Source of the DNA: Centroscyllium fabricii
Taxonomy: Eukaryota
Length of the DNA: 64,000 nt
Direction: 5' to 3'
Assembly: GCA_051313645.2 (NCBI GenBank)
Contig: JBNRSN020000295.1
Span: 124,001 to 188,000, forward strand
The first letter of the stretch is position 1. The number at the start of each line of letters is the position of its first letter. This document shows positions 1-64,000 of this stretch, in pieces. Below the pieces are notes generated by a model, which was given only the letters and a program-made list of their open reading frames with translations, was not told where the DNA came from and ran no database searches. The translations under genes were made by a program, and so were the position numbers.

Positions 1-432
1 ATATGTGGGGTTACGGGGATGGGGTGGGATTTGGGGGAGGGGGTGGGAGGGGGGTGCTGGGTTTGGATGATCAGCCATGATCTCATCAAAAATGGCGGAG
101 CAGGCTCGAAGGGCCGAATGGCCTACTCCTGCTCCTATCTTCTGTGTTCTGTGTTATAGTCCAACAGCTTGATTTGTAATGTGCAACATTTGACCTCTTG
201 TGACCCCACCTCATTGTTCTTTGATGGAATGTTTTCCGATTGGCCTATTCCTGCTCCTATTTCTTATGTTCTTATGTTTTGCTGACTGACCTGTTTGGAC
301 ACCATTCACACCTTTGATTGCTGTGATTGTCTCTCTGCCGAGGTGTGATGAAGGACAGCTGGAAAGGTTACCTGTAATCATCTAGCATTGTTTTCTGACT
401 ATATATGCTGTGCCTATGTGCATCTCTTCTCT

Positions 433-469
433 TTACCTGACGAAGGAGCAGCGCTCCGAAAGCTTGTGA
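433..469 (+). ncRNA. Minimal type I hammerhead ribozyme, copy 1
   Basis: TTAC-CTGACGA-A-GGAGC-AGC-GCTCC-GAA-A-GC-T-T-GTGA: stem I with one U.G pair, 5-bp stem II, palindromic AGCT stem III. Confidence 0.8.
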
Positions 470-791
470 TTTCAAATAAAACTGTTGGACTATAACCTGG
501 TGTTGTGTGACTTCTTACATTTGTCCACCCCAGTCCAACTGGTTTCTAGTTTGTTTTTTGTTTTTCATGCAGACCCCATCACTGCAACATTTGACCCCTT
601 GTCACCCCCCCCTGTCATTGTTCTTTGATGGAATGTTTTCCTAACTGACCTATTTGGACACCATTCACACTTTTGATTGCTGTGATTATCTCTCTGCCGA
701 GGTGTCATAAAGGGCAGTTAGAAGAATTACCTGTAATCATCTAGCATTGTTCTCTGACTATATATGCTGTGCCTATGTGCATCTCTTCACT

Positions 792-828
792 TCACCTGAG
801 GAAGGAGCAGCGCTCCGAAAGCTTGTGA
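792..828 (+). ncRNA. Minimal type I hammerhead ribozyme, copy 2
   Basis: TCAC-CTGAGGA-A-GGAGCAGCGCTCC-GAAAGCTT-GTGA; the variation falls on the free N7 position. Confidence 0.82.
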
Positions 829-1149
829 TTTCAAATAAAACTGTTGGACTATAACCTGGTGTTGTGTGACTTCTTACATTTGTCCACCCCAGTCCAACTG
901 GTTTCTAGTTTGTTTTTTGTTTTTCATGCAGACCCCATCACTGCAACATTTGACCCCTTGTCACCCCCCCTGTCATTGTTCTTTGATGGAATGTTTTCCT
1001 AACTGACCTATTTGGACACCATTCACACTTTTGATTGCTGTGATTATCTCTCTGCCGAGGTGTCATAAAGGGCAGTTAGAAGATTTACCTGTAATCATCT
1101 AGCATTGTTCTCTGACTATATATGCTGTGCCTATGTGCATCTCTTCACT

Positions 1150-1186
1150 TCACCTGACGAAGGAGCAGCGCTCCGAAAGCTTGTGA
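1150..1186 (+). ncRNA. Minimal type I hammerhead ribozyme, copy 3
   Basis: TCAC-CTGACGA-A-GGAGCAGCGCTCC-GAAAGCTT-GTGA. Confidence 0.82.
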
Positions 1187-1352
1187 TTTCAAATAAAACT
1201 GTTGGACTATAACCTGGTGTTGTGTGACTTCTTGCATTCATCCTATCACAGACCTTCCCTTTTGTTCTTTCAACCCCTCCCCCCTTTTCCCAGCCCCTAC
1301 ATTTGCTTAAAATCTTTTCCTGTTCCTGCTTTTTTCCAGTTCTGACGAAGGG

Positions 1353-1678
1353 ACAATTCAATTCAATTCAAGTTTTATTGTCATTGCAGAGTACTAATAC
1401 AATACAACGAGACGAAAACGCGATGCTCCCGAGAGTAGTGCAAATAAATTACATGCAAATTGCATACAGTAAAGTACATTTTCAGGTGTGCAGGTACCGG
1501 AGTTCATTTTTAAAGTTCAGGAGGCTGACAGCCCTGGGGAAGAAGCTGTTCTTAAATCTAGTTGTGCGGGTGCGAATTGATCTGTAGCATCTTCCGGAGG
1601 GCAGGGGGGCGAACAGACTGTGGCTGGGGTGTGTGGGGTCTTTAATAATGTTCAGAGACCTCCGTAGGCAGCGTTTGA
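1353..1678 (-). mobile_element. Rex1/Babar LINE 3' fragment inserted in a second Penelope-type hammerhead (duplicate at ~7844-8169)
   Basis: Peptide KDPTHPSHSLFAPLPSGRCYRSIRTRTTRFKNSFFPRAV and (TTGAA)n tail. Flanks rejoin as AGTTCTGACGAAGG...TCGTCGACCTGAAACGTTAACT. Confidence 0.8.
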
Positions 1679-1990
1679 GGTCGTCGACCTGAAACGTTAA
1701 CTCTGTTTCTCTCTCCACAGGCGCTGCCCGGCCCGCTGAGTTTCACCGGCATTTTCTGTTTTTATTTCAGATTTCCAGCATCTGCAGTATTTTCTTTTTG
1801 TGTTGTTGTAGTAATCCTGAGGCCTGGACTCCACAGTTCGTGATTTCAAATCCCACCCTCGATGGCTTGAGAACTTGAATTCATTAAAAAAAAAAATACC
1901 TTGGAACTAAAAAGCTGATCTCAATAAAAAGTGACTGGATTGTGGCATTTAGGGAATGTCCCTTCAGGGAAGGAAACCTGCCGTCCTTAC

Positions 1991-2017
1991 CTCGGCCTTT
2001 TGGCTAAGATCAAGTGT
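1991..2017 (+). pseudogene. U2 snRNA 5' fragment (nt ~8-34)
   Basis: Exact CTCGGCCTTTTGGCTAAGATCAAGTGT match to vertebrate U2; the rest of U2 does not follow. Confidence 0.85.
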
Positions 2018-2390
2018 GATTAATTATTCTTACGCTAATTGGCCTCGAGTTGCGAGAACTTGTTTTTCCGTTTTGGGTTGATCTTAGAGCTGGCTCCGGC
2101 CCAACGCCCCTTTGAAAAGCAAACTCTCTGACGTAAGAAAACTACTGGGCACTTGGTCTAAGCGTTAAACAAAGCTTTAATCAACTGTTTTACAACATGG
2201 AGGTCGAGTCGATTAGGTGAAAGCTTGGCCTGCAAGAAAAATGGCAGCGTGTGAGTGAGTGTGCAGCCGTGTGTTTGGCAGATGTGCCTGCCATAGTTGA
2301 ATAGCCGTTAATGTCTGCAAGGTGTGGGATGTGCGTGTGAGTTTTATGAGATGGCCATAGTTGTTGGATGAGTGTTGGGCATTTGGGTAT

Positions 2391-3010
2391 TTACACTGTC
2401 TGTGCACAGAGTGAGGTTGAGATGGTGGGATGTGGAGGTATTGAAAAGCAGGTACTCACCCTGGGCACCCGAGTGAGGTCGTTCAGCTTCTTATGACACT
2501 GAGTATGTGTCCTTGGCACCAGGCTCTGCGACGGCACGTGCTGGGCCAGCTCGCTCCACACTCTTCTAAACTCCCGGGGGCAATGGCCTCCCGCCAGTCT
2601 CTGCCAGGGCCCGTCGCTGTTCAACTGCGCCAACCAGAGCCACCAATGCCCGGTCGCTGAAGCGCCGAGCTCTCTCCCTGGGCCTCTGAGTATCCATCGC
2701 TAGTTTAAGCTCGATAATAGTTAGGTGTTTGCAGGCCGAGGTTCAAGGCTGCAATGAGCAGGGTGCGGCTGGGCAGCAAGATGGTCCCTCCCCTTTAAGA
2801 ACTGGGCGGGCGCCAGTCTGTCTGGCTTCCATGGTAACGGACATCGACTGAGCTTTGGTCGCGTTCTGAGGTAGCTCCTCGCTCCCCGACGTTAGCGCCT
2901 TGAGAGAGGTGTGTGGCGCCTGATGTCGCGCTCAAATCACCTCCAGGTGGCGAATTTTGTGCCCGGCCAATTTTAGCGCCCCAAAATGGGCAAAACCCCA
3001 TTTTTCCCCC
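2391..3010 (-). mobile_element. Degenerate PIF/Harbinger remnant with Myb/SANT-like ORF (duplicate ~8880-9500)
   Basis: Peptide WSELAQHVPSQSLVPRTHTQCHKKLNDL fits a Myb/SANT-like domain. The terminus (GGGGGAAAAATG on the minus strand) resembles the TIR of the MITE at 5448. Confidence 0.6.
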
Positions 3011-3225
3011 TTTGTATTTTAGCAACGCTGCCCTGGAGTTCAATCTTTCTTTCCGAGGACAATTTCCTCGTCTCCTTTCCTGAAACTGTTGACTCCTCGG
3101 CAGCGGAACACGGGAACAGGAGGAGGCCTTTCAGCCCCTCGAGCCTGTTCCGCCATTGAATTCATGGCTGATCTGAACCTTCATCCCATTTAACCGCCTT
3201 GGTTCCGTTACACTTATTACCCGTG

Positions 3226-3476
3226 TGTGGTAACCATATTACCACTTGTATATAGTTGTATATAGTTGCGAGTGCATTGTGTATGGAATACTGCATGTAA
3301 GGCCAGGTCAGCCACACCTCTAACTCCTCCCCTCAGGTGGGAGCTTATAGGTAAGGTCTGCCCTGCCCCCAGTCATTTTTGCCTTGTGTTCAACTGGAGA
3401 CTAGCTCCATCTTCAAGTTAATAAAAGCCTGTAGTTAAGGTAACTACTCGTCTTTCGTATTATTGACGATACGTCA
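3226..3476 (+). mobile_element. Solo LTR inside a CR1 3' fragment (duplicate 9715-9966)
   Basis: TG...CA ends, AATAAA, 5-bp TSD CCGTG (3221-3225 / 3477-3481). Confidence 0.85.
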
Positions 3477-3735
3477 CCGTGCCTGACAAAAATCTGCCGA
3501 TCTCAGTTTTGAAATTTTCAATTGACGCCCCTCCGCTCCCCCGGCCTCAACAGCATTTTCAGGGAGAGAGTTCCCGATTTCCACCACCCTTTGTGTGAAG
3601 AAGTGCTTCCTGACATCAGCCCTGAACGGCCTGGCTCTAATTTTAAGGTTACTCCCTGTTTTCTGGACTCACACACCAGAGGAAATAGTTTCTCGCTTTC
3701 TCCCTTATCAAATCCTTTAATCATCTTAAACACCT

Positions 3736-4020
3736 TGTGGTAAACCGTAATACCGTTTACCACCACCGTTACCCACTGTTGCACTGCACTGTACATAGTT
3801 ACCCGTAATACCGTTCGCCACCACTATTGTGTTGTATTGTATATAGTTACCTCTTGCCTCGGAGGACTCGGTCAGCTCCGGCTCCACCCACCTACTGAGG
3901 ATAAAGGCCTCATGCCATTTCCAGGACTCGACTGTGATATGACCGGTACTCCAGTTCTTTGCTAATAAAAGCCTCAGTTATATCTCAACTCAGTCTTTTG
4001 GTATAATTGATCGTGTATCA
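3736..4020 (+). mobile_element. Solo LTR, related family (duplicate 10226-10510)
   Basis: TGTGGTAA...TATCA, AATAAA, 5-bp TSD CACCT. Confidence 0.85.
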
Positions 4021-4531
4021 CACCTCAATTAGATCACCCCCCTCAATTTGCTATGCTCATTGGAACACAAGCCTACAGAGTATGGCCTCCAGAGTCTCCT
4101 GTTCCTCTCGGTTGGCCGTCCTTCTATGCGTGAGTGTTGACAGTGCTATTCTACTGCTGGAGGCACCTGAGCCCGGCCCTGCCCTCACCTGATGTCCAAA
4201 CACTGGCGGCGGGCGTCACTGGATACTCTTGGGGCGTTGAGGTCCAATAGTAGCAACCCAGCCTCTCCCTCAGCTGCGATCAGCAAGGGGTCATAAGAAC
4301 ATAAGAAATAGGGGCAGGAGTTAGGCCGTACGGCCCCTCGAGCCTGCTCCGCCATTAAATAAGATCATGGCTGATCTTCGACCTCATCTCCACTTTCCCG
4401 CCCGATCTCCATATCCCTTGATTCCCCTAGAGTCCAAAAATCTCTCGATCTCAGCCTTGAATATACTCAACGATTCAGCATCCACAGCCGTCTGGGGTAG
4501 AGAATTTCAAAGGTCGTCACAGAGGGCAGTG

Positions 4532-4804
4532 CAGGTCCGACACCGTTAATCCGGCACCGTCGGGACCAGGCCAGTGCCGGACGAGTGAAAAATCCGAACG
4601 ACTGAAGCTTCGGCGAGTGCATGCGCAGACCATTCAAAATCGCTGCCGCGCATGCGCAGACCATTCAAAATGGCCGCCGCGCATGTGCAGACCATTCAAA
4701 ATGGCTGCTGCGCATGCGCAGACCAGTCGGGGAGCGGCCCAGATTTGTGCCGGATGACTGAAGATTCCGGATTAACGGTGTACGGATTAAAAGTGCCGGA
4801 CCTG
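4532..4804. mobile_element. Tigger/pogo-like MITE with TGCGCATGCGCA and AAAATGGC internal repeats
   Basis: Ends CAGGTCCG...CGGACCTG followed by TA; interrupts a CR1 3' fragment. Confidence 0.7.
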
Positions 4805-5447
4805 TAGAGGCCAATTCATTAAATATATTCAAGAAGGAGTTGGATATATTTCTTAAGGCTAAAGAGATCAAGGGATATGGGGAGAAGGCAGGGACAGGGT
4901 ACTGAATTTGGATGATCAGCCATGATCTCATCGAATGGCGGAGCAGGCTCGAGGGGCCGAATGGCTGACTCCTGCTCCTATTTTCTATGTTTCTATGTAA
5001 GTAGCAAGGAGCCCTTAAAATGACATTAACGATGCCCAATTAAGGGCTCCTAATGAGCCTAACGAACAACCTCGCCGATGCCGGGCGGGACTGAGGCTGG
5101 TCGACCGGACACGCCGGGTGAAATTGACAAGCGGGCGGGAAGGCGGTGGGAGGGGTCGCGGACTCCCATTTCTGCTATTTTCGCTGCCGTCCCGCCCAGA
5201 AACCCACCTCATGGCCCGGGGAATATCCTGCCCTATGAGTTTCAAGCCTACCTCCTCAGTTGGGGAATTTTAAATCAATTAATTAAATACATTTGGAATC
5301 GAGAGCGAGTATCAACAACGGTGACCATGAAACTACCGGTCTGGTGTAAAAACCCATCTGGTTCACTGATGTCTGTTAGGGTAGGAAATCTGCTGCCTTT
5401 ACCCGGTCTGGCCGACGTGTGACTTCAGACCCTCAGCAAATGTGGTT

Positions 5448-6249
5448 GGGGGAAAAATTGAGTCGCGCCCCCTTTGGGGCACTAACTTCGCCGGGGCGCT
5501 ACTTTAGCAACTCCATGGCCGATTTTCCCAGGTAGCGCCCTGAGATGAAGGAGGGGCGTTACTGGAAGCGCCCCGTCTCCCTCTTGGGGCGCTACAAGGG
5601 AATAGCGAAAATGGCCGCCCGGCACCTCACCTTTAATTAGCACCGCCCCGGCTGTAGGTAGGCCCCCCTGACCCCATCGGACATAGTGCCCGGCGGTACG
5701 ACAGGGGCGCTACCCAAGATCGCGGCCGGGGCGTGGCCGGGACGCTGTGCACGGCGATGACATGGTGGCGCAGTGGTTAGCACTGCTGCTTCGCAATAAG
5801 GAGCTCCTGGGTTCGAATCCTGCTCGGCCCGGGACCTCTCTGCGTGGAGTTGGCATGTTCTCCCCGTGTTCGTGTGGGTTTCCTCCGGGTACTCCGGTTT
5901 CCTCCCACCACCCAAAGACATGCAGGTTAGTTGAATTGGAGATGCTAAAAAAAAATTGCCCATGAGCATGTGTGTGAGATATAGTTCTTAGAGTTGGGGG
6001 TGTCGGGGGATATGGGGAGAAGGTAGGAGGGGGGTACTGGGTTTGGATGATCAGCCATGATCTCATCAAAATGGCGGAGCAGGCTCGAAGGGCCGAATGG
6101 CCTACTCCTGCTCCTATCTTCTGTGTTTCTGTGTAGCACCGCGGGGCGCAAATGGTTACCGCCACCGCTAACCTCCCACTGAATTTCGCGGGAGGCGTTG
6201 CGGCGCCGTGCCCGGGCACTGGTTGCTTTGTGCCCCGAATATTTCCCCC
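5448..6249. mobile_element. Harbinger-type MITE with nested V-SINE
   Basis: TIR GGGGGAAA / TTTCCCCC, 3-bp TSD GTT; empty site reads ATGTGGTTGACTCC. Confidence 0.75.
5756..6135 (+). mobile_element. tRNA-derived V-SINE, subfamily 2 (also ~16260-16590 minus and ~56455-56822 plus)
   Basis: A box TGGCGCAGTGG, B box GGTTCGAATCC, V core GTGGGTTTCCTCCGGGTACTCCGGTTTCCTCCCAC, CR1-type 3' tail. Confidence 0.85.
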
Positions 6250-6656
6250 GTTGACTCCTAACTGTTGCTCAGTTGTCTCGCCACCTTATCGAGGGCAATT
6301 AGCGATGGGCAGGAAATGCTGGCCTTGCCGGTGATGCCCACATCCCAGGAACTAATAAAAAAACAAGGTGGGTGGTTGGTCATTACACACTGCAGATAGA
6401 TGCTGGAAGTCCCATGATTTCCCGGGAGGTTATCCGACAATAGCACAGGGTGAGGTTTCAGGAACTTCACAGAAAACTATTGGCAAGTATTTCTGTCTAT
6501 GCAAATCCAGCCACAGACAAGCCCAGGCCTGCTTGTTGCCAAGTGCTGCACAGATTATTCACCTTTTGCTGACTCTAGCGGTACCGTATATAATGGACTA
6601 ATAATCTCAACAGAGAGTTCAACAATTTCAGATCATAACCTCGGCCCCTTTATATA

Positions 6657-7005
6657 GCACTGTTGCCCCACAGCGCCAGGGGCCCGGCTTCAAATCCGGC
6701 CTCGGGTGACTATCTGTGTGGAGTTTGCACATTCTCCCCGTGTCTGCGTGGGTTTCCTCCGGGTGCTCCGGTTTCCTCCCACAGTCCAAAGATGTGCGGG
6801 TGAAGTTGATTGGCCAGGATAAATTGACCCTTAGTGTTAGGGCGATTGAATATGTGGGGTTACGGGGATAGGGTGGGATTTGGGGGAGGGGGTGGGAGGG
6901 GGGTGCTGGGTTTGGATGATCAGCCATGATCTCATCAAAAATGGCGGAGCAGGCTCGAAGGGCCGAATGGCCTACTCCTGCTCCTATCTTCTGTGTTCTG
7001 TGTTA
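6657..7005 (+). mobile_element. HE1-like V-SINE, 5'-clipped
   Basis: V core GGAGTTTGCACATTCTCCCCGTGTCTGCGTGGGTTTCC plus CR1 tail. Confidence 0.85.
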
Positions 7006-10000
7006 TAGTCCAACAGCTTGATTTGTAATGTGCAACATTTGACCTCTTGTGACCCCACCTCATTGTTCTTTGATGGAATGTTTTCCGATTGGCCTATTCC
7101 TGCTCCTATTTCTTATGTTCTTATGTTTTGCTGACTGACCTGTTTGGACACCATTCACACCTTTGATTGCTGTGATTGTCTCTCTGCCGAGGTGTGATGA
7201 AGGACAGCTGGAAAGGTTACCTGTAATCATCTAGCATTGTTTTCTGACTATATATGCTGTGCCTATGTGCATCTCTTCACTTCACCTGAGGAAGGAGCAG
7301 CGCTCCGAAAGCTTGTGATTTCAAATAAAACTGTTGGACTATAACCTGGTGTTGTGTGACTTCTTACATTTGTCCACCCCAGTCCAACTGGTTTCTAGTT
7401 TGTTTTTTGTTTTTCATGCAGACCCCATCACTGCAACATTTGACCCCTTGTCACCCCCCCCTGTCATTGTTCTTTGATGGAATGTTTTCCTAACTGACCT
7501 ATTTGGACACCATTCACACTTTTGATTGCTGTGATTATCTCTCTGCCGAGGTGTCATAAAGGGCAGTTAGAAGATTTACCTGTAATCATCTAGCATTGTT
7601 CTCTGACTATATATGCTGTGCCTATGTGCATCTCTTCACTTCACCTGACGAAGGAGCAGCGCTCCGAAAGCTTGTGATTTCAAATAAAACTGTTGGACTA
7701 TAACCTGGTGTTGTGTGACTTCTTGCATTCATCCTATCACAGACCTTCCCTTTTGTTCTTTCAACCCCTCCCCCCTTTTCCCAGCCCCTACATTTGCTTA
7801 AAATCTTTTCCTGTTCCTGCTTTTTTCCAGTTCTGACGAAGGGACAATTCAATTCAATTCAAGTTTTATTGTCATTGCAGAGTACTAATACAATACAACG
7901 AGACGAAAACGCGATGCTCCCGAGAGTAGTGCAAATAAATTACATGCAAATTGCATACAGTAAAGTACATTTTCAGGTGTGCAGGTACCGGAGTTCATTT
8001 TTAAAGTTCAGGAGGCTGACAGCCCTGGGGAAGAAGCTGTTCTTAAATCTAGTTGTGCGGGTGCGAATTGATCTGTAGCATCTTCCGGAGGGCAGGGGGG
8101 CGAACAGACTGTGGCTGGGGTGTGTGGGGTCTTTAATAATGTTCAGAGACCTCCGTAGGCAGCGTTTGAGGTCGTCGACCTGAAACGTTAACTCTGTTTC
8201 TCTCTCCACAGGCGCTGCCCGGCCCGCTGAGTTTCACCGGCATTTTCTGTTTTTATTTCAGATTTCCAGCATCTGCAGTATTTTCTTTTTGTGTTGTTGT
8301 AGTAATCCTGAGGCCTGGACTCCACAGTTCGTGATTTCAAATCCCACCCTCGATGGCTTGAGAACTTGAATTCATTAAAAAAAAAAATACCTTGGAACTA
8401 AAAAGCTGATCTCAATAAAAAGTGACTGGATTGTGGCATTTAGGGAATGTCCCTTCAGGGAAGGAAACCTGCCGTCCTTACCTCGGCCTTTTGGCTAAGA
8501 TCAAGTGTGATTAATTATTCTTACGCTAATTGGCCTCGAGTTGCGAGAACTTGTTTTTCCGTTTTGGGTTGATCTTAGAGCTGGCTCCGGCCCAACGCCC
8601 CTTTGAAAAGCAAACTCTCTGACGTAAGAAAACTACTGGGCACTTGGTCTAAGCGTTAAACAAAGCTTTAATCAACTGTTTTACAACATGGAGGTCGAGT
8701 CGATTAGGTGAAAGCTTGGCCTGCAAGAAAAATGGCAGCGTGTGAGTGAGTGTGCAGCCGTGTGTTTGGCAGATGTGCCTGCCATAGTTGAATAGCCGTT
8801 AATGTCTGCAAGGTGTGGGATGTGCGTGTGAGTTTTATGAGATGGCCATAGTTGTTGGATGAGTGTTGGGCATTTGGGTATTTACACCGTCTGTGCACAG
8901 TGAGGTTGAGATGGTGGGATGTGGAGGTATTGAAAAGCAGGTACTCACCCTGGGCACCCGAGTGAGGTCGTTCAGCTTCTTATGACACTGAGTATGTGTC
9001 CTTGGCACCAGGCTCTGCGACGGCACGTGCTGGGCCAGCTCGCTCCACACTCTTCTAAACTCCCGGGGGCAATGGCCTCCCGCCAGTCTCTGCCAGGGCC
9101 CGTCGCTGTTCAACTGCGCCAACCAGAGCCACCAATGCCCGGTCGCTGAAGCGCCGAGCTCTCTCCCTGGGCCTCTGAGTATCCATCGCTAGTTTAAGCT
9201 CGATAGTAGTTAGGTGTTTGCAGGCCGAGGTTCAAGGCTGCAATGAGCAGGGTGCGGCTGGGCAGCAAGATGGTCCCTCCCCTTTCAGAACTGGGTGGGC
9301 GCCAGTCTGTCTGGCTTCCATGGTAACGGACATCGACTGAGCTTCGGTCGCGTTCTGAGGTAGCTCCTCGCTCCCCAACGTTAGCGCCTTGAGAGAGGTG
9401 TGTGGCGCCTGATGTCGCGCTCAAATCACCTCCAGGTGGCGAATTTTGTGCCCGGCCAATTTTAGCGCCCCAAACTGGGCAAAACCCCATTTTTCCCTCT
9501 TTGTATTTTAGCAACGCTGCCCTGGAGTTCAATCTTTCTTTCCGAGGACAATTTCCTCGTCTCCTTTCCTGAAACCGTTGACTCCTCGGCAGCGGAACAC
9601 GGGAACAGGAGGAGGCCTTTCAGCCCCTCGAGCCTGTTCCGCCAATGAATTCATGGCTGATCTGAACCTTCATCCCATTTAACCGCCTTGGTACCGTTAC
9701 ACTTATTACCCGTGTGTGGTAACCATAGTACCACTTGTATATAGTTGTATATAGTTGCGAGTGCATTGTGTGTAGGATACTGCATGTAAGGCCAGGTCAG
9801 CCACACCTCTAACTCCTCCCCTCAGGTGGGAGCTTATAGGTAAGGTCTGCCCTGCCCCCAGTCATTCTTTGCCTTGTGTTCGACTGGAGACTAGCTCCAT
9901 CTTCAAGTTAATAAAAGCCTGTAGTTAAGGTAACTACTCGTCTTTCGTATTATTGACGATACGTCACCGCGCCTGACAAAAATCTGCCGATCTCAGTTTT

Positions 10001-10793
10001 GAAATTTTCAATTGACGCCCCTCCGCTCCCCCGGCCTCAACAGCATTTTCAGGGAGAGAGTTCCCGATTTCCACCACCCTTTGTGTGAAGAAGTGCTTCC
10101 TGACATCAGCCTTGAACGGCCTGGCTCTAATTTTAAGGTTACTCCCTGTTTTCTGGACTCACACACCAGAGGAAATAGTTTCTCGCTTTCTCCCTTATCA
10201 AATCCTTTAATCATCTTAAACACCTTGTGGTAAACCGTAATACCGTTTACCACCACCGTTACCCACTGTTGCACTGCACTGTACATAGTTACCCGTAATA
10301 CCGTTCGCCACCACTATTGTGTTGTATTGTATATAGTTACCTCTTACCTCGGAGGACTCGGTCAGCTCCGGCTCCACCCACCTACTGAGGATAAAGGCCT
10401 CATGCCATTTCCAGGACTCGACTGTGATATGACCGGTACTCCAGTTCTTTGCTAATAAAAGCCTCAGTTATATCTCAACTCAGTCTTTTGGTATAATTGA
10501 TCGTGTATCACACCTCAATTAGATCACCCCCCTCAATTTGCTATGCTCATTGGAACACAAGCCTACAGAGTATGGCCTCCAGAGTCTCCTGTTCCTCTCG
10601 GTTGGCCGTCCTTCTATGCGTGAGTGTTGACAGTGCTATTCTACTGCTGGAGGCACCTGAGCCCGGCCCTGCCCTCACCTGATGTCCAAACACTGGCGGC
10701 GGGCGTCACTGGATACTCTTGGGGCGTTGAGGTCCAATAGTAGCAACCCAGCCTCTCCCTCAGCTGCGATCAGCAAGGGGTCATAAGAACATA
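6850..10793. repeat. Copy 2 of the tandem duplication, truncated by the gap
   Basis: Colinear with 1-4303. Has two hammerhead monomers (cores at 7286 and 7645) and the U2 fragment at 8482-8508. Confidence 0.97.
7282..7677 (+). ncRNA. Two hammerhead ribozymes 359 bp apart (7282-7318 and 7641-7677)
   Basis: Same TCAC-CTGANGA-A-GGAGCAGCGCTCC-GAAAGCTT-GTGA motif. Confidence 0.8.
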
Positions 10794-10993
10794 NNNNNNN
10801 NNNNNNNNNNNNNNNNNNNNNNNNNNNNNNNNNNNNNNNNNNNNNNNNNNNNNNNNNNNNNNNNNNNNNNNNNNNNNNNNNNNNNNNNNNNNNNNNNNNN
10901 NNNNNNNNNNNNNNNNNNNNNNNNNNNNNNNNNNNNNNNNNNNNNNNNNNNNNNNNNNNNNNNNNNNNNNNNNNNNNNNNNNNNNNNNNNNNN
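10794..10993. other. Assembly gap (200 N)
   Basis: Run of N. Confidence 1.
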
Positions 10994-12937
10994 TGTTCCT
11001 TCCCCCCCACTTGTTCCTTCCCCCCCCACTTGTTCCTCCCCCCCCCACTTGTTCCTTCCCCCCCCACATTGTTCCTTCCCCCCCCACACTTGTTCCTTCC
11101 CCCCCCCACTTGTTCCTTCCCCCCCCACCACTTGTTCCACTTGTTCCTTCCCCCCCCCCCCCACTTGTTCCTTCCCCCCCACTTGTTCCCCCCCTTGTTC
11201 CTTCCCCCCCCCACTTGTTCCTTCCCCCCCCACTTGTTCCTTCCCCCCCCTTGTTCCCCCCCACTTGTTCCCCCACTTGTTCCTCCCCCCCACTTGTTCC
11301 CCCCCCACTTGTTCCTTCCCCCCCACTTGTTCCTTCCCCCCCCACTTGTTCCTTCCCCCCCCTTGTTCCTTCCCCCCTTGTTCCTTCCCCCCCTTGTTCC
11401 TTCCCCCCCCTTGTTCCCCCCCCACTTGTTCCTTCCCCCCCCCTTGTTCCACCCCCCACTTGTTCCTTCCACCCCCCACTTGTTCCTTCCCCCCCCACTT
11501 GTTCCTTCCCCCCCCACTTGTTCCCCCCCCACTTGTTCCTTCCCCCCCCCACTTGTTCCTTCCCCCCCCACTTGTTCCTTCCCCCCCCACTTGTTCCTTC
11601 CCCCCCCACTTGTTCCTTCCCCCCCACTTGCTCCTTCCCCCCCCCACTTGTTCCTTCCCCCCCCACCTTGTTCCTTCCCCCCCCACTTGCTCCTTCCCCC
11701 CCCACTTGTTCCTTCCCCCCCCACTTGTTCCTTCCCCCCCCACTTGTTCTTTCCCCCCCCCCACTTGTTCCTTCCCCCCCCCACTTGTTCCTTCCCCCCC
11801 CCCACTTGTTCCTCCCCCCCCACTTGTTCCTTCCCCCCCCACTTGTTCCTTCCCCCACCCACTTGTTCCTTCCCCCCTTGTTCCTTCCCCCCCACTTGTT
11901 CCTTCCCCCCCCACTTGTTCCTTCCCCCCCACTTGTTCCTTCCCCCCCACTTGTTCCTTCCCCCCCCCACTTGTTCCTTCCCCCCCCCCACTTGTTCCTT
12001 CCCCCCACCCACTTGTTCCTTCCCCCCCCCACTTGTTCCTTCCCCCCCCAACTTGTTCCTTCCCCCCCCCCACTTGTTCCTTCCCCCCCCCACTTGTTCC
12101 TTCCCCCCCCACTTGTTCCTTCCCCCCCCACTTGTTCCTTCCCCCCCCACTTGTTCCTTCCCCCCCCACTTGTTCCTTCCCCCCCCACTTGTTCCTTCCC
12201 CCCCCCACTTGTTCCTTCCCCCCCCACTTGTTCCTTCCCCCCCCCACTTGTTCCTTCCCCCCCCACTTGTTCCTTCCCCCCCCACTTGTTCCTTCCCCCC
12301 CCACTTGTTCCTTCCCCCCCCACTTGTTCCTTCCCCCCCCCACTTGTTCCTTCCCCCCCCCACTTGTTCCTTCCCCCCCCACTTGTTCCTTCCCCCCCAC
12401 TTGTTCCTTCCCCCCCCACTTGTTCCTTCCCCCCCCCACTTGTCCTTCCACCCCCCCACTTGTTCCTTTCCACCCCCCCACTTGTTCCTTTCCACCCCCC
12501 CACTTGTTCCTTTCCACCCCCCCACTTGTTCCTTTCCACCCCCCCACTTGTTCCTTTCCACCCCCCCACTTGTTCCTTTCCACCCCCCCACTTGTTCCTT
12601 TCCACCCCCCCACTTGTTCCTTTCCACCCCCCCACTTGTTCCTTTCCACCCCCCCCACTTGTTCCTTTCCACCCCCCCACTTGTTCCTTTCCACCCCCCC
12701 ACTTGTTCCTTTCCCCACCCCCACTTGTTCCTTTCCACCCCCCACTTGTTCCTTTCCACCCCCCCACTTGTTCCTTTCCACCCCCCCACTTGTTCCTTTC
12801 CACCCCCCACTTGTTCCTTTCCACCCCCCACTTGTTCCTTTCCCCCCCCACTTGTTCCTTCCCCCCCCCCCACTTGTTCCTTCCCCCCCCAACTTGTTCC
12901 TTCCCCCCTCCCCACTTGTTCCTTCCCCCCCCCCCCC
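10994..12937. repeat. ~20-22 bp minisatellite (CACTTGTTCCTTCCCCCCC)n; variant CACTTGTTCCTTTCCACCCCCC from ~12440
   Basis: Directly visible; the long ORFs here are artefacts of a stop-free repeat. Confidence 0.98.
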
Positions 12938-12999
12938 AAGCTTATAAAATGCCCACTCGTCCGAAAAGACAGACAGGTGTACCTCTTGAAACATCAGTA

Positions 13000-13467
13000 C
13001 AGGTTGAGCTTCGTTAATCCGGCACGGTCGGGACCAGGGCCGTGCCGAATTTTTTTGAGAAATCCGAATGATCGAAGCTCGGCGAGCGCATGCGCAGACC
13101 ATTCAACATGGCCACCGCAAAATTTTGAATGGTCTGCGCATGCGCTCGCCGAGGGGCCCGGACATGCGCGGTGGCCATATTGCGCATGCGCAAAATGGCC
13201 GCCGTGCGCGGCTGCGCATGCCCGGGCCTCCCCGATTGGTCTGCGCATGCGCAGCCACGCGCGTCGGTCATTTTGCGCATGCGCAGGGCAGAGGCCTGGG
13301 CATGCGCAGCCATTTTGCGTATGCGCAGACCAGTCGGGGAGAGGTCTGGGCATGCGCAGCCAAGCGCGCCGGCCATTTTGCGCATGTGCACGCCAGTCGG
13401 CCAGATTCATGCCGGATTGTTTGAAGTTGCCAGACAAACAGTGTCCGGATTAACGGTGCTCAACCTG
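13000..13467. mobile_element. Tigger/pogo-like MITE
   Basis: TA|CAGGTTGAGC...GCTCAACCTG|TA; the interior is mostly GCGCATGCGC and CCATTTTG repeats. Confidence 0.88.
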
Positions 13468-13739
13468 TACGAGAAGGTAATTGAACTGTGCAGTTCCAGC
13501 ATTTTGTTTGCGGAGAATTGGAATTAGGTTGACCTTTCAGCTCCAGCACCGTTTCTGAACGGCGCGGAGCTCAACTTTAAAATTTACTGAAGCAGTAACA
13601 TTCAGATTGGCATTGCTAATCAGACGCAATTGGGAACAGTTTTGAGATTCTCCTCACCCTAACCAATAGTCGCTGTTAGTTATTAAAGGTTGCTTAACAC
13701 TAAGCATCAAAACTGCAATTTCCCCCACCCCCCCACAAA

Positions 13740-14630
13740 CTAGAGTGGTAACACTCTCATGCGCGTCAGAAGGTTGTGGGTTCAAGTCCCACGCCAGAGA
13801 TTTGAGCACATAATCTAGGCTGACAATTCTGTGCAATGATGAGGGAGTGCTGCGCTGTCAGAGATACCGTCTTTCGGATAAGATATTCAATTGGCGTAAA
13901 AGATCCCACGGCACTTTAAGAGGAGCTGGGGTGCAGTTGCGGTGTCTGGGCCCTCAACCATCGTCACTTAAACAGATTACAGGAAACCCTCGATTTACCG
14001 GCACCTAAATAACTGGAAATCTCTGTTTACCAGCAAAATTCAGGAGTAGGTTCAGGTAAGTTTTACTTCATATTAGTGGCCGTTCCCGGATCTGTGGCCA
14101 TGTAACCGGGGCTCCTGCACCTGTTGCTAAGCAACAGGGACGCCTGATCTTCTGGACGGGGTTCCTGCACCTGTTGCTAAGCAACAGTGACGCCTGGATT
14201 TGTTGTTGTGTACGGGGCTCTCGGACTTTTTGCTATGCCTCTCTGTAATCTAGTCTTTTTGATAAACCGGCACCACGCCAGTGCTGGATTTAAAAATGTT
14301 TTTCCTGTATCTGGTCATTTATCTCACCACTGTTTGTGGAACCTTGCACACTGGCTGCCGCAATGTTGGGTGTTCCATCTTTCAGGGACGATGTTAGATT
14401 TGCCAAAAAAGTAATAAATTCCATAGCATTGTTCAGATAAGAGCGGGGACCTCTCCTCGTGTCGGACAAGTATCCCTCAACCAACAGCACTAAAAGATCG
14501 CTGTTTGTGGGACCTTGATCTGTGCAAATTGGCTGTGGTTTGCCTACATTACAAGTGGCTGCATTTCAAAGGTACTTTTTTGGCCCTGAAGTACATTGGG
14601 ACATGAAAGGCACTATATAAATGCAAATTA
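13740..14630 (+). mobile_element. SacSINE1/DeuSINE-like tRNA-derived SINE pieces with nested MITE
   Basis: GGTTCAAGTCCCAC B box and Deu-like core GAGGGAGTGCTGC...CCGTCTTTCGGAT. Confidence 0.6.
13980..14307. mobile_element. Tigger-like MITE with two GTTGCTAAGCAAC palindromes
   Basis: TA|CAGGAAA...TTTCCTG|TA; empty site ACAGATTATCTGGTC; internal 50-bp direct repeat. Confidence 0.7.
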
Positions 14631-14680
14631 CATTTTCTCATAAGCAGAAAACCCTCAGACATTTGAACATTGCATGTCCT

Positions 14681-14871
14681 CACTCCGTGTCCCACTCGCC
14701 ACTTGCACACCATGTTGTAGCTGGGCAGATAGAACATGCTACTTTTGCCCATAGAAGGAAGGCCCAGACAGCCAGCACAAGACACTGGGGAACCACAAAA
14801 CAGTGGCATGCGGACTCGCACCTATTCTTAGCAACACGGGTGTGCAAGTGGCGAGTGGGACACAGGGCGTG
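14681..14871. repeat. Inverted repeat (MITE-like), ~35-40 bp arms
   Basis: TGTCCCACTCGCCACTTGCACACC ... GGTGTGCAAGTGGCGAGTGGGACA. Confidence 0.75.
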
Positions 14872-16885
14872 TCTACATGCGCCGAATGAACTGTTCGGAG
14901 CAAGAATGACGGCAGTACAGAAACGAGATGCCCACCCACAGATGCTACATGAATCTGGAAGACAAGAAAACGAAACAAAAAAAAAGTGCGAGTCACCCTC
15001 AAAATATCATGCTCAACTAATAAATCAAAAGTCTTATTTATGCCAAATTATACATAATGTTGCAGAGAGTGTGCGCGCCCAGGTCACCAAAATTGTCCTA
15101 AAACTGCAGCAAGACTTTTTCTAAAAACAAGCAGTGAGTGGTTAGCGTTAAAACATCAGACTGTATCTAGTTACAGCTAGAAGAAACTCATCATTTAAAA
15201 CACTTTTGTGGTCGATTATATTCTAGCATTACTGGCTATCGAATAGGAGAAAGCTGTATATAGCCTCCACTCAAATCGCAGCTCACGGATACGTCAATGC
15301 TCATTTACTCCCCGCAGATTTTCCTCCGACGACCTTGATCTCGGCTACAAGTTTCAGTTGATAAACCTCAAGATCCAAACTTGCTACCCGAGGTTATGGT
15401 GGCCAATAATGAATTGCCACATCCAGTTGTTCAGTCCATAAAAATCCGTCACAAAAGCCACAATGGTTAACCAAATACAGGTTGTGCGCCGTTAATCCGG
15501 CCCCCGATCCAGCACGAATCCCGCTGGCCGGCCCACGTGATCCCAGGGATGCTCGCGATGCGCAGGCCTCTCCCTGACTGGTCTTTGCATGCGCAGCGGC
15601 CATTTTGAATGGTCTGCGCATGTGTGGCGGCCATTTTGAATTGTCTGCGCATGCGCAGCGGCCATTTTGAATGGGTTTGCCATGGAAACCTTTCAGAATC
15701 AGTGGGGTCAGTTGCTCCGTTAAGCGTTCGGAGTACCTTACTTTTACAGGAGACGACTCACACATCTACTTGTACAATAGCGTAACCCAGGGATGTAACA
15801 ATAGTATCCCCTTGTGACCTGGATAAGATCCCCATGTATTTTTCAAGTGCATTTCTTCAATCCCTTCGAAGGTGGACTGAGTTAATACTAGAGGCAGTGA
15901 GGCTTGGTTCAAAAAGTTTTATTCTAGTGCAATAGTTCTGATCGGGTTCACTCATTTCCAAATATACAATTGGTCTTTGTGTAATAAAAGAATGAAGATG
16001 CTACATTAACCCACTTCATCTTGCTTGACTTCAATAAACCAACTCCTCTGCATTGACTTTTTGAGCTTGGCTCTTCGGAGGCCTTTCTGCCCAAGCAGCT
16101 TCTCTGTTGCAAAATCTAGGCTCCATTTTTAGTGTCCGACATACTGCTTTTATGCCCGACTATGAACAGTCAAAAGAAATTGAAAACCTCCCAACAGTGG
16201 GTGTGAGGCATGCGTGGCGGCCATTTTGAATGGCCTGCACGGCGGCCATTTTGAATTATAGCCCTTCGAGCCCGCTCCGCCATTTTTTGATGAGATCATG
16301 GCTGATCATCCAAACCCAGCACCCCCTCCTACCCTCTCATCATATCCCCGACACCCCCAACTCTAAGAACTATATCTCACCCACATACTCATGGGCAATT
16401 TTTTTTAGTATCTCCAATTCACCTAACCTGCATGTGGTGGGAGTAAACCGGAGTACCCAGAGGAAACCCACACGAACACGGGGAGAACATGCAAACTCCA
16501 CGCAGAGGTGTCCCGGGACAAGCAGGATTCGAACCCAGGAGCTCCTAATTGCGAGGCAGCAGTGCTAACCTCTGCGCCACCATGTCATCCACTTGAACAT
16601 ACAATCTAGATGGACTGGAGTGCTGCATAGTCTAAGCTGCGACAAAGGGGGAAGTTAAAACAATATGCCGTTTGCCAGTTCAAGTGGACGTAAAAAATCC
16701 CACGCCCCTATTTGAAGAGCAGGGATCCCTCTTCAACATCCTTCCCTCAAACATCACCAAAACCAGATTACTGTATCGAGTCAATCGTCATTTATTTGGT
16801 CGCTCTGCCACAGTCCATTGGCTGTAAAGCACTTTGGAAGATCCCAACAACTTTATAAGTGCAACTTCGTTACTTGCTTTATAGT

Positions 16886-17195
16886 GGGCGGCCCGGTGGC
16901 ATAGTGGTTAGCACTGTTGCCTCACAGCGCCAGGGGTCCTGGTTCAAATCCGGCCTCGGGTGACTATCTGTGTGGAGTTTGCACATTCTCCCCGTGTCTG
17001 CGTGGGTTTCCTCCGGGTGCTCCGGTTTCCTCCCACAGTCCAAAGATGTGCGGGTTAGGTTGATTGGCCAGAATAAATTGACCCTTAGTGTTAGGGGGAT
17101 TAAATGGGGGTTACGGGGATAGGGTGGGATATGTGTCGGTGCAGGCTCGGTGGGCCGAAATGGCCTCTATCTGCACTGTAGGGATTCTATGATTC
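16886..17195 (+). mobile_element. HE1-like V-SINE, near full length
   Basis: tRNA-like head, V core, tail ending GGGATTCTATGATTC. Confidence 0.88.
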
Positions 17196-18057
17196 ATCCC
17201 TCTTGCTCCAGTCCTCTGGAAGGCTCCCGTGTGCCACTATTTCATGCTTTAACCTGGCAACATTAGCTTCAGAATCACCAAATGCAGTGCAGCAGTATCA
17301 ATATGCTGAAACACTGCACCATGAAGTAGTAGGGTTTATTTTCTGGCAGTACCGAGAACCAGCCTTTCCCCCCCCCCCCACAATTACAGGGAACGTCAAG
17401 AGGGCAGATCATCCACCGTGCAGCTCTCGGTTGTTAATCGGTCTACCCCTTCATTCAGAATAAACACAGCCACCCACTTCCCAAGTGCTGTGCATGGCCT
17501 CCTCACATCCAAGCATTCCGAATGTTAAATATTAATTCACCAGATCCAGCGCTCATTAAAAGCGATGTAGCCCAAGATGATTGGAACACAGAATCATTCT
17601 TCTGTTGAACAGGATATCAATAAATCACTACCAAAGTCTACTTTCTCAACTCAATTGAACAGCTTTGAAGTGATTGGGTGATTTTTGCTGTAGCCAATCT
17701 CCTTCCCCTAGCGAGTGGTTATAACATTTACTCATCCATCAATAAACAATTTGCTTTTCTGCAACCACTTCCTACTAAAAAAGTCCTTGAAACTAACTCT
17801 GGCAGTCTATGGTTCACAATGAAGGTTCAAAAAATGTCAGGACTTTAAAGCTTTTGAGATCAACGCAAACCTGCCACCAAGTCTAACAATTTCCTCATGG
17901 CAATACTCCATTTCCTCAATCCAAGATTGTTTGGATGTTGGAAACAGAATGGAGCATTCAGCCATTATTTTCAAATCTCATTGGCTTAAAAGGTTAAACA
18001 TACTCACCAGAATGTTTGATGGTTTTGTAACAATCCATCATCTGGTCAGTAACTTGT

Positions 18058-18345
18058 TACATAGAAGATAGGAGCAGGAGTCGGCCATTCGGCCCCTCGA
18101 GCCTGCTCCACCATTCAATGAGATCATGGCTGATCATCCAAATTCAGTACCCTGTCCCTGCCTTCTCCCCATATCCCTTGATCCCTTTAGCCTTAAGGAA
18201 TATATCCAAATCCTTCTTGAATATATTTAATGACTTGGCCTCAACTACATTCTGTGGTAGAGAATTCCACAGGTTCACCACTCTCTAGGTGAAGAAATTC
18301 CTCCTCATCTCTGTCCTAAATGGTTTACCCCTTATCCTTAGACTG
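18058..18345 (-). mobile_element. CR1 LINE 3' end fragment
   Basis: Matches the CR1 C-terminus (RNFFT.RVVNLWNSLP...GYGEKAG) and 3' UTR seen in other copies. Confidence 0.85.
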
Positions 18346-18390
18346 TTCCTACTGACCTATCCTTGTTATTTCCCACACCTCTCACTAGTA

Positions 18391-19420
18391 CAGGTTGAGC
18401 ACCGGTCATCCGGCACCCTTGGGACCAGGCCGGTGCCGGATTACTGAAAATTCCAAACCACTGAAAGTTAACATAAATGGAAGCGGTTGTAGGGAGAGGT
18501 GTAGGGGGTGAGTGGAGGAGGCTCGGCCTCTCGGGCGCTCACGGAACTGTCAGTAATACCAGGCCTCGGGGGTGCTGCCGGAGAGAAATCCAGCCCACAC
18601 CCACACACTCGGACTGCCGCACACGGTGAGGTATTGTGACCGCGGAGCCCTCACCCTGGGCCGCAGGGAGAGGCTGAGGGGAGCGAGCTGCCGCCTCAGG
18701 CTCGGCCGGGCCGGGCCGCCGCTTCACTTCCTCTTCTCGCATCGAGGCCAATAGAATACGGCCTAGATGCGAGAATCTGGGCGGCACGGTGGCAGAGTGG
18801 TTAGCATTGTTGCCTCACAGCACTGGAGACCCGGGTTCAAATCCAGCCTCGGGTGACTATCTGTGTGGAGTTTGCACATTCTCCCCGTGTCTGCGTGGGT
18901 TTCCTCCGGGTGCTCCGGTTTCCTCCCACAGTCCAAAGATGTGCGGGTTAGGTTGATTAGCCAGGATAAATTGACCCTTAGTGTTAGGGGGATTGAATAT
19001 GTGGGGTTACGGGGATAGGGTGGGATATGTGTTGATGCAGGCTCGATAGGGATCGAGGGATATGGGGAGAGGGCAGGGGCGGGATACTGGGTTTGGATGA
19101 TCAGCCATGATCTCGTTGAATGGCGGAGCAGGCTCGAAGGGCCGAATGGCCTACTCCTGCTCCTAGTTTCTATGTTTCTAATAGAAACCTACCCGGTTCC
19201 GTTGTCACAGACCACTACTTTCCTGCCGTGGCTTATAGCCCAGTCGCCGCATTACTCCCCGGGGACCGGAGTGCGCGGTAGAACACTCCCCGGGAGGGAG
19301 CCCGGGGATGGTGGCGCCGCAGAGCGGCTGCTCCGCAAACTGCAGACCGCCGGTTTCAATTTGTGCCAAACCACTGAAGGTGCCAGACCATCGGGTGCCG
19401 GATTATTGGTGCTCAACCTG
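18391..19420. mobile_element. Tigger-like MITE with nested V-SINE (~18779-19180)
   Basis: TA|CAGGTTGAGCACC...GGTGCTCAACCTG|TA. Confidence 0.85.
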
Positions 19421-20463
19421 TACAACTTGCTTTCATAAAGCACAATTAACATAGTAAAATGTCCCAAGGTGCATCATAGGTGTGTAAGCAGACACAAATT
19501 GACACCGAGCAAAAGGAGACATTAGTACAGATGACCAAACGCTTCAAAGAGGCAGGTTTCAAGTAGAGTCTTAAAGAAGGCGCGAGAGGTCCGGGGAGGG
19601 AATTCCAGAGCTTGGGGCCCAGACAGTTGAAGGCACGGCTGCCAAACGGGTGGAGCAAAGGAAGTGGGGGGGATGCACAAGAGGCCAGAACTGGAGGAAC
19701 GCATCGATCTTGGAGGCTTGCAGACAACGCTCCCTTTAAGCAGTGGCCACAGAGCTTTCGGGACCTCCCGCGCAGCCAACTCTTCAATGGGAGGAAAAAC
19801 CGCGCACGCACGGTGTTTTGAAGGACCGCGCATCCAAAAAAGTTAATGGGAACATTGGTTGTAGGGCTGGAGGAAGTTACAGTTCCTGTAGCACCTTCAA
19901 AAAAAACCAAGGACACACCAACATGAGAATCAAGTACAAACACATATCCCAACACGGCTGCACTTTTAAACGCTGTACCTCCTCAGACCAGAATCTAAAT
20001 AACCCACGCTAACCTTGCTGCTATGCTCACCAACTTCAACAAGGAGGCCAAGATATTTGAGCCGTGAAAATCTGCATGGTGGCCATCAATGGCACCCTAT
20101 AATCAGCTGACTGTTGCTAGGACTGAACAATCATTACGGCATAGCTGACAAGTTCCGCAACTCATTCAAGAGGGATGAATTCGGAAGTCAATTAAGGCTC
20201 CCTTCTTCTGGATAGTTTGTCTCTGGACTACGTGACAACTTGATCCATCAATATGATGTTTCAGGAGTCAGAACCAAAAGCTAATAATAATAATTCAACT
20301 TTATTGTCATTATACAATGTACAAGTACATGAACAACGAAATGTGATCTTGCAAGCTCCCAAGAGTCCAGCAAAGCCGCTGCGCCTGTGCGCGCCGCCAT
20401 TCCATCTTCCCATCATTCCGACAATCTTCAGCCAACCGCCCCTCCCCGGGGCTCCTTTCGTGA

Positions 20464-20537
20464 CCTTCTGCACCTGGTATTCCCTGGTGGTTACCCATCC
20501 AAGTACTAACCAGGCCTGGCTCTGCTTAGCTTCCAAG
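20464..20537 (-). pseudogene. 5S rRNA-derived fragment (3' two-thirds, internal control region)
   Basis: Minus strand GGAAGCTAAGCAGAGCCAGGCCTGGTTAGTACTTGGATGGGTAACCACCAGGGAATACCAGGTGC closely matches vertebrate 5S; the 5' part is missing. Confidence 0.85.
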
Positions 20538-21364
20538 CCTTGCCAGTGGCCCTGTCCCTAGTCCCAGGAACAGGGTTAATGTTATCTTGCTATCAAGCTA
20601 TCTTGTCTGGCTGGTCTAAAATAGATACTATACTACTGGTTAAGTAGAAACATGTTACACAAACCTATCATTGGTATTTTTATTTCAAGAGTATACATTC
20701 AGGCTCCTCTGATACCAATTTATGGTTCTAGTGACTGTGGCCATTACGACCAAATAGACACAAGCACAATTTTACAATGAATCCTAAATTTGTTTAAGGT
20801 TTAGGAAACATTTTAAAGTTCAGCTTATATTAAAAGTTTGCTGCAGCAATCTATGAAGACACTAACGGCACATTCATATGCACTGCTTTTATGTCCATTA
20901 ACTATACAAGAAAAGCTTAGCATTTGATTTCGAGCTTTCACTGAAGAGACAATTAAATAAAATTGTAAAGAAATGACAACAGGGAAACAGGCCGAGTTGG
21001 TCTTTATCCTCCACACAAGTAGTCCTTCTAATGTCATGCCCACTCTGTTCCCGTATCCCCTTTCTTCCCATTTCCTATGCTTGGTCTCTACTTCAATCAC
21101 TAACTCCAGTAGTGCATTCCACAGCCTCACAACCGTTTCTGTAAAAACAAAGTAGACACTGTCTACAGGAAACTCTCATTTTAAATGGCACCTAAGTATC
21201 CAGATTTCGCTAATAACTGGCAAAATTCAGGAGTGGGTTATGAGGCTTCCCTATACTGTATAATTGCGGCGGTAGAACCGGGGATCTCGTACCTTTTGCC
21301 ACATAACCATGGCTCCTACACTTCGGATTGTGTTAGGGGCTCTCGGATTTTGAGCCATTGTCAT

Positions 21365-22060
21365 AGAGTCACAGATTTATACAGCACAGAAAGAGGCCCT
21401 TCGGCCCATCAAGCCCCGTCTATTCTAATCCCATTTTCCAGCACCTGGTCCATAGCCTTGTATGCTATGGCATTTCAAGTGTTCATCTAAATGCTTCTTG
21501 AATGTTGTGAGGGTTCCTGCCTCCACCACCCTTCCAGGCAGTGAGTTCCAGACTCCAACCACCCTCTGGGTGAAAAAGTTCCTACTCAAATCCCCTCTAA
21601 ACCTCCTGCCCCTTACCTTGAAACTATGTCCCCTGGTTATTGACCCCTCTACTAAGGGAAAAAGTTCCTTTCTATCTACCCTATCTATGCCCCTCATAAT
21701 TTTCTATCTACCCTATCTATGCCCCTCATAATGTTGTACACCTCAATCAGGTCCCCCCTCAGCCTTCTCTGCTCCAAGGAAAACAACCCCAGCCTGTCCA
21801 GTCTTTCTTCATAGCTGAAGTGCTCCAGCCCAGGTAACAGCCTGGTGAATCTCCTCTGCACCCTCTCCAAAGCAATCACATCCTTCCTATAGTGCAGCGA
21901 CCAGAACTGCACACAGTATTCCAGCTGTGGTCTTACCAGCGTTTTGTACAGCTCCATCATAACCTCCCTGCTCTTATATTCTATGCCTCGGCTAATGAAG
22001 GCAAGTATCCCATATGCCTTTTTAACCACCTTATCCACCTGTCCTGCTGCCTTCAGGGAT
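21365..22060 (-). mobile_element. CR1 LINE 3' fragment nested in a Tigger-like MITE (~21165-22157)
   Basis: ORFs KAYGILAFISRG...LVRPQLEYCVQFW and RNFFTQRVVGVWNSLP; a small internal duplication causes a frameshift. Confidence 0.88.
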
Positions 22061-22643
22061 CTAGGTCACTCTCCATGTCCCTTCTTCCATATCCGGAATT
22101 TTTAATCAACCGGCACCATCCCAGTCCCATCGGTGCCGGATACCAAAGAGTGTCCTGTAATACATTACTGATTGTACTGTCCTATATTCTTCAGGTACAG
22201 TAAAGGAAATTTCTTCTCCTGGAAGTGATTCCAGAGCACACGTTAACTTCAGATATTTGTTCTGTCATGTGGCACAATAATACGGAATTTCCCAAAAGAA
22301 CTTCAATCTCAGCTACACTTATGGGCCAATGTTTACGCTGGGTCCCAACTGCATACGCTACTGTTATTGTGCACAGTTGGAAAATCACACCTCTGGTCAG
22401 AGACCACCAACTGCTGCGAAGAACTCCAACCCAGAGTATCTCATCCTAGAAACAGGCAGCACACAGGAGGCCATTCGGCCCATCGTGGCCGCGTCGGCTC
22501 TTTGAGTCCCACCTCTTCACCCATAGCCCTGCAAACTTTTCCTTTTCAAGTACATCCCCAATTCCCTTTAGAAAGTTATTACTGAATCTGCTTCGACCGT
22601 CCTGTCAAGCAGTTCATGCTGATCATAACTCACTGTGTGATGG

Positions 22644-22862
22644 CAGAAAAGGCTGGAAAAACTCAGCAGGCCAGGCAACATCCATGGAGAGAGAAAGAGT
22701 CAACGTTTCCGGTCGGGACCCTTTGTCAAGACGGAGTCTTGACAAAGGGTCCCGACCCGAAATGTTGACTCTCTTTCTCTCTCCATGGATGTTACCTGGC
22801 CTTTTTCCTGAGTTTTTCCAGCATTTTGTGCGGTTATTTCGGATTTCCAGCATCTGCAGTAT
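22644..22862. mobile_element. Inverted (palindromic) Penelope-type terminus with decayed hammerheads
   Basis: Arms fold about GAC-GGA-GTC (22730-22738). GTC-TTGACAA-A-GGGTCCCGACCC-GAAATGTT-GAC is a mutated hammerhead. Confidence 0.7.
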
Positions 22863-23149
22863 TTCGCTATTGTCACTGTGCGATGGGTTGAACGGCCTTC
22901 TTCTGTGCTGTAAAGACGATGAGGTTTATAGCGATGCAAAAGAACAAGGACTTGCATTTCTACAGCGCCTTTCACGGCCACCGGACGTCCCAAAGCCCTT
23001 TAACATTGTGGGTGTACCTGCACCATGTGGACTGCAGCGGTCCAAGGCGGCGGCTCACCACCATCTTCTCAAGGGCAATTAGGGATGGGCACTAAATGCA
23101 GGCCTAGCCAGCCAGCGACGCCCACATCCCATCAATAGGATAAAAAAAA

Positions 23150-23580
23150 ACTTTAAAGCCAATGAAGGACTTTTTGAAGTGCAGTCACTTGTTGTAATGT
23201 AGGAAATGCAGCAGCCAATTTGCACACAGTAAGCGACACAAACAGCAATGTGATGACCAGATAATCTGCACTTTTTTTTAATTATTTTTTTTAAGTGATG
23301 TCGATTGAGGGATAAATATTGGCCAGGACACCGAGGAGAACTCCCCTGCTCTTCTTCGATATAGTGCCGTGGGATCTTCTACGTCCACCTGAGCGAGCAG
23401 ACAGGGGCCTCGGTTTAACGTCTCATTGGAAAGGCGGCACCTCCAACGGTGCAGCACTCCCTCGGCTCTGCACTGGGAGCATCAGCCTAGGTATCTGCGC
23501 TTAAGTCTCTGGAGTGGGACTCGAACCCACAATCTTCTGACTCAGAGGCAAGAGTGCTTCCCACGGAGCCAGGGCTGACT
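23150..23580 (-). mobile_element. SacSINE1/DeuSINE-like SINE (similar plus-strand copy ~55625-56040)
   Basis: tRNA-like head with GGTTCGAGTCCCAC and a Deu-like core. Confidence 0.7.
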
Positions 23581-23599
23581 TCATTAATGTATGCACATT

Positions 23600-24840
23600 A
23601 GTGCATGCCTCAAACCCGGCACCAAGCTCATGAGTCTACAGAGCAGCAGTGATACCCGCCCTGCTGTGTGCCTCAGAGACATGGACCATGTACAGCAGGC
23701 ACCTCTAAGCACTGGAGAGGTACCACCAACGCTGCCTCCGCAAGATCCTGCAAACTCCCCAATATTCAATTCAATTCAAGTTTTATTGTCATTGCAGAGT
23801 ACTAGTACAATACAACGAGATGAAGAGTCGACGCTCCCGAGTAGTGCAAATAAATTACATGCAACTACTCTCGGGAGCGTCTGCTATTCAAGACATCTAC
23901 AAGAAACGTTGCCTGCGGAAATCTCTCAGCATCATCAGGGACCCCACCCACCCCAGCCACAGACTGTTTGCCCTCCCCTGCCATCTAAGAGGCGCTACAG
24001 ATGTATTCGAGCCCGGACGACCAGGCTCAGGAACAGCTTCTTCCCGAGGGCTGTTATCCAGCTGAACTCTATCACCCAACACCAAATCTGTCTACCATCG
24101 GCACCTCCACCCGCACTTCCTGCATTAACAGCCCTTTTGCCCCCCCAGCACTTGCTCATCTCCTATTTGAAATGCTATTTGCACTCTTTATTCATTTATC
24201 TATTTATTTATTATTTATCCATAACTCTGTATAATTTATAACTTGATGTCGGTTATGTTATATCCTGGGAGTTTGCGAGCTCATTTTTCGTTGCACTGTG
24301 ATTATAGACTGTGCAATGACAATAAAATTGAATTGAATTGAATTGAATCCATTGGCAGGATAGGCGCACTAACGTCAGTGCTCTTGCTCAGGTCAACATC
24401 CCCAGCATTGAAGCTTTGACCACGCTCAATCAGCTCCGATGGACGGGCCACATCGTCCGAATGCCCGATACGAGACTCCCAAAACAAGCGCTCTACTCGG
24501 AGCTCCGGCAGGGCAAGAGAGCCCCAGGTGGGCAGAGGAAACGCTTCAAGGACACCCTCAAAGCCTCCTTGAAAAAGTGCAACATTTCCACCGACACCTG
24601 GGAATCCCTGGCCCAAGACCGCACAAAGGGGAGGAGAAGCATCTGGGAAGATGTCGAACACCTCGAGTCTTTTCGTCGGGAGCAAGCGGAAGCAAAACAC
24701 AAACAGCGGAAGGAGCGCACGTCAACCCAAGCACCCCACCCACCCGTTCAACCACCGTCTGCCCCACCTGTGACAGAGCCTGTAGGTCCCACATTGGACT
24801 CATCAGTCACCTGAGAACTGATTTTTAATGTGGAAGCAAC
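23600..24840 (+). mobile_element. RTE-clade LINE 3' fragment interrupted by Rex1-type fragments (~23765-24347)
   Basis: LRWTGHIVRMPDTRLPKQALYSELRQGKRAPGGQRKRFKDTLK is a typical RTE/BovB-like C-terminus. Confidence 0.85.
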
Positions 24841-25152
24841 TCATAGAATCCCTACAGTGCAGATAGAGGGCATTTTGGCCCATCGAGCCTGCACCGACAC
24901 ATATCCCACCCTATCCCCGGAACCCCACATATTCAATCACCCCAACACTAAGGGTCAATTGATCCTGGCCAATCAACCTAACCCACTTATCTTTGGACTG
25001 TGGGAGGAAACCGGAGCACCCGGAGGAAACCCACGCAAACACGGGGAGTATGTGCAAACTCCACACAGAGGGTCACCCGAGGCCGGATTTGAACTGGGGG
25101 GCCCTGGCGCAGTGAGGCAACAGTGCTAACCACTATGCCACCGTGCCGCCCC
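24841..25152 (-). mobile_element. HE1-like V-SINE
   Basis: Reverse complement of the 16886 type. Confidence 0.85.
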
Positions 25153-25166
25153 CAATCCTCATCCTC

Positions 25167-26157
25167 GGACAATTTATATTAATGACCTAGATCAGGGAAT
25201 CGGATGCAGCATCTCCAAATTCGCAGACGACACTAAACTAGGAGGGGGGGTAGGCTCAGAAAGAGAGATCAGGAAGCTCCAGAGCGATTTGGACAAATTG
25301 GGGGACTGGGCAGATACATGGCAAATGCACTATAATGTGGATAAGTGTGAAGTTATCCACCTTGGGGGCAAAAACGGGAGGGCAAATTATTATTTAAATG
25401 GCAATAGATTGGGAGATGGGGAAGTAGAGAGAGACCTGGGTGTTCTTGTGCACCAGTCATTGAAGGCGAGCATGCAGGTGCAACAGGCGGTCAGGAAGGC
25501 AAATGGTATGCTGGCCTTCATATCAAAAGGGTTAGAATACAGGAACAAGGACACCTTACTACAGCTGTACAGGGCACTGGTGAGACCACACCTCGAGTAC
25601 TGTGTGCAGTTTTGGTCGCCTCATCTGAGGAAGGATGTTCTTGCCATGGAAGGAGTGCAGCGGCGATTCACCAGGCTGATACCAGGAATGGCAGGAATGA
25701 CCTATGAGGAGAGACTATGTAGTTTGGGGATGTACACACTGGAGTTTAGAAGATTGAGAGGGGTTCTCATAGAAACATATAAAATTCTGACAGGCCTGGA
25801 CAGACTAGATGCAGAAGGAATGTTTCCAATGGCAGGAGAGTACAGAACTAGGGGACACAGTTTAAGGATAAGGGCTAAACCATTTAGGACAGAGATGAGG
25901 AGGAATTTCTTCACCCAGAGAGTGGTGAACCTGTGGAACTCACTGCCACAGAGGGCAGTGGACGCCAGCTCATTAAATATATTTAAGAGGGAATTAGATA
26001 TATTTCTGCAGGCAAAAGGGGTTAAAGGTCACGGAGAGAAGGCAGGGACGGGATACTGAACTGAAGGATCAGCCATGATCTCATTGAATGGCGGAGCAGG
26101 CTCGAAGGGCCGAATGGCCTACTCCTGCTCCTATCATCTATGTATCTATGTATCTAT
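25167..26157 (+). mobile_element. CR1 LINE 3' fragment (RT FADD to C-terminus, ORF 25289-26059)
   Basis: CR1 RT C-terminal peptide, 3' UTR and (TCTATGTA)n tail. Confidence 0.92.
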
Positions 26158-26409
26158 ATATAGTCTGTGCATGTTAGCATGCAGTCTGCTCCACCCCCAA
26201 AAAAATATGTAGCACTTAAACCTCCATTTTATTTCAACTCAGATTATTGGATAAACCCTCCAAGTGCATAAATCTTGCAGATAGGACAGGCTCCAGCTTC
26301 TACTGTTAAGTCTCTCACTGTTAGACATTTTAAGGAGGAGCGGGGAAAAAGAGTGAATTTGAGATGAAAGGCTAAATGCGAAGGGTCTTCCTCCAGCCTC
26401 CCCATTCAA

Positions 26410-26720
26410 GTGTAAAAAGTCACACAACACCAGGTTATAGTCCAACAGCTTTATTTGAAATCACAAGCTTTCGGAGCGCTGGTCCTTCGTCAGGTGAAGT
26501 GAAGAGATGCATATAGGCACAGCATATATAGTCAGAGAACAATGCTGGATGATTACAGGTAATTTTTCTAACTGCCCTTTATCACACCTCGGCAGAGAGA
26601 TAATCACCGCGATCAAAGGTGTGAATGGTGTCCAAACCGGTCAGGCAGGAAAACATTCCATCAAAGAACAATGAGGTGGGGTCACATGTTGCAGATGTTG
26701 GGGTCGGTATGAAAAACAAA
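26410..26720 (-). mobile_element. Single Penelope-type monomer with hammerhead, same family as 180-1233
   Basis: TCACAAGCTTTCGGAGCGCTGGTCCTTCGTCAGGTGA at 26461-26497, with one stem II mismatch. Further copies at ~27535-27730 (+), ~29550-29640 (-) and ~40580 (+, decayed). Confidence 0.8.
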
Positions 26721-26820
26721 AAACAAACAAAAAATATAAAATAAAATAAAAAAATTGCTGGAAATCACGGCAGGTCCGGCCGCATCTGTGTAGAGAACAA
26801 GCCAACGACGACTCGAGTCT

Positions 26821-27377
26821 CGAGTATTGTGTGCTGTTTTGGCCGCCTTATCTGAGGAAGGATGTTCTTACCACGGAGGGAGTGCAGCAAAGATTCACCA
26901 GGCTGATACCTGGGATGGCAGGAATAACGTATGAGGAGAGATTGGGTCAACTTGGCTTATATTCGCTGGAGTTTAGAAGAATGAGAGGGGATCTCATTGA
27001 AACCTATAAAATTTTAACAGGACTGGACAAACTAGATGCAGGAAGAATGTTCCCGATGGTGGAGGAGTCCAGAACCAGGGGTCACAGTCTAAGGATAAGG
27101 GGTAAGCCATTTAGGACAGAGATGAGGAGGAATTTCTTCACCCAGAGAGTGGTGAACCTGTGGAATTCTCTACCACAGAAGGCCGTAGAGGCCAATTCAT
27201 TAAATATATTCAAGAATCAGTTGGATATATTTCTTAAGGCTAAAGGGATCAAGGGATATGGGGAGAAGGCAGGGACAGGGTACTGAATTTGGATGATCAG
27301 CCATGATCTCATTAAATGGTGGAGCAGGCTCGAGGGGCCGAATAGTCTACTCCTGCTCCCATCTTCTATCTTTCTAT
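26821..27377 (+). mobile_element. CR1 3' fragment inserted into a Penelope-type terminus
   Basis: CR1 peptide 26831-27286; GAGTCT duplicated on both sides. Confidence 0.85.
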
Positions 27378-27399
27378 GAGTCTGGATGACTCTACATCA

Positions 27400-27530
27400 G
27401 GTGGGGTTACGTGTAGCGTGACATGAACCCAAGATCCCGGTCGAGGCCGTCCTCACGAGTGCGGAACTTGCCCGTCAGTTTCTGCTCGACAATTTTGCGT
27501 TGTGTGTCTCGAAGGCCGCCTGGGAGAACG
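27400..27530 (-). mobile_element. Penelope-like element C-terminal fragment
   Basis: Minus strand reads about GGLRDTQRKIVEQKLTGKFRTREDGLDRDLGFMSRY, like the end of PLE GIY-YIG ORFs. Confidence 0.6.
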
Positions 27531-27863
27531 GACAGTTGGAAAGATTACCTGTAATCAATCTGGCAGTGTTCTCTGACTATATATGCTGTGCCGAAACGCT
27601 GACTTCACCTGACGAAGGAGCAGCGCTCTGAAAGCTTGTGATTTCAAATAAAGCTGTTGGGACTACAACCTGGTGTTGTGAGACTTCTGACATTTGTCCA
27701 CCCCAGCCCAACACCGGCATCTCCACATCTTCAGAGGACCTGACATGGTCCCTTCACATAGACACCTTGGTGAAGGCGGCACGGCAGCGTCTTTACCATC
27801 TCAGAAGCCTGAGGAAATTTAGAATGTCCCCCCAAATACTAAACAACTTTTACAAATGTACTA

Positions 27864-28294
27864 CAGGTTGAACACCGTTAATCCGTTACCCGAAAAACCG
27901 TCAACTTCGAACATCCGGCACAAATCGCCCCGACTGCCCTGCGAATGCGCAAAATGGCCGCCGCGATTGATGCTTCGGTGAATGATCTGCACATGCGCCG
28001 CCAAACAATCCCGGGCCGGGCCGGGCCTTCCTGAGCCTTGCCTTACCGAGCCAGGGCTTCCCGAGCCGGGCCTTGCCTTACCGAGCCGGGCCTCGCCTTA
28101 CTGGGCCTCCCCAAGCTGGACCTTCCCGAATGATAAGCGCATGTGCAGACCACTCAGAATGGCCGCCGGCCTTTCGTGGTGGCCATTTTGAATGATCTGC
28201 GCATGCGCTCGCCGAAAGCTTCAATCGTTCGAGATTTTTACTTTCCTGGCACGGGCCTGGTCCCGCCTGTGCCGGATTGACGGTGCTCAACCTG
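27864..28294. mobile_element. Tigger-like MITE inserted in a Rex1 fragment (~27730-28500)
   Basis: TA|CAGGTTGA...TCAACCTG|TA; removing it restores Rex1 FYKCTIESILSG. Confidence 0.85.
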
Positions 28295-28842
28295 TATTGA
28301 GAGTATCCTGTCAGGGAGCATCACCGCCTGGTATGGTAACAGCATTAAACAAGACCGTAGGGCCCTGCAGAGGGTAGTATGGTCGGCAGAACGTACCACA
28401 GGGGGGGTGCAATCCCTAACCTGCAAGATATCTACACCAGGCGGTGCATGACTAAGGCGAAGAAGGTCATTAAGGATCCGAGTCACCCGAACAACGGCCT
28501 CTTATAGAAACATAGAAGATAGGAGCAGGAGTAGGTCATTCGGCCCCTCGAGCCTGCTCCGCCATTCAATGAGATCATGGCTGATCATCCAAACTCAGTA
28601 CCCTGTCCCTGCCTTCTCCCCATATCCCTTGATCCCTCTAGCCTTAAGAAATACATCCAGCTCCTTCTTGAATATATTCAATGAACTAGCCTCCACTGCC
28701 CTCTGTGGCAGAGAATTCCACAGGTTCACCACTCTCTGGGTGAAGAAATTCCTCCTCATCTCTGTCCTAAATGAGTTACCCCTTATCCTTAGACTATGAC
28801 CCCTGGTTCTGGACTCTCCCATCATCGGGAACATTCTTCCTG

Positions 28843-30935
28843 CATAGAAACATAGAAGATAGGAGCAGGAGTAGGCCTTTCGGCCTTCGAGCCTGCTCCG
28901 CCATTCAATGAGATCATGGCTGATCACCCAAACCCAGGACCCTGTCCCTGCCTTGTCCCTATATCCCTCGATCCCTATCGAGCCTGCACCGACACATATC
29001 CCACCCTGTCCCCGTAACCCCACATATTCAATCCCCCTAACACGAAGGGTCAATTTATCATGGCCAATCAACCTAACCCGCACATCTTTGGACTGTGAGA
29101 AGAAACCAGAGCACCCGGAGGAAGCCCACGCAGACACGGGGAGAATGTGCAAACTCCACACACAGATAGTACCCGAGGCTGGATTTGAACCCAGTCTCTA
29201 GTGCTGTAAGGCAACAGTGCTAACCACTATGCCACCGTTCCGCATCAAGTTTGTCCAGACCAGACGGTCTGTCAGAAAAACGCTACCGCAGCATTAAGAC
29301 CAACATAGAGAGGCTCAGGAGGAGCTTTTATTCCCCAAGCCATCCGGATCCTAAATGAAGATGCTGCCAAGGGTCGGTATACTGCTCCCTGACGATTGCA
29401 TGTCCTTTTTCCTTCCTGTAATTATTATTTGTATTTATTGTTATCCGGAGAAGCACAGACATGGAGCTTGCGATTAAGCATCTGACTACACTTTGTACAT
29501 GTATAATGATGTGTGTGGCAAATAAAGTAAACTTGAAACTTGGTCGCCATTCAAAGTGCAAGAAGTCACACAACACCAGGTTATAGTCCAACAGTTTTAT
29601 TTGAAATCACAAGCTTTCGGAGCGCTGCTCCTTCCTCAGGCGAAAGAGAAATTCATCCAAAGAGAGCATATACATGTGCTGTCTTTGGATGAAACATAGA
29701 AACATAGAAGATAGGAGCAGGAGTAGGCCATTCGGCCCTTCGAGCCTGCTCCGCCATTCAATTAGATCATGGCTGATCATCCAAACCCAGTACCCTGTCC
29801 CTGCCTTGTCCCCATATCCCTCGATCCCTATCGAGCCTACACCGACACATATCCCACCCTATCCCCGTAACCCCACATATTTAATCCCCCGAACACTAAG
29901 GGTCAATTTATCATGGCCAATCAACTTAACCCGCACATCTTTGGACTGTGGGAGGAAACCATCGCACCCGGAGGAAACATACGCGGACACGGGGAGAATG
30001 TGCAAACTCCACACACAGACAGTCACGCGAGGCCGGATTTTGGCAAGATGGCGGCGCGCATAGACGCAGCAGCTTTGCGTCTCCCAAGATGATGATGTCC
30101 GCTGGTCTCCGTACTGGTTCTGAACGTGGCCAGGCGGCGGTAACATCGAGGCCGTCGTGGCTGGAGCCTGCGTGGCCTGAGCATCGGGGCTGGAGCGTCG
30201 GGGCCGGGCGCTAGGAGCATCGGGGCCTGCGTGGCCTGAGCGTCGGGTCCGTCGTGGCCGGAGCATCAGGGCCAGCGTGGCCTGAGCGTCGCGGCCAGGA
30301 GCATCGGGGCCAGGAGCATCGGGGCCGTCGTGACCTGAGCATCGGGGCCAGAAGCATCGGGGCCTGCACGTCAGGGCCAGGAGCATCGGGGCCGTCGTGA
30401 CCTGAGCATTGGGGCCGTCGTGACCCGAGCATCGGGGCCGGGAGCTTCAGGGCCGTGAGCATCGGGGCCGTCGTGGCCGTGAGCTGCGTGGCCGGAGCAT
30501 CGGGGCCAGGAGCATAGGGCCGTCGTGACCGGAGCGTCGGGGCCTGAGCATCGGGACCGTCGTGGCCGGTGCATGGGGGCGTTATGGACCAGACTGGGAC
30601 TTACAGGAGAGGACATTTTAATATCTGTATTGTTTCTTTGGGAGATTGCATGTTTGCATTTCATTGTATTGTGTTGTTCACTTTACGATGACAATAAATT
30701 GAATTGAATTTGAACCCGGATCTCTAGTGCTGTAAGGCAACAGTGCTAACCACTATCCCACCGTTCCACATCAAGTTTGTCCAGACCAGACGGTCTGTCA
30801 GAAAAACGCTACCGCAACATTAAGACCAACACAGAAAGGCTTCGGAGCAGCTTTTATTCCCCAAGCCATCCGGATCCTAAATGAAGACACTGCCACGGGT
30901 CGGTATACTGCTCCCTGACGATTGCATGCCTTTTT
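28843..30935. repeat. Local duplication of a V-SINE plus Rex1 block; second copy interrupted by a GC-rich element with minisatellite (~30140-30570)
   Basis: 28843-29410 matches 29692-30040 plus 30710-30932. The insert has GAGCATCGGGGCCGTCGTG repeats and a TTGAA tail. Confidence 0.75.
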
Positions 30936-31216
30936 CAATTCAATTCAAGTTTTATTGTCATTGCAGAGTACTAGTACAATACGAGACGAAGACTCGCCGC
31001 TCGTGAGAGTAGTGCAAATAATTTACATGCAATTGCATACGGTAAAGTACATTTTCAGGTGTGCAGATACCAGAGTTTTTTGTTAGAGTTCAGGAGGCTG
31101 ACAGCCCTAGGGAAGAAGCTGTTCTTGAATCTCGTTGTGCGGGTGCGAATTGATCTGTAGCGTCTCCCAGAGGGCAGGGGGGGCGAACAGACTGTGGCTG
31201 GGGTGTGTGGGTTCTC

Positions 31217-31965
31217 TCATAGAATCCCTAAGTGCAGATAGAGGCCATTTCGGCCCATCGAGCCTGCACCGACACATATCCCACCCCATCCCAGCAACCC
31301 CACATATTTAATCCCCCCAACACTAAGGGTCAATTTATCCTGGCCAATCAACCTAACCTACACATCTTTGGACTGTGGGAGGAAACCGGAGCACCCGGAG
31401 GAAACCCACGCAGACACGGGGAGAATGTGCACACTCCACACAGATAGTCACCCGAGGCTGGATTTGAACCCGGGTCTCTAGCGCTGTACAGCAACAGTGC
31501 TAACCACTATGCCACCGCGCCGCCCAATAATGTTCAGAGACCTCCGTCGGCAACGTTTGAGGTTAGGTGCTTGCGATTGACGGTAGCTGGGTGCCAGTGA
31601 TTCGTTGGGCAGTTTTGACTATTGGCAGAAGTTGCATATAAAATTAGTTAATGTTAGAAAATCACGGTGGCACAGTGGTTAGCACTGTTGCCTTACAGCA
31701 CTAGGGGCCCAGGTTCAAATCCGGCCTCGGGTGACTATCTGTGTGGAGTTTGCACATTCTCCCCATGTCTGCGTGGGTTTCCTCCGGGTGCTCCGGTTTC
31801 CTCCCACAGTCCAAAGATGTGCGGGTTAGGTTGATTGGCCAGGATGAATTGACTCTTAGTGTTAGGGGGATTGAATATGTGGGGTTACGGGGATAGGGTG
31901 GGATATGTGTCGGTGCAGGCTCGATGGGCCGAAATGGCCTCTATCTGCACTGTAGGGATTCTATG
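31217..31965. mobile_element. Inverted pair of HE1-like V-SINEs (31217-31525 minus; 31664-31965 plus)
   Basis: Two near full-length copies head to head, ~140 bp apart. Confidence 0.85.
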
Positions 31966-32335
31966 ATACCCACTGCAGGGCCTTCCGGTCCGAGACGGTG
32001 CAGTTCCCATAGCAGACTGCGATGCGGCGCGTCAGCGTGCTTTCCATTGTGCGGCGGTAGAAGTTGGAGAGGATGCCGGATGACAGCTTGGCCTTTTTCA
32101 GCTTCCTTAGGAAGTACAGGCGCTTCTTGTAATTATCCATTACTATTTGTATTTTTTGTTATCCGGAGAAGCACAGACATGGAGCTTGCGATTTAGCATC
32201 TGACTGCACTTTGTAGATGTATAATGATGTATGTGTGTGAGACAAATAAAGTAAACTTGTAAACTTGGTCCCCCAGTCAAGGTGAGCTACCTGTCCTGGG
32301 GCTGGGGGGGCCGCGCATGCGCGGACGCGGCCTAC

Positions 32336-32546
32336 CTTCCCGGGCTCTCGCCTCCTGCTCCGGGTACTGGCCGTGACCACCGCCGCCGCCGCCGTTCTCC
32401 TCCGCCTCTTCGGCGGCGTCTCGGTCGAGCGCTGCCCGCAGCCGCTCCTGCAGATCGGCCTTGAGGCCCTTTGTGTCGAGGCCGCGCCTGTGCAGCTCCT
32501 CCTTCAGCTCGTTCACTCTCAGCTTCCGCACGTCCAGCGAACTCAT
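32336..32546 (-). CDS. HNRNPUL1: First coding exon of hnRNP U-like 1 (SAP domain)
   Basis: [41 protein letters not shown] matches the HNRNPUL1 SAP domain better than HNRNPU or HNRNPUL2. Donor AAG|GTAGGC after 32336 (phase 1); an alternative CAG|GTAGCT lies after 32291. Confidence 0.82.
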
Positions 32547-32699
32547 CTCGGCATTTAAACAAAACAAAACCCACACACAACACACACAACAATGATAAAA
32601 CTCCCGGCCAGCTAATCAATAACGCTGCTCGAAGGCCCGGTTTGTGTGGTAAGGAAAGGGAAACACAGATTCAATGCGATATCTAAAATTAAAAAATAC

Positions 32700-33270
32700 T
32701 CTCCTCACTCGCCGCGGCGACCACCGGACAAAATGGCCGCCTTCTCCCTTCGCCCGCTTTCGCAGCGCTAGCCCAGCCCAGCCACGTTTCTCTCAGCGCT
32801 CCTCATTGGTCAGCAGGCGCTCACAATGCGCCTAGCTGTGATCTAATCACCAATCGTCAGCGGCCTTGCAAACCCGCCCCTCCTCCTCCGCCGGCCGCCA
32901 CTTTGTGTCGCTGCGTCTCATTGGTCCACATTTTCTCCCCTGGTTGAAACGGCGCGTCCGATTGGTCCTCAAGAACCGTCGAATCATTGGTCCGCTTCCG
33001 CCCGACGGGCGAAGCGGGCCAATGATTCGACGGTTCTTGAGGGCCAATCGAACGCGCTGTTTCAACCAAGGGGGAAGGGGGGGCCGTATGTGGGCGGGGG
33101 CCGCCCGCGGTGGCCCAATCAGTTTCAACAATGAGGGGAGGGCCCGCCCCATTCCCTGCTGCGATTGGACAGCTGCGTGCCAATTGTTTGTAAACATTCT
33201 CGAAAGCCCTTGGTGATTGGGCGATTCAGACGTCAATCAAGAAGAATCACCTATATAAAGGGAAGGTAGC
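32700..33270. promoter_or_regulatory. CpG-rich promoter with ~11 CCAAT boxes, GC boxes, YY1-like motif and a plus-strand TATA
   Basis: CCAAT/ATTGG recurring over 32806-33220, CAAAATGGCCGCC at ~32729, GGGCGGGG, GACGTCA at ~33229, TATATAAA at 33253; immediately upstream of the exon. Confidence 0.85.
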
Positions 33271-33599
33271 TGGCGATGGTCTATATACAGTAGTTGAAAC
33301 TGGGTTGTCTTAATCAGAAAAGAAACTACATTTACACGTGTATCCTATTTTTTTTAAAGAGGCACAATAATAAAAAAACTTGAACGTTAAAGTGTGCTTT
33401 TCAACATAACAAAAGGACATTTATAAAACTAAATAACATTAGGCCTCAGCCATTCATAGAAACATAGAAGAAGGAGCAGGAGTCGGCCATTCGGCCCCTC
33501 GAGCCTGCTCCGCCATTCGATGAGATCATGGCTGATCATCCAAACTCAGTACCCTGTCCCTGCCTTCTCCCCATATCGCTTGATCTCTTTAGCTCTAAG

Positions 33600-34278
33600 A
33601 AGACACACCCCCATCTTCATCCAAGGGGCTGAGGTGGAAAGGGTGTCCAGCTTCAAGTTCCTCGGGGTCCACATCTCGGAAGATCTCTCCTGGTCACTAA
33701 ACACCTCCTCTCTGGTTAAGAAGGCCCAACAGTGCCTGTACTTCCTAAGGAAGCTGAAGAAAGCCAGGCTGTCATCCGGCATCCTCTCCAACTTCTACCG
33801 CTGCACAATAGAAAGCATACTGACAAGCTGCATCACTGTCTAGTATGGAAATTGCACTATCTCGGACCGGAAAACCCTGCAGCGGGTAGTCAAAACTGCC
33901 CAACGAATTACCGGTACACAGCTACCGTCAATGGAAAGCATCTACCTCAAACGCTGCTTACGGAGGTCTATGAACATTATTAAAGACCCCACACACCCCA
34001 GCCACAGTCTGTTCGCCCCCCTGCCCTCCGGGAGATGCTACAGAGCAATTTGCACCCGCACGACTAGATTTCAGAACAGCTTCTTCCCCAGGGCTGTCAG
34101 CCTCCTGAACTCTAAAAATAAACTCCGGTACCTGCACGCCTGATAATGTACTTTACTGTATGCAATTTGCATGTAATTTATTTGCACTACTCTCGGGAGA
34201 GTCGAGTCTTCGTCTCGTTGTATTGTACTAGTACTCTGCAATGACAATAAAACTTGAATTGAATTGAATTGAATTGAA
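33600..34278 (+). mobile_element. Rex1/Babar LINE 3' fragment
   Basis: VERVSSFKFLGVHISEDLSW...FYRCTIESILTSCITV* with a premature stop; (TTGAA)n tail. Confidence 0.88.
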
Positions 34279-34957
34279 GAACTATATCTAACTCCTTCTT
34301 GAAAATATTTAATGACTTGGCCTCAACTACATTCTGTGGATGACACGGTGGCGCACTACTGCCTCGCAATAAGGAGCTCCTGGGTTCGAATCCATCAACA
34401 TCTAAAAGAAATAGGAGAAGGAGTTGGCCATTCGGCCCTTCGAGCCTCCTCCGCCATTCAATGAGATCATGGCTGATCTGCCTCAACTCCATTCACCGGC
34501 CCTATCCACATATCCCTTGATGCCCTTTACTAGTCAGAAATCTATCGACTTCTGTTTTGAATATACCCAATGACTGAGCCTCCACAGCCCTCTGGGGTAG
34601 AGAATTCCAAAGATTCACTGCCCTCTGAGTGAAGAAATTGCTCCTCATTCTCAGTCCTGAATGGCCGACCCCTTTACCCTGAGGCTGTGGCAGCTGGCCC
34701 CTGATTCAATCCAATTTATTTCCTGCTAACCCCTCAGAATCTTAACTCGGTGCTTTATAAATTCAAATAATATCCCTTCGAACTTTTGTCTTCTTGTAAG
34801 TTTACATTTCTGACTTCAGGTGCAAACGGTCGAACAGCCTAATCGCATATGGAAGACCCAGCAGGCTGGCCCCCCAACATTGGCCACCTACTGATTTTAG
34901 AATTCTATCTGCATCAGGAAGTTACTTTTCTTTTCATTCACATTCCCCCACACAAAT

Positions 34958-35778
34958 AAGAAAGGCAAATGGTATGTTGGTTGGTCTTCATAGCGAGAGG
35001 ATTCGAGTACAGGAACAATGATGTCTTGCTGCAGTTGTACAGGGCCTTGGTGAGACCACACCTTGAGTACTGTGTGCAGTTTTGGTCGCCTTATCTGAGG
35101 AAGGATGTTCTTGCCATGGAGGGAGTGCAGCGAAGATTCACCAGACTGATACCTGGGATGGCAGGAATGACATATGAGGAGAGATTGGGTCGATTGGGCT
35201 TATACTCGCTGGAGTTTAAAAGAATGAGAGGGGATCTCATTGAAACTTATCAAATTCGAAAAGGACTAGACAGACTAGACGCAGGAAAGATGTTCCCGAT
35301 GGCCGGGGAGCCCAGAACCAGGAGTCACAGTCTAAGGATAAGGGGTAAGCCATTTAGGACAGAGATGAGGAAGAATTTCTTCACCCAGAGAGTGGTGAAC
35401 CTGTGGAATTCTCTACCACAGAAGGCAGTAGAGGCCAATTCATTAAATGTATTCAAGAAGGAGTTGGATATATTTCATAGAATCATAGAATCCCTACAGT
35501 GCAGATAGAGGCCATTTCGGCCCATCGAGCCTGCACCGACACATATCCCACCCTATCACCGTAACCCCACATATTTAATCCCCCTAACACTAAGGGTCAA
35601 TTTATCCTGGCCAAGCAACCTAGCCCACACATCTTAAGGCTAAAGGCATCAAGGGATATGGGGAGAAGGCAGGGGCAGGGGACTGACTTTGGATGATCAG
35701 CCATGATCTCATTGAATGGCGGAGCAGGCTCGAGGGGCCGAATGGCCGACTCCTGCTCCTATCTTTGATGTTTCTATG
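34958..35778 (+). mobile_element. CR1 3' fragment with nested SINE tail (35476-35632)
   Basis: CR1 peptide 34969-35508. Confidence 0.88.
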
Positions 35779-36335
35779 AATGGCCACCTGAATACAACTG
35801 TGCTCCAGTAAGGAGTTAACCTGTTCAGGGGAAGAGGTAACACGGGGTAAAAAGAAACTTAAAACACAAGAAGCAAAGTTGCTCACTCGCTTTTGGATTG
35901 TCAATAACGCCCATTGGCTCATGCCCCTGTGCTCTCCGGGAGTTAAAGAATAAATTCACAAACACCTCTACGAGCAAACTGGGAGAAAAATCATTGGGAC
36001 ATTAAAGAAATTGTGTGTTTTGATTCTACAGACTCATCTCTTTCCCAATAGGTTGCAGGTGACTGGTGCAGAATTAAGGAGTTACACATGGGACCAGGGT
36101 AACTGGTAGACACACATCAACAGCTCCGGTTTCAAATTACAACAGCAACAAGTTGCATTTATCATAGAATCATAGAATCCCTACAGTGCAGATAGAGGCC
36201 ATTTCGGCCCATCGAGCCTGCACCGACACATATCCCACCCTATCCCCTTAACCCCACATATTTAATCCCCCAAACACTAAGGGTCAATTTATCCTGGCCA
36301 ATCAACCTAACCCGCACATCTTTGGACTATTTATA

Positions 36336-36971
36336 CAGGTTGAACTTCGTTGATCCGGCACCCGAAAAACCGGCAACTTCGAACGTCCGGCAATAATTTA
36401 CCCGACTGCCCTGCGCATGCGCAAAATGGCCACTGCGATCGATGCTTCGGTGAATGATCTGCGCATGCGCCGCCGAACGGCAAGCGCATGCGCAGATCAT
36501 TCACAACGGCCGAGCCGATCCCGAGCCGAGCCTGGCCGCTGCGAGCCTCCGTGAGCCTGGCCGCTGCGAGCCTCCGTGAACCTGGCCGCTGCGAGCCTCC
36601 GTCAGCCTGGCCGCTGCGAGCCTCCGTGAACCTGGCCGCTGCGAGCCTCCGTCAGCCTGGCCGCTGCGAGCCCCCGTGAGCCTGGCCGCTGCCAGCCTCC
36701 GTGAGCCTGGCCGCTGCGAGCCTCCCTGAGTCTGGCCGCTGCCAGCCTCCCTGAGCCTGGCTGCTGCCAGCCTCCCGAGCTTGGCTGCTGCGGGTCACCC
36801 TGAGCCTGGCCGCTGCAGGTCTCCCCGAACGATCAGCACATGCGCAGACCAGGCCGGCGGCCATTTTGAATGGTCTGCGCATGCGCTCGCCGAAACTTCA
36901 ATCGTTCGGGATTTTCACTTGTCCGGTACGGGCCTGGTCCCGCCCATGCCGGGTTAACGAACCTCAACCTG
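36336..36971. mobile_element. Tigger-like MITE with internal 25-bp tandem array (~36528-36820)
   Basis: TA|CAGGTTGA...TCAACCTG|TA; unit GAGCCTGGCCGCTGCGAGCCTCCGT. Confidence 0.85.
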
Positions 36972-37124
36972 TATAATGTCTTTTAACGTAGTAAAACGTC
37001 CCAGGCTGCTTCACAGGAGCGATTATCAAACAAAAATTGACACCGAGCCACATAAGGAGATAATAGGTCAGATGACCAAATGCTTGGTAAAAGAAGTGTC
37101 CTAAAGGAGGAAAGAGGTAGAGAG

Positions 37125-37564
37125 CAATGTTTCCTCTAAGCTGTGTGTGCAGAAATCCGAAAGGCCCTGTGTTACCAAATTAACGACCTCGCAGACGAGA
37201 TATTAAGAGGTGAAACAATCGGCTTTTATTAGCTAAAGGTGGACATGCACCAGCTAGTCGACCGTCCCCAGGAATGGCTGGGGGAAGGGAGACCGGCCGC
37301 TTATCTACCTGGTCCTGGGAGGGAGATGTCACAGGCGGGGCCAGCATGGGCATGTCCAGGTAACAATATACAGTGAACTACTATACAACATGGTTACAGG
37401 TGATTACAGTGATATATACATATATATAATACAGAGTGGTTTACCACACCCTGCACAGGCCGCTCACCAGCTTTTACATTGTAAATAACCCCCGTGCACA
37501 GCAATTGAAAGGGACTGAAAGAAACAGGCCGCGCAGAGCAAAGTGCAGCTTGCAGGGAACACTG
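37125..37564. mobile_element. hAT MITE inserted in an L2-like fragment
   Basis: TIR CAATGTTTCCTCTAAGCTG / CAGCTTGCAGGGAACACTG; 8-bp TSD GTAGAGAG. Confidence 0.8.
37170..37448 (-). mobile_element. Solo LTR nested in the hAT MITE
   Basis: TG...CA ends, 5-bp TSD CCCTG; the minus strand begins TGTGGTAAACC like the LTR at 3736. Confidence 0.82.
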
Positions 37565-37714
37565 GTAGAGAGGCGGAGAGGTTTAGGGAGGGAATTCCAG
37601 AGCTTAGGGCCCAGGCAGCTGAAGGCTCCAGACAGACGCGACCGCCGGACAAGTTAATAATGAACTGCTCTGTCCATTCACCCCGCCAGACTTAAATTTT
37701 CAAGAAGGGGTGAA

Positions 37715-38001
37715 TGTGGTAACCGTATATGTATAAATTACCACCGTAATATTGGTGCCAATATTACTAGTGTGCATAGCGGTCGGGTGCATGAGATGTT
37801 GCGACACTGTCGTGGGGCCAGGTCAGCCACACCTCTAACTCCTCCCCCAGGTGAGGCCCTTTATAGGTGAGGACTGACCGGACCCCGTCCATTCTGTACC
37901 TGTTGTTCGTTCGGAGTATAGCTCCTATGTAAGTCAATAAAAGCCTGTAGTTAAGGTCACTACTCGTCTTTGGCTTTATTGAGTTAATTGACGATACGTC
38001 A
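37715..38001 (+). mobile_element. LTR of the 3226 family
   Basis: TGTGGTAACC...GACGATACGTCA and shared AATAAAAGCCTGTAGTTAAGG; no matching TSD. Confidence 0.75.
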
Positions 38002-38094
38002 TGGATGGAAGTGCACACCCGATAGCATCCTCACCCTTACGCTGTGCAGGAGGGGTCTTCTGCCTCCACGTTTTATCCAGTTACTGCCACAATA

Positions 38095-38345
38095 ATCAGT
38101 GGAGGAGAAGCATCCGGGAAGACGCCGAACACCTCAAGTCTGTTCGTCGGGAGCAAGCGGAAGCCAAGCGCAGGCAGCGCAAGGAGCGCAACGTCAACCC
38201 AAGCACCCCACCCACCAGCCCCCTTCAACCACCGTCTGCCCCACCTGTGACAGAGACTAGGTCCCGCATTGGACTCATCCGTCACCTGAGAACTCATTTT
38301 AATGTGGAAGCAAGTCATCCTCGGTTCCGAGGGACTGCCTAAGAA
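38095..38345 (+). mobile_element. RTE LINE 3' end fragment
   Basis: Homologous to 24630-24840. Confidence 0.75.
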
Positions 38346-38835
38346 GAAGAGAGTGAATGTGAGTGGAAACTAATGTGGTTTCAGTGTCACAAAGATCCAA
38401 GCATTTTTTTTTTGATCTCCGACAATTTGCATAACTAACATTCCCTTTCAAATACATAATGAGCTGCAAGGCTGGCGCGGTAAAAAGCAGTTTTTTAAAA
38501 ACTCGGCTCATAGTTTGTAAAGGAAGACGGTAATTAGGCAGTTTTTCACACTGTTCTGTCGACGCTGCCTTCCTCCAACACTGGCCTCTTGTGGATCCCC
38601 ATCGCCTCACGATTGGCGGCCGTGCCTTCAGCTGCCTAGGTCCGAAGCTCTGGAATTCCCCCCCCTCCCTCTCCTCCTTTAAGACGCTCCTAAAAACCGA
38701 CCTCTTGGGCGAAGCTTTCGGTCACCTGTCCCAATAGCTCCTTATGTGGCTCGGAGTCAAATGTAGTTTCATAATCGCTCCTGTGAAGCACCTCAGGATG
38801 TTTGACTCCATTAAAGGGACTATATAAATGCAAGT

Positions 38836-40275
38836 TCATAGAATCATAGAATCATAGAAACTTTACAGTGCGGATAAAGGCCATTCGGCCCATCCAGTCC
38901 GCACCGGCCCAGGAAACTCCTCACTATACTAACCCCATTTGCCCGCATCTGGCCCATAACCCTGTATGTTACGGTCCTTCATGTGCTGGTCCAAATATTT
39001 TTTAAATGTTGCGATGGTTTCTGCCTCCACCACCCTTACAGGCAGGGAGTTCCACACTTCCACCACCCTCTGAGTAAAGAAATTTCTCCTCACCTCCCCC
39101 CTAAACCTCCCCCCCCTAATCTTGAATCTATGTCCCCTGGTACTTGACTCTCCCACCAAGGGAAACAATGCCCCTTTATCCACCTTATCGTGTCCTCTCA
39201 TGATCCTGTATACCTCGATCATGTCACCCCTCAATCTTCTCTTCTCCAAGGCAAACAACCCCAGCCTGTCCAGCCTTTCCTCGTAGCATAAGTCCCCCAG
39301 ACCAGGTATCATCCTGGTAAACCTTCTCTGCACCCTCTCCAGGGCAACCACATCCTTCCTGAAGTGCGGTGACCAGAACTGCACACAGTACTCCAGCTGA
39401 GGTCTCACCAGCGTGTTATACAAGTTTAACATTACCTCCCTACTTTTGTACACTATGCCCTGGTTAATAAAGGCCAGAATTCCGTATGCCTTCTTAACCA
39501 CCTTGTTTACGTGTCCAGTAACCTTCAGGGAGCTGTGCACCTGTACCCCAAGGTCCCTCTGTTCCTCGGTCCTACCTAACGTTTTTTTGTTCATGGTATA
39601 TTCCCTTACCCCATTTGGTCTGCCGAATTGTATGACCTCGCATTTCTCTGGGTTGAACTCCATTTGCCATTTTTCTGCCCAACTAACCATTACATTTATA
39701 TCTTCCTGGAGCCTTTTACTATCTTCATCGTTATTTACCACCCTTCCAATTTTCGTATCATCAGCAAATTTGCTGATCGTACCCCCTACTCCCGTGTCCA
39801 AATCATTAATGTATACTAGAAACAGTAAGGGTCCCAAAACCGATCCTTGGGGGACACTGCTGGTTACTGGTTTCCAGTCACAGAAGCAGCCCTCTACCAT
39901 TACCCTTTGTCTCCTGTCCCCCAGCCAATTTTGAATCCACTGTGCCACGTTGCCCTGTATCCCATGTGCTTTTACCTTTGTTATCAGTCTCCTATGTGGG
40001 ACTTTATCAAAAGCCTTGCTGAAGTCCATATACACCACGTCGACCGTACTCCCTTCATCCACCCTTTTTGTTACCTCTTCGAAGAATTCCAAGAGATTAG
40101 TTAGGCACGACTTACCTTTGACGAAGCCATGTTGACTATCTCTTATCAGACCCTGCCTTTCCAAATGCAGACTGATTTTGTCCCTCAGAATTTTTTCCAT
40201 TACTTTCCCCACTACAGATGTAAGACTGATTGGCCTATAGTTACCCGGTTTGTCCCTACTACCCTTTTTAAGGGT
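38836..40275 (-). mobile_element. 5'-truncated CR1 LINE with uninterrupted RT (ORF 38929-40371)
   Basis: [28 protein letters not shown] and FADD motifs; (TTCTATGA)n tail. Confidence 0.95.
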
Positions 40276-41224
40276 TGTTGCTTTCTGTATCACAGCTTTG
40301 CTCGGCATTAATGCACTCCGGTAATTGACTCTATTTTGGGCCAATGAGATGAGAATTGACCACAGCGACAAATATCTCTACAAATACCTTCCTTCTCCTC
40401 CAGGTGGAGGGTGTCTCGAACAACACTGGCCAAATCAACTGAAAGGGCACATGAGTATTATACAGTGATTTCAATCTCATTGTTGCTGAGATAACTAATG
40501 ACCTAGGAATTCACTAGATTGATTCCTGGGATGAGAGGGTTGTCCTATGAGGAGAGATTGAGTAGATTGGGCCGAGACTCTCTGATGAAGGAGCAACACT
40601 CCGAACGCTTGTACTTTCAAATATTCCATTGTTGTGCGCATGCGCACGGCCATTTTGAATGGTGCGCGCATCGCACTGGCCGGCTTCATTCTGCCGGTTT
40701 TTTTGCTCTACCGGCCTGGGCCTATTCCTGCCCGGGCCTATTCCTGCCCGGGCCTATTCCTGCCCGGGCCGGTATAACGATGCTCAACCTGTACTGTAAA
40801 GCTCTCACCTCGGGGATTAATCTTGAGGCGGCGGGAAGTTTCAATCGCGGCCACCTCTACAGATTATCACTGACCGCTGTGTGCGGTGGGAAAGTGCTGG
40901 AGGGATACAGAACGGGTGGCCGCTGGCCGCGTTGGACAGGTGGCTGTTCTGTACAGGGCTTACTACACTGTTTTTCTCTCGGGTGGGAATCCGATGTGGC
41001 CGCTATGAACAGGTGGCCGTTCTGTGGAGGTGGCCGCTAACGCAGGTTTGACTGTATATTCAAGTCAAGATCATTGATGTATACCACAAAAAGCAAGGGA
41101 CCTAGTACTGAGCCCTGCGGAACCCCACTGCAAACAGCCTTCCAGTCACAAAAACACCCAGCAACCATTACCCTCTGCTTCCTGTCTCCAAGCCAGCTTT
41201 GAATCCAACTTGAGGCAGTTATAA

Positions 41225-41660
41225 ATAACAACAGAAAATGCTGGAAAAACTCAGCAGGACAGGCAACATCCGTAGAGAGAAATATAGAGTTGACGTTTTG
41301 GGTTCGGACCCTTTGTCAAGACTAAAGCCAGGAAATGAAACTGAGAGGAAGGCAATGAACAGAAAACAAAAGAGAAGAGAGACCAAAGAGAAAAGACGTT
41401 ACGAGGTATTCAATGCTGATGGGGCTGTGGACAGGAGACAGCTGTAGATTAGGTGTGAAAAGCACCAGCAAAATGGGAGGGGGCTGCTACGAGAGAGAAA
41501 AAAAACCCAAAAAGGCCAAATGAAAGGTGTGGATAAAAATAGATAAAAATATAATGGGGGCCGAAGTTATGATCTGAAATTGTTGAACTCGATATTGAGT
41601 CCGGAGGGCTGTAAAGTGCCTAATTATTTTGGATTTCCAGCATCTGCAGTATTTTTCTAT
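41225..41660. mobile_element. Penelope-like fragment
   Basis: Minus-strand LGTLQPSGLNIEFNNFR (PLE C-terminus) and a terminus similar to 22644. Confidence 0.65.
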
Positions 41661-42561
41661 CGTTGATGTAGTTATAAATAGTGTGATTTAATCACAGTAG
41701 CTTACTTACTATTGTATATTAAAAATTGTGGTTGGCTGTTTCCCCCAAAGATAGTCTGTTCAGTTGTGCAATTATTTTAAAAGCTTCAAAGGTCGCTTGG
41801 CCCCAAGTGGATTAATCCTGCAAGAACAGTTTTTCTACCTCAAGTTCTGTTTGTAGTGTTTCAGCTGTGTGTTTTCATGTACAATAGACCAGATTGCCTT
41901 GGAGAGAGAGAGTCTTTGAGCACATGCTTGTAATTATTTTCATCACAACTTATACTAGAGTAGCTTAAATAAAAAACAAATACAGGGTACTGGAAATACG
42001 CAATTGGTCTATCATCTGAATAATATTTTGGGTGGAGACCATTAGTTTATCTTGAATGACATGTTTTCTTGTGAATAGCCTCTGTTCTCATTCAGCAAAC
42101 GTTGGTCGAGTTTCTGCTAGTCAGAAATGTGGAATTTGATACCTTAGACTCAATTGACAGGAGCCAAAGGAAATATCTGCGAAACCTGCACTTCTTGCAG
42201 GTGCATGGAGTAAATCTGAGCAATTCTCAGTAGGAACTTTCAATATGATTTGATTTGATTTGATTTGATCTTTATTTATCTCGAACATATTAAACATAAA
42301 AACCAAAAAGTGGTAGTAACATAATATTTCCATATTCATGAATCAAAAACAGTCAAATAAATAAACCACACAAAGATAAGTTCGAGAAGGAGCAGAAAGA
42401 AGCAATGCTTATCTGGTCCTGCCCCTTCCTTACAATGTCATATTACAATATAAAAAATAAATTCTTTCTAAAAAATAAATTCTTTCTCAATACCTAAATA
42501 TAAAATAAATAAAAAACAACAAAACAATAACAAAAACAAAATATGTGAGTACTTCTCTTGA

Positions 42562-45498
42562 TCATTTTACTTCAAGCTCCTCTCTCATGTACTTGTCCAT
42601 AAATGATTGTTTATAACTGTATTTAAATTTCTTTATATTATTACTCATTTTCATTGTCACATCAAGGCCGTTCCAAAGGGATACCCCACAAACTGAGATG
42701 CACATGCTTTTTTGGGTCGTACAGACCATAGGATGTTTTAAATTAAAATGCCCTCTTAAATTATAACCCCCATCTCTGCTCGAGAACATTTTTTGAATGT
42801 TTCCTGGCACTGTGTTATTTATTACTTTAAACATAATTTGCCCAGTTTTAAATTTAACCAAGTCCATGAATTTCAAGGTTTGAGTCTTTAAAAACAAACA
42901 ATTAGTATGATCTCGATAACCAGCATGATGTACTATTCTTATAGCTCTTTTCTGCAATGTGCATATCTTTTGTAGATTGCTTTTATAAGAATTTCCCCAA
43001 ACTTCAACACAATATGACAGATAAGGTACAATAAGTGTGCAGTACAGAGTATATAGAGTTTTCTGGTTCAAAATGTGTCTTGTTTTACCCAATATTCCAG
43101 TGCTTCTGGCTATCTTTGAGCACAGGTATTTTATGTGAGGTTTCCAGCAGAGTTTGTGGTCTATTAAGACACCCAAGAACTTGATTTCATATACTCTTTC
43201 AATTTTTACATTTTCAATTTCCAAGTAAAATTCAGTGTTTATTTTACGATTTCCAAATAGCATCACTTTGGTTTTATTCAAATTTAATGATAGCTTATTT
43301 GTGTCGAACCAACATTTTAATTTGTACAGTTCTTTCTTGGCCACCTCTAAAAGCTGCTGCAGGTCATCCCCAGAACACAAAATATTTGTGTCGTCCGCAA
43401 AGACAACGAATTTTAATATGTCAGACACTTTACAGATATCATTGATGTATAATATGAACAGTTTGGGTCCCAAAACTGACCCTTGTGGGACACCACAGAT
43501 AATATTCGAGTACCTTGACTTGTGTTGTCCTATCTGGACAAATTGCTGTCGATTACTAATATAGCTTTTCAGCCAATCAAGAGCCACCCCTCTGACACCA
43601 TACCTGTCCATCTTTTTAAATAATATCTCATGATCTATTGTGTCAAAAGCTTTCTTTAAATCAATGAATATTCCCAGTGTGTGTTTCTTTCTCTCTGTAC
43701 ATTTAGTTATTTCTTCTACTAGCTCCATTAATGCCATGGAAGTAGATCTGGCTGATCTAAAACCATACTGACTATCCATTAGAAGTTTTTGTTTTTCAAT
43801 GAAATTTCCCAGTCTTTCATCATATAATTTTTCAAGTATCTTTGAGAACTGTGATAACAAGGATACAGGTCTGTAATTGGTGAAGAGATGTTTGTCACCA
43901 GTTTTAAACAGAGGAATAACTTTTGCAGTTTTCATTTTTTGTGGGAATGTACCCATTTTGAATGACAAATTGCATATGTGAGTTAGCGGATCCACAATTC
44001 CATCAATTATTTTCTTTACCAGATACATATCAATATCATCCCCATCATTGGAAGTTTTATTCATACATTTGTTTACCATATCAATAATTTCCTTTTTTTC
44101 TACAGTTCCCAAAGATATTGAGTCTGTGATTCTCTCTCCACAGTCCTCCTCAGTAGATCTCTTCCCAGTATCACAAATTTCTTTAGCTAGCTCTGGCCCC
44201 ACATCAACAAAAAATGTATTAAATCCATCCACAACCTCATTCATAAGTGTAATTTTCCTGTCCTTGTCTGTAAAATGTTCTGGGTAAGTTAGGTCAGCTT
44301 TTCCGGTTCTAATAATACTATTTAATACGTTCCATATTCCTTTAACATTATTTTTATTTTTATCTAATAATCTGGTATAATAATCCTTCTTACATATCCT
44401 CATAATACTAATTAGTTTATTTTTATATTTCTTATATTTAAGCTCTGCCTCTTTTGTTTTATATTTTATAAATAGCCTGTATAGAGTATTCTTTTTTTTG
44501 CAAGCATTTTGTATACCCTTGGACATCCACGGATTTTCTGAATACTTGTTCTTATTGCTACACTGATTTAGTGGGCAGTTTTTGTCATATAGAACTTTAA
44601 ATGTTTCTAGAAATAGCCCATAAGCTTTGTCAACATCTGATTCTTCACATACACTCTTCCAATTCCATTTTAATAACTCATTTCTAAAAGCAGATATAGT
44701 TTCCTCAGTTCTTATTCTCTTGTATTTTATTTCCTTTAACTCCCTCCTCTTCCTATAATTACCTTCATAAATTGAAAAAACTGAAAAAACAGGCAGGTGA
44801 TCGCTAATGTCATTCAATAATAATCCACATATCATGTTGCTTTCCATATTGTTTGTGAATATGTTATCGATTAGGGAGGCACAGTCAGATGTTATTCTGC
44901 TAGGTTTTGTAATTGCTGGAAAAAGGCTCATACTGTACATTGCTTCAATGAATTCATCCGTTTTTTTATGATTGTTTGGATTCAACAAGTCAATGTTAAA
45001 ATCCCCACAAACGTATTTAACCTTTTGCTCTGCTGTGGTGAACAATCTTTCCATATAGACCATGAATGTATTAATGTTGGATCCTGGCTTCCTATACACA
45101 CAGCTGACAATTACATTTTTCATTCTTTCCATACTTATCTCAATAGTAATACATTCCATCACTTCATCAATAACTAATGACATGTTATCAACAACCTTAT
45201 GTGAGAAACCTTCGTCCACAAACAGAGCCACACCACCACCCTTTCCACTCCGTCTACTGATACAATGATAATCATATCCCTGTAGAACAAAATCTGAACC
45301 CCTCTCTGCATCGATCCATGTCTCTGAAACAGCTATGATATTAAAGGTTTTTTTAAATTGTGCTAAATAATCTTTTATATTCTGGAAGTTTGCATACAAG
45401 CTTCTACTGTTAAAATGAATTATCGATATACCATGCTCATATTTAATAGTCGAATTAAACTGTTGCTCTGTGTAATAACAGCAGTTGGTGTTGATATT
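42562..45498 (-). CDS. LINE ORF2 (AP endonuclease plus RT), main part; the first 16 codons lie at 50358-50311
   Basis: [49 protein letters not shown]. The rejoined N-terminus reads MLDFEQDIDPDHNLLD-NINTNCCYY. Confidence 0.93.
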   Translation of the reverse strand, partial: NINTNCCYYTEQQFNSTIKYEHGISIIHFNSRSLYANFQNIKDYLAQFKKTFNIIAVSETWIDAERGSDFVLQGYDYHCISRRSGKGGGVALFVDEGFSHKVVDNMSLVIDEVMECITIEISMERMKNVIVSCVYRKPGSNINTFMVYMERLFTTAEQKVKYVCGDFNIDLLNPNNHKKTDEFIEAMYSMSLFPAITKPSRITSDCASLIDNIFTNNMESNMICGLLLNDISDHLPVFSVFSIYEGNYRKRRELKEIKYKRIRTEETISAFRNELLKWNWKSVCEESDVDKAYGLFLETFKVLYDKNCPLNQCSNKNKYSENPWMSKGIQNACKKKNTLYRLFIKYKTKEAELKYKKYKNKLISIMRICKKDYYTRLLDKNKNNVKGIWNVLNSIIRTGKADLTYPEHFTDKDRKITLMNEVVDGFNTFFVDVGPELAKEICDTGKRSTEEDCGERITDSISLGTVEKKEIIDMVNKCMNKTSNDGDDIDMYLVKKIIDGIVDPLTHICNLSFKMGTFPQKMKTAKVIPLFKTGDKHLFTNYRPVSLLSQFSKILEKLYDERLGNFIEKQKLLMDSQYGFRSARSTSMALMELVEEITKCTERKKHTLGIFIDLKKAFDTIDHEILFKKMDRYGVRGVALDWLKSYISNRQQFVQIGQHKSRYSNIICGVPQGSVLGPKLFILYINDICKVSDILKFVVFADDTNILCSGDDLQQLLEVAKKELYKLKCWFDTNKLSLNLNKTKVMLFGNRKINTEFYLEIENVKIERVYEIKFLGVLIDHKLCWKPHIKYLCSKIARSTGILGKTRHILNQKTLYTLYCTLIVPYLSYCVEVWGNSYKSNLQKICTLQKRAIRIVHHAGYRDHTNCLFLKTQTLKFMDLVKFKTGQIMFKVINNTVPGNIQKMFSSRDGGYNLRGHFNLKHPMVCTTQKSMCISVCGVSLWNGLDVTMKMSNNIKKFKYSYKQSFMDKYMREELEVK

Positions 45499-45502
45499 AT
45501 CT

Positions 45503-48500
45503 TGTGGCGACACGCCCACCGGCAGCCACGAACCCGCGCTGGGAAGGCTGCAAAGCGGCCCCGCCCGTCGGAGGACGCACGGACTTCCCCGACGTGATGA
45601 CGTCACCAGGTGGCCAGCCGGCAGTGACGTCCCCAGCGGCGGGACCTTTAAATACCTGAGCACCAGGTGGCTCAGTCTCTTTTTCCCTCTCTGGCCCTAG
45701 CTGTAACAAGTAGTTAATAAAAACTCTGCTTTTAACCCCTCTGTGTCCAGCGTGGTCCTTCAGCCTTGCAGACCTCAACACTGGTGACCCCGATACCTGA
45801 GACGTTTCTCAGGTGAACAATGAAGCAGCCACTGCAGGACTGAGGGCCAAGCTGCCGCAGCCGAATCGCTACCACCATGCCAGCAGCAAACGACTCAGCA
45901 CGCCAAGGCAGACGGGGCCAAGTTTACCTCCCGGTCCCAACCATACCACAATTCTGGGAGCTCCGTCCAGCGGCTTGGTTTCGCAACACCGAGAACACCT
46001 TCCGCATCCATGGCGTGCACGCAGACGACCGCTACAGCCTGCTCTTCGCAGCCCTCGCACAGTCCACCATCGACAGAATGTGGGACACCATCGAGGAAGA
46101 CACTTCTGCTGGCAGGTACGAATCGCTAAAGGCCGCGCTGCTCGCAAAATTTACCCCAACCATTTTCGAGCGCGATTGCCAGGTCATTAACCTCCCCGAC
46201 CTGGGAGATGCAGACCCCACCGACTTGTGGGCCCAGTTCGAGGCGCTCAATCGCGACTCAGACACCCTTAAGCGCGCCCTCTACCTCCTTAAGCTGCCGC
46301 CCTCCATCAGACCGACACTGACGGTCTTGGAGCACCTCTCAAACAGGCAGCTAGCTCAGGAGGCAGACAAGCTCATTAAGGCCGAGCGCACCCACGCCAC
46401 CATGCACCGCCACGCTGCCGCTCAACAAGAGCAGCACCAACCACAACCCCGGCCCCAACTCAGAGCCGCGCGGACCCACAAAAAGCCACGCACCGCGGCA
46501 ACCGGCTGGTGCTACTACCATACCAGGTTTGAGGCCAAAGCGCAGCGCTGCGTTCCGCCCTGCAACTTCAAACCCCAAACCTGCCCCAGCCCCACCCTGT
46601 GCGTCGGCCGCTCCGGAGCGCTGCTCTTCGTTACAGACAGTGTCTCAGGCCTCCGTTTCCTCTGCGACACAGGCGCGCAGCACAGCATCGTGCCAGCCTC
46701 CCCCGCAGAATCCAAGCAGGGCACCCAAGGCCCACCACTCGAAGCCGCAAACGGCTCCGAGATACTCACGTTCGGTACCCGCCAGCTTACCATTAAACTA
46801 GCAGGCCACAGGTATACGTGGGACTTCATCACCGCGCAGGTTAACACGCCCCTACTCGGAGCCGACTTTCTGTGCGCCCACGGGCTCCTTGTCGATGTTA
46901 CCCGGCGCCGCCTGGTCGACATCCAAATCATGTCGACCATTCCGTGCTCCACAGCCCCAGCACACCAGACCCACGCGGCAGCTCACTGCCGGGCCCGCAA
47001 CTCCGACACGTACGCCACGCTGCTCGCCGAGTTCCCCACCCTAACCAACCCCACCTTCACAGCCCGCTCCGCCAAGCACGGCGTAGAGCACCACATCACC
47101 ACCACAGGCCCCCCGGTCCACGCCCACGCACGCAGGCTGGACCCGGCCAAGCTAGAGATCGCTCGAGCCGAGTTCCACATCATGGAACAGCTCGGCATCA
47201 TCCGCCGCTCCAGCAGCCCCTGGGCCTCCCCCCTCCACATTGCCCCCAAACCCGATGGCGGCTGGCGCCCCTGCGGAGACTACCGCCGCCTCAACAACGC
47301 CACCACCCCGGATAGGTACCCAGTCCCCCACATCCAGGATTTTTCCGTGAGGCTAGCCGGCTGCACGGTCTTTTCAAAGATCGACCTGGTACGGGGCTAC
47401 CACCAAGTTCCAGTGCACCCGGCGGATGTCCCTAAGACAGCCGTCATCACCCCATTCGGCCTATTCGAATTTCTCCGGATGCCCTTCGGACTCAAAAACG
47501 CGGCCCAGGCTTTCCAGCGCCTCATGGACTCAGTCCTCCGGGACCTCCAGTTCACATTCGTCTATCTCGACGACATCCTGGTGGCCAGCGCCTCCCCCCG
47601 GGAACACCTCATCCACCTCAGAACCCTTTTTAAACGCCTGGCCGACCACGGCCTCATATTAAGCCCCTCCAAGTGCCGATTCGGCCTCGAGGCTATTGAC
47701 TTCCTCGGCCACCACATCTCCCACACCGGGGCCATACCCCTGCCCTCCAAGGTGCAGGCGGTCCAGGAATTCCCCCGCCCGCACTCCATCAAGGGGCTGC
47801 AGGAATTCCTTGGAATGGTTAATTTTTACAACCGTTTCATCCCCGGCGCAGCCGCCCTCATGGCCCCCCTCTACCAGGCCACCCACGGGCAATCCAACAA
47901 GACCGCGGTCGAGTGGACGGCCGAAGCCGCCACCGCTTTCACCGCAACCAAAACGGCCCTTGCCAAAGCCACCCTCCTCAGCCACCCCAGGCCCAACGCC
48001 AGAGTAGCCCTCACCACCGACGCCTCCGACCACGCTGTCGGAGCAGTCTTCGAGCAGTGGTCGGGCGACTCATGGCAACCACTGGCCTTTTTCAGCCGCC
48101 GCCTCCGGCCCCCAGAGGTCAAGTACAGCGCCTTCGATAGGGAGCTACTCGCTCTCTACCTCGCAGTGCGCCACTTCCGCTTCCTTTTAGAGGGCCGCCA
48201 CTTTACAGCGTTTGTGGACCACAAACCATTAGTCTCCGCAATGGCTAAGCTCTCCGAACCCTGGTCGGCCAGGCAGCAGCGCCAGCTCGCGGCCGTGTCC
48301 GAGTTCACGACCGACATCCAGCACATTGCCGGCCGCGACAACGTGGTCGCCGACTGCCTCTCACGACCCGCCATTCACAAGCCCAACCCCGACCACCCCG
48401 CGGGCCCCGCCATCAGCAGCGCAGGCACAACCGGCACCCAAACCGCCGACCACCCCCCAACCCCAGCCACCAACCGCGCCTGCGCACACTGCTGCGCATT

Positions 48501-50310
48501 CCCAACCACCAACACTGTCCAGACCGCGGTCGACTACGTCAAAATGGCGGCCGACCAACTCAGCGATCCCGACCTCCTCGACCCCACCAACAAACTTCCC
48601 GGCCTACTCTTGGCCACCGTAGCACACGGACCCACAGCCACCGCGGTCCGCTGCGACGTCACCCTGCCCCAACCCAGGCCCGTGGTGCCCCCCGCGTGGA
48701 GGCAGCACATCTTCCAGACCCTCCACGGCCTCTCCCACCCCGGCGTCCGCGCATCCACCAAGCTCATCTCTGCGCGATTCGTTTGGCGCGGCCTAAAACA
48801 AGATGTCCGCGCCTGGACCACCTCGTGCAATGCCTGCCAGCGAGCCAAGGTGCACAAACACATCAAAGCACCGCTCCAACCAATCGCCATCCCAGCCAGA
48901 CGCTTCAGCCACGTGCACATCGACCTGGTTGGACCACTACCCCCATCACGTGGACACTCGTACCTCCTCACAATGGTCGACCGCACCACCCGCTGGCCTG
49001 AAGCGGTCCCCCTCAACACGACCACCACCGTCGAACTGGCCAGGGCCTTCATCGCCACCTGGGTCGCCCGCTTCGGCGTCCCCAACGACATTACTTCAGA
49101 CAGGGGCCCCCAATTCACTTCAACTCTATGGTCAACCATCGCTCACGACCTTGGGGTAACCCTGCACCGAACCACTGCCTACCACCCGCAAGCCAACGGC
49201 CTCTGCGAACGGTTCCACCGAACTTTTAAAACATCCCTGCGGGCCAGCCTCCAGGACGCAACCTGGACGGACCGCCTGCCCTGGGTAATGCTCGGCCTCC
49301 GCACAGCGGCCAAAGAAGATCTACACGCCTCGGCAGCCGAACTCGTTTACGGCCAACCACTAACCGTACCAGGCGAGTTCGTCGCAGAAACAAACGAACC
49401 CTGGTCGGCCGAGCGCTGCCTCAGGGAATTCAACAACCAGGCAGCAGAATTCAAACCACTTCCGGTGGCCCGCCACGGTCAACCGGCGACACGCGTCCCC
49501 AACACCATTCAGGACGCCAAGTACGTGTTTGTCCGCCATGACTCTCACAAAACACCGCTGCAGGCACCGTACGACGGGCCATTCAGAGTGCTTCGGGCGG
49601 GACCCAAGACTTTTGACATTCAAATGGGCAACAGAACTGAGACCGTATCCATTGACCGGCTCAAACCAGCACACGTAATGGCGGGCGAGACAACAGTCCC
49701 CGCACAACCACCTAAACGCGGCCGCCCTACCGCACCAAAACCCGCCCACACTCCCACACAGACCAACAAGCAACACATCACACGTGCCGGCCATACCATC
49801 AGGCCACCTAAGCGCCTCGCCTGAGGCGACACGGGCAGAGCATTGACGGCCCGCCACAACACCATCTTTCGAACCACGGAACAGCACACACCACCTGCCG
49901 GCCACAACACCAGGCCATTGCGGCAAACTGTCGGACATTCTGTGTGTAATCGAAATGTGTGTCTGCTCTCTTTTGTGTCTCCCTCTCCTCTAGGAAACTA
50001 CACTTCCCCTCGCGGATTCTGGGGGGGAGCTGTGTGGCGACACGCCCACCGGCAGCCACGAACCCGCGCTGGGAAGGCTGCAAAGCGGCCCCGCCCGTCG
50101 GAGGACGCACGGACTTCCCCGACGTGATGACGTCACCAGGTGGCCAGCCGGCAGTGACGTCCCCAGCGGCGGGACCTTTAAATACCTGAGCACCAGGTGG
50201 CTCAGTCTCTTTTTCCCTCTCTGGCCCTAGCTGTAACAAGTAGTTAATAAAAACTCTGCTTTTAACCCCTCTGTGTCCAGCGTGGTCCTTCAGCCTTGCA
50301 GACCTCAACA
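45503..50310 (+). mobile_element. Complete Ty3/Gypsy LTR retrotransposon, CsRn1-like clade
   Basis: Identical 278-bp LTRs (45503-45780, 50033-50310), TSD ATCT, PBS TGGTGACCCCGA (tRNA-Trp) at 45782, G-rich PPT before 50033. Confidence 0.97.
45877..49824 (+). CDS. Single Gag-PR-RT-RNaseH-IN polyprotein, 1315 aa
   Basis: CHCC Gag motif CYYHTRFEAKAQRCVPPC, DTGA protease, YLDD RT, TDASD RNase H, HHCC/DDE integrase, APY (GPY/F-type) module. Confidence 0.96.
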   Translation: MPAANDSARQGRRGQVYLPVPTIPQFWELRPAAWFRNTENTFRIHGVHADDRYSLLFAALAQSTIDRMWDTIEEDTSAGRYESLKAALLAKFTPTIFERDCQVINLPDLGDADPTDLWAQFEALNRDSDTLKRALYLLKLPPSIRPTLTVLEHLSNRQLAQEADKLIKAERTHATMHRHAAAQQEQHQPQPRPQLRAARTHKKPRTAATGWCYYHTRFEAKAQRCVPPCNFKPQTCPSPTLCVGRSGALLFVTDSVSGLRFLCDTGAQHSIVPASPAESKQGTQGPPLEAANGSEILTFGTRQLTIKLAGHRYTWDFITAQVNTPLLGADFLCAHGLLVDVTRRRLVDIQIMSTIPCSTAPAHQTHAAAHCRARNSDTYATLLAEFPTLTNPTFTARSAKHGVEHHITTTGPPVHAHARRLDPAKLEIARAEFHIMEQLGIIRRSSSPWASPLHIAPKPDGGWRPCGDYRRLNNATTPDRYPVPHIQDFSVRLAGCTVFSKIDLVRGYHQVPVHPADVPKTAVITPFGLFEFLRMPFGLKNAAQAFQRLMDSVLRDLQFTFVYLDDILVASASPREHLIHLRTLFKRLADHGLILSPSKCRFGLEAIDFLGHHISHTGAIPLPSKVQAVQEFPRPHSIKGLQEFLGMVNFYNRFIPGAAALMAPLYQATHGQSNKTAVEWTAEAATAFTATKTALAKATLLSHPRPNARVALTTDASDHAVGAVFEQWSGDSWQPLAFFSRRLRPPEVKYSAFDRELLALYLAVRHFRFLLEGRHFTAFVDHKPLVSAMAKLSEPWSARQQRQLAAVSEFTTDIQHIAGRDNVVADCLSRPAIHKPNPDHPAGPAISSAGTTGTQTADHPPTPATNRACAHCCAFPTTNTVQTAVDYVKMAADQLSDPDLLDPTNKLPGLLLATVAHGPTATAVRCDVTLPQPRPVVPPAWRQHIFQTLHGLSHPGVRASTKLISARFVWRGLKQDVRAWTTSCNACQRAKVHKHIKAPLQPIAIPARRFSHVHIDLVGPLPPSRGHSYLLTMVDRTTRWPEAVPLNTTTTVELARAFIATWVARFGVPNDITSDRGPQFTSTLWSTIAHDLGVTLHRTTAYHPQANGLCERFHRTFKTSLRASLQDATWTDRLPWVMLGLRTAAKEDLHASAAELVYGQPLTVPGEFVAETNEPWSAERCLREFNNQAAEFKPLPVARHGQPATRVPNTIQDAKYVFVRHDSHKTPLQAPYDGPFRVLRAGPKTFDIQMGNRTETVSIDRLKPAHVMAGETTVPAQPPKRGRPTAPKPAHTPTQTNKQHITRAGHTIRPPKRLA

Positions 50311-50426
50311 ATCTAATAGATTATGATCCGGGTCTATGTCTTGTTCAAAATCCAGCATTTGCAGTGTTGTCTGAGAATGATGGACACAATACTTGAGAAT
50401 ACCCCCGATGTACACAGCACAGACTT

Positions 50427-51131
50427 CTAGTCTCTATCAAACCTCTCAAGTTGGTCTATGCTCCTGATACACAGCCCCTTGGCGTTCTCTGGTGCACCCT
50501 TTGGTTTGATGAAAACCTTGCAGCTGACAGTCCAAGTGGATTGAATCTTGCCCTGCTTCCTAAGTAGTCTCGCTTTCTTAGCAATATCTGCATTGATCTT
50601 GGTGAGGTGCTCATTAATATAAACATTTGAGCCTTTCAGATTCCTCCCCTGCCTGAGTAGCTCAACTTTATGCTTCCTGTTGGCAAAACGAATGATTATG
50701 GCAGGTATGGTAGGCTTGTCCTTCATAGCCCTAGCTGACAATGTGTGACAGGCCTCAATATTTTCTTTGTCAATAGCAATGTTTTTGCCCTTAAGGAATG
50801 CAGTTACCTGCTCCTCCGTTGTCTCCTCATGTTCAGTACCGTTCTCATATCTGGTGCCTTTCACAGCCTGAAGGTAATTCCGTGGTTTGATCACTAGCCC
50901 TGAAATTATGACATCGTTCATCCGAGAGTACTGCTCCAGGTCAGACACTCGGTTTTCCAGATAGATGATTTTCTTCTCTTGTTCCACGTTCTTCCATTTG
51001 AGCTGCTTGATTTCTCCCAACAGTTCAGTTATGATGGAGTTCTGCTTCGTCAAATTCGCCATTTCACTAGTCATCATGTTCATTGACTCTTTTAACTCCT
51101 CCATATCTTTCTGAAGAGCTTTCATAGTCAT
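50427..51131 (-). CDS. LINE ORF1 (coiled coil, RRM and CTD type), 234 aa or slightly longer
   Basis: LEQYSRMNDVIISG, IEACH, IIIRFANR, VYINEHLT and TWT motifs. Confidence 0.88.
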   Translation of the reverse strand: MTMKALQKDMEELKESMNMMTSEMANLTKQNSIITELLGEIKQLKWKNVEQEKKIIYLENRVSDLEQYSRMNDVIISGLVIKPRNYLQAVKGTRYENGTEHEETTEEQVTAFLKGKNIAIDKENIEACHTLSARAMKDKPTIPAIIIRFANRKHKVELLRQGRNLKGSNVYINEHLTKINADIAKKARLLRKQGKIQSTWTVSCKVFIKPKGAPENAKGLCIRSIDQLERFDRD

Positions 51132-51359
51132 GTTGGTCTTTGATAGTCGGCCCGCAACAGCTCAGTTAAGCGCAGACAGATTTGCTGCTAAGGAATGTTC
51201 ACTATTAATATAGCTTAAGCTTATCCTGATGGTAGCAGTGCTGATTTGTGGGATCCCCTCTAATACTTTGAGTCTGAACCCTGTCCCCCTGTTAACAGAA
51301 GCTCTGACTTTGTCTCACTGCTGTTGTGTGATCAGGGTGCTAGTTATAAAACAATTAGT

Positions 51360-52614
51360 ATGTTCTTTGAGGAAGTAACTCGGAAAATAGATGGGGGAGA
51401 GCCAGTAGATGTGGTGTACCTTGACTTCCACAAAGCCTTCGATAAAGTTCCACATAAAAGATTAGCATGTAAAATTAAGGCTCATGGGATTGGGGGCAAA
51501 GTTTTGATGTGGATAGAGAACTGGTTGGCAGATAGAAAACAGAGAGTTGGAATTAACGGCTCGTTTTCTGAGTGGCAGCCGGTGACTAGTGGGGTACCGC
51601 AGGGGTCTGTCCTGGGACCCCAGCTGTTTACAATATATATTAATGATCTGGATCAGGGAATTGAATGTAATATCTCCAAATTCGCGGATGACACCAAACT
51701 AGGAGGGGGGGGCGGGCTCTGAAGAGGGTGTCAGGAAGTTACAGGGCGATTTGGAAAAGTTGGGGGACTGGGCAGATAGATGGCAGATGCACTATAATGT
51801 GGATAAATGTGAGGTTATCCACTTTGGGAGCAAAAACAGGAGGGTAGATTATTACTTAAATGGCAATAGATTGGGAGATGGGGAGGTGCAAAGAGACCTG
51901 GGTGTTCTTGTGCACCAGTCGCTGAAGGCGAGCACGCAGGTGCAGCAGGCGGTTAGGAAGGCAAATGGTGTGTTGGCCTTCATATCAAGAGGGTTTGAGT
52001 ATAGGAATAAGGATACCTTACTACAGCTGTACAAGGCACTGGTGAGACCACACCTCGAGTTTTGTGTACAGTTCTGGTCGCCTCGCCTGAGGAAGGATGT
52101 TCTTGCCATGGAAGGAGTGCAGCGGCGTTTCACCAGGCTGATTCCTGGAATGGCAGGAATGACCTACGAGGAGAGATTATGTAGTCTGGGCTTGTACTCG
52201 TTGGAATTTAGAAGATTGAGAGGCGATCTCATTGAGACGTATAAAATTCTGAAAGGTCTGGACAGGTTAGATTCAGAGAGAATGTTTCCAATGGCGGGGG
52301 AGTCCAGAACCAGGGGCCACGGTCTAAGAATAAGGGGTAAGCCATTTAGGACAGACATGAGGAAGAATTTCTTCACCCAGAGAGTGGTGGGCCTGTGGAA
52401 TTCCTTGCCACAGAGGGCGGTGGAGGCCAGTTCATTAAACATATTCAAGAGGGAATTGGATATATTTCTTCAAGCTAAAGGGATTAAAGGTTACGGAGAA
52501 AAGGCGGGGACGGGGTACTAGCTTGCTAAAGATCAGCCATGATCTCATTGAATGGTGGAGCAGGCTCGAAGGGCTGAATGGCCTACTCCTGCTCCTATCT
52601 TCTATGATTCTATG
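51360..52614 (+). mobile_element. CR1 LINE 3' fragment, frameshifted at a G run
   Basis: ORFs 51324-51722 and 51751-52521; TTCTATGA tail. Confidence 0.92.
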
Positions 52615-52918
52615 AAAACTGTTGGACTATAACCTGGTGTTGTGTGACTTCTTACATTTGTCCACCCCAGTTCAACGCCGGCACCTCCACATCGTGTTCA
52701 GAAGAATGAGAGGTGATCTCATTGAAACAGATAAGATTTTGAGGGGGACTGTCAGGGTAGATGCTGAGAGGTTGTTTCCTCCTGGCTGGAGTGTCTAGAA
52801 CTAGCGGGAATAGTCTCAGGATAAGGGGTCGGCCTTTTAAGACCGAGATGAGGAGCAATTTCGGCACTGTGAATCTTTGGAATTCTCAGCCCCAAAGGGC
52901 TGTGGGTGCTGAGTCATT

Positions 52919-53693
52919 GGGGGGGATTTTCATGTCCCCGTGAGGCGGGGTTTTTGGCGGCCCGGCCGGCAAAATAGCGGAACCGGCAGATCCCGCCCCC
53001 TCTCCCCGCCGCTTTCTCATTTTCCCCCGCCCAGATTCCCCGCCCGAAACCTTCCTGCCGCCGGCCGGCGGGGATGGGTTGTCACCTCGTTAAGGGCCCT
53101 TAATTGGCATCTTTAATGTCATTTTAAGGGCCCTCAGCCATTTTGCACTGTTTCCTGCCCTAATCCCGTCAGCTTAAACCCCGCTAGGTGAAACCCAGTG
53201 GGAGCACAGCGCTGGTTACTACTTTCTCCTTCAAGGTGTGAAGGACATGCTGCCAAATGCTTGGCATGTCTCCAGCACCTTAGAGGAGTAAGTAACTCCG
53301 CTGTGGCTGCAGGAGCTGTGAGCAGAGACTGAGAAAACTCAGCTCTGAACATCTCCTCACAGCCGCTGCGAGCTGTCAAGAATTCTGAGCCCGCCCGCCC
53401 ACCTGTCAGTCACCAGCACTTGACTGTTCCCATTGGTTCCACTCGACTGTGATGTCACAGTGGAGTGTTTCCATGGGGACTGTCAACAACCAGTGCCGGA
53501 ACTGTCAAACTCCTCGCAGCCCTGATGCAGCCCGACTCGATTGACCTAATTACCTCCCACTGCCGCCGGCGTGGATTTAACAACCTCATTCAACTAAAAT
53601 TGCGTGGCCTTCCCAGCTGTTTGGGCGGGCGGGGCCGGAGGCGGCCCAGACCAATCCCCGCCAGGTTCCCGCCCTTCCGGCGAAATCCCCCCC
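52919..53693. mobile_element. Harbinger-type MITE in a CR1 3' fragment
   Basis: TIR GGGGGGGATTT / AAATCCCCCCC; 3-bp TSD ATT. Confidence 0.82.
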
Positions 53694-54069
53694 ATTGAGT
53701 GCATTCAAGGCTGAGATCGATAGATTTTTGGACTCTCGGGGAATCAAGGGATATGGGGATAGTGCAGGAAAGTGGAGATGAGGTCGAAGATCAGCCATGA
53801 TCTTATTGAATGGCGGAGCAGGCTCGAGGGGCCGAATGGCCGACACTTTCTCCAAATTCTTATGACCTGTGGTGCCCATCAGTCACACAAGTTGCAACAA
53901 GTGGAAGGCCGTGGGCTACTATCCCTGATCTTTCTGTGTTGAGGTCGAAGGGTACTTGTATAATAGGGTTGATACAATCAGCTTAACAGAGGTTAGAAAT
54001 AAAAGTGGGGGCAAGAGTTTCATGCAGTGGGCTTTAAAATATTTGGATGAGGTGAGAACAGGAGAGATT

Positions 54070-55540
54070 ATAAGAACATAAGAAATAGGAGCAGGAGTCG
54101 GCCAATCGGCCCCTCGAGCCTGCTCCGCCATTCAACAAGATCATGGCTGATCTGATCCTAACCTCAAATCTGCTTTCACTCTCCATCCCGCCCGAACCCA
54201 TGTGATGTCCTGGGAGAGGTGAAAAACCAGACAAAAACCCATTGGCCAATTTGGGAGAAAAAAATCTGGGAAATTCCTCTCCGACCCATCTAGGCAATCG
54301 AAACTTGTCCAGGAGGTCACATGGCCGATCTGAACCTAGCCTCACGTCCATTTACCTGCCCGCTCACTGTAACCTTTAATTCCCTTTACTTTCCATAAAC
54401 CGTCAATCTCGGTTTTAAATTTATTCAAAGTAGTAGCTTCCACAGCTCTCTAGGGCAGCGGTCTCCAACCGCCGGTCCGCGGACCGACATCGGGCCGCGG
54501 GACAGTTTTACCGGTCCGCTAATGGTTCTGAGAATCCGCGCTTGCGCCTAATCAACGACCTTGCCGTGTACCGTCTGCTAATGATCGGCGCATGCGCCAC
54601 CTCACAGACCCAGCCGTGGCCCGCTGGCAATTGAAAGATTTGCAGCGGAAGGGTCTGTGAATCGGCGAATGCGCGGAATCTTGGAACCATCCTTCGATGT
54701 TAGACGAGGCAGCAGCCCAGCCGGACAGTCTAATTACCCCGCCAGCCATGAAAATCTCCGGCAGTAACCCCCCCCCCCCTGCTGAGACTGAAATTAGCCG
54801 TCACACCCTCCCCCCGCCTGATGCTAAAAAGCGGCGTCCCCCCACCCCCCCCGCTGAGGCAAGAAATCTCCGTCAGCCCCCCCCCCCCCGCTGAGGCTAA
54901 AAATCTCCGTCAGCAACCCCCCCTCACCCGCTGAGGCTAAAAATCTTCCTCAGAACCCCCCCCAACGGTCTGGGAAGAAATTGACAACCCCAAAACGGGC
55001 CGCGAACGCAAAAAGGTTCGGGACCCCTGCTCTAGGGCAGCAAATTCCACAGACCTACCACCCTCTGAGTGAAGAAGTTTCTCCTCATCTCAGTTGTTGA
55101 AAGGGCAGCCCCTTATTCTTAGATTATGTCCCCTAGTTCTAGTCTCACCCATCAGTGGAATCATCCTCACCGCATCCACCCGATCAAGCCCCTTCACAAT
55201 CTTATATGTTTCGATAAGATCGCCTCCCACTCTTCTGAACTCCAATGAGTAGAGGCCCAACCTACTCAACCTTTCCTCATAAGTCAACCCCCTCATCTCC
55301 GGAATCAACCGAGTGAATCTTCTCTGAACTACCTTGAGAGCAAGCACATCCCTTCTCAAATATGGAAACCAAAACCGCACGCAGCACTCCAGATGTGGCC
55401 TCACCAACACCCCGTATAACTAGCAGAACCTCCTCGCTTTTATACTCCAGCCCCCTTGCGATAAAGGCCAAGATTCCATTGGCCTTCCGGATCACCTGCT
55501 GTACCTGTATACTAACCTTCTGTGTTTCATGCACCAGGAC
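54070..55540 (-). mobile_element. CR1 fragment with long structured 3' UTR
   Basis: CR1 peptides 55090-55534; the UTR module is homologous to 63077-63195. Confidence 0.85.
54456..55029. mobile_element. hAT (Charlie-type) MITE
   Basis: TIR CAGCGGTCTCCAACC / GGTTCGGGACCCCTG; 8-bp TSD CTCTAGGG. Confidence 0.85.
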
Positions 55541-56369
55541 CCACAGAAGGGATTATGCATTACCAGGAATCAAAACGACGATATAACTTGGGATATAGGA
55601 AGGATAAAGCAATGGTCTATCAGACAGTGAGCACGCTAAAGGTCTCAGTGCCTCTGAGTCAGAGGTTGTACGTTCAAGTCCCACTCCACAGCTCCATAAT
55701 CGAGGCTGATACTTCGGTGCAGTACTGAGGGAGTGCTGCACTGTCGGAGGCGCCGTCTTTTGGATGAGACATTAAACCAAGGTCCTCATGTTCATATAAA
55801 AGATCCCGTGGCACTATTCAAAGAAGGACTTGTTCTGGACAATAGTTATCCCTCAACCAACATCACCAAAACAGATTATCAGGTCATGTATTGCTTTGCT
55901 GTTTGTGGAAGCTTGCTGTGCACAATTTGGCTGCCTCAGTTTCCGATGTTACAACAGTGACCACAACTTAAAAGTACTTCATTAGCTGTAAATCACTTTG
56001 AGACGTCCTGAGGTCGTAAAAGGTGCTAGATAAATGGAGGTTTTAAATGGATTTAATTAGGGAAGAAATGGGGATTATACCAAACATGATTGGATCAACA
56101 TTTGGAAAGCCATAAATGTGGAGAAATTGTTTGCGTTGGATCCAGGAAGAGAGTTGAAGAAACTGATTAAATCCTAAGGAGTGTTAAATGGAACTTAAGA
56201 CATTACTACTTCACACAGGAGTTGTTAACTTAGCTCCAAGGAGTAACAATTAACACTCGGCTGTGCCGACTAACTTCTCTTACACACACACTGACTGTTA
56301 GATCAGGGGCATCACAACCCCAGTCAGGGGAGGACTGACTGTGTGGGATAGTGGGAGATTTCCCGAGTG

Positions 56370-57386
56370 CCATAGAATCATAGAGTTTTACAGCACAGAA
56401 AGAGGCCCTTCGGCCCATCGCGTCCACGCCAGCCATCAAGCCCCGGCTACGGGACGGCACGGTGGCGCAGTGGTTAGCACTGCTGCCTCGCAATAAGGAG
56501 CTCCTGGGTTCGAATCCGGCTTGGCCCGGGACCCCTCTGCGTGGAGTTTGCATGTTCTCCCCGTGTTCGTGTGGGTTTCCTCCGGGTACTCCGGTTTCCT
56601 CCCACCACCCAAAGACATGCAGGTTAGGTAAATTGGAGATACTAAAAATTGCCCATGAGTATGTGTGAGATATAGTTCTTAGAGTTGGGGGTGTCGGGCG
56701 ATATGGGGAGAGGGTAGGGGGGGGGGGGTGCTGGGTTTGGATGATCAGCCATGATCTCATCAAAATGGCGGAGCAGGCTCGAAGGGCTGAATGGCCTACT
56801 CCTGCTCCTATCGTCTGTGTGTATTCTAATCCCATTTTCCTGCATTTGGTCCGTAGCCTTGTATGCTGTGGCATCTCAAGTGCTCATCTAAATACTTCTT
56901 GAATGTTGTGAGGGTTCCTGCCTCTACCACCCTCTCAGGCAGCGAGTTCCAGACTCCAAACACCCTCTAGGTGAATAAGTTCTTCCTCAAATCCCCTCTA
57001 AACCTCCTGCCCCTTACCTTGAAACTATGCCCCCTGGTTATTCACCCTTCTACTAAGGGAAAAAGTTCCTTTCCATCTACCCTATCTACACCCCTCATAA
57101 TTTTGTACACCTCAATCAGGTCCCCCCTCAGCCTGCTCTGCTTCAAGGAAAACAACCCCAGCCTGTCCAGCCTTTCTACATAGCTGAAGCGCTCCAGCCC
57201 AGGTAACATCCTGGTGAATCTCCTCTGCAGCCTCTCCAAAGCAATCACATCCTTCCTATAGTGCGGCGACCAGAACTGCACACAGTATTCCAGCTGTGGC
57301 CGTACCAGCGTTTTGTACAGCTCCATCATAACCTCCCTGCTCTTATATTCAGCGCCTCAGCTAATGAAGGCAAGTATCCCATATGC
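56370..57386 (-). mobile_element. CR1 3' fragment with nested V-SINE
   Basis: CR1 peptide 57042-57329. Confidence 0.85.
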
Positions 57387-57584
57387 CCCCGTGAATGGTT
57401 CGATCGCGCTGTGTTACCAGCGCCCCTCCTTTTTCCGTGGGATTCCCGCGCCCATTCGGGAGAGCCTACCTGCAGTCGGGAGGAGGTGCAGTCATCACCA
57501 GGGCATCTCATGTGCACCTCCTCCAGCTGTTTGTGAGCTGCACTGCCCCTCGTGCATCTCCACACAGATGGAAAACGGTGACCG

Positions 57585-58701
57585 GAGTGGACAAAGTCAA
57601 CATGGATTTACAAAAGGTAAATCGTGCTTGACTAATCTAATGGAATTTTTTGAGGATGTAACTGGTAAAATAGATGAGAGAACCAGTGGATGTGGTGTAT
57701 TTGGACTTTCAAAAGGCTTTCGATAAGGTCCCGCATAAGAGATTAGCGTGCAAAGTTAAGGCACATGGGATTGGGGGCAAGGTATTGACTGGATAGAGAA
57801 CTGGTTGGCAGACAGGAAGCAAAGAGTTGGAATTAATGGGTCTTTTTCCGAGTGGCAGGCAGTGACTAGTGGGGTACCGCAGGGATCGGTCCTAGGACCC
57901 CAGCTATTCACAATATATATATTTTTGTGTATATTACAATGCTTTGGCAACAACGGTTGATACCATTCATGCCAATAAAGCTATTTGAATTTGAATTATT
58001 AATGATCTAGACGAGGGAACTAGATGTAATATCTCCAGGTTTGCAGACGACACAAAGCTGGGAGGGTGTGTGTGCTGCGAGGAGGATGCCGAGAAACTCC
58101 AGTATGATTTGGACAGGTTGGGTGATTGGGCAGATGCATGGCAGATGCAGTATAATGTGGATAAATGCGAGGTTATCCACTTTGGTGGCAAAAACAGGAA
58201 GGCAGATTATTATCTGAACGGCAATAGATTGGGAGAAGGGGAAGTGCAACGAGACCTGGGTGTTCTTGTGCACCAGTCGCTGAAGGTAAGCATGCAGGTG
58301 CAGCAGGCGGTTAAGAAGGAAAATGGTATGTTGGCCTTCATAGCGAGAGGGGTTGAGTTCAGGAACAAGGATGTCTTGCTGCAGTTGTACAGGGCCTTGG
58401 TGAGACCACATCTTGAGTATTGTGTCCAGTTTTGGTCACCTTATCTGAGGAAGGATGTTCTTGCCATGGAGGGAGTGCAGAGAAGATTCATCAGACTGAT
58501 ACCTGGGATGGCAGGAATGACGTATGAGGAGAGATTGGGTCGATTGGGCTTATACTCGCTGGAGTTTAGAAGAATGAGAGGGGATCTCATCGAAACTTAG
58601 AAAATTTTAACAGGACTAGACAGATATAGATGCAGGAAGGATGTTCCCAATGGCAGGGGAGTCCAGAACCAGGGGTCACAGTCTAAGGATAAGGGGTAAG
58701 C
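57585..58701 (+). mobile_element. Degenerate CR1 RT fragment; host of the second Gypsy element
   Basis: QSQHGFTKGKSCLTNL and peptide 58070-58600; cut at GGGGTAAGC|TGTGG. Confidence 0.88.
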
Positions 58702-59039
58702 TGTGGCGGCACGCCCACTGGGACATCGAATCCGCCACGGGAACTCCGTGGAGCAAAGCCCCGCTCATCCGGGTGACGCGACGACATCACCACGTCGGCC
58801 GACGCAATGACGTCACCAACCGCGGGACTGTTTAAATATGCCTGTTGCGAGTGGTTCACTCTCTTTCTTGTTTAGTTCTTGTAGATTAAAGTTGTGTTTT
58901 CTCTAGCTCTGGCTCACGTGTGGTTCCTAGGCCCTGCTGGCGCTACAGTGGTGACCCCGAATTGGAACGACTTCCAAAGAAGAAAAGCTGCCGCAGGATC
59001 TGGGACCACCAGCCAAAGAACTTTTTAAATAGATAAAAC

Positions 59040-62000
59040 ATGGCAAGAACAAGGAACCAAGCTCCACGAACACAAGGACTTGGCCAGAACTTCGGACGTG
59101 GACTAACTCTACCCGAGTTCTGGGAGCAACGGCCAGCAGCCTGGTTTATGTGCATCGAGACCAGCTGCCGCACACATGGCATCCAGGGGGACGACCGCTA
59201 CGACCTGGTGTTCTCAGCCCTACTGCAGTCGACGATCGATCGGATGTGGTCAAAAATACAGCGTGTGCCCACCACAGGCAGGTATGAATCCCTCAAGGCC
59301 GCGCTTATAATTTTTTTTACCCCCTCTCAATTTGAGCGCGACTGCCAGCTCCTTGACCTCCCCGAACTCGGGGACGCAGACCCATCGGACCTCTTAGGTC
59401 AGATGCAAGCGCTCACACCCAACCCGGCCTCCCTCCTCCGCACCGTCTTCCTCCTTAAACTGCCCCGCTCCATCAGACCGGCCTTGGCGGCCCTTGGCCA
59501 ACGGAGCGATGACGAGCTCGGAGAAGAAGCCGACAGGCTCATGGAGGCGCAGCGCACCCGCTCAACCACGTGCGACCCTAACTCCGCATCGGTAGAGCGC
59601 AGCCAATCACCCCCCAGGCATAACTTTACGCCTGAACCTAGGGCCCCGCGCCCACCTAGGCAACCGCATCCCTCTAGCACCGGCTGGTGCTACTACCACA
59701 CGCGGTTCGATCACAAAGCGCACCGCTGCGTCCAGCCATGCGCGTTCAAGCCACGGCCCAACTCAGCCCCCACCATATCTGTAGGCCACACAGGAGCACT
59801 GCTCTTTGCTACAGACAGCGGCACAGGCCTCAGGTTCCTCTGCGACACAGGCGCGCAGCACAGCATCGTGCCAGCCTCCCCTGCAGAAACCAAACAAGGC
59901 ACCCAGGGCCCGCCACTAGCGGCAGCCAACGGCTCCAGTATAAAAACGTACGGCACCCGCAAGCTTACTATTACCCTTGCAAGCCACACGTACACCTGGG
60001 ATTTCGTTACAGCCCAGGTCACATCGCCCCTCCTCGGGGCAGATTTCCTCTGCGCCTACGGCCTACTGGTCGACGTAACCCGGCGCCGCTTGGTCAACAT
60101 TAATACCATGACGACCATCCCATGCTCCACAGGGCCCGTACTCCTGGCCCACGCGGCAGCCCAATGCCGTTCTCGGGACTCCGATGCCTACGGCACACTC
60201 CTTGCGGAGTTCCCCGCCCTAACCAACCCCACGTTCACCGCCCGACAGGCCAAACACGGGGTGGAACATTTCATAACGACCACAGGCCCTCCCGTCCATG
60301 CCCATGCCCGTAGGCTCGACCCGGCCAAGCAGGAGATCGCGCGCACCGAGTTCCGCACCATGGAGCAACTCGGTATAATCCGCCGCTCCAACAGCCCCTG
60401 GGCCTCTCCTCTCCACATAGCCCCTAAGCCCGACGGAGGTTGGCGCCCCTGCGGCGACTACCGCCGCCTAAACAACGCCACCACCCCGGATAGGTACCCC
60501 GTACCCCACATCCAGGATTTTTCCGCCAGATCAGCGGGTTGTACGATCTTTTCGAAGATCGACCTGGTGCGTGGCTATAGTTGTGACTCTGTTGGTCAGA
60601 ACATAAATCAGCAAATAGTTGAAGCATGTGATAAGGGAACTGCTGTAATCATGGGGGACTTTAACTTTCATATCAACTGGACAAATCAAACTGGGCAGGG
60701 TAGACTAGAGGAAGAGTTTATAGAGTGTATTAGGGATGGGTTCTTAGAACAGTATGTCACTGAACCGACAAGGGGGGAGGCAATCTTAGATCTGGTCCTG
60801 TGTAATGAAGCAGGATTAATTAAAAATGTCATAGTTAGGGACCCTCTTGGAACGAGTGACCACAATATGGTTGAATTCCATATTCAACTAGAGGGGGAGC
60901 AATTTGAAACTCAAACCAGGGTACTTAGTCTAAACAAGGGAGACTATGAAGGTATGAGAACAGAACTGATTAAAGTAGATTGGGATAACGGACTAAAGAA
61001 TAAGACGGTACATGAGCAGTGGCGTACTTTTAAGGAGTTAGTGTACAACCTTCAAGAAAAATACATTCCACTGAAGAAAAAAAGGGGTAATGGAAAGGGC
61101 AGCCAACCATGGCTAAGTAAAGTAATAAAGGATAGTATTCGGCTAAAGGCGAGGGCATATAAGGTAGCCAGAGACAGTGGGAAGACAGAAGACTGGGAAG
61201 CATTTAAGAGTCAGCAAAAAATAACAAAGAGATTAATTAAGAAGGGGAAAATAGAGTATGAAAGTAACTTAGCGAAAAACATAAAAACAAATAGCAAGAG
61301 TTTTTATAGTTACATAAAAAGAAAAAGGGTGGCTAAGGTGAATGTTGGTCCATTGGAGGGTGAGACTGGGAATTTGTTGGTGGGGAACATGGAGATGGCA
61401 AAAGCATTAAATGAATATTTTGTATCAGTCTTTACCGTAGAAGACATTCAAAATATTCCAACGCTGGATAAACAGGGGGCTATAGGAATGGAGGAGCTAA
61501 ACACTATTAAGATCACTAAGGAGATGGTATTAGGTAAATTAATGGGACTTAAGGCGGATAAATCCCCTGGGCCTGATGGATTACATCCTCGGGTCTTGAG
61601 AGAAATAGCGGTGGGGATTGTGGATGCATTGGTGATAATTTTCCAAAGCTCCCTGGAGACAGGAAGGGTCCCGGTGGATTGGAAAATGGCTAATGTAACA
61701 CCTTTATTTAAAAAGGGAAGTAGACAGAAGGCTGGTAACTATAGACCGGTTAGTCTAACATCTGTGGTGGGTAAAATGTTAGAGACCATTATTAAAGAAA
61801 CACTGACGGGGCACTTGGATAAACATGACTTAATCGGACAGAGTCAGCATGGTTTTACGAAGGGGAAGTCATGTTTAACTAATCTGCTCGAATTCTTTGA
61901 GGAAGTAACATCTCGGGTCGATAAAGGGGAACCGGTGGATGTGGTATACTTGGACTTCCAAAAGGCTTTTGACAAGGTGCCACATAAGAGACTTTTGCTT

Positions 62001-63050
62001 AAAATAAAAAATTATGGGATTGGGGGAAATATATTAGCATGGGTAGAGGATTGGCTTTCAAACAGGAAGCAGAGAGTTGGGATAAATGGTTCATACTCGG
62101 GATGGCAATCGGTGACTAGCGGTGTTCCGCAGGGGTCGGTGCTGGGACCCCAGCTGTTTACAATCTATATAAATGATTTGGAGGAGGGGACCAAGTGTAA
62201 TATATCAAAGTTTGCAGATGACACAAAAATGGGAGGAAAAGCAGGGAGTGAGGAGGACAGAAAAAGCCTGCAAAAGGATATAGATAAGCTAGGTGATTGG
62301 GCAGCAACCTGGCAGATGAAATTTAATACTGACAAATGTGAAGTTATACACTTTGGAAAAAAAAATCATAGGGCAAGTTATTTTCTAAATGGGGAGGAGC
62401 TGCGTTGTAATACAACGCAAAGGGACCTGGGGGTATTAGTGCATGAATCACAAAAAGTTAGTATGCAGGTGCAGCAAGTGATTAGGAAGGCCAATGGAGT
62501 CTTAGCCTTTATTGCTAGGGGGATAGAGTATAAAAACAGGGAGGTCTTGCTGCAGCTGTACACAGTATTGGTGAGACCGCATTTGGAATACTGTGTGCAG
62601 TTTTGGTGTCCATACTTAAGAAAGGATGTACTTGCCCTGGAGGCAGTGCAGAGAAGGTTTACACGGTTAATTCCAGCGATGAGGGGGTTGACATATGAGG
62701 AAAGGTTAAGTAGGTTGGGACTCTACTCTTTAGAGTTCAGAAGAATGAGAGGCGATCTTATTGAAACGTATAAGATCGTGAGGGGCCTTGATCGGGTGGA
62801 TGCGCAAAGGATGTTTCCAATGATCGGGGAGACCAGAACTAGGGGGCATAGTCTTAGAATAAGGGGGGGCTCTTTTAAAACTGAAATGAGGAGAAACTTC
62901 TTCACCCAGAGGGTGGTTAATCTATGGAATTCACTGCCCCAGGGAGCTGTGGAAGCGGGAACATTAAATAAATTTAAAACCGAAATAGACTGTTTTTTAG
63001 CTGACAAGGGAATTAAGGGTTACGGGGAGCGGGCAGGGAAGTGGACCTGA
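59040..63050 (+). CDS. Chimeric ORF, 1336 aa: Gypsy Gag-PR-partial RT fused in frame to CR1 ORF2 (partial EN plus full RT)
   Basis: Junction FSKIDLVRGY|SCDSVGQN at ~60578; no stops in the ORF track. Confidence 0.85.
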   Translation: MARTRNQAPRTQGLGQNFGRGLTLPEFWEQRPAAWFMCIETSCRTHGIQGDDRYDLVFSALLQSTIDRMWSKIQRVPTTGRYESLKAALIIFFTPSQFERDCQLLDLPELGDADPSDLLGQMQALTPNPASLLRTVFLLKLPRSIRPALAALGQRSDDELGEEADRLMEAQRTRSTTCDPNSASVERSQSPPRHNFTPEPRAPRPPRQPHPSSTGWCYYHTRFDHKAHRCVQPCAFKPRPNSAPTISVGHTGALLFATDSGTGLRFLCDTGAQHSIVPASPAETKQGTQGPPLAAANGSSIKTYGTRKLTITLASHTYTWDFVTAQVTSPLLGADFLCAYGLLVDVTRRRLVNINTMTTIPCSTGPVLLAHAAAQCRSRDSDAYGTLLAEFPALTNPTFTARQAKHGVEHFITTTGPPVHAHARRLDPAKQEIARTEFRTMEQLGIIRRSNSPWASPLHIAPKPDGGWRPCGDYRRLNNATTPDRYPVPHIQDFSARSAGCTIFSKIDLVRGYSCDSVGQNINQQIVEACDKGTAVIMGDFNFHINWTNQTGQGRLEEEFIECIRDGFLEQYVTEPTRGEAILDLVLCNEAGLIKNVIVRDPLGTSDHNMVEFHIQLEGEQFETQTRVLSLNKGDYEGMRTELIKVDWDNGLKNKTVHEQWRTFKELVYNLQEKYIPLKKKRGNGKGSQPWLSKVIKDSIRLKARAYKVARDSGKTEDWEAFKSQQKITKRLIKKGKIEYESNLAKNIKTNSKSFYSYIKRKRVAKVNVGPLEGETGNLLVGNMEMAKALNEYFVSVFTVEDIQNIPTLDKQGAIGMEELNTIKITKEMVLGKLMGLKADKSPGPDGLHPRVLREIAVGIVDALVIIFQSSLETGRVPVDWKMANVTPLFKKGSRQKAGNYRPVSLTSVVGKMLETIIKETLTGHLDKHDLIGQSQHGFTKGKSCLTNLLEFFEEVTSRVDKGEPVDVVYLDFQKAFDKVPHKRLLLKIKNYGIGGNILAWVEDWLSNRKQRVGINGSYSGWQSVTSGVPQGSVLGPQLFTIYINDLEEGTKCNISKFADDTKMGGKAGSEEDRKSLQKDIDKLGDWAATWQMKFNTDKCEVIHFGKKNHRASYFLNGEELRCNTTQRDLGVLVHESQKVSMQVQQVIRKANGVLAFIARGIEYKNREVLLQLYTVLVRPHLEYCVQFWCPYLRKDVLALEAVQRRFTRLIPAMRGLTYEERLSRLGLYSLEFRRMRGDLIETYKIVRGLDRVDAQRMFPMIGETRTRGHSLRIRGGSFKTEMRRNFFTQRVVNLWNSLPQGAVEAGTLNKFKTEIDCFLADKGIKGYGERAGKWT

Positions 63051-63478
63051 GTTATGGTTAGTATAGTAAGACCTGAGTGATCTCCTGGACAAGTTTCGAT
63101 CGCCTGGATTGGGGTCGGAGAGGAATTTCCCGGATTTATTTTCCCAAATTGGACCTGGGTTTTTATCCGGTTTTTCGCCTCTCCCAGGAGATCACACGGT
63201 TCTTTGGGTGGGAGAAGGGTGATAGTGGTACGAAGGTTAGGGTAGGATCAGCAACGATCTTGATGGGGAGGGGGCGGGCTCGGGGGGCCGATGGCCTACT
63301 CCTGCTCCTATTTCTGGGGTTCTAGTGTTCTTGTGTTCCTGTGTTCTTGTGTCTTCTGTTCTTGTGCTATTGTGTTGTGTTCTTGTGTTCAGCCATGAAC
63401 GTATTGAATGGCGGTGCAGGCTCGACGGACCGAATGATCTACTCCTGCACCTATTTTCTATGATTCTATGACTCTATG
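60578..63478 (+). mobile_element. 5'-truncated young CR1 LINE with composite 3' end
   Basis: GDFN, LDL, SDH and RT motifs; TTCTTGTG-type tail followed by a second CR1 terminus ending TTCTATGA. Confidence 0.92.
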
Positions 63479-64000
63479 GTACACCCGGCGGACATTCCTA
63501 AAACGGCCGTTAATACCCCCTTCAGGCTCTTCGAGTTCCTCAGGATGCCCTTCGGCCTTAAAAACGCGGCCCAGGCCTTCCAGCGCCTCATGGACTCGGT
63601 CCTACGGGACTTGAAGTTCATTTTCGTCTATTTAGACGACATCCTCGTGGCCAGCACCTCCCCCCAGGAACACCTCCTGCACCTCAGGACCCTGTTCCAG
63701 TGCCTGGCCGAACACGGCCTCATCTTAAGCCCCACCAAGTGCAAATTCGGCCTCGATACTATTGACTTCCTCGGCCACCGCATTTCCCAAACAGGGGCCA
63801 TACCCCTGCCCTCCAAGGTGCAGGCGGTACAGGAATTCCCCCGCCCGCACTCCATTAAAGGGCTGCAGGAATTCTTAGGCATGGTTAATTTTTATAACCG
63901 CTTTATCCCGGGAGCAGCCGCTCTCATGGCCCCCTTATACCAGGCCACCCGCGGGCAGTCCAACAAGGCTGCGGTCGAGTGGACGGCCGACGCCGCCACC

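Follow-up and report, generated by a model that had tools for sequence, protein, structure and literature searches.

A short tandem array in which every unit carries a hammerhead ribozyme poses the question of whether the unit is itself a mobile element, that is a retrozyme, or whether the tandem arose in some other way. We addressed this question for an array in a 64,000-nt stretch of Centroscyllium fabricii DNA (the window), for which the initial annotation had proposed that 359-nt monomers are released as RNA, circularized and mobilized by the reverse transcriptase (RT) of a Penelope-like element (PLE). TRF reports the array at 274-1238, with a period of 359, 2.7 copies and 96% matches; the unit is 359 nt long and has 42.5% GC. 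Minimal type I hammerheads lie at 433, 792 and 1150 in the array and a further two at 7282 and 7641, and a motif descriptor places C3 of these five at 437, 796, 1154, 7286 and 7645. The descriptor found 7 motifs in the 64-kb window and none in any of 20 base-shuffled windows. Each copy presents, in order, the stem I 5′ strand TCAC, CTGANGA, an extra A, stem II, GAA, the palindromic AGCT, T17 and GTGA, and in each array copy stem II is GGAGC/GCTCC with an AGC loop. The core CUGANGA/GAAA/NUH, the extra base 9/10.1, the G10.1-C11.1 pair and the palindromic helix III are all present in the array hammerheads; helix I has 4 bp and the helix III stem is absent. Minimum free energies (MFE) of the motifs range from -8.6 to -10.8 kcal/mol. 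The structural reading made earlier, including the 5-bp stem II, is thus correct for all five tandem copies, which are hammerheads of the minimal PLE type as had been stated, and both kinds of variation listed for them, C or G at N7 and a single U.G wobble (copy 1, where the stem I strand is TTAC), can be read in the sequence. The array is also without an open reading frame (ORF), as had been said, the longest stop-free stretch in 150-1300 being 57 aa. The covariance-model search that had been suggested as a check gave a different outcome: no hammerhead model is among the nine Rfam matches at E≤1 in the whole window, and in 380-1300 Rfam gives two chance snoRNA matches at E≤10 and no match to a hammerhead model.

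The three head-to-tail monomers of the array, and the two in its duplicate, are confirmed as a tandem, but they are not equal units. Copy 1, which we call copy A (176-539, plus strand), is a 5′-truncated pseudo-LTR of source lineage 1 that stops within the 3′ tail, about 17 nt short of the point at which a PLE start codon would stand. Before it, in inverted orientation, lies a 28-nt stretch of this pseudo-LTR (153-180, minus strand; 89% reverse match to 469-496). Such 5′ inversions are typical of PLE insertions. After this piece, copy A is interrupted by a foreign insert of about 45 nt (229-280, plus strand) with a 7-nt direct repeat at 229-235 and 274-280. The insert matches the 3′ tails of a repeat that is abundant in the window, presumably a LINE tail, and the uninserted form (joint 228-274) is present in all four of the sequencing runs compared. 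Hammerhead 1 (433-469) has N7=C and the stem I wobble. The middle copy (540-898) is a hybrid, with a B-type 5′ part extending to at least 752 and an A-type 3′ part that includes N7=G at 800 and a piece of the tail; it holds hammerhead 2 (792-828, N7=G). Copy 3, or copy B (899-1238), is the 3′UTR/pseudo-LTR of source lineage 2; it begins in a T-rich tract, lacks the 3′ tail, and carries hammerhead 3 (1150-1186, N7=C). All of these are on the plus strand, and the predicted cuts, after 465, 824 and 1182, would release 359 and 358 nt. The same insertion is found as an A-B dimer at 7002-7729 (plus strand; hammerheads 7282-7318 and 7641-7677) in a neighbouring segmental duplicate of about 6.5 kb.

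Two further observations concern the surroundings of these copies. With its terminal CAG, the T-rich tract of the PLE 3′UTR (558-574 and 917-933) is similar to a splice acceptor, and it is in this tract, or shortly ahead of it, that the dimers of the window and of two loci elsewhere in the genome (L079 and L087) all restart. Directly 3′ of the array, at 1239-1352 and 1682-1800, lies a repeat of another minimal-hammerhead family, whose stem II is interrupted by a 328-bp insert (1353-1681); its stems are different and its palindrome is ACGT, with the same core as the array family. It has about 14,730 genome matches at ≤1 mismatch and a PLE-like ORF remnant at one of eight loci, and its unsplit form is present as joints in the sequencing runs compared.

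The nature of the unit is established by what adjoins it elsewhere in the genome: it is the 3′UTR/pseudo-LTR of a PLE that encodes RT and a GIY-YIG endonuclease. Dispersed relatives 94-96% identical to the unit continue upstream into a frame that ends a retroelement ORF, as at locus L005, where a dispersed copy is joined to the endonuclease C-terminus; the peptide at this ORF end had 56,565 first-look candidates in the genome, of which 150 were scored. At L029 the order is repeat-ORF-repeat in a partial tandem, with the start codon directly after the tail of the repeat. Among 150 scored N-terminal matches, three are in open frames of 918-920 aa, and two of these (L209 and L210, open for 889-890 aa) are each flanked by two repeat ends, the hammerheads of L210 being 3071 nt apart. 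At L029, L209 and L210 the unit therefore flanks a single RT plus GIY-YIG ORF as a direct repeat. The autonomous PLE partner that had been postulated does exist, in the form of full-length RT-endonuclease frames between repeat ends, although an intact YxDD is absent from the open frames of L209 and L210, so that neither can be taken as a currently active element. The RT of the PLE protein matches Pfam RVT_1 (E=2e-7); its endonuclease is unmatched in Pfam and was assigned to GIY-YIG from motifs, a linker CHSNLCKTC (CX4CxxC) preceding VVY..YIG. A CX2-5CxxC linker between RT and endonuclease is described for Neptune and Nematis (Craig et al., PMC8557442), and the available text of Li et al. 2026 (Li, Clavereau, Pollet; bioRxiv 10.64898/2026.07.22.740005) gives Neptune and Poseidon as the widespread vertebrate PLE clades. 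On these two grounds the element probably belongs to Neptune, a placement made by motif with a linker that Nematis shares. Its RT, linker, GIY-YIG-like motif, partial tandems, 5′ inversions and optional tail are like those of the endonuclease-bearing Neptune elements in PMC8557442, where partial tandems, 5′ inversions and tails of 30-40 bp are part of the described PLE anatomy. Searching the literature on sharks for Penelope or Neptune turned up nothing specific, and no description of this family was found in the literature searched, which excluded subscription journals and Repbase.

If the 359-nt monomer were mobile, its copies should be found beyond the array, and the initial annotation had taken three dispersed copies (26461, ~27605 and ~29610) as a sign of this. 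These copies exist, but the dispersed copies of the family are 5′-truncated PLE ends, some of which, including one in the window, are still joined to the endonuclease ORF. The first two belong to one inverted PLE insertion (26407-27712, no strand assigned), composed of a pseudo-LTR on the minus strand (26407-26734), an inverted pseudo-LTR on the plus strand (27527-27712) and a remnant of the endonuclease C-terminus (27413-27541, minus; tblastn 73%, E=7e-14). The third, found by sequence match and motif descriptor, is a short PLE 3′ end with its hammerhead (29554-29650, minus). C3 of the three hammerheads is at 26493 (minus), 27609 (plus) and 29639 (minus), and stem II of the one at 26493 contains a C.C mismatch. 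Genome-wide, a 33-nt hammerhead query has 39,352 exact matches and a 30-nt flank query 63,506, with none for either reversed control. We took a census of 85 loci from the first 100 flank matches listed, a non-random sample from the first ~24 Mb of contig C1 from which three overlapping loci were left out. Single ends account for 41 of the loci, and 43 have an inverted partner; ORF pieces are present at 26. A second same-strand end lies within 1.2 kb at 8 of the 85, and the only head-to-tail abutting pair (L127) has an 85-nt unit. A tandem of ~359 bp occurs at none of the 85 loci in these ~24 Mb; long arrays of the unit may exist elsewhere in the genome. The 3′ ends of family copies fall into two clusters separated by about 35-40 nt, in agreement with the PLE tail. 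Among 40 scored of the 2031 candidates from a hammerhead-to-hammerhead query there are two full-cover dimers outside the array locus (L079 and L087), neither with an ORF and each with a junction of its own; L079 has the same inversion-plus-tandem anatomy as the array locus.

The junction between units provides a more direct answer, since a mobilized circle would carry it to other sites. A junction 29-mer searched at ≤1 mismatch has five matches in 7.2 Gb, and all of them are in the ~6.5-kb segmental duplicates on contigs C817 and C856. The array has therefore not spread, and recurrence of the junction at unrelated sites, a feature of classical retrozymes, is not seen; the claim that the 359-nt monomer is the mobile unit is not supported. 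The corresponding model, in which monomers are spread by the PLE RT and the dispersed copies are their progeny, can appeal to hammerheads dispersed in tens of thousands, to full-length PLE ORFs and to the other dimers without an ORF (2 of 40 scored). These dispersed copies, however, end at the two 3′ positions of the PLE, lack the junction and vary at their 5′ ends, many retain ORF pieces (the 26 of 85 above), and their hammerheads are minimal where classical retrozymes carry canonical ones (PMC7229834). The junction count largely refutes a mobile family, and we regard it as the remotest of the readings considered here.

How, then, did the tandem arise? A and B are 92.9-93.8% identical and thus as distant as random pairs, the median for pairs among 66 dispersed copies being 94.1% (copies under 225 nt were left out of the identity and lineage-site comparisons), and each has closer relatives elsewhere, at 96-97%. 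At two linked lineage markers (27 CC, 19 GT and 16 mixed; p=2e-4) their states are opposite, and 4-6 of 10 lineage-level sites, some of them CpG, distinguish them, whereas nine of ten within-locus pairs differ at 0-3. The five tandem copies trace to two source lineages, and because the lineage markers of A and B differ, rolling-circle copying of a single monomer did not produce the dimer. All five copies counted in the initial annotation were found, but they are not independent, being linked by the segmental duplication. This duplication is in tandem and comprises at least three paralogous segments (1-4303 and 5804-10793 in the window; L039-L041). The segment at 5804-10793 is 99.96% identical to C856 and is followed by an N gap at 10794; from these sequences, C817 may be a duplicate haplotype.

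As a whole, these results make it probable, and we hold with good though not full confidence, that the array consists of PLE ends joined in a single partial-tandem insertion from two sources, multiplied in the ~6.5-kb segmental duplication and extended to three units by unequal crossover. In such a scheme, reverse transcription of RNA B by the PLE enzyme would have begun at the tail-less end and proceeded back as far as the T-rich tract; the RT would then have switched templates to another RNA, A, at its tail, and the insertion would have finished with the 28-nt inversion. The segmental duplication would then have multiplied the A-B dimer, and the third unit would have arisen at the DNA level. 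The different lineages of A and B would also be expected if one PLE copy had inserted into another, or if a deletion had brought two separate copies together, and a pseudo-LTR is open to nicking by the endonuclease of its own PLE (PMC11167929). We consider this unlikely: there is no remnant of A's tail after B or of B before A, the pair is bounded as a single insertion would be, by the 5′ inversion and the tail-less 3′ end, and L079 repeats the same anatomy.

The third unit requires separate consideration. The middle copy changes from B-type (until 752) to A-type (800 onwards), as unequal crossover predicts. N7 reads C-G-C in the trimer and G-C in three dimers, so that copy 1 has C where its paralogs have G and where a plain crossover predicts G. 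Beside this base, copy 1 has two further private changes that occur nowhere else in the genome, and no donor lineage for its private changes was found (1 exact among 108 matches at ≤1 mismatch). Gene conversion or mutation can explain N7=C in copy 1, and re-entry of a circle can explain it equally. The latter belongs to a reading in which the locus is a nascent retrozyme: the transcribed dimer would cut as a double hammerhead to give a 359-nt circle, and the third unit would be a re-integrated copy of that circle. A double-hammerhead fold is formally possible, the C-G-C order fits a circle inserted with its junction 3′ of N7, in a window of about 70 nt that includes the cut site, the unit size and 42.5% GC match those of retrozymes, and PLE ends have been proposed to seed retrozymes (Li et al. 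2026). This reading turns on one base, which conversion or mutation explains as well, and the junction never left the locus; the record of related dimers, the circle folding and the run data described below speak against it too. We judge it improbable. Its most specific form, a retrozyme at birth in which PLE ends joined by a template jump release a 359-nt circle, one copy of which re-entered its own locus as the third unit, is in our estimate more improbable still, N7 of copy 1 being the sole support for circle re-entry.

It might also be asked whether the third unit is real, or whether the assembly has made a trimer where only dimers exist. At 721 kb, C817 is short for a contig, and a gap interrupts it at 10794; both C856 segments are dimers and one of the window's segments is nearly identical to C856, and a hybrid middle copy is what a mis-join could produce. 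A simple mis-join would not, however, create the three private changes of copy 1 or the several differences between copies 2 and 3, and we think an artefact very unlikely.

Could the array RNA cleave itself and circularize? In ViennaRNA calculations, which are made without tertiary contacts, kinetics or proteins, the double hammerhead lies 9.9-13.1 kcal/mol above an inactive fold that pairs the two stem II regions, so that this model predicts an inactive cross-paired dimer. Folding of the circle is not notable (z of -1.4 to -1.6). In trans-acting ribozymes, CUU ranks as one of the weakest NUH triplets (PMC8879150). PLE-type motifs, including dimers of the Schistosoma minimal hammerhead, cleave weakly (PMC4209133); the available text of PMC11167929 describes them as needing the PLE protein, with no reads at the cut site; and one of nine Xenopus dimers was cleaved in Li et al. 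2026. We also consulted 24 public sequencing runs (all contigs, shares 0.07-0.52, RNA status mostly presumed), of which four were compared. In these contigs, two sets of which are presumed RNA and whose organisms may differ from the one studied, the bin containing the junction is covered at a depth of 16-73 in three runs, where the adjoining sequence reaches about 190,000-270,000. Such contigs cannot show starts, ends or circles, and poor coverage of the junction does not prove it absent. With the same proviso about organisms, family ends are abundant in the contigs of the four runs, and at loose ends the sequence runs on into the normal PLE tail. As for a source of read-through, we considered and rejected a host gene in the window, where the 21 ORFs of at least 200 aa have, on visual inspection, the character of retroelement or repeat frames; a gene outside the window may still provide it through a long intron. 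The hammerhead at the array locus is likely a neutrally decaying passenger, capable of at most weak cleavage if read through. In the master elements the hammerhead would be kept functional and would process the ~3-kb PLE transcript, possibly with the assistance of a protein, as in the Anolis PLE.

The distinction between master elements and the array locus can be made from substitution patterns. The initial annotation had held that core positions mutating as often as the flanks would speak for decayed PLE termini. From 95 flank-chosen copies, 18 that were truncated or had indels were left out, and in the remaining 77 the core has 39 mismatches in 847 positions and the downstream flank 15 in 825; in a stricter set of 53 copies (42 left out) the figures are 19 of 583 (3.3%) and 9 of 572 (1.6%), with p=0.08. 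Per copy, then, the core is not better kept than the flanks, which goes part of the way to the refutation that the initial annotation had set out. N7 and loop 2, on the other hand, vary at 100 of 308 positions with shared alleles, some of this variation being CpG decay, and the variation at the level of lineages spares the core, which implies that the master lineages kept it. The ribozyme thus matters to the PLE and not to the array locus: lineages spare the core and single copies decay neutrally. That all 11 core bases are kept in the five window copies was considered as a sign of selection and rejected. Only two of these copies are independent, an intact core is found in 49 of 77 copies, and two intact independent copies have a chance probability of about 0.4. 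In the paralogous tandem copy L040, U16.1 has changed to C.

Comparison with known systems places the array in a familiar group. In the available part of Cervera and De la Pena 2014 (PMC4209133), the hammerheads of metazoan PLE pseudo-LTRs share with these the short helix I, the extra base 9/10.1, G10.1-C11.1 and the palindromic 15.2-16.2, as well as their position in flanking repeats, mostly in single or inverted truncated copies, thousands per genome. They differ in helix II (5 bp here, 7-8 bp in the Schistosoma families) and in number (at least 39,352 exact copies here, 4,000-9,000 in coelacanth and Xenopus), and that part of the text does not name cartilaginous fish. With at least two consecutive complete type I units of MFE below -5 kcal/mol, the array is a retrozyme by the operational rule of Li et al. 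2026, whose families likewise consist of tandem units, each with a type I hammerhead and pLTR homology; in their one chondrichthyan the mean consensus is 363 bp; most families have ≤7 units, and unequal crossover is their stated scenario for local amplification. Unlike those families, as the available text presents them, the tandem here was traced to two lineages, probably brought together in one insertion, with a junction that has not spread. Classical retrozymes of coral, mussel and axolotl (PMC7229834) have a comparable unit of 150-450 bp with GC under 45%, no ORF, and a palindromic helix III that needs a dimer. They also have canonical hammerheads with a 6-bp helix I and loop 1-loop 2 contacts, arrays reaching 62-mers or more and abundant circRNA, whereas the window has minimal motifs in an array of two to three units known from DNA. 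The name retrozyme accordingly applies in the operational sense, and fails for the classical features of a canonical hammerhead and of mobility. The array family is a member of the known PLE minimal-hammerhead kind, and it may or may not be the chondrichthyan family of Li et al. 2026. The array offers a worked example of how tandem hammerheads from a retrozyme screen can be plain partial-tandem PLE insertions, and the junction count is a cheap test for separating these from mobile retrozymes. Should a circle indeed have returned to the locus, the array would capture directly the passage from PLE to retrozyme that Li et al. 2026 propose.

Several other features of the window were recorded. Rfam matches below the gathering score identify the 5′ ~35 nt of U2 snRNA at 1983-2020 and 8474-8511, likely a truncated retrocopy duplicated with the segment, and the 3′ half of 5S rRNA at 20462-20530 on the minus strand (32.9 bits), likely a pseudogene or SINE head. 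A 19-bp minisatellite of about 100 copies (10994-12932) adjoins the assembly gap. The long hairpin at 22670-22800, with weak sub-threshold matches to miRNA families, is partly related to 1685-1792 and is therefore likely an inverted pair of repeat ends. At 45844-49824 an open frame of 1326 aa is by eye a Gypsy-type gag-pol; a 278-bp repeat lies on both sides of it (45503-45780 and 50033-50310), and the two copies are 100% identical, which indicates a very recent insertion. A related copy at 59037-64000 is interrupted by a LINE. LINE-like ORFs of 1044 aa and 244 aa (42562-45696 and 50427-51161, minus strand), with a GC content of 33-39% unlike that of their surroundings, are apparently one element split by the Gypsy insertion.
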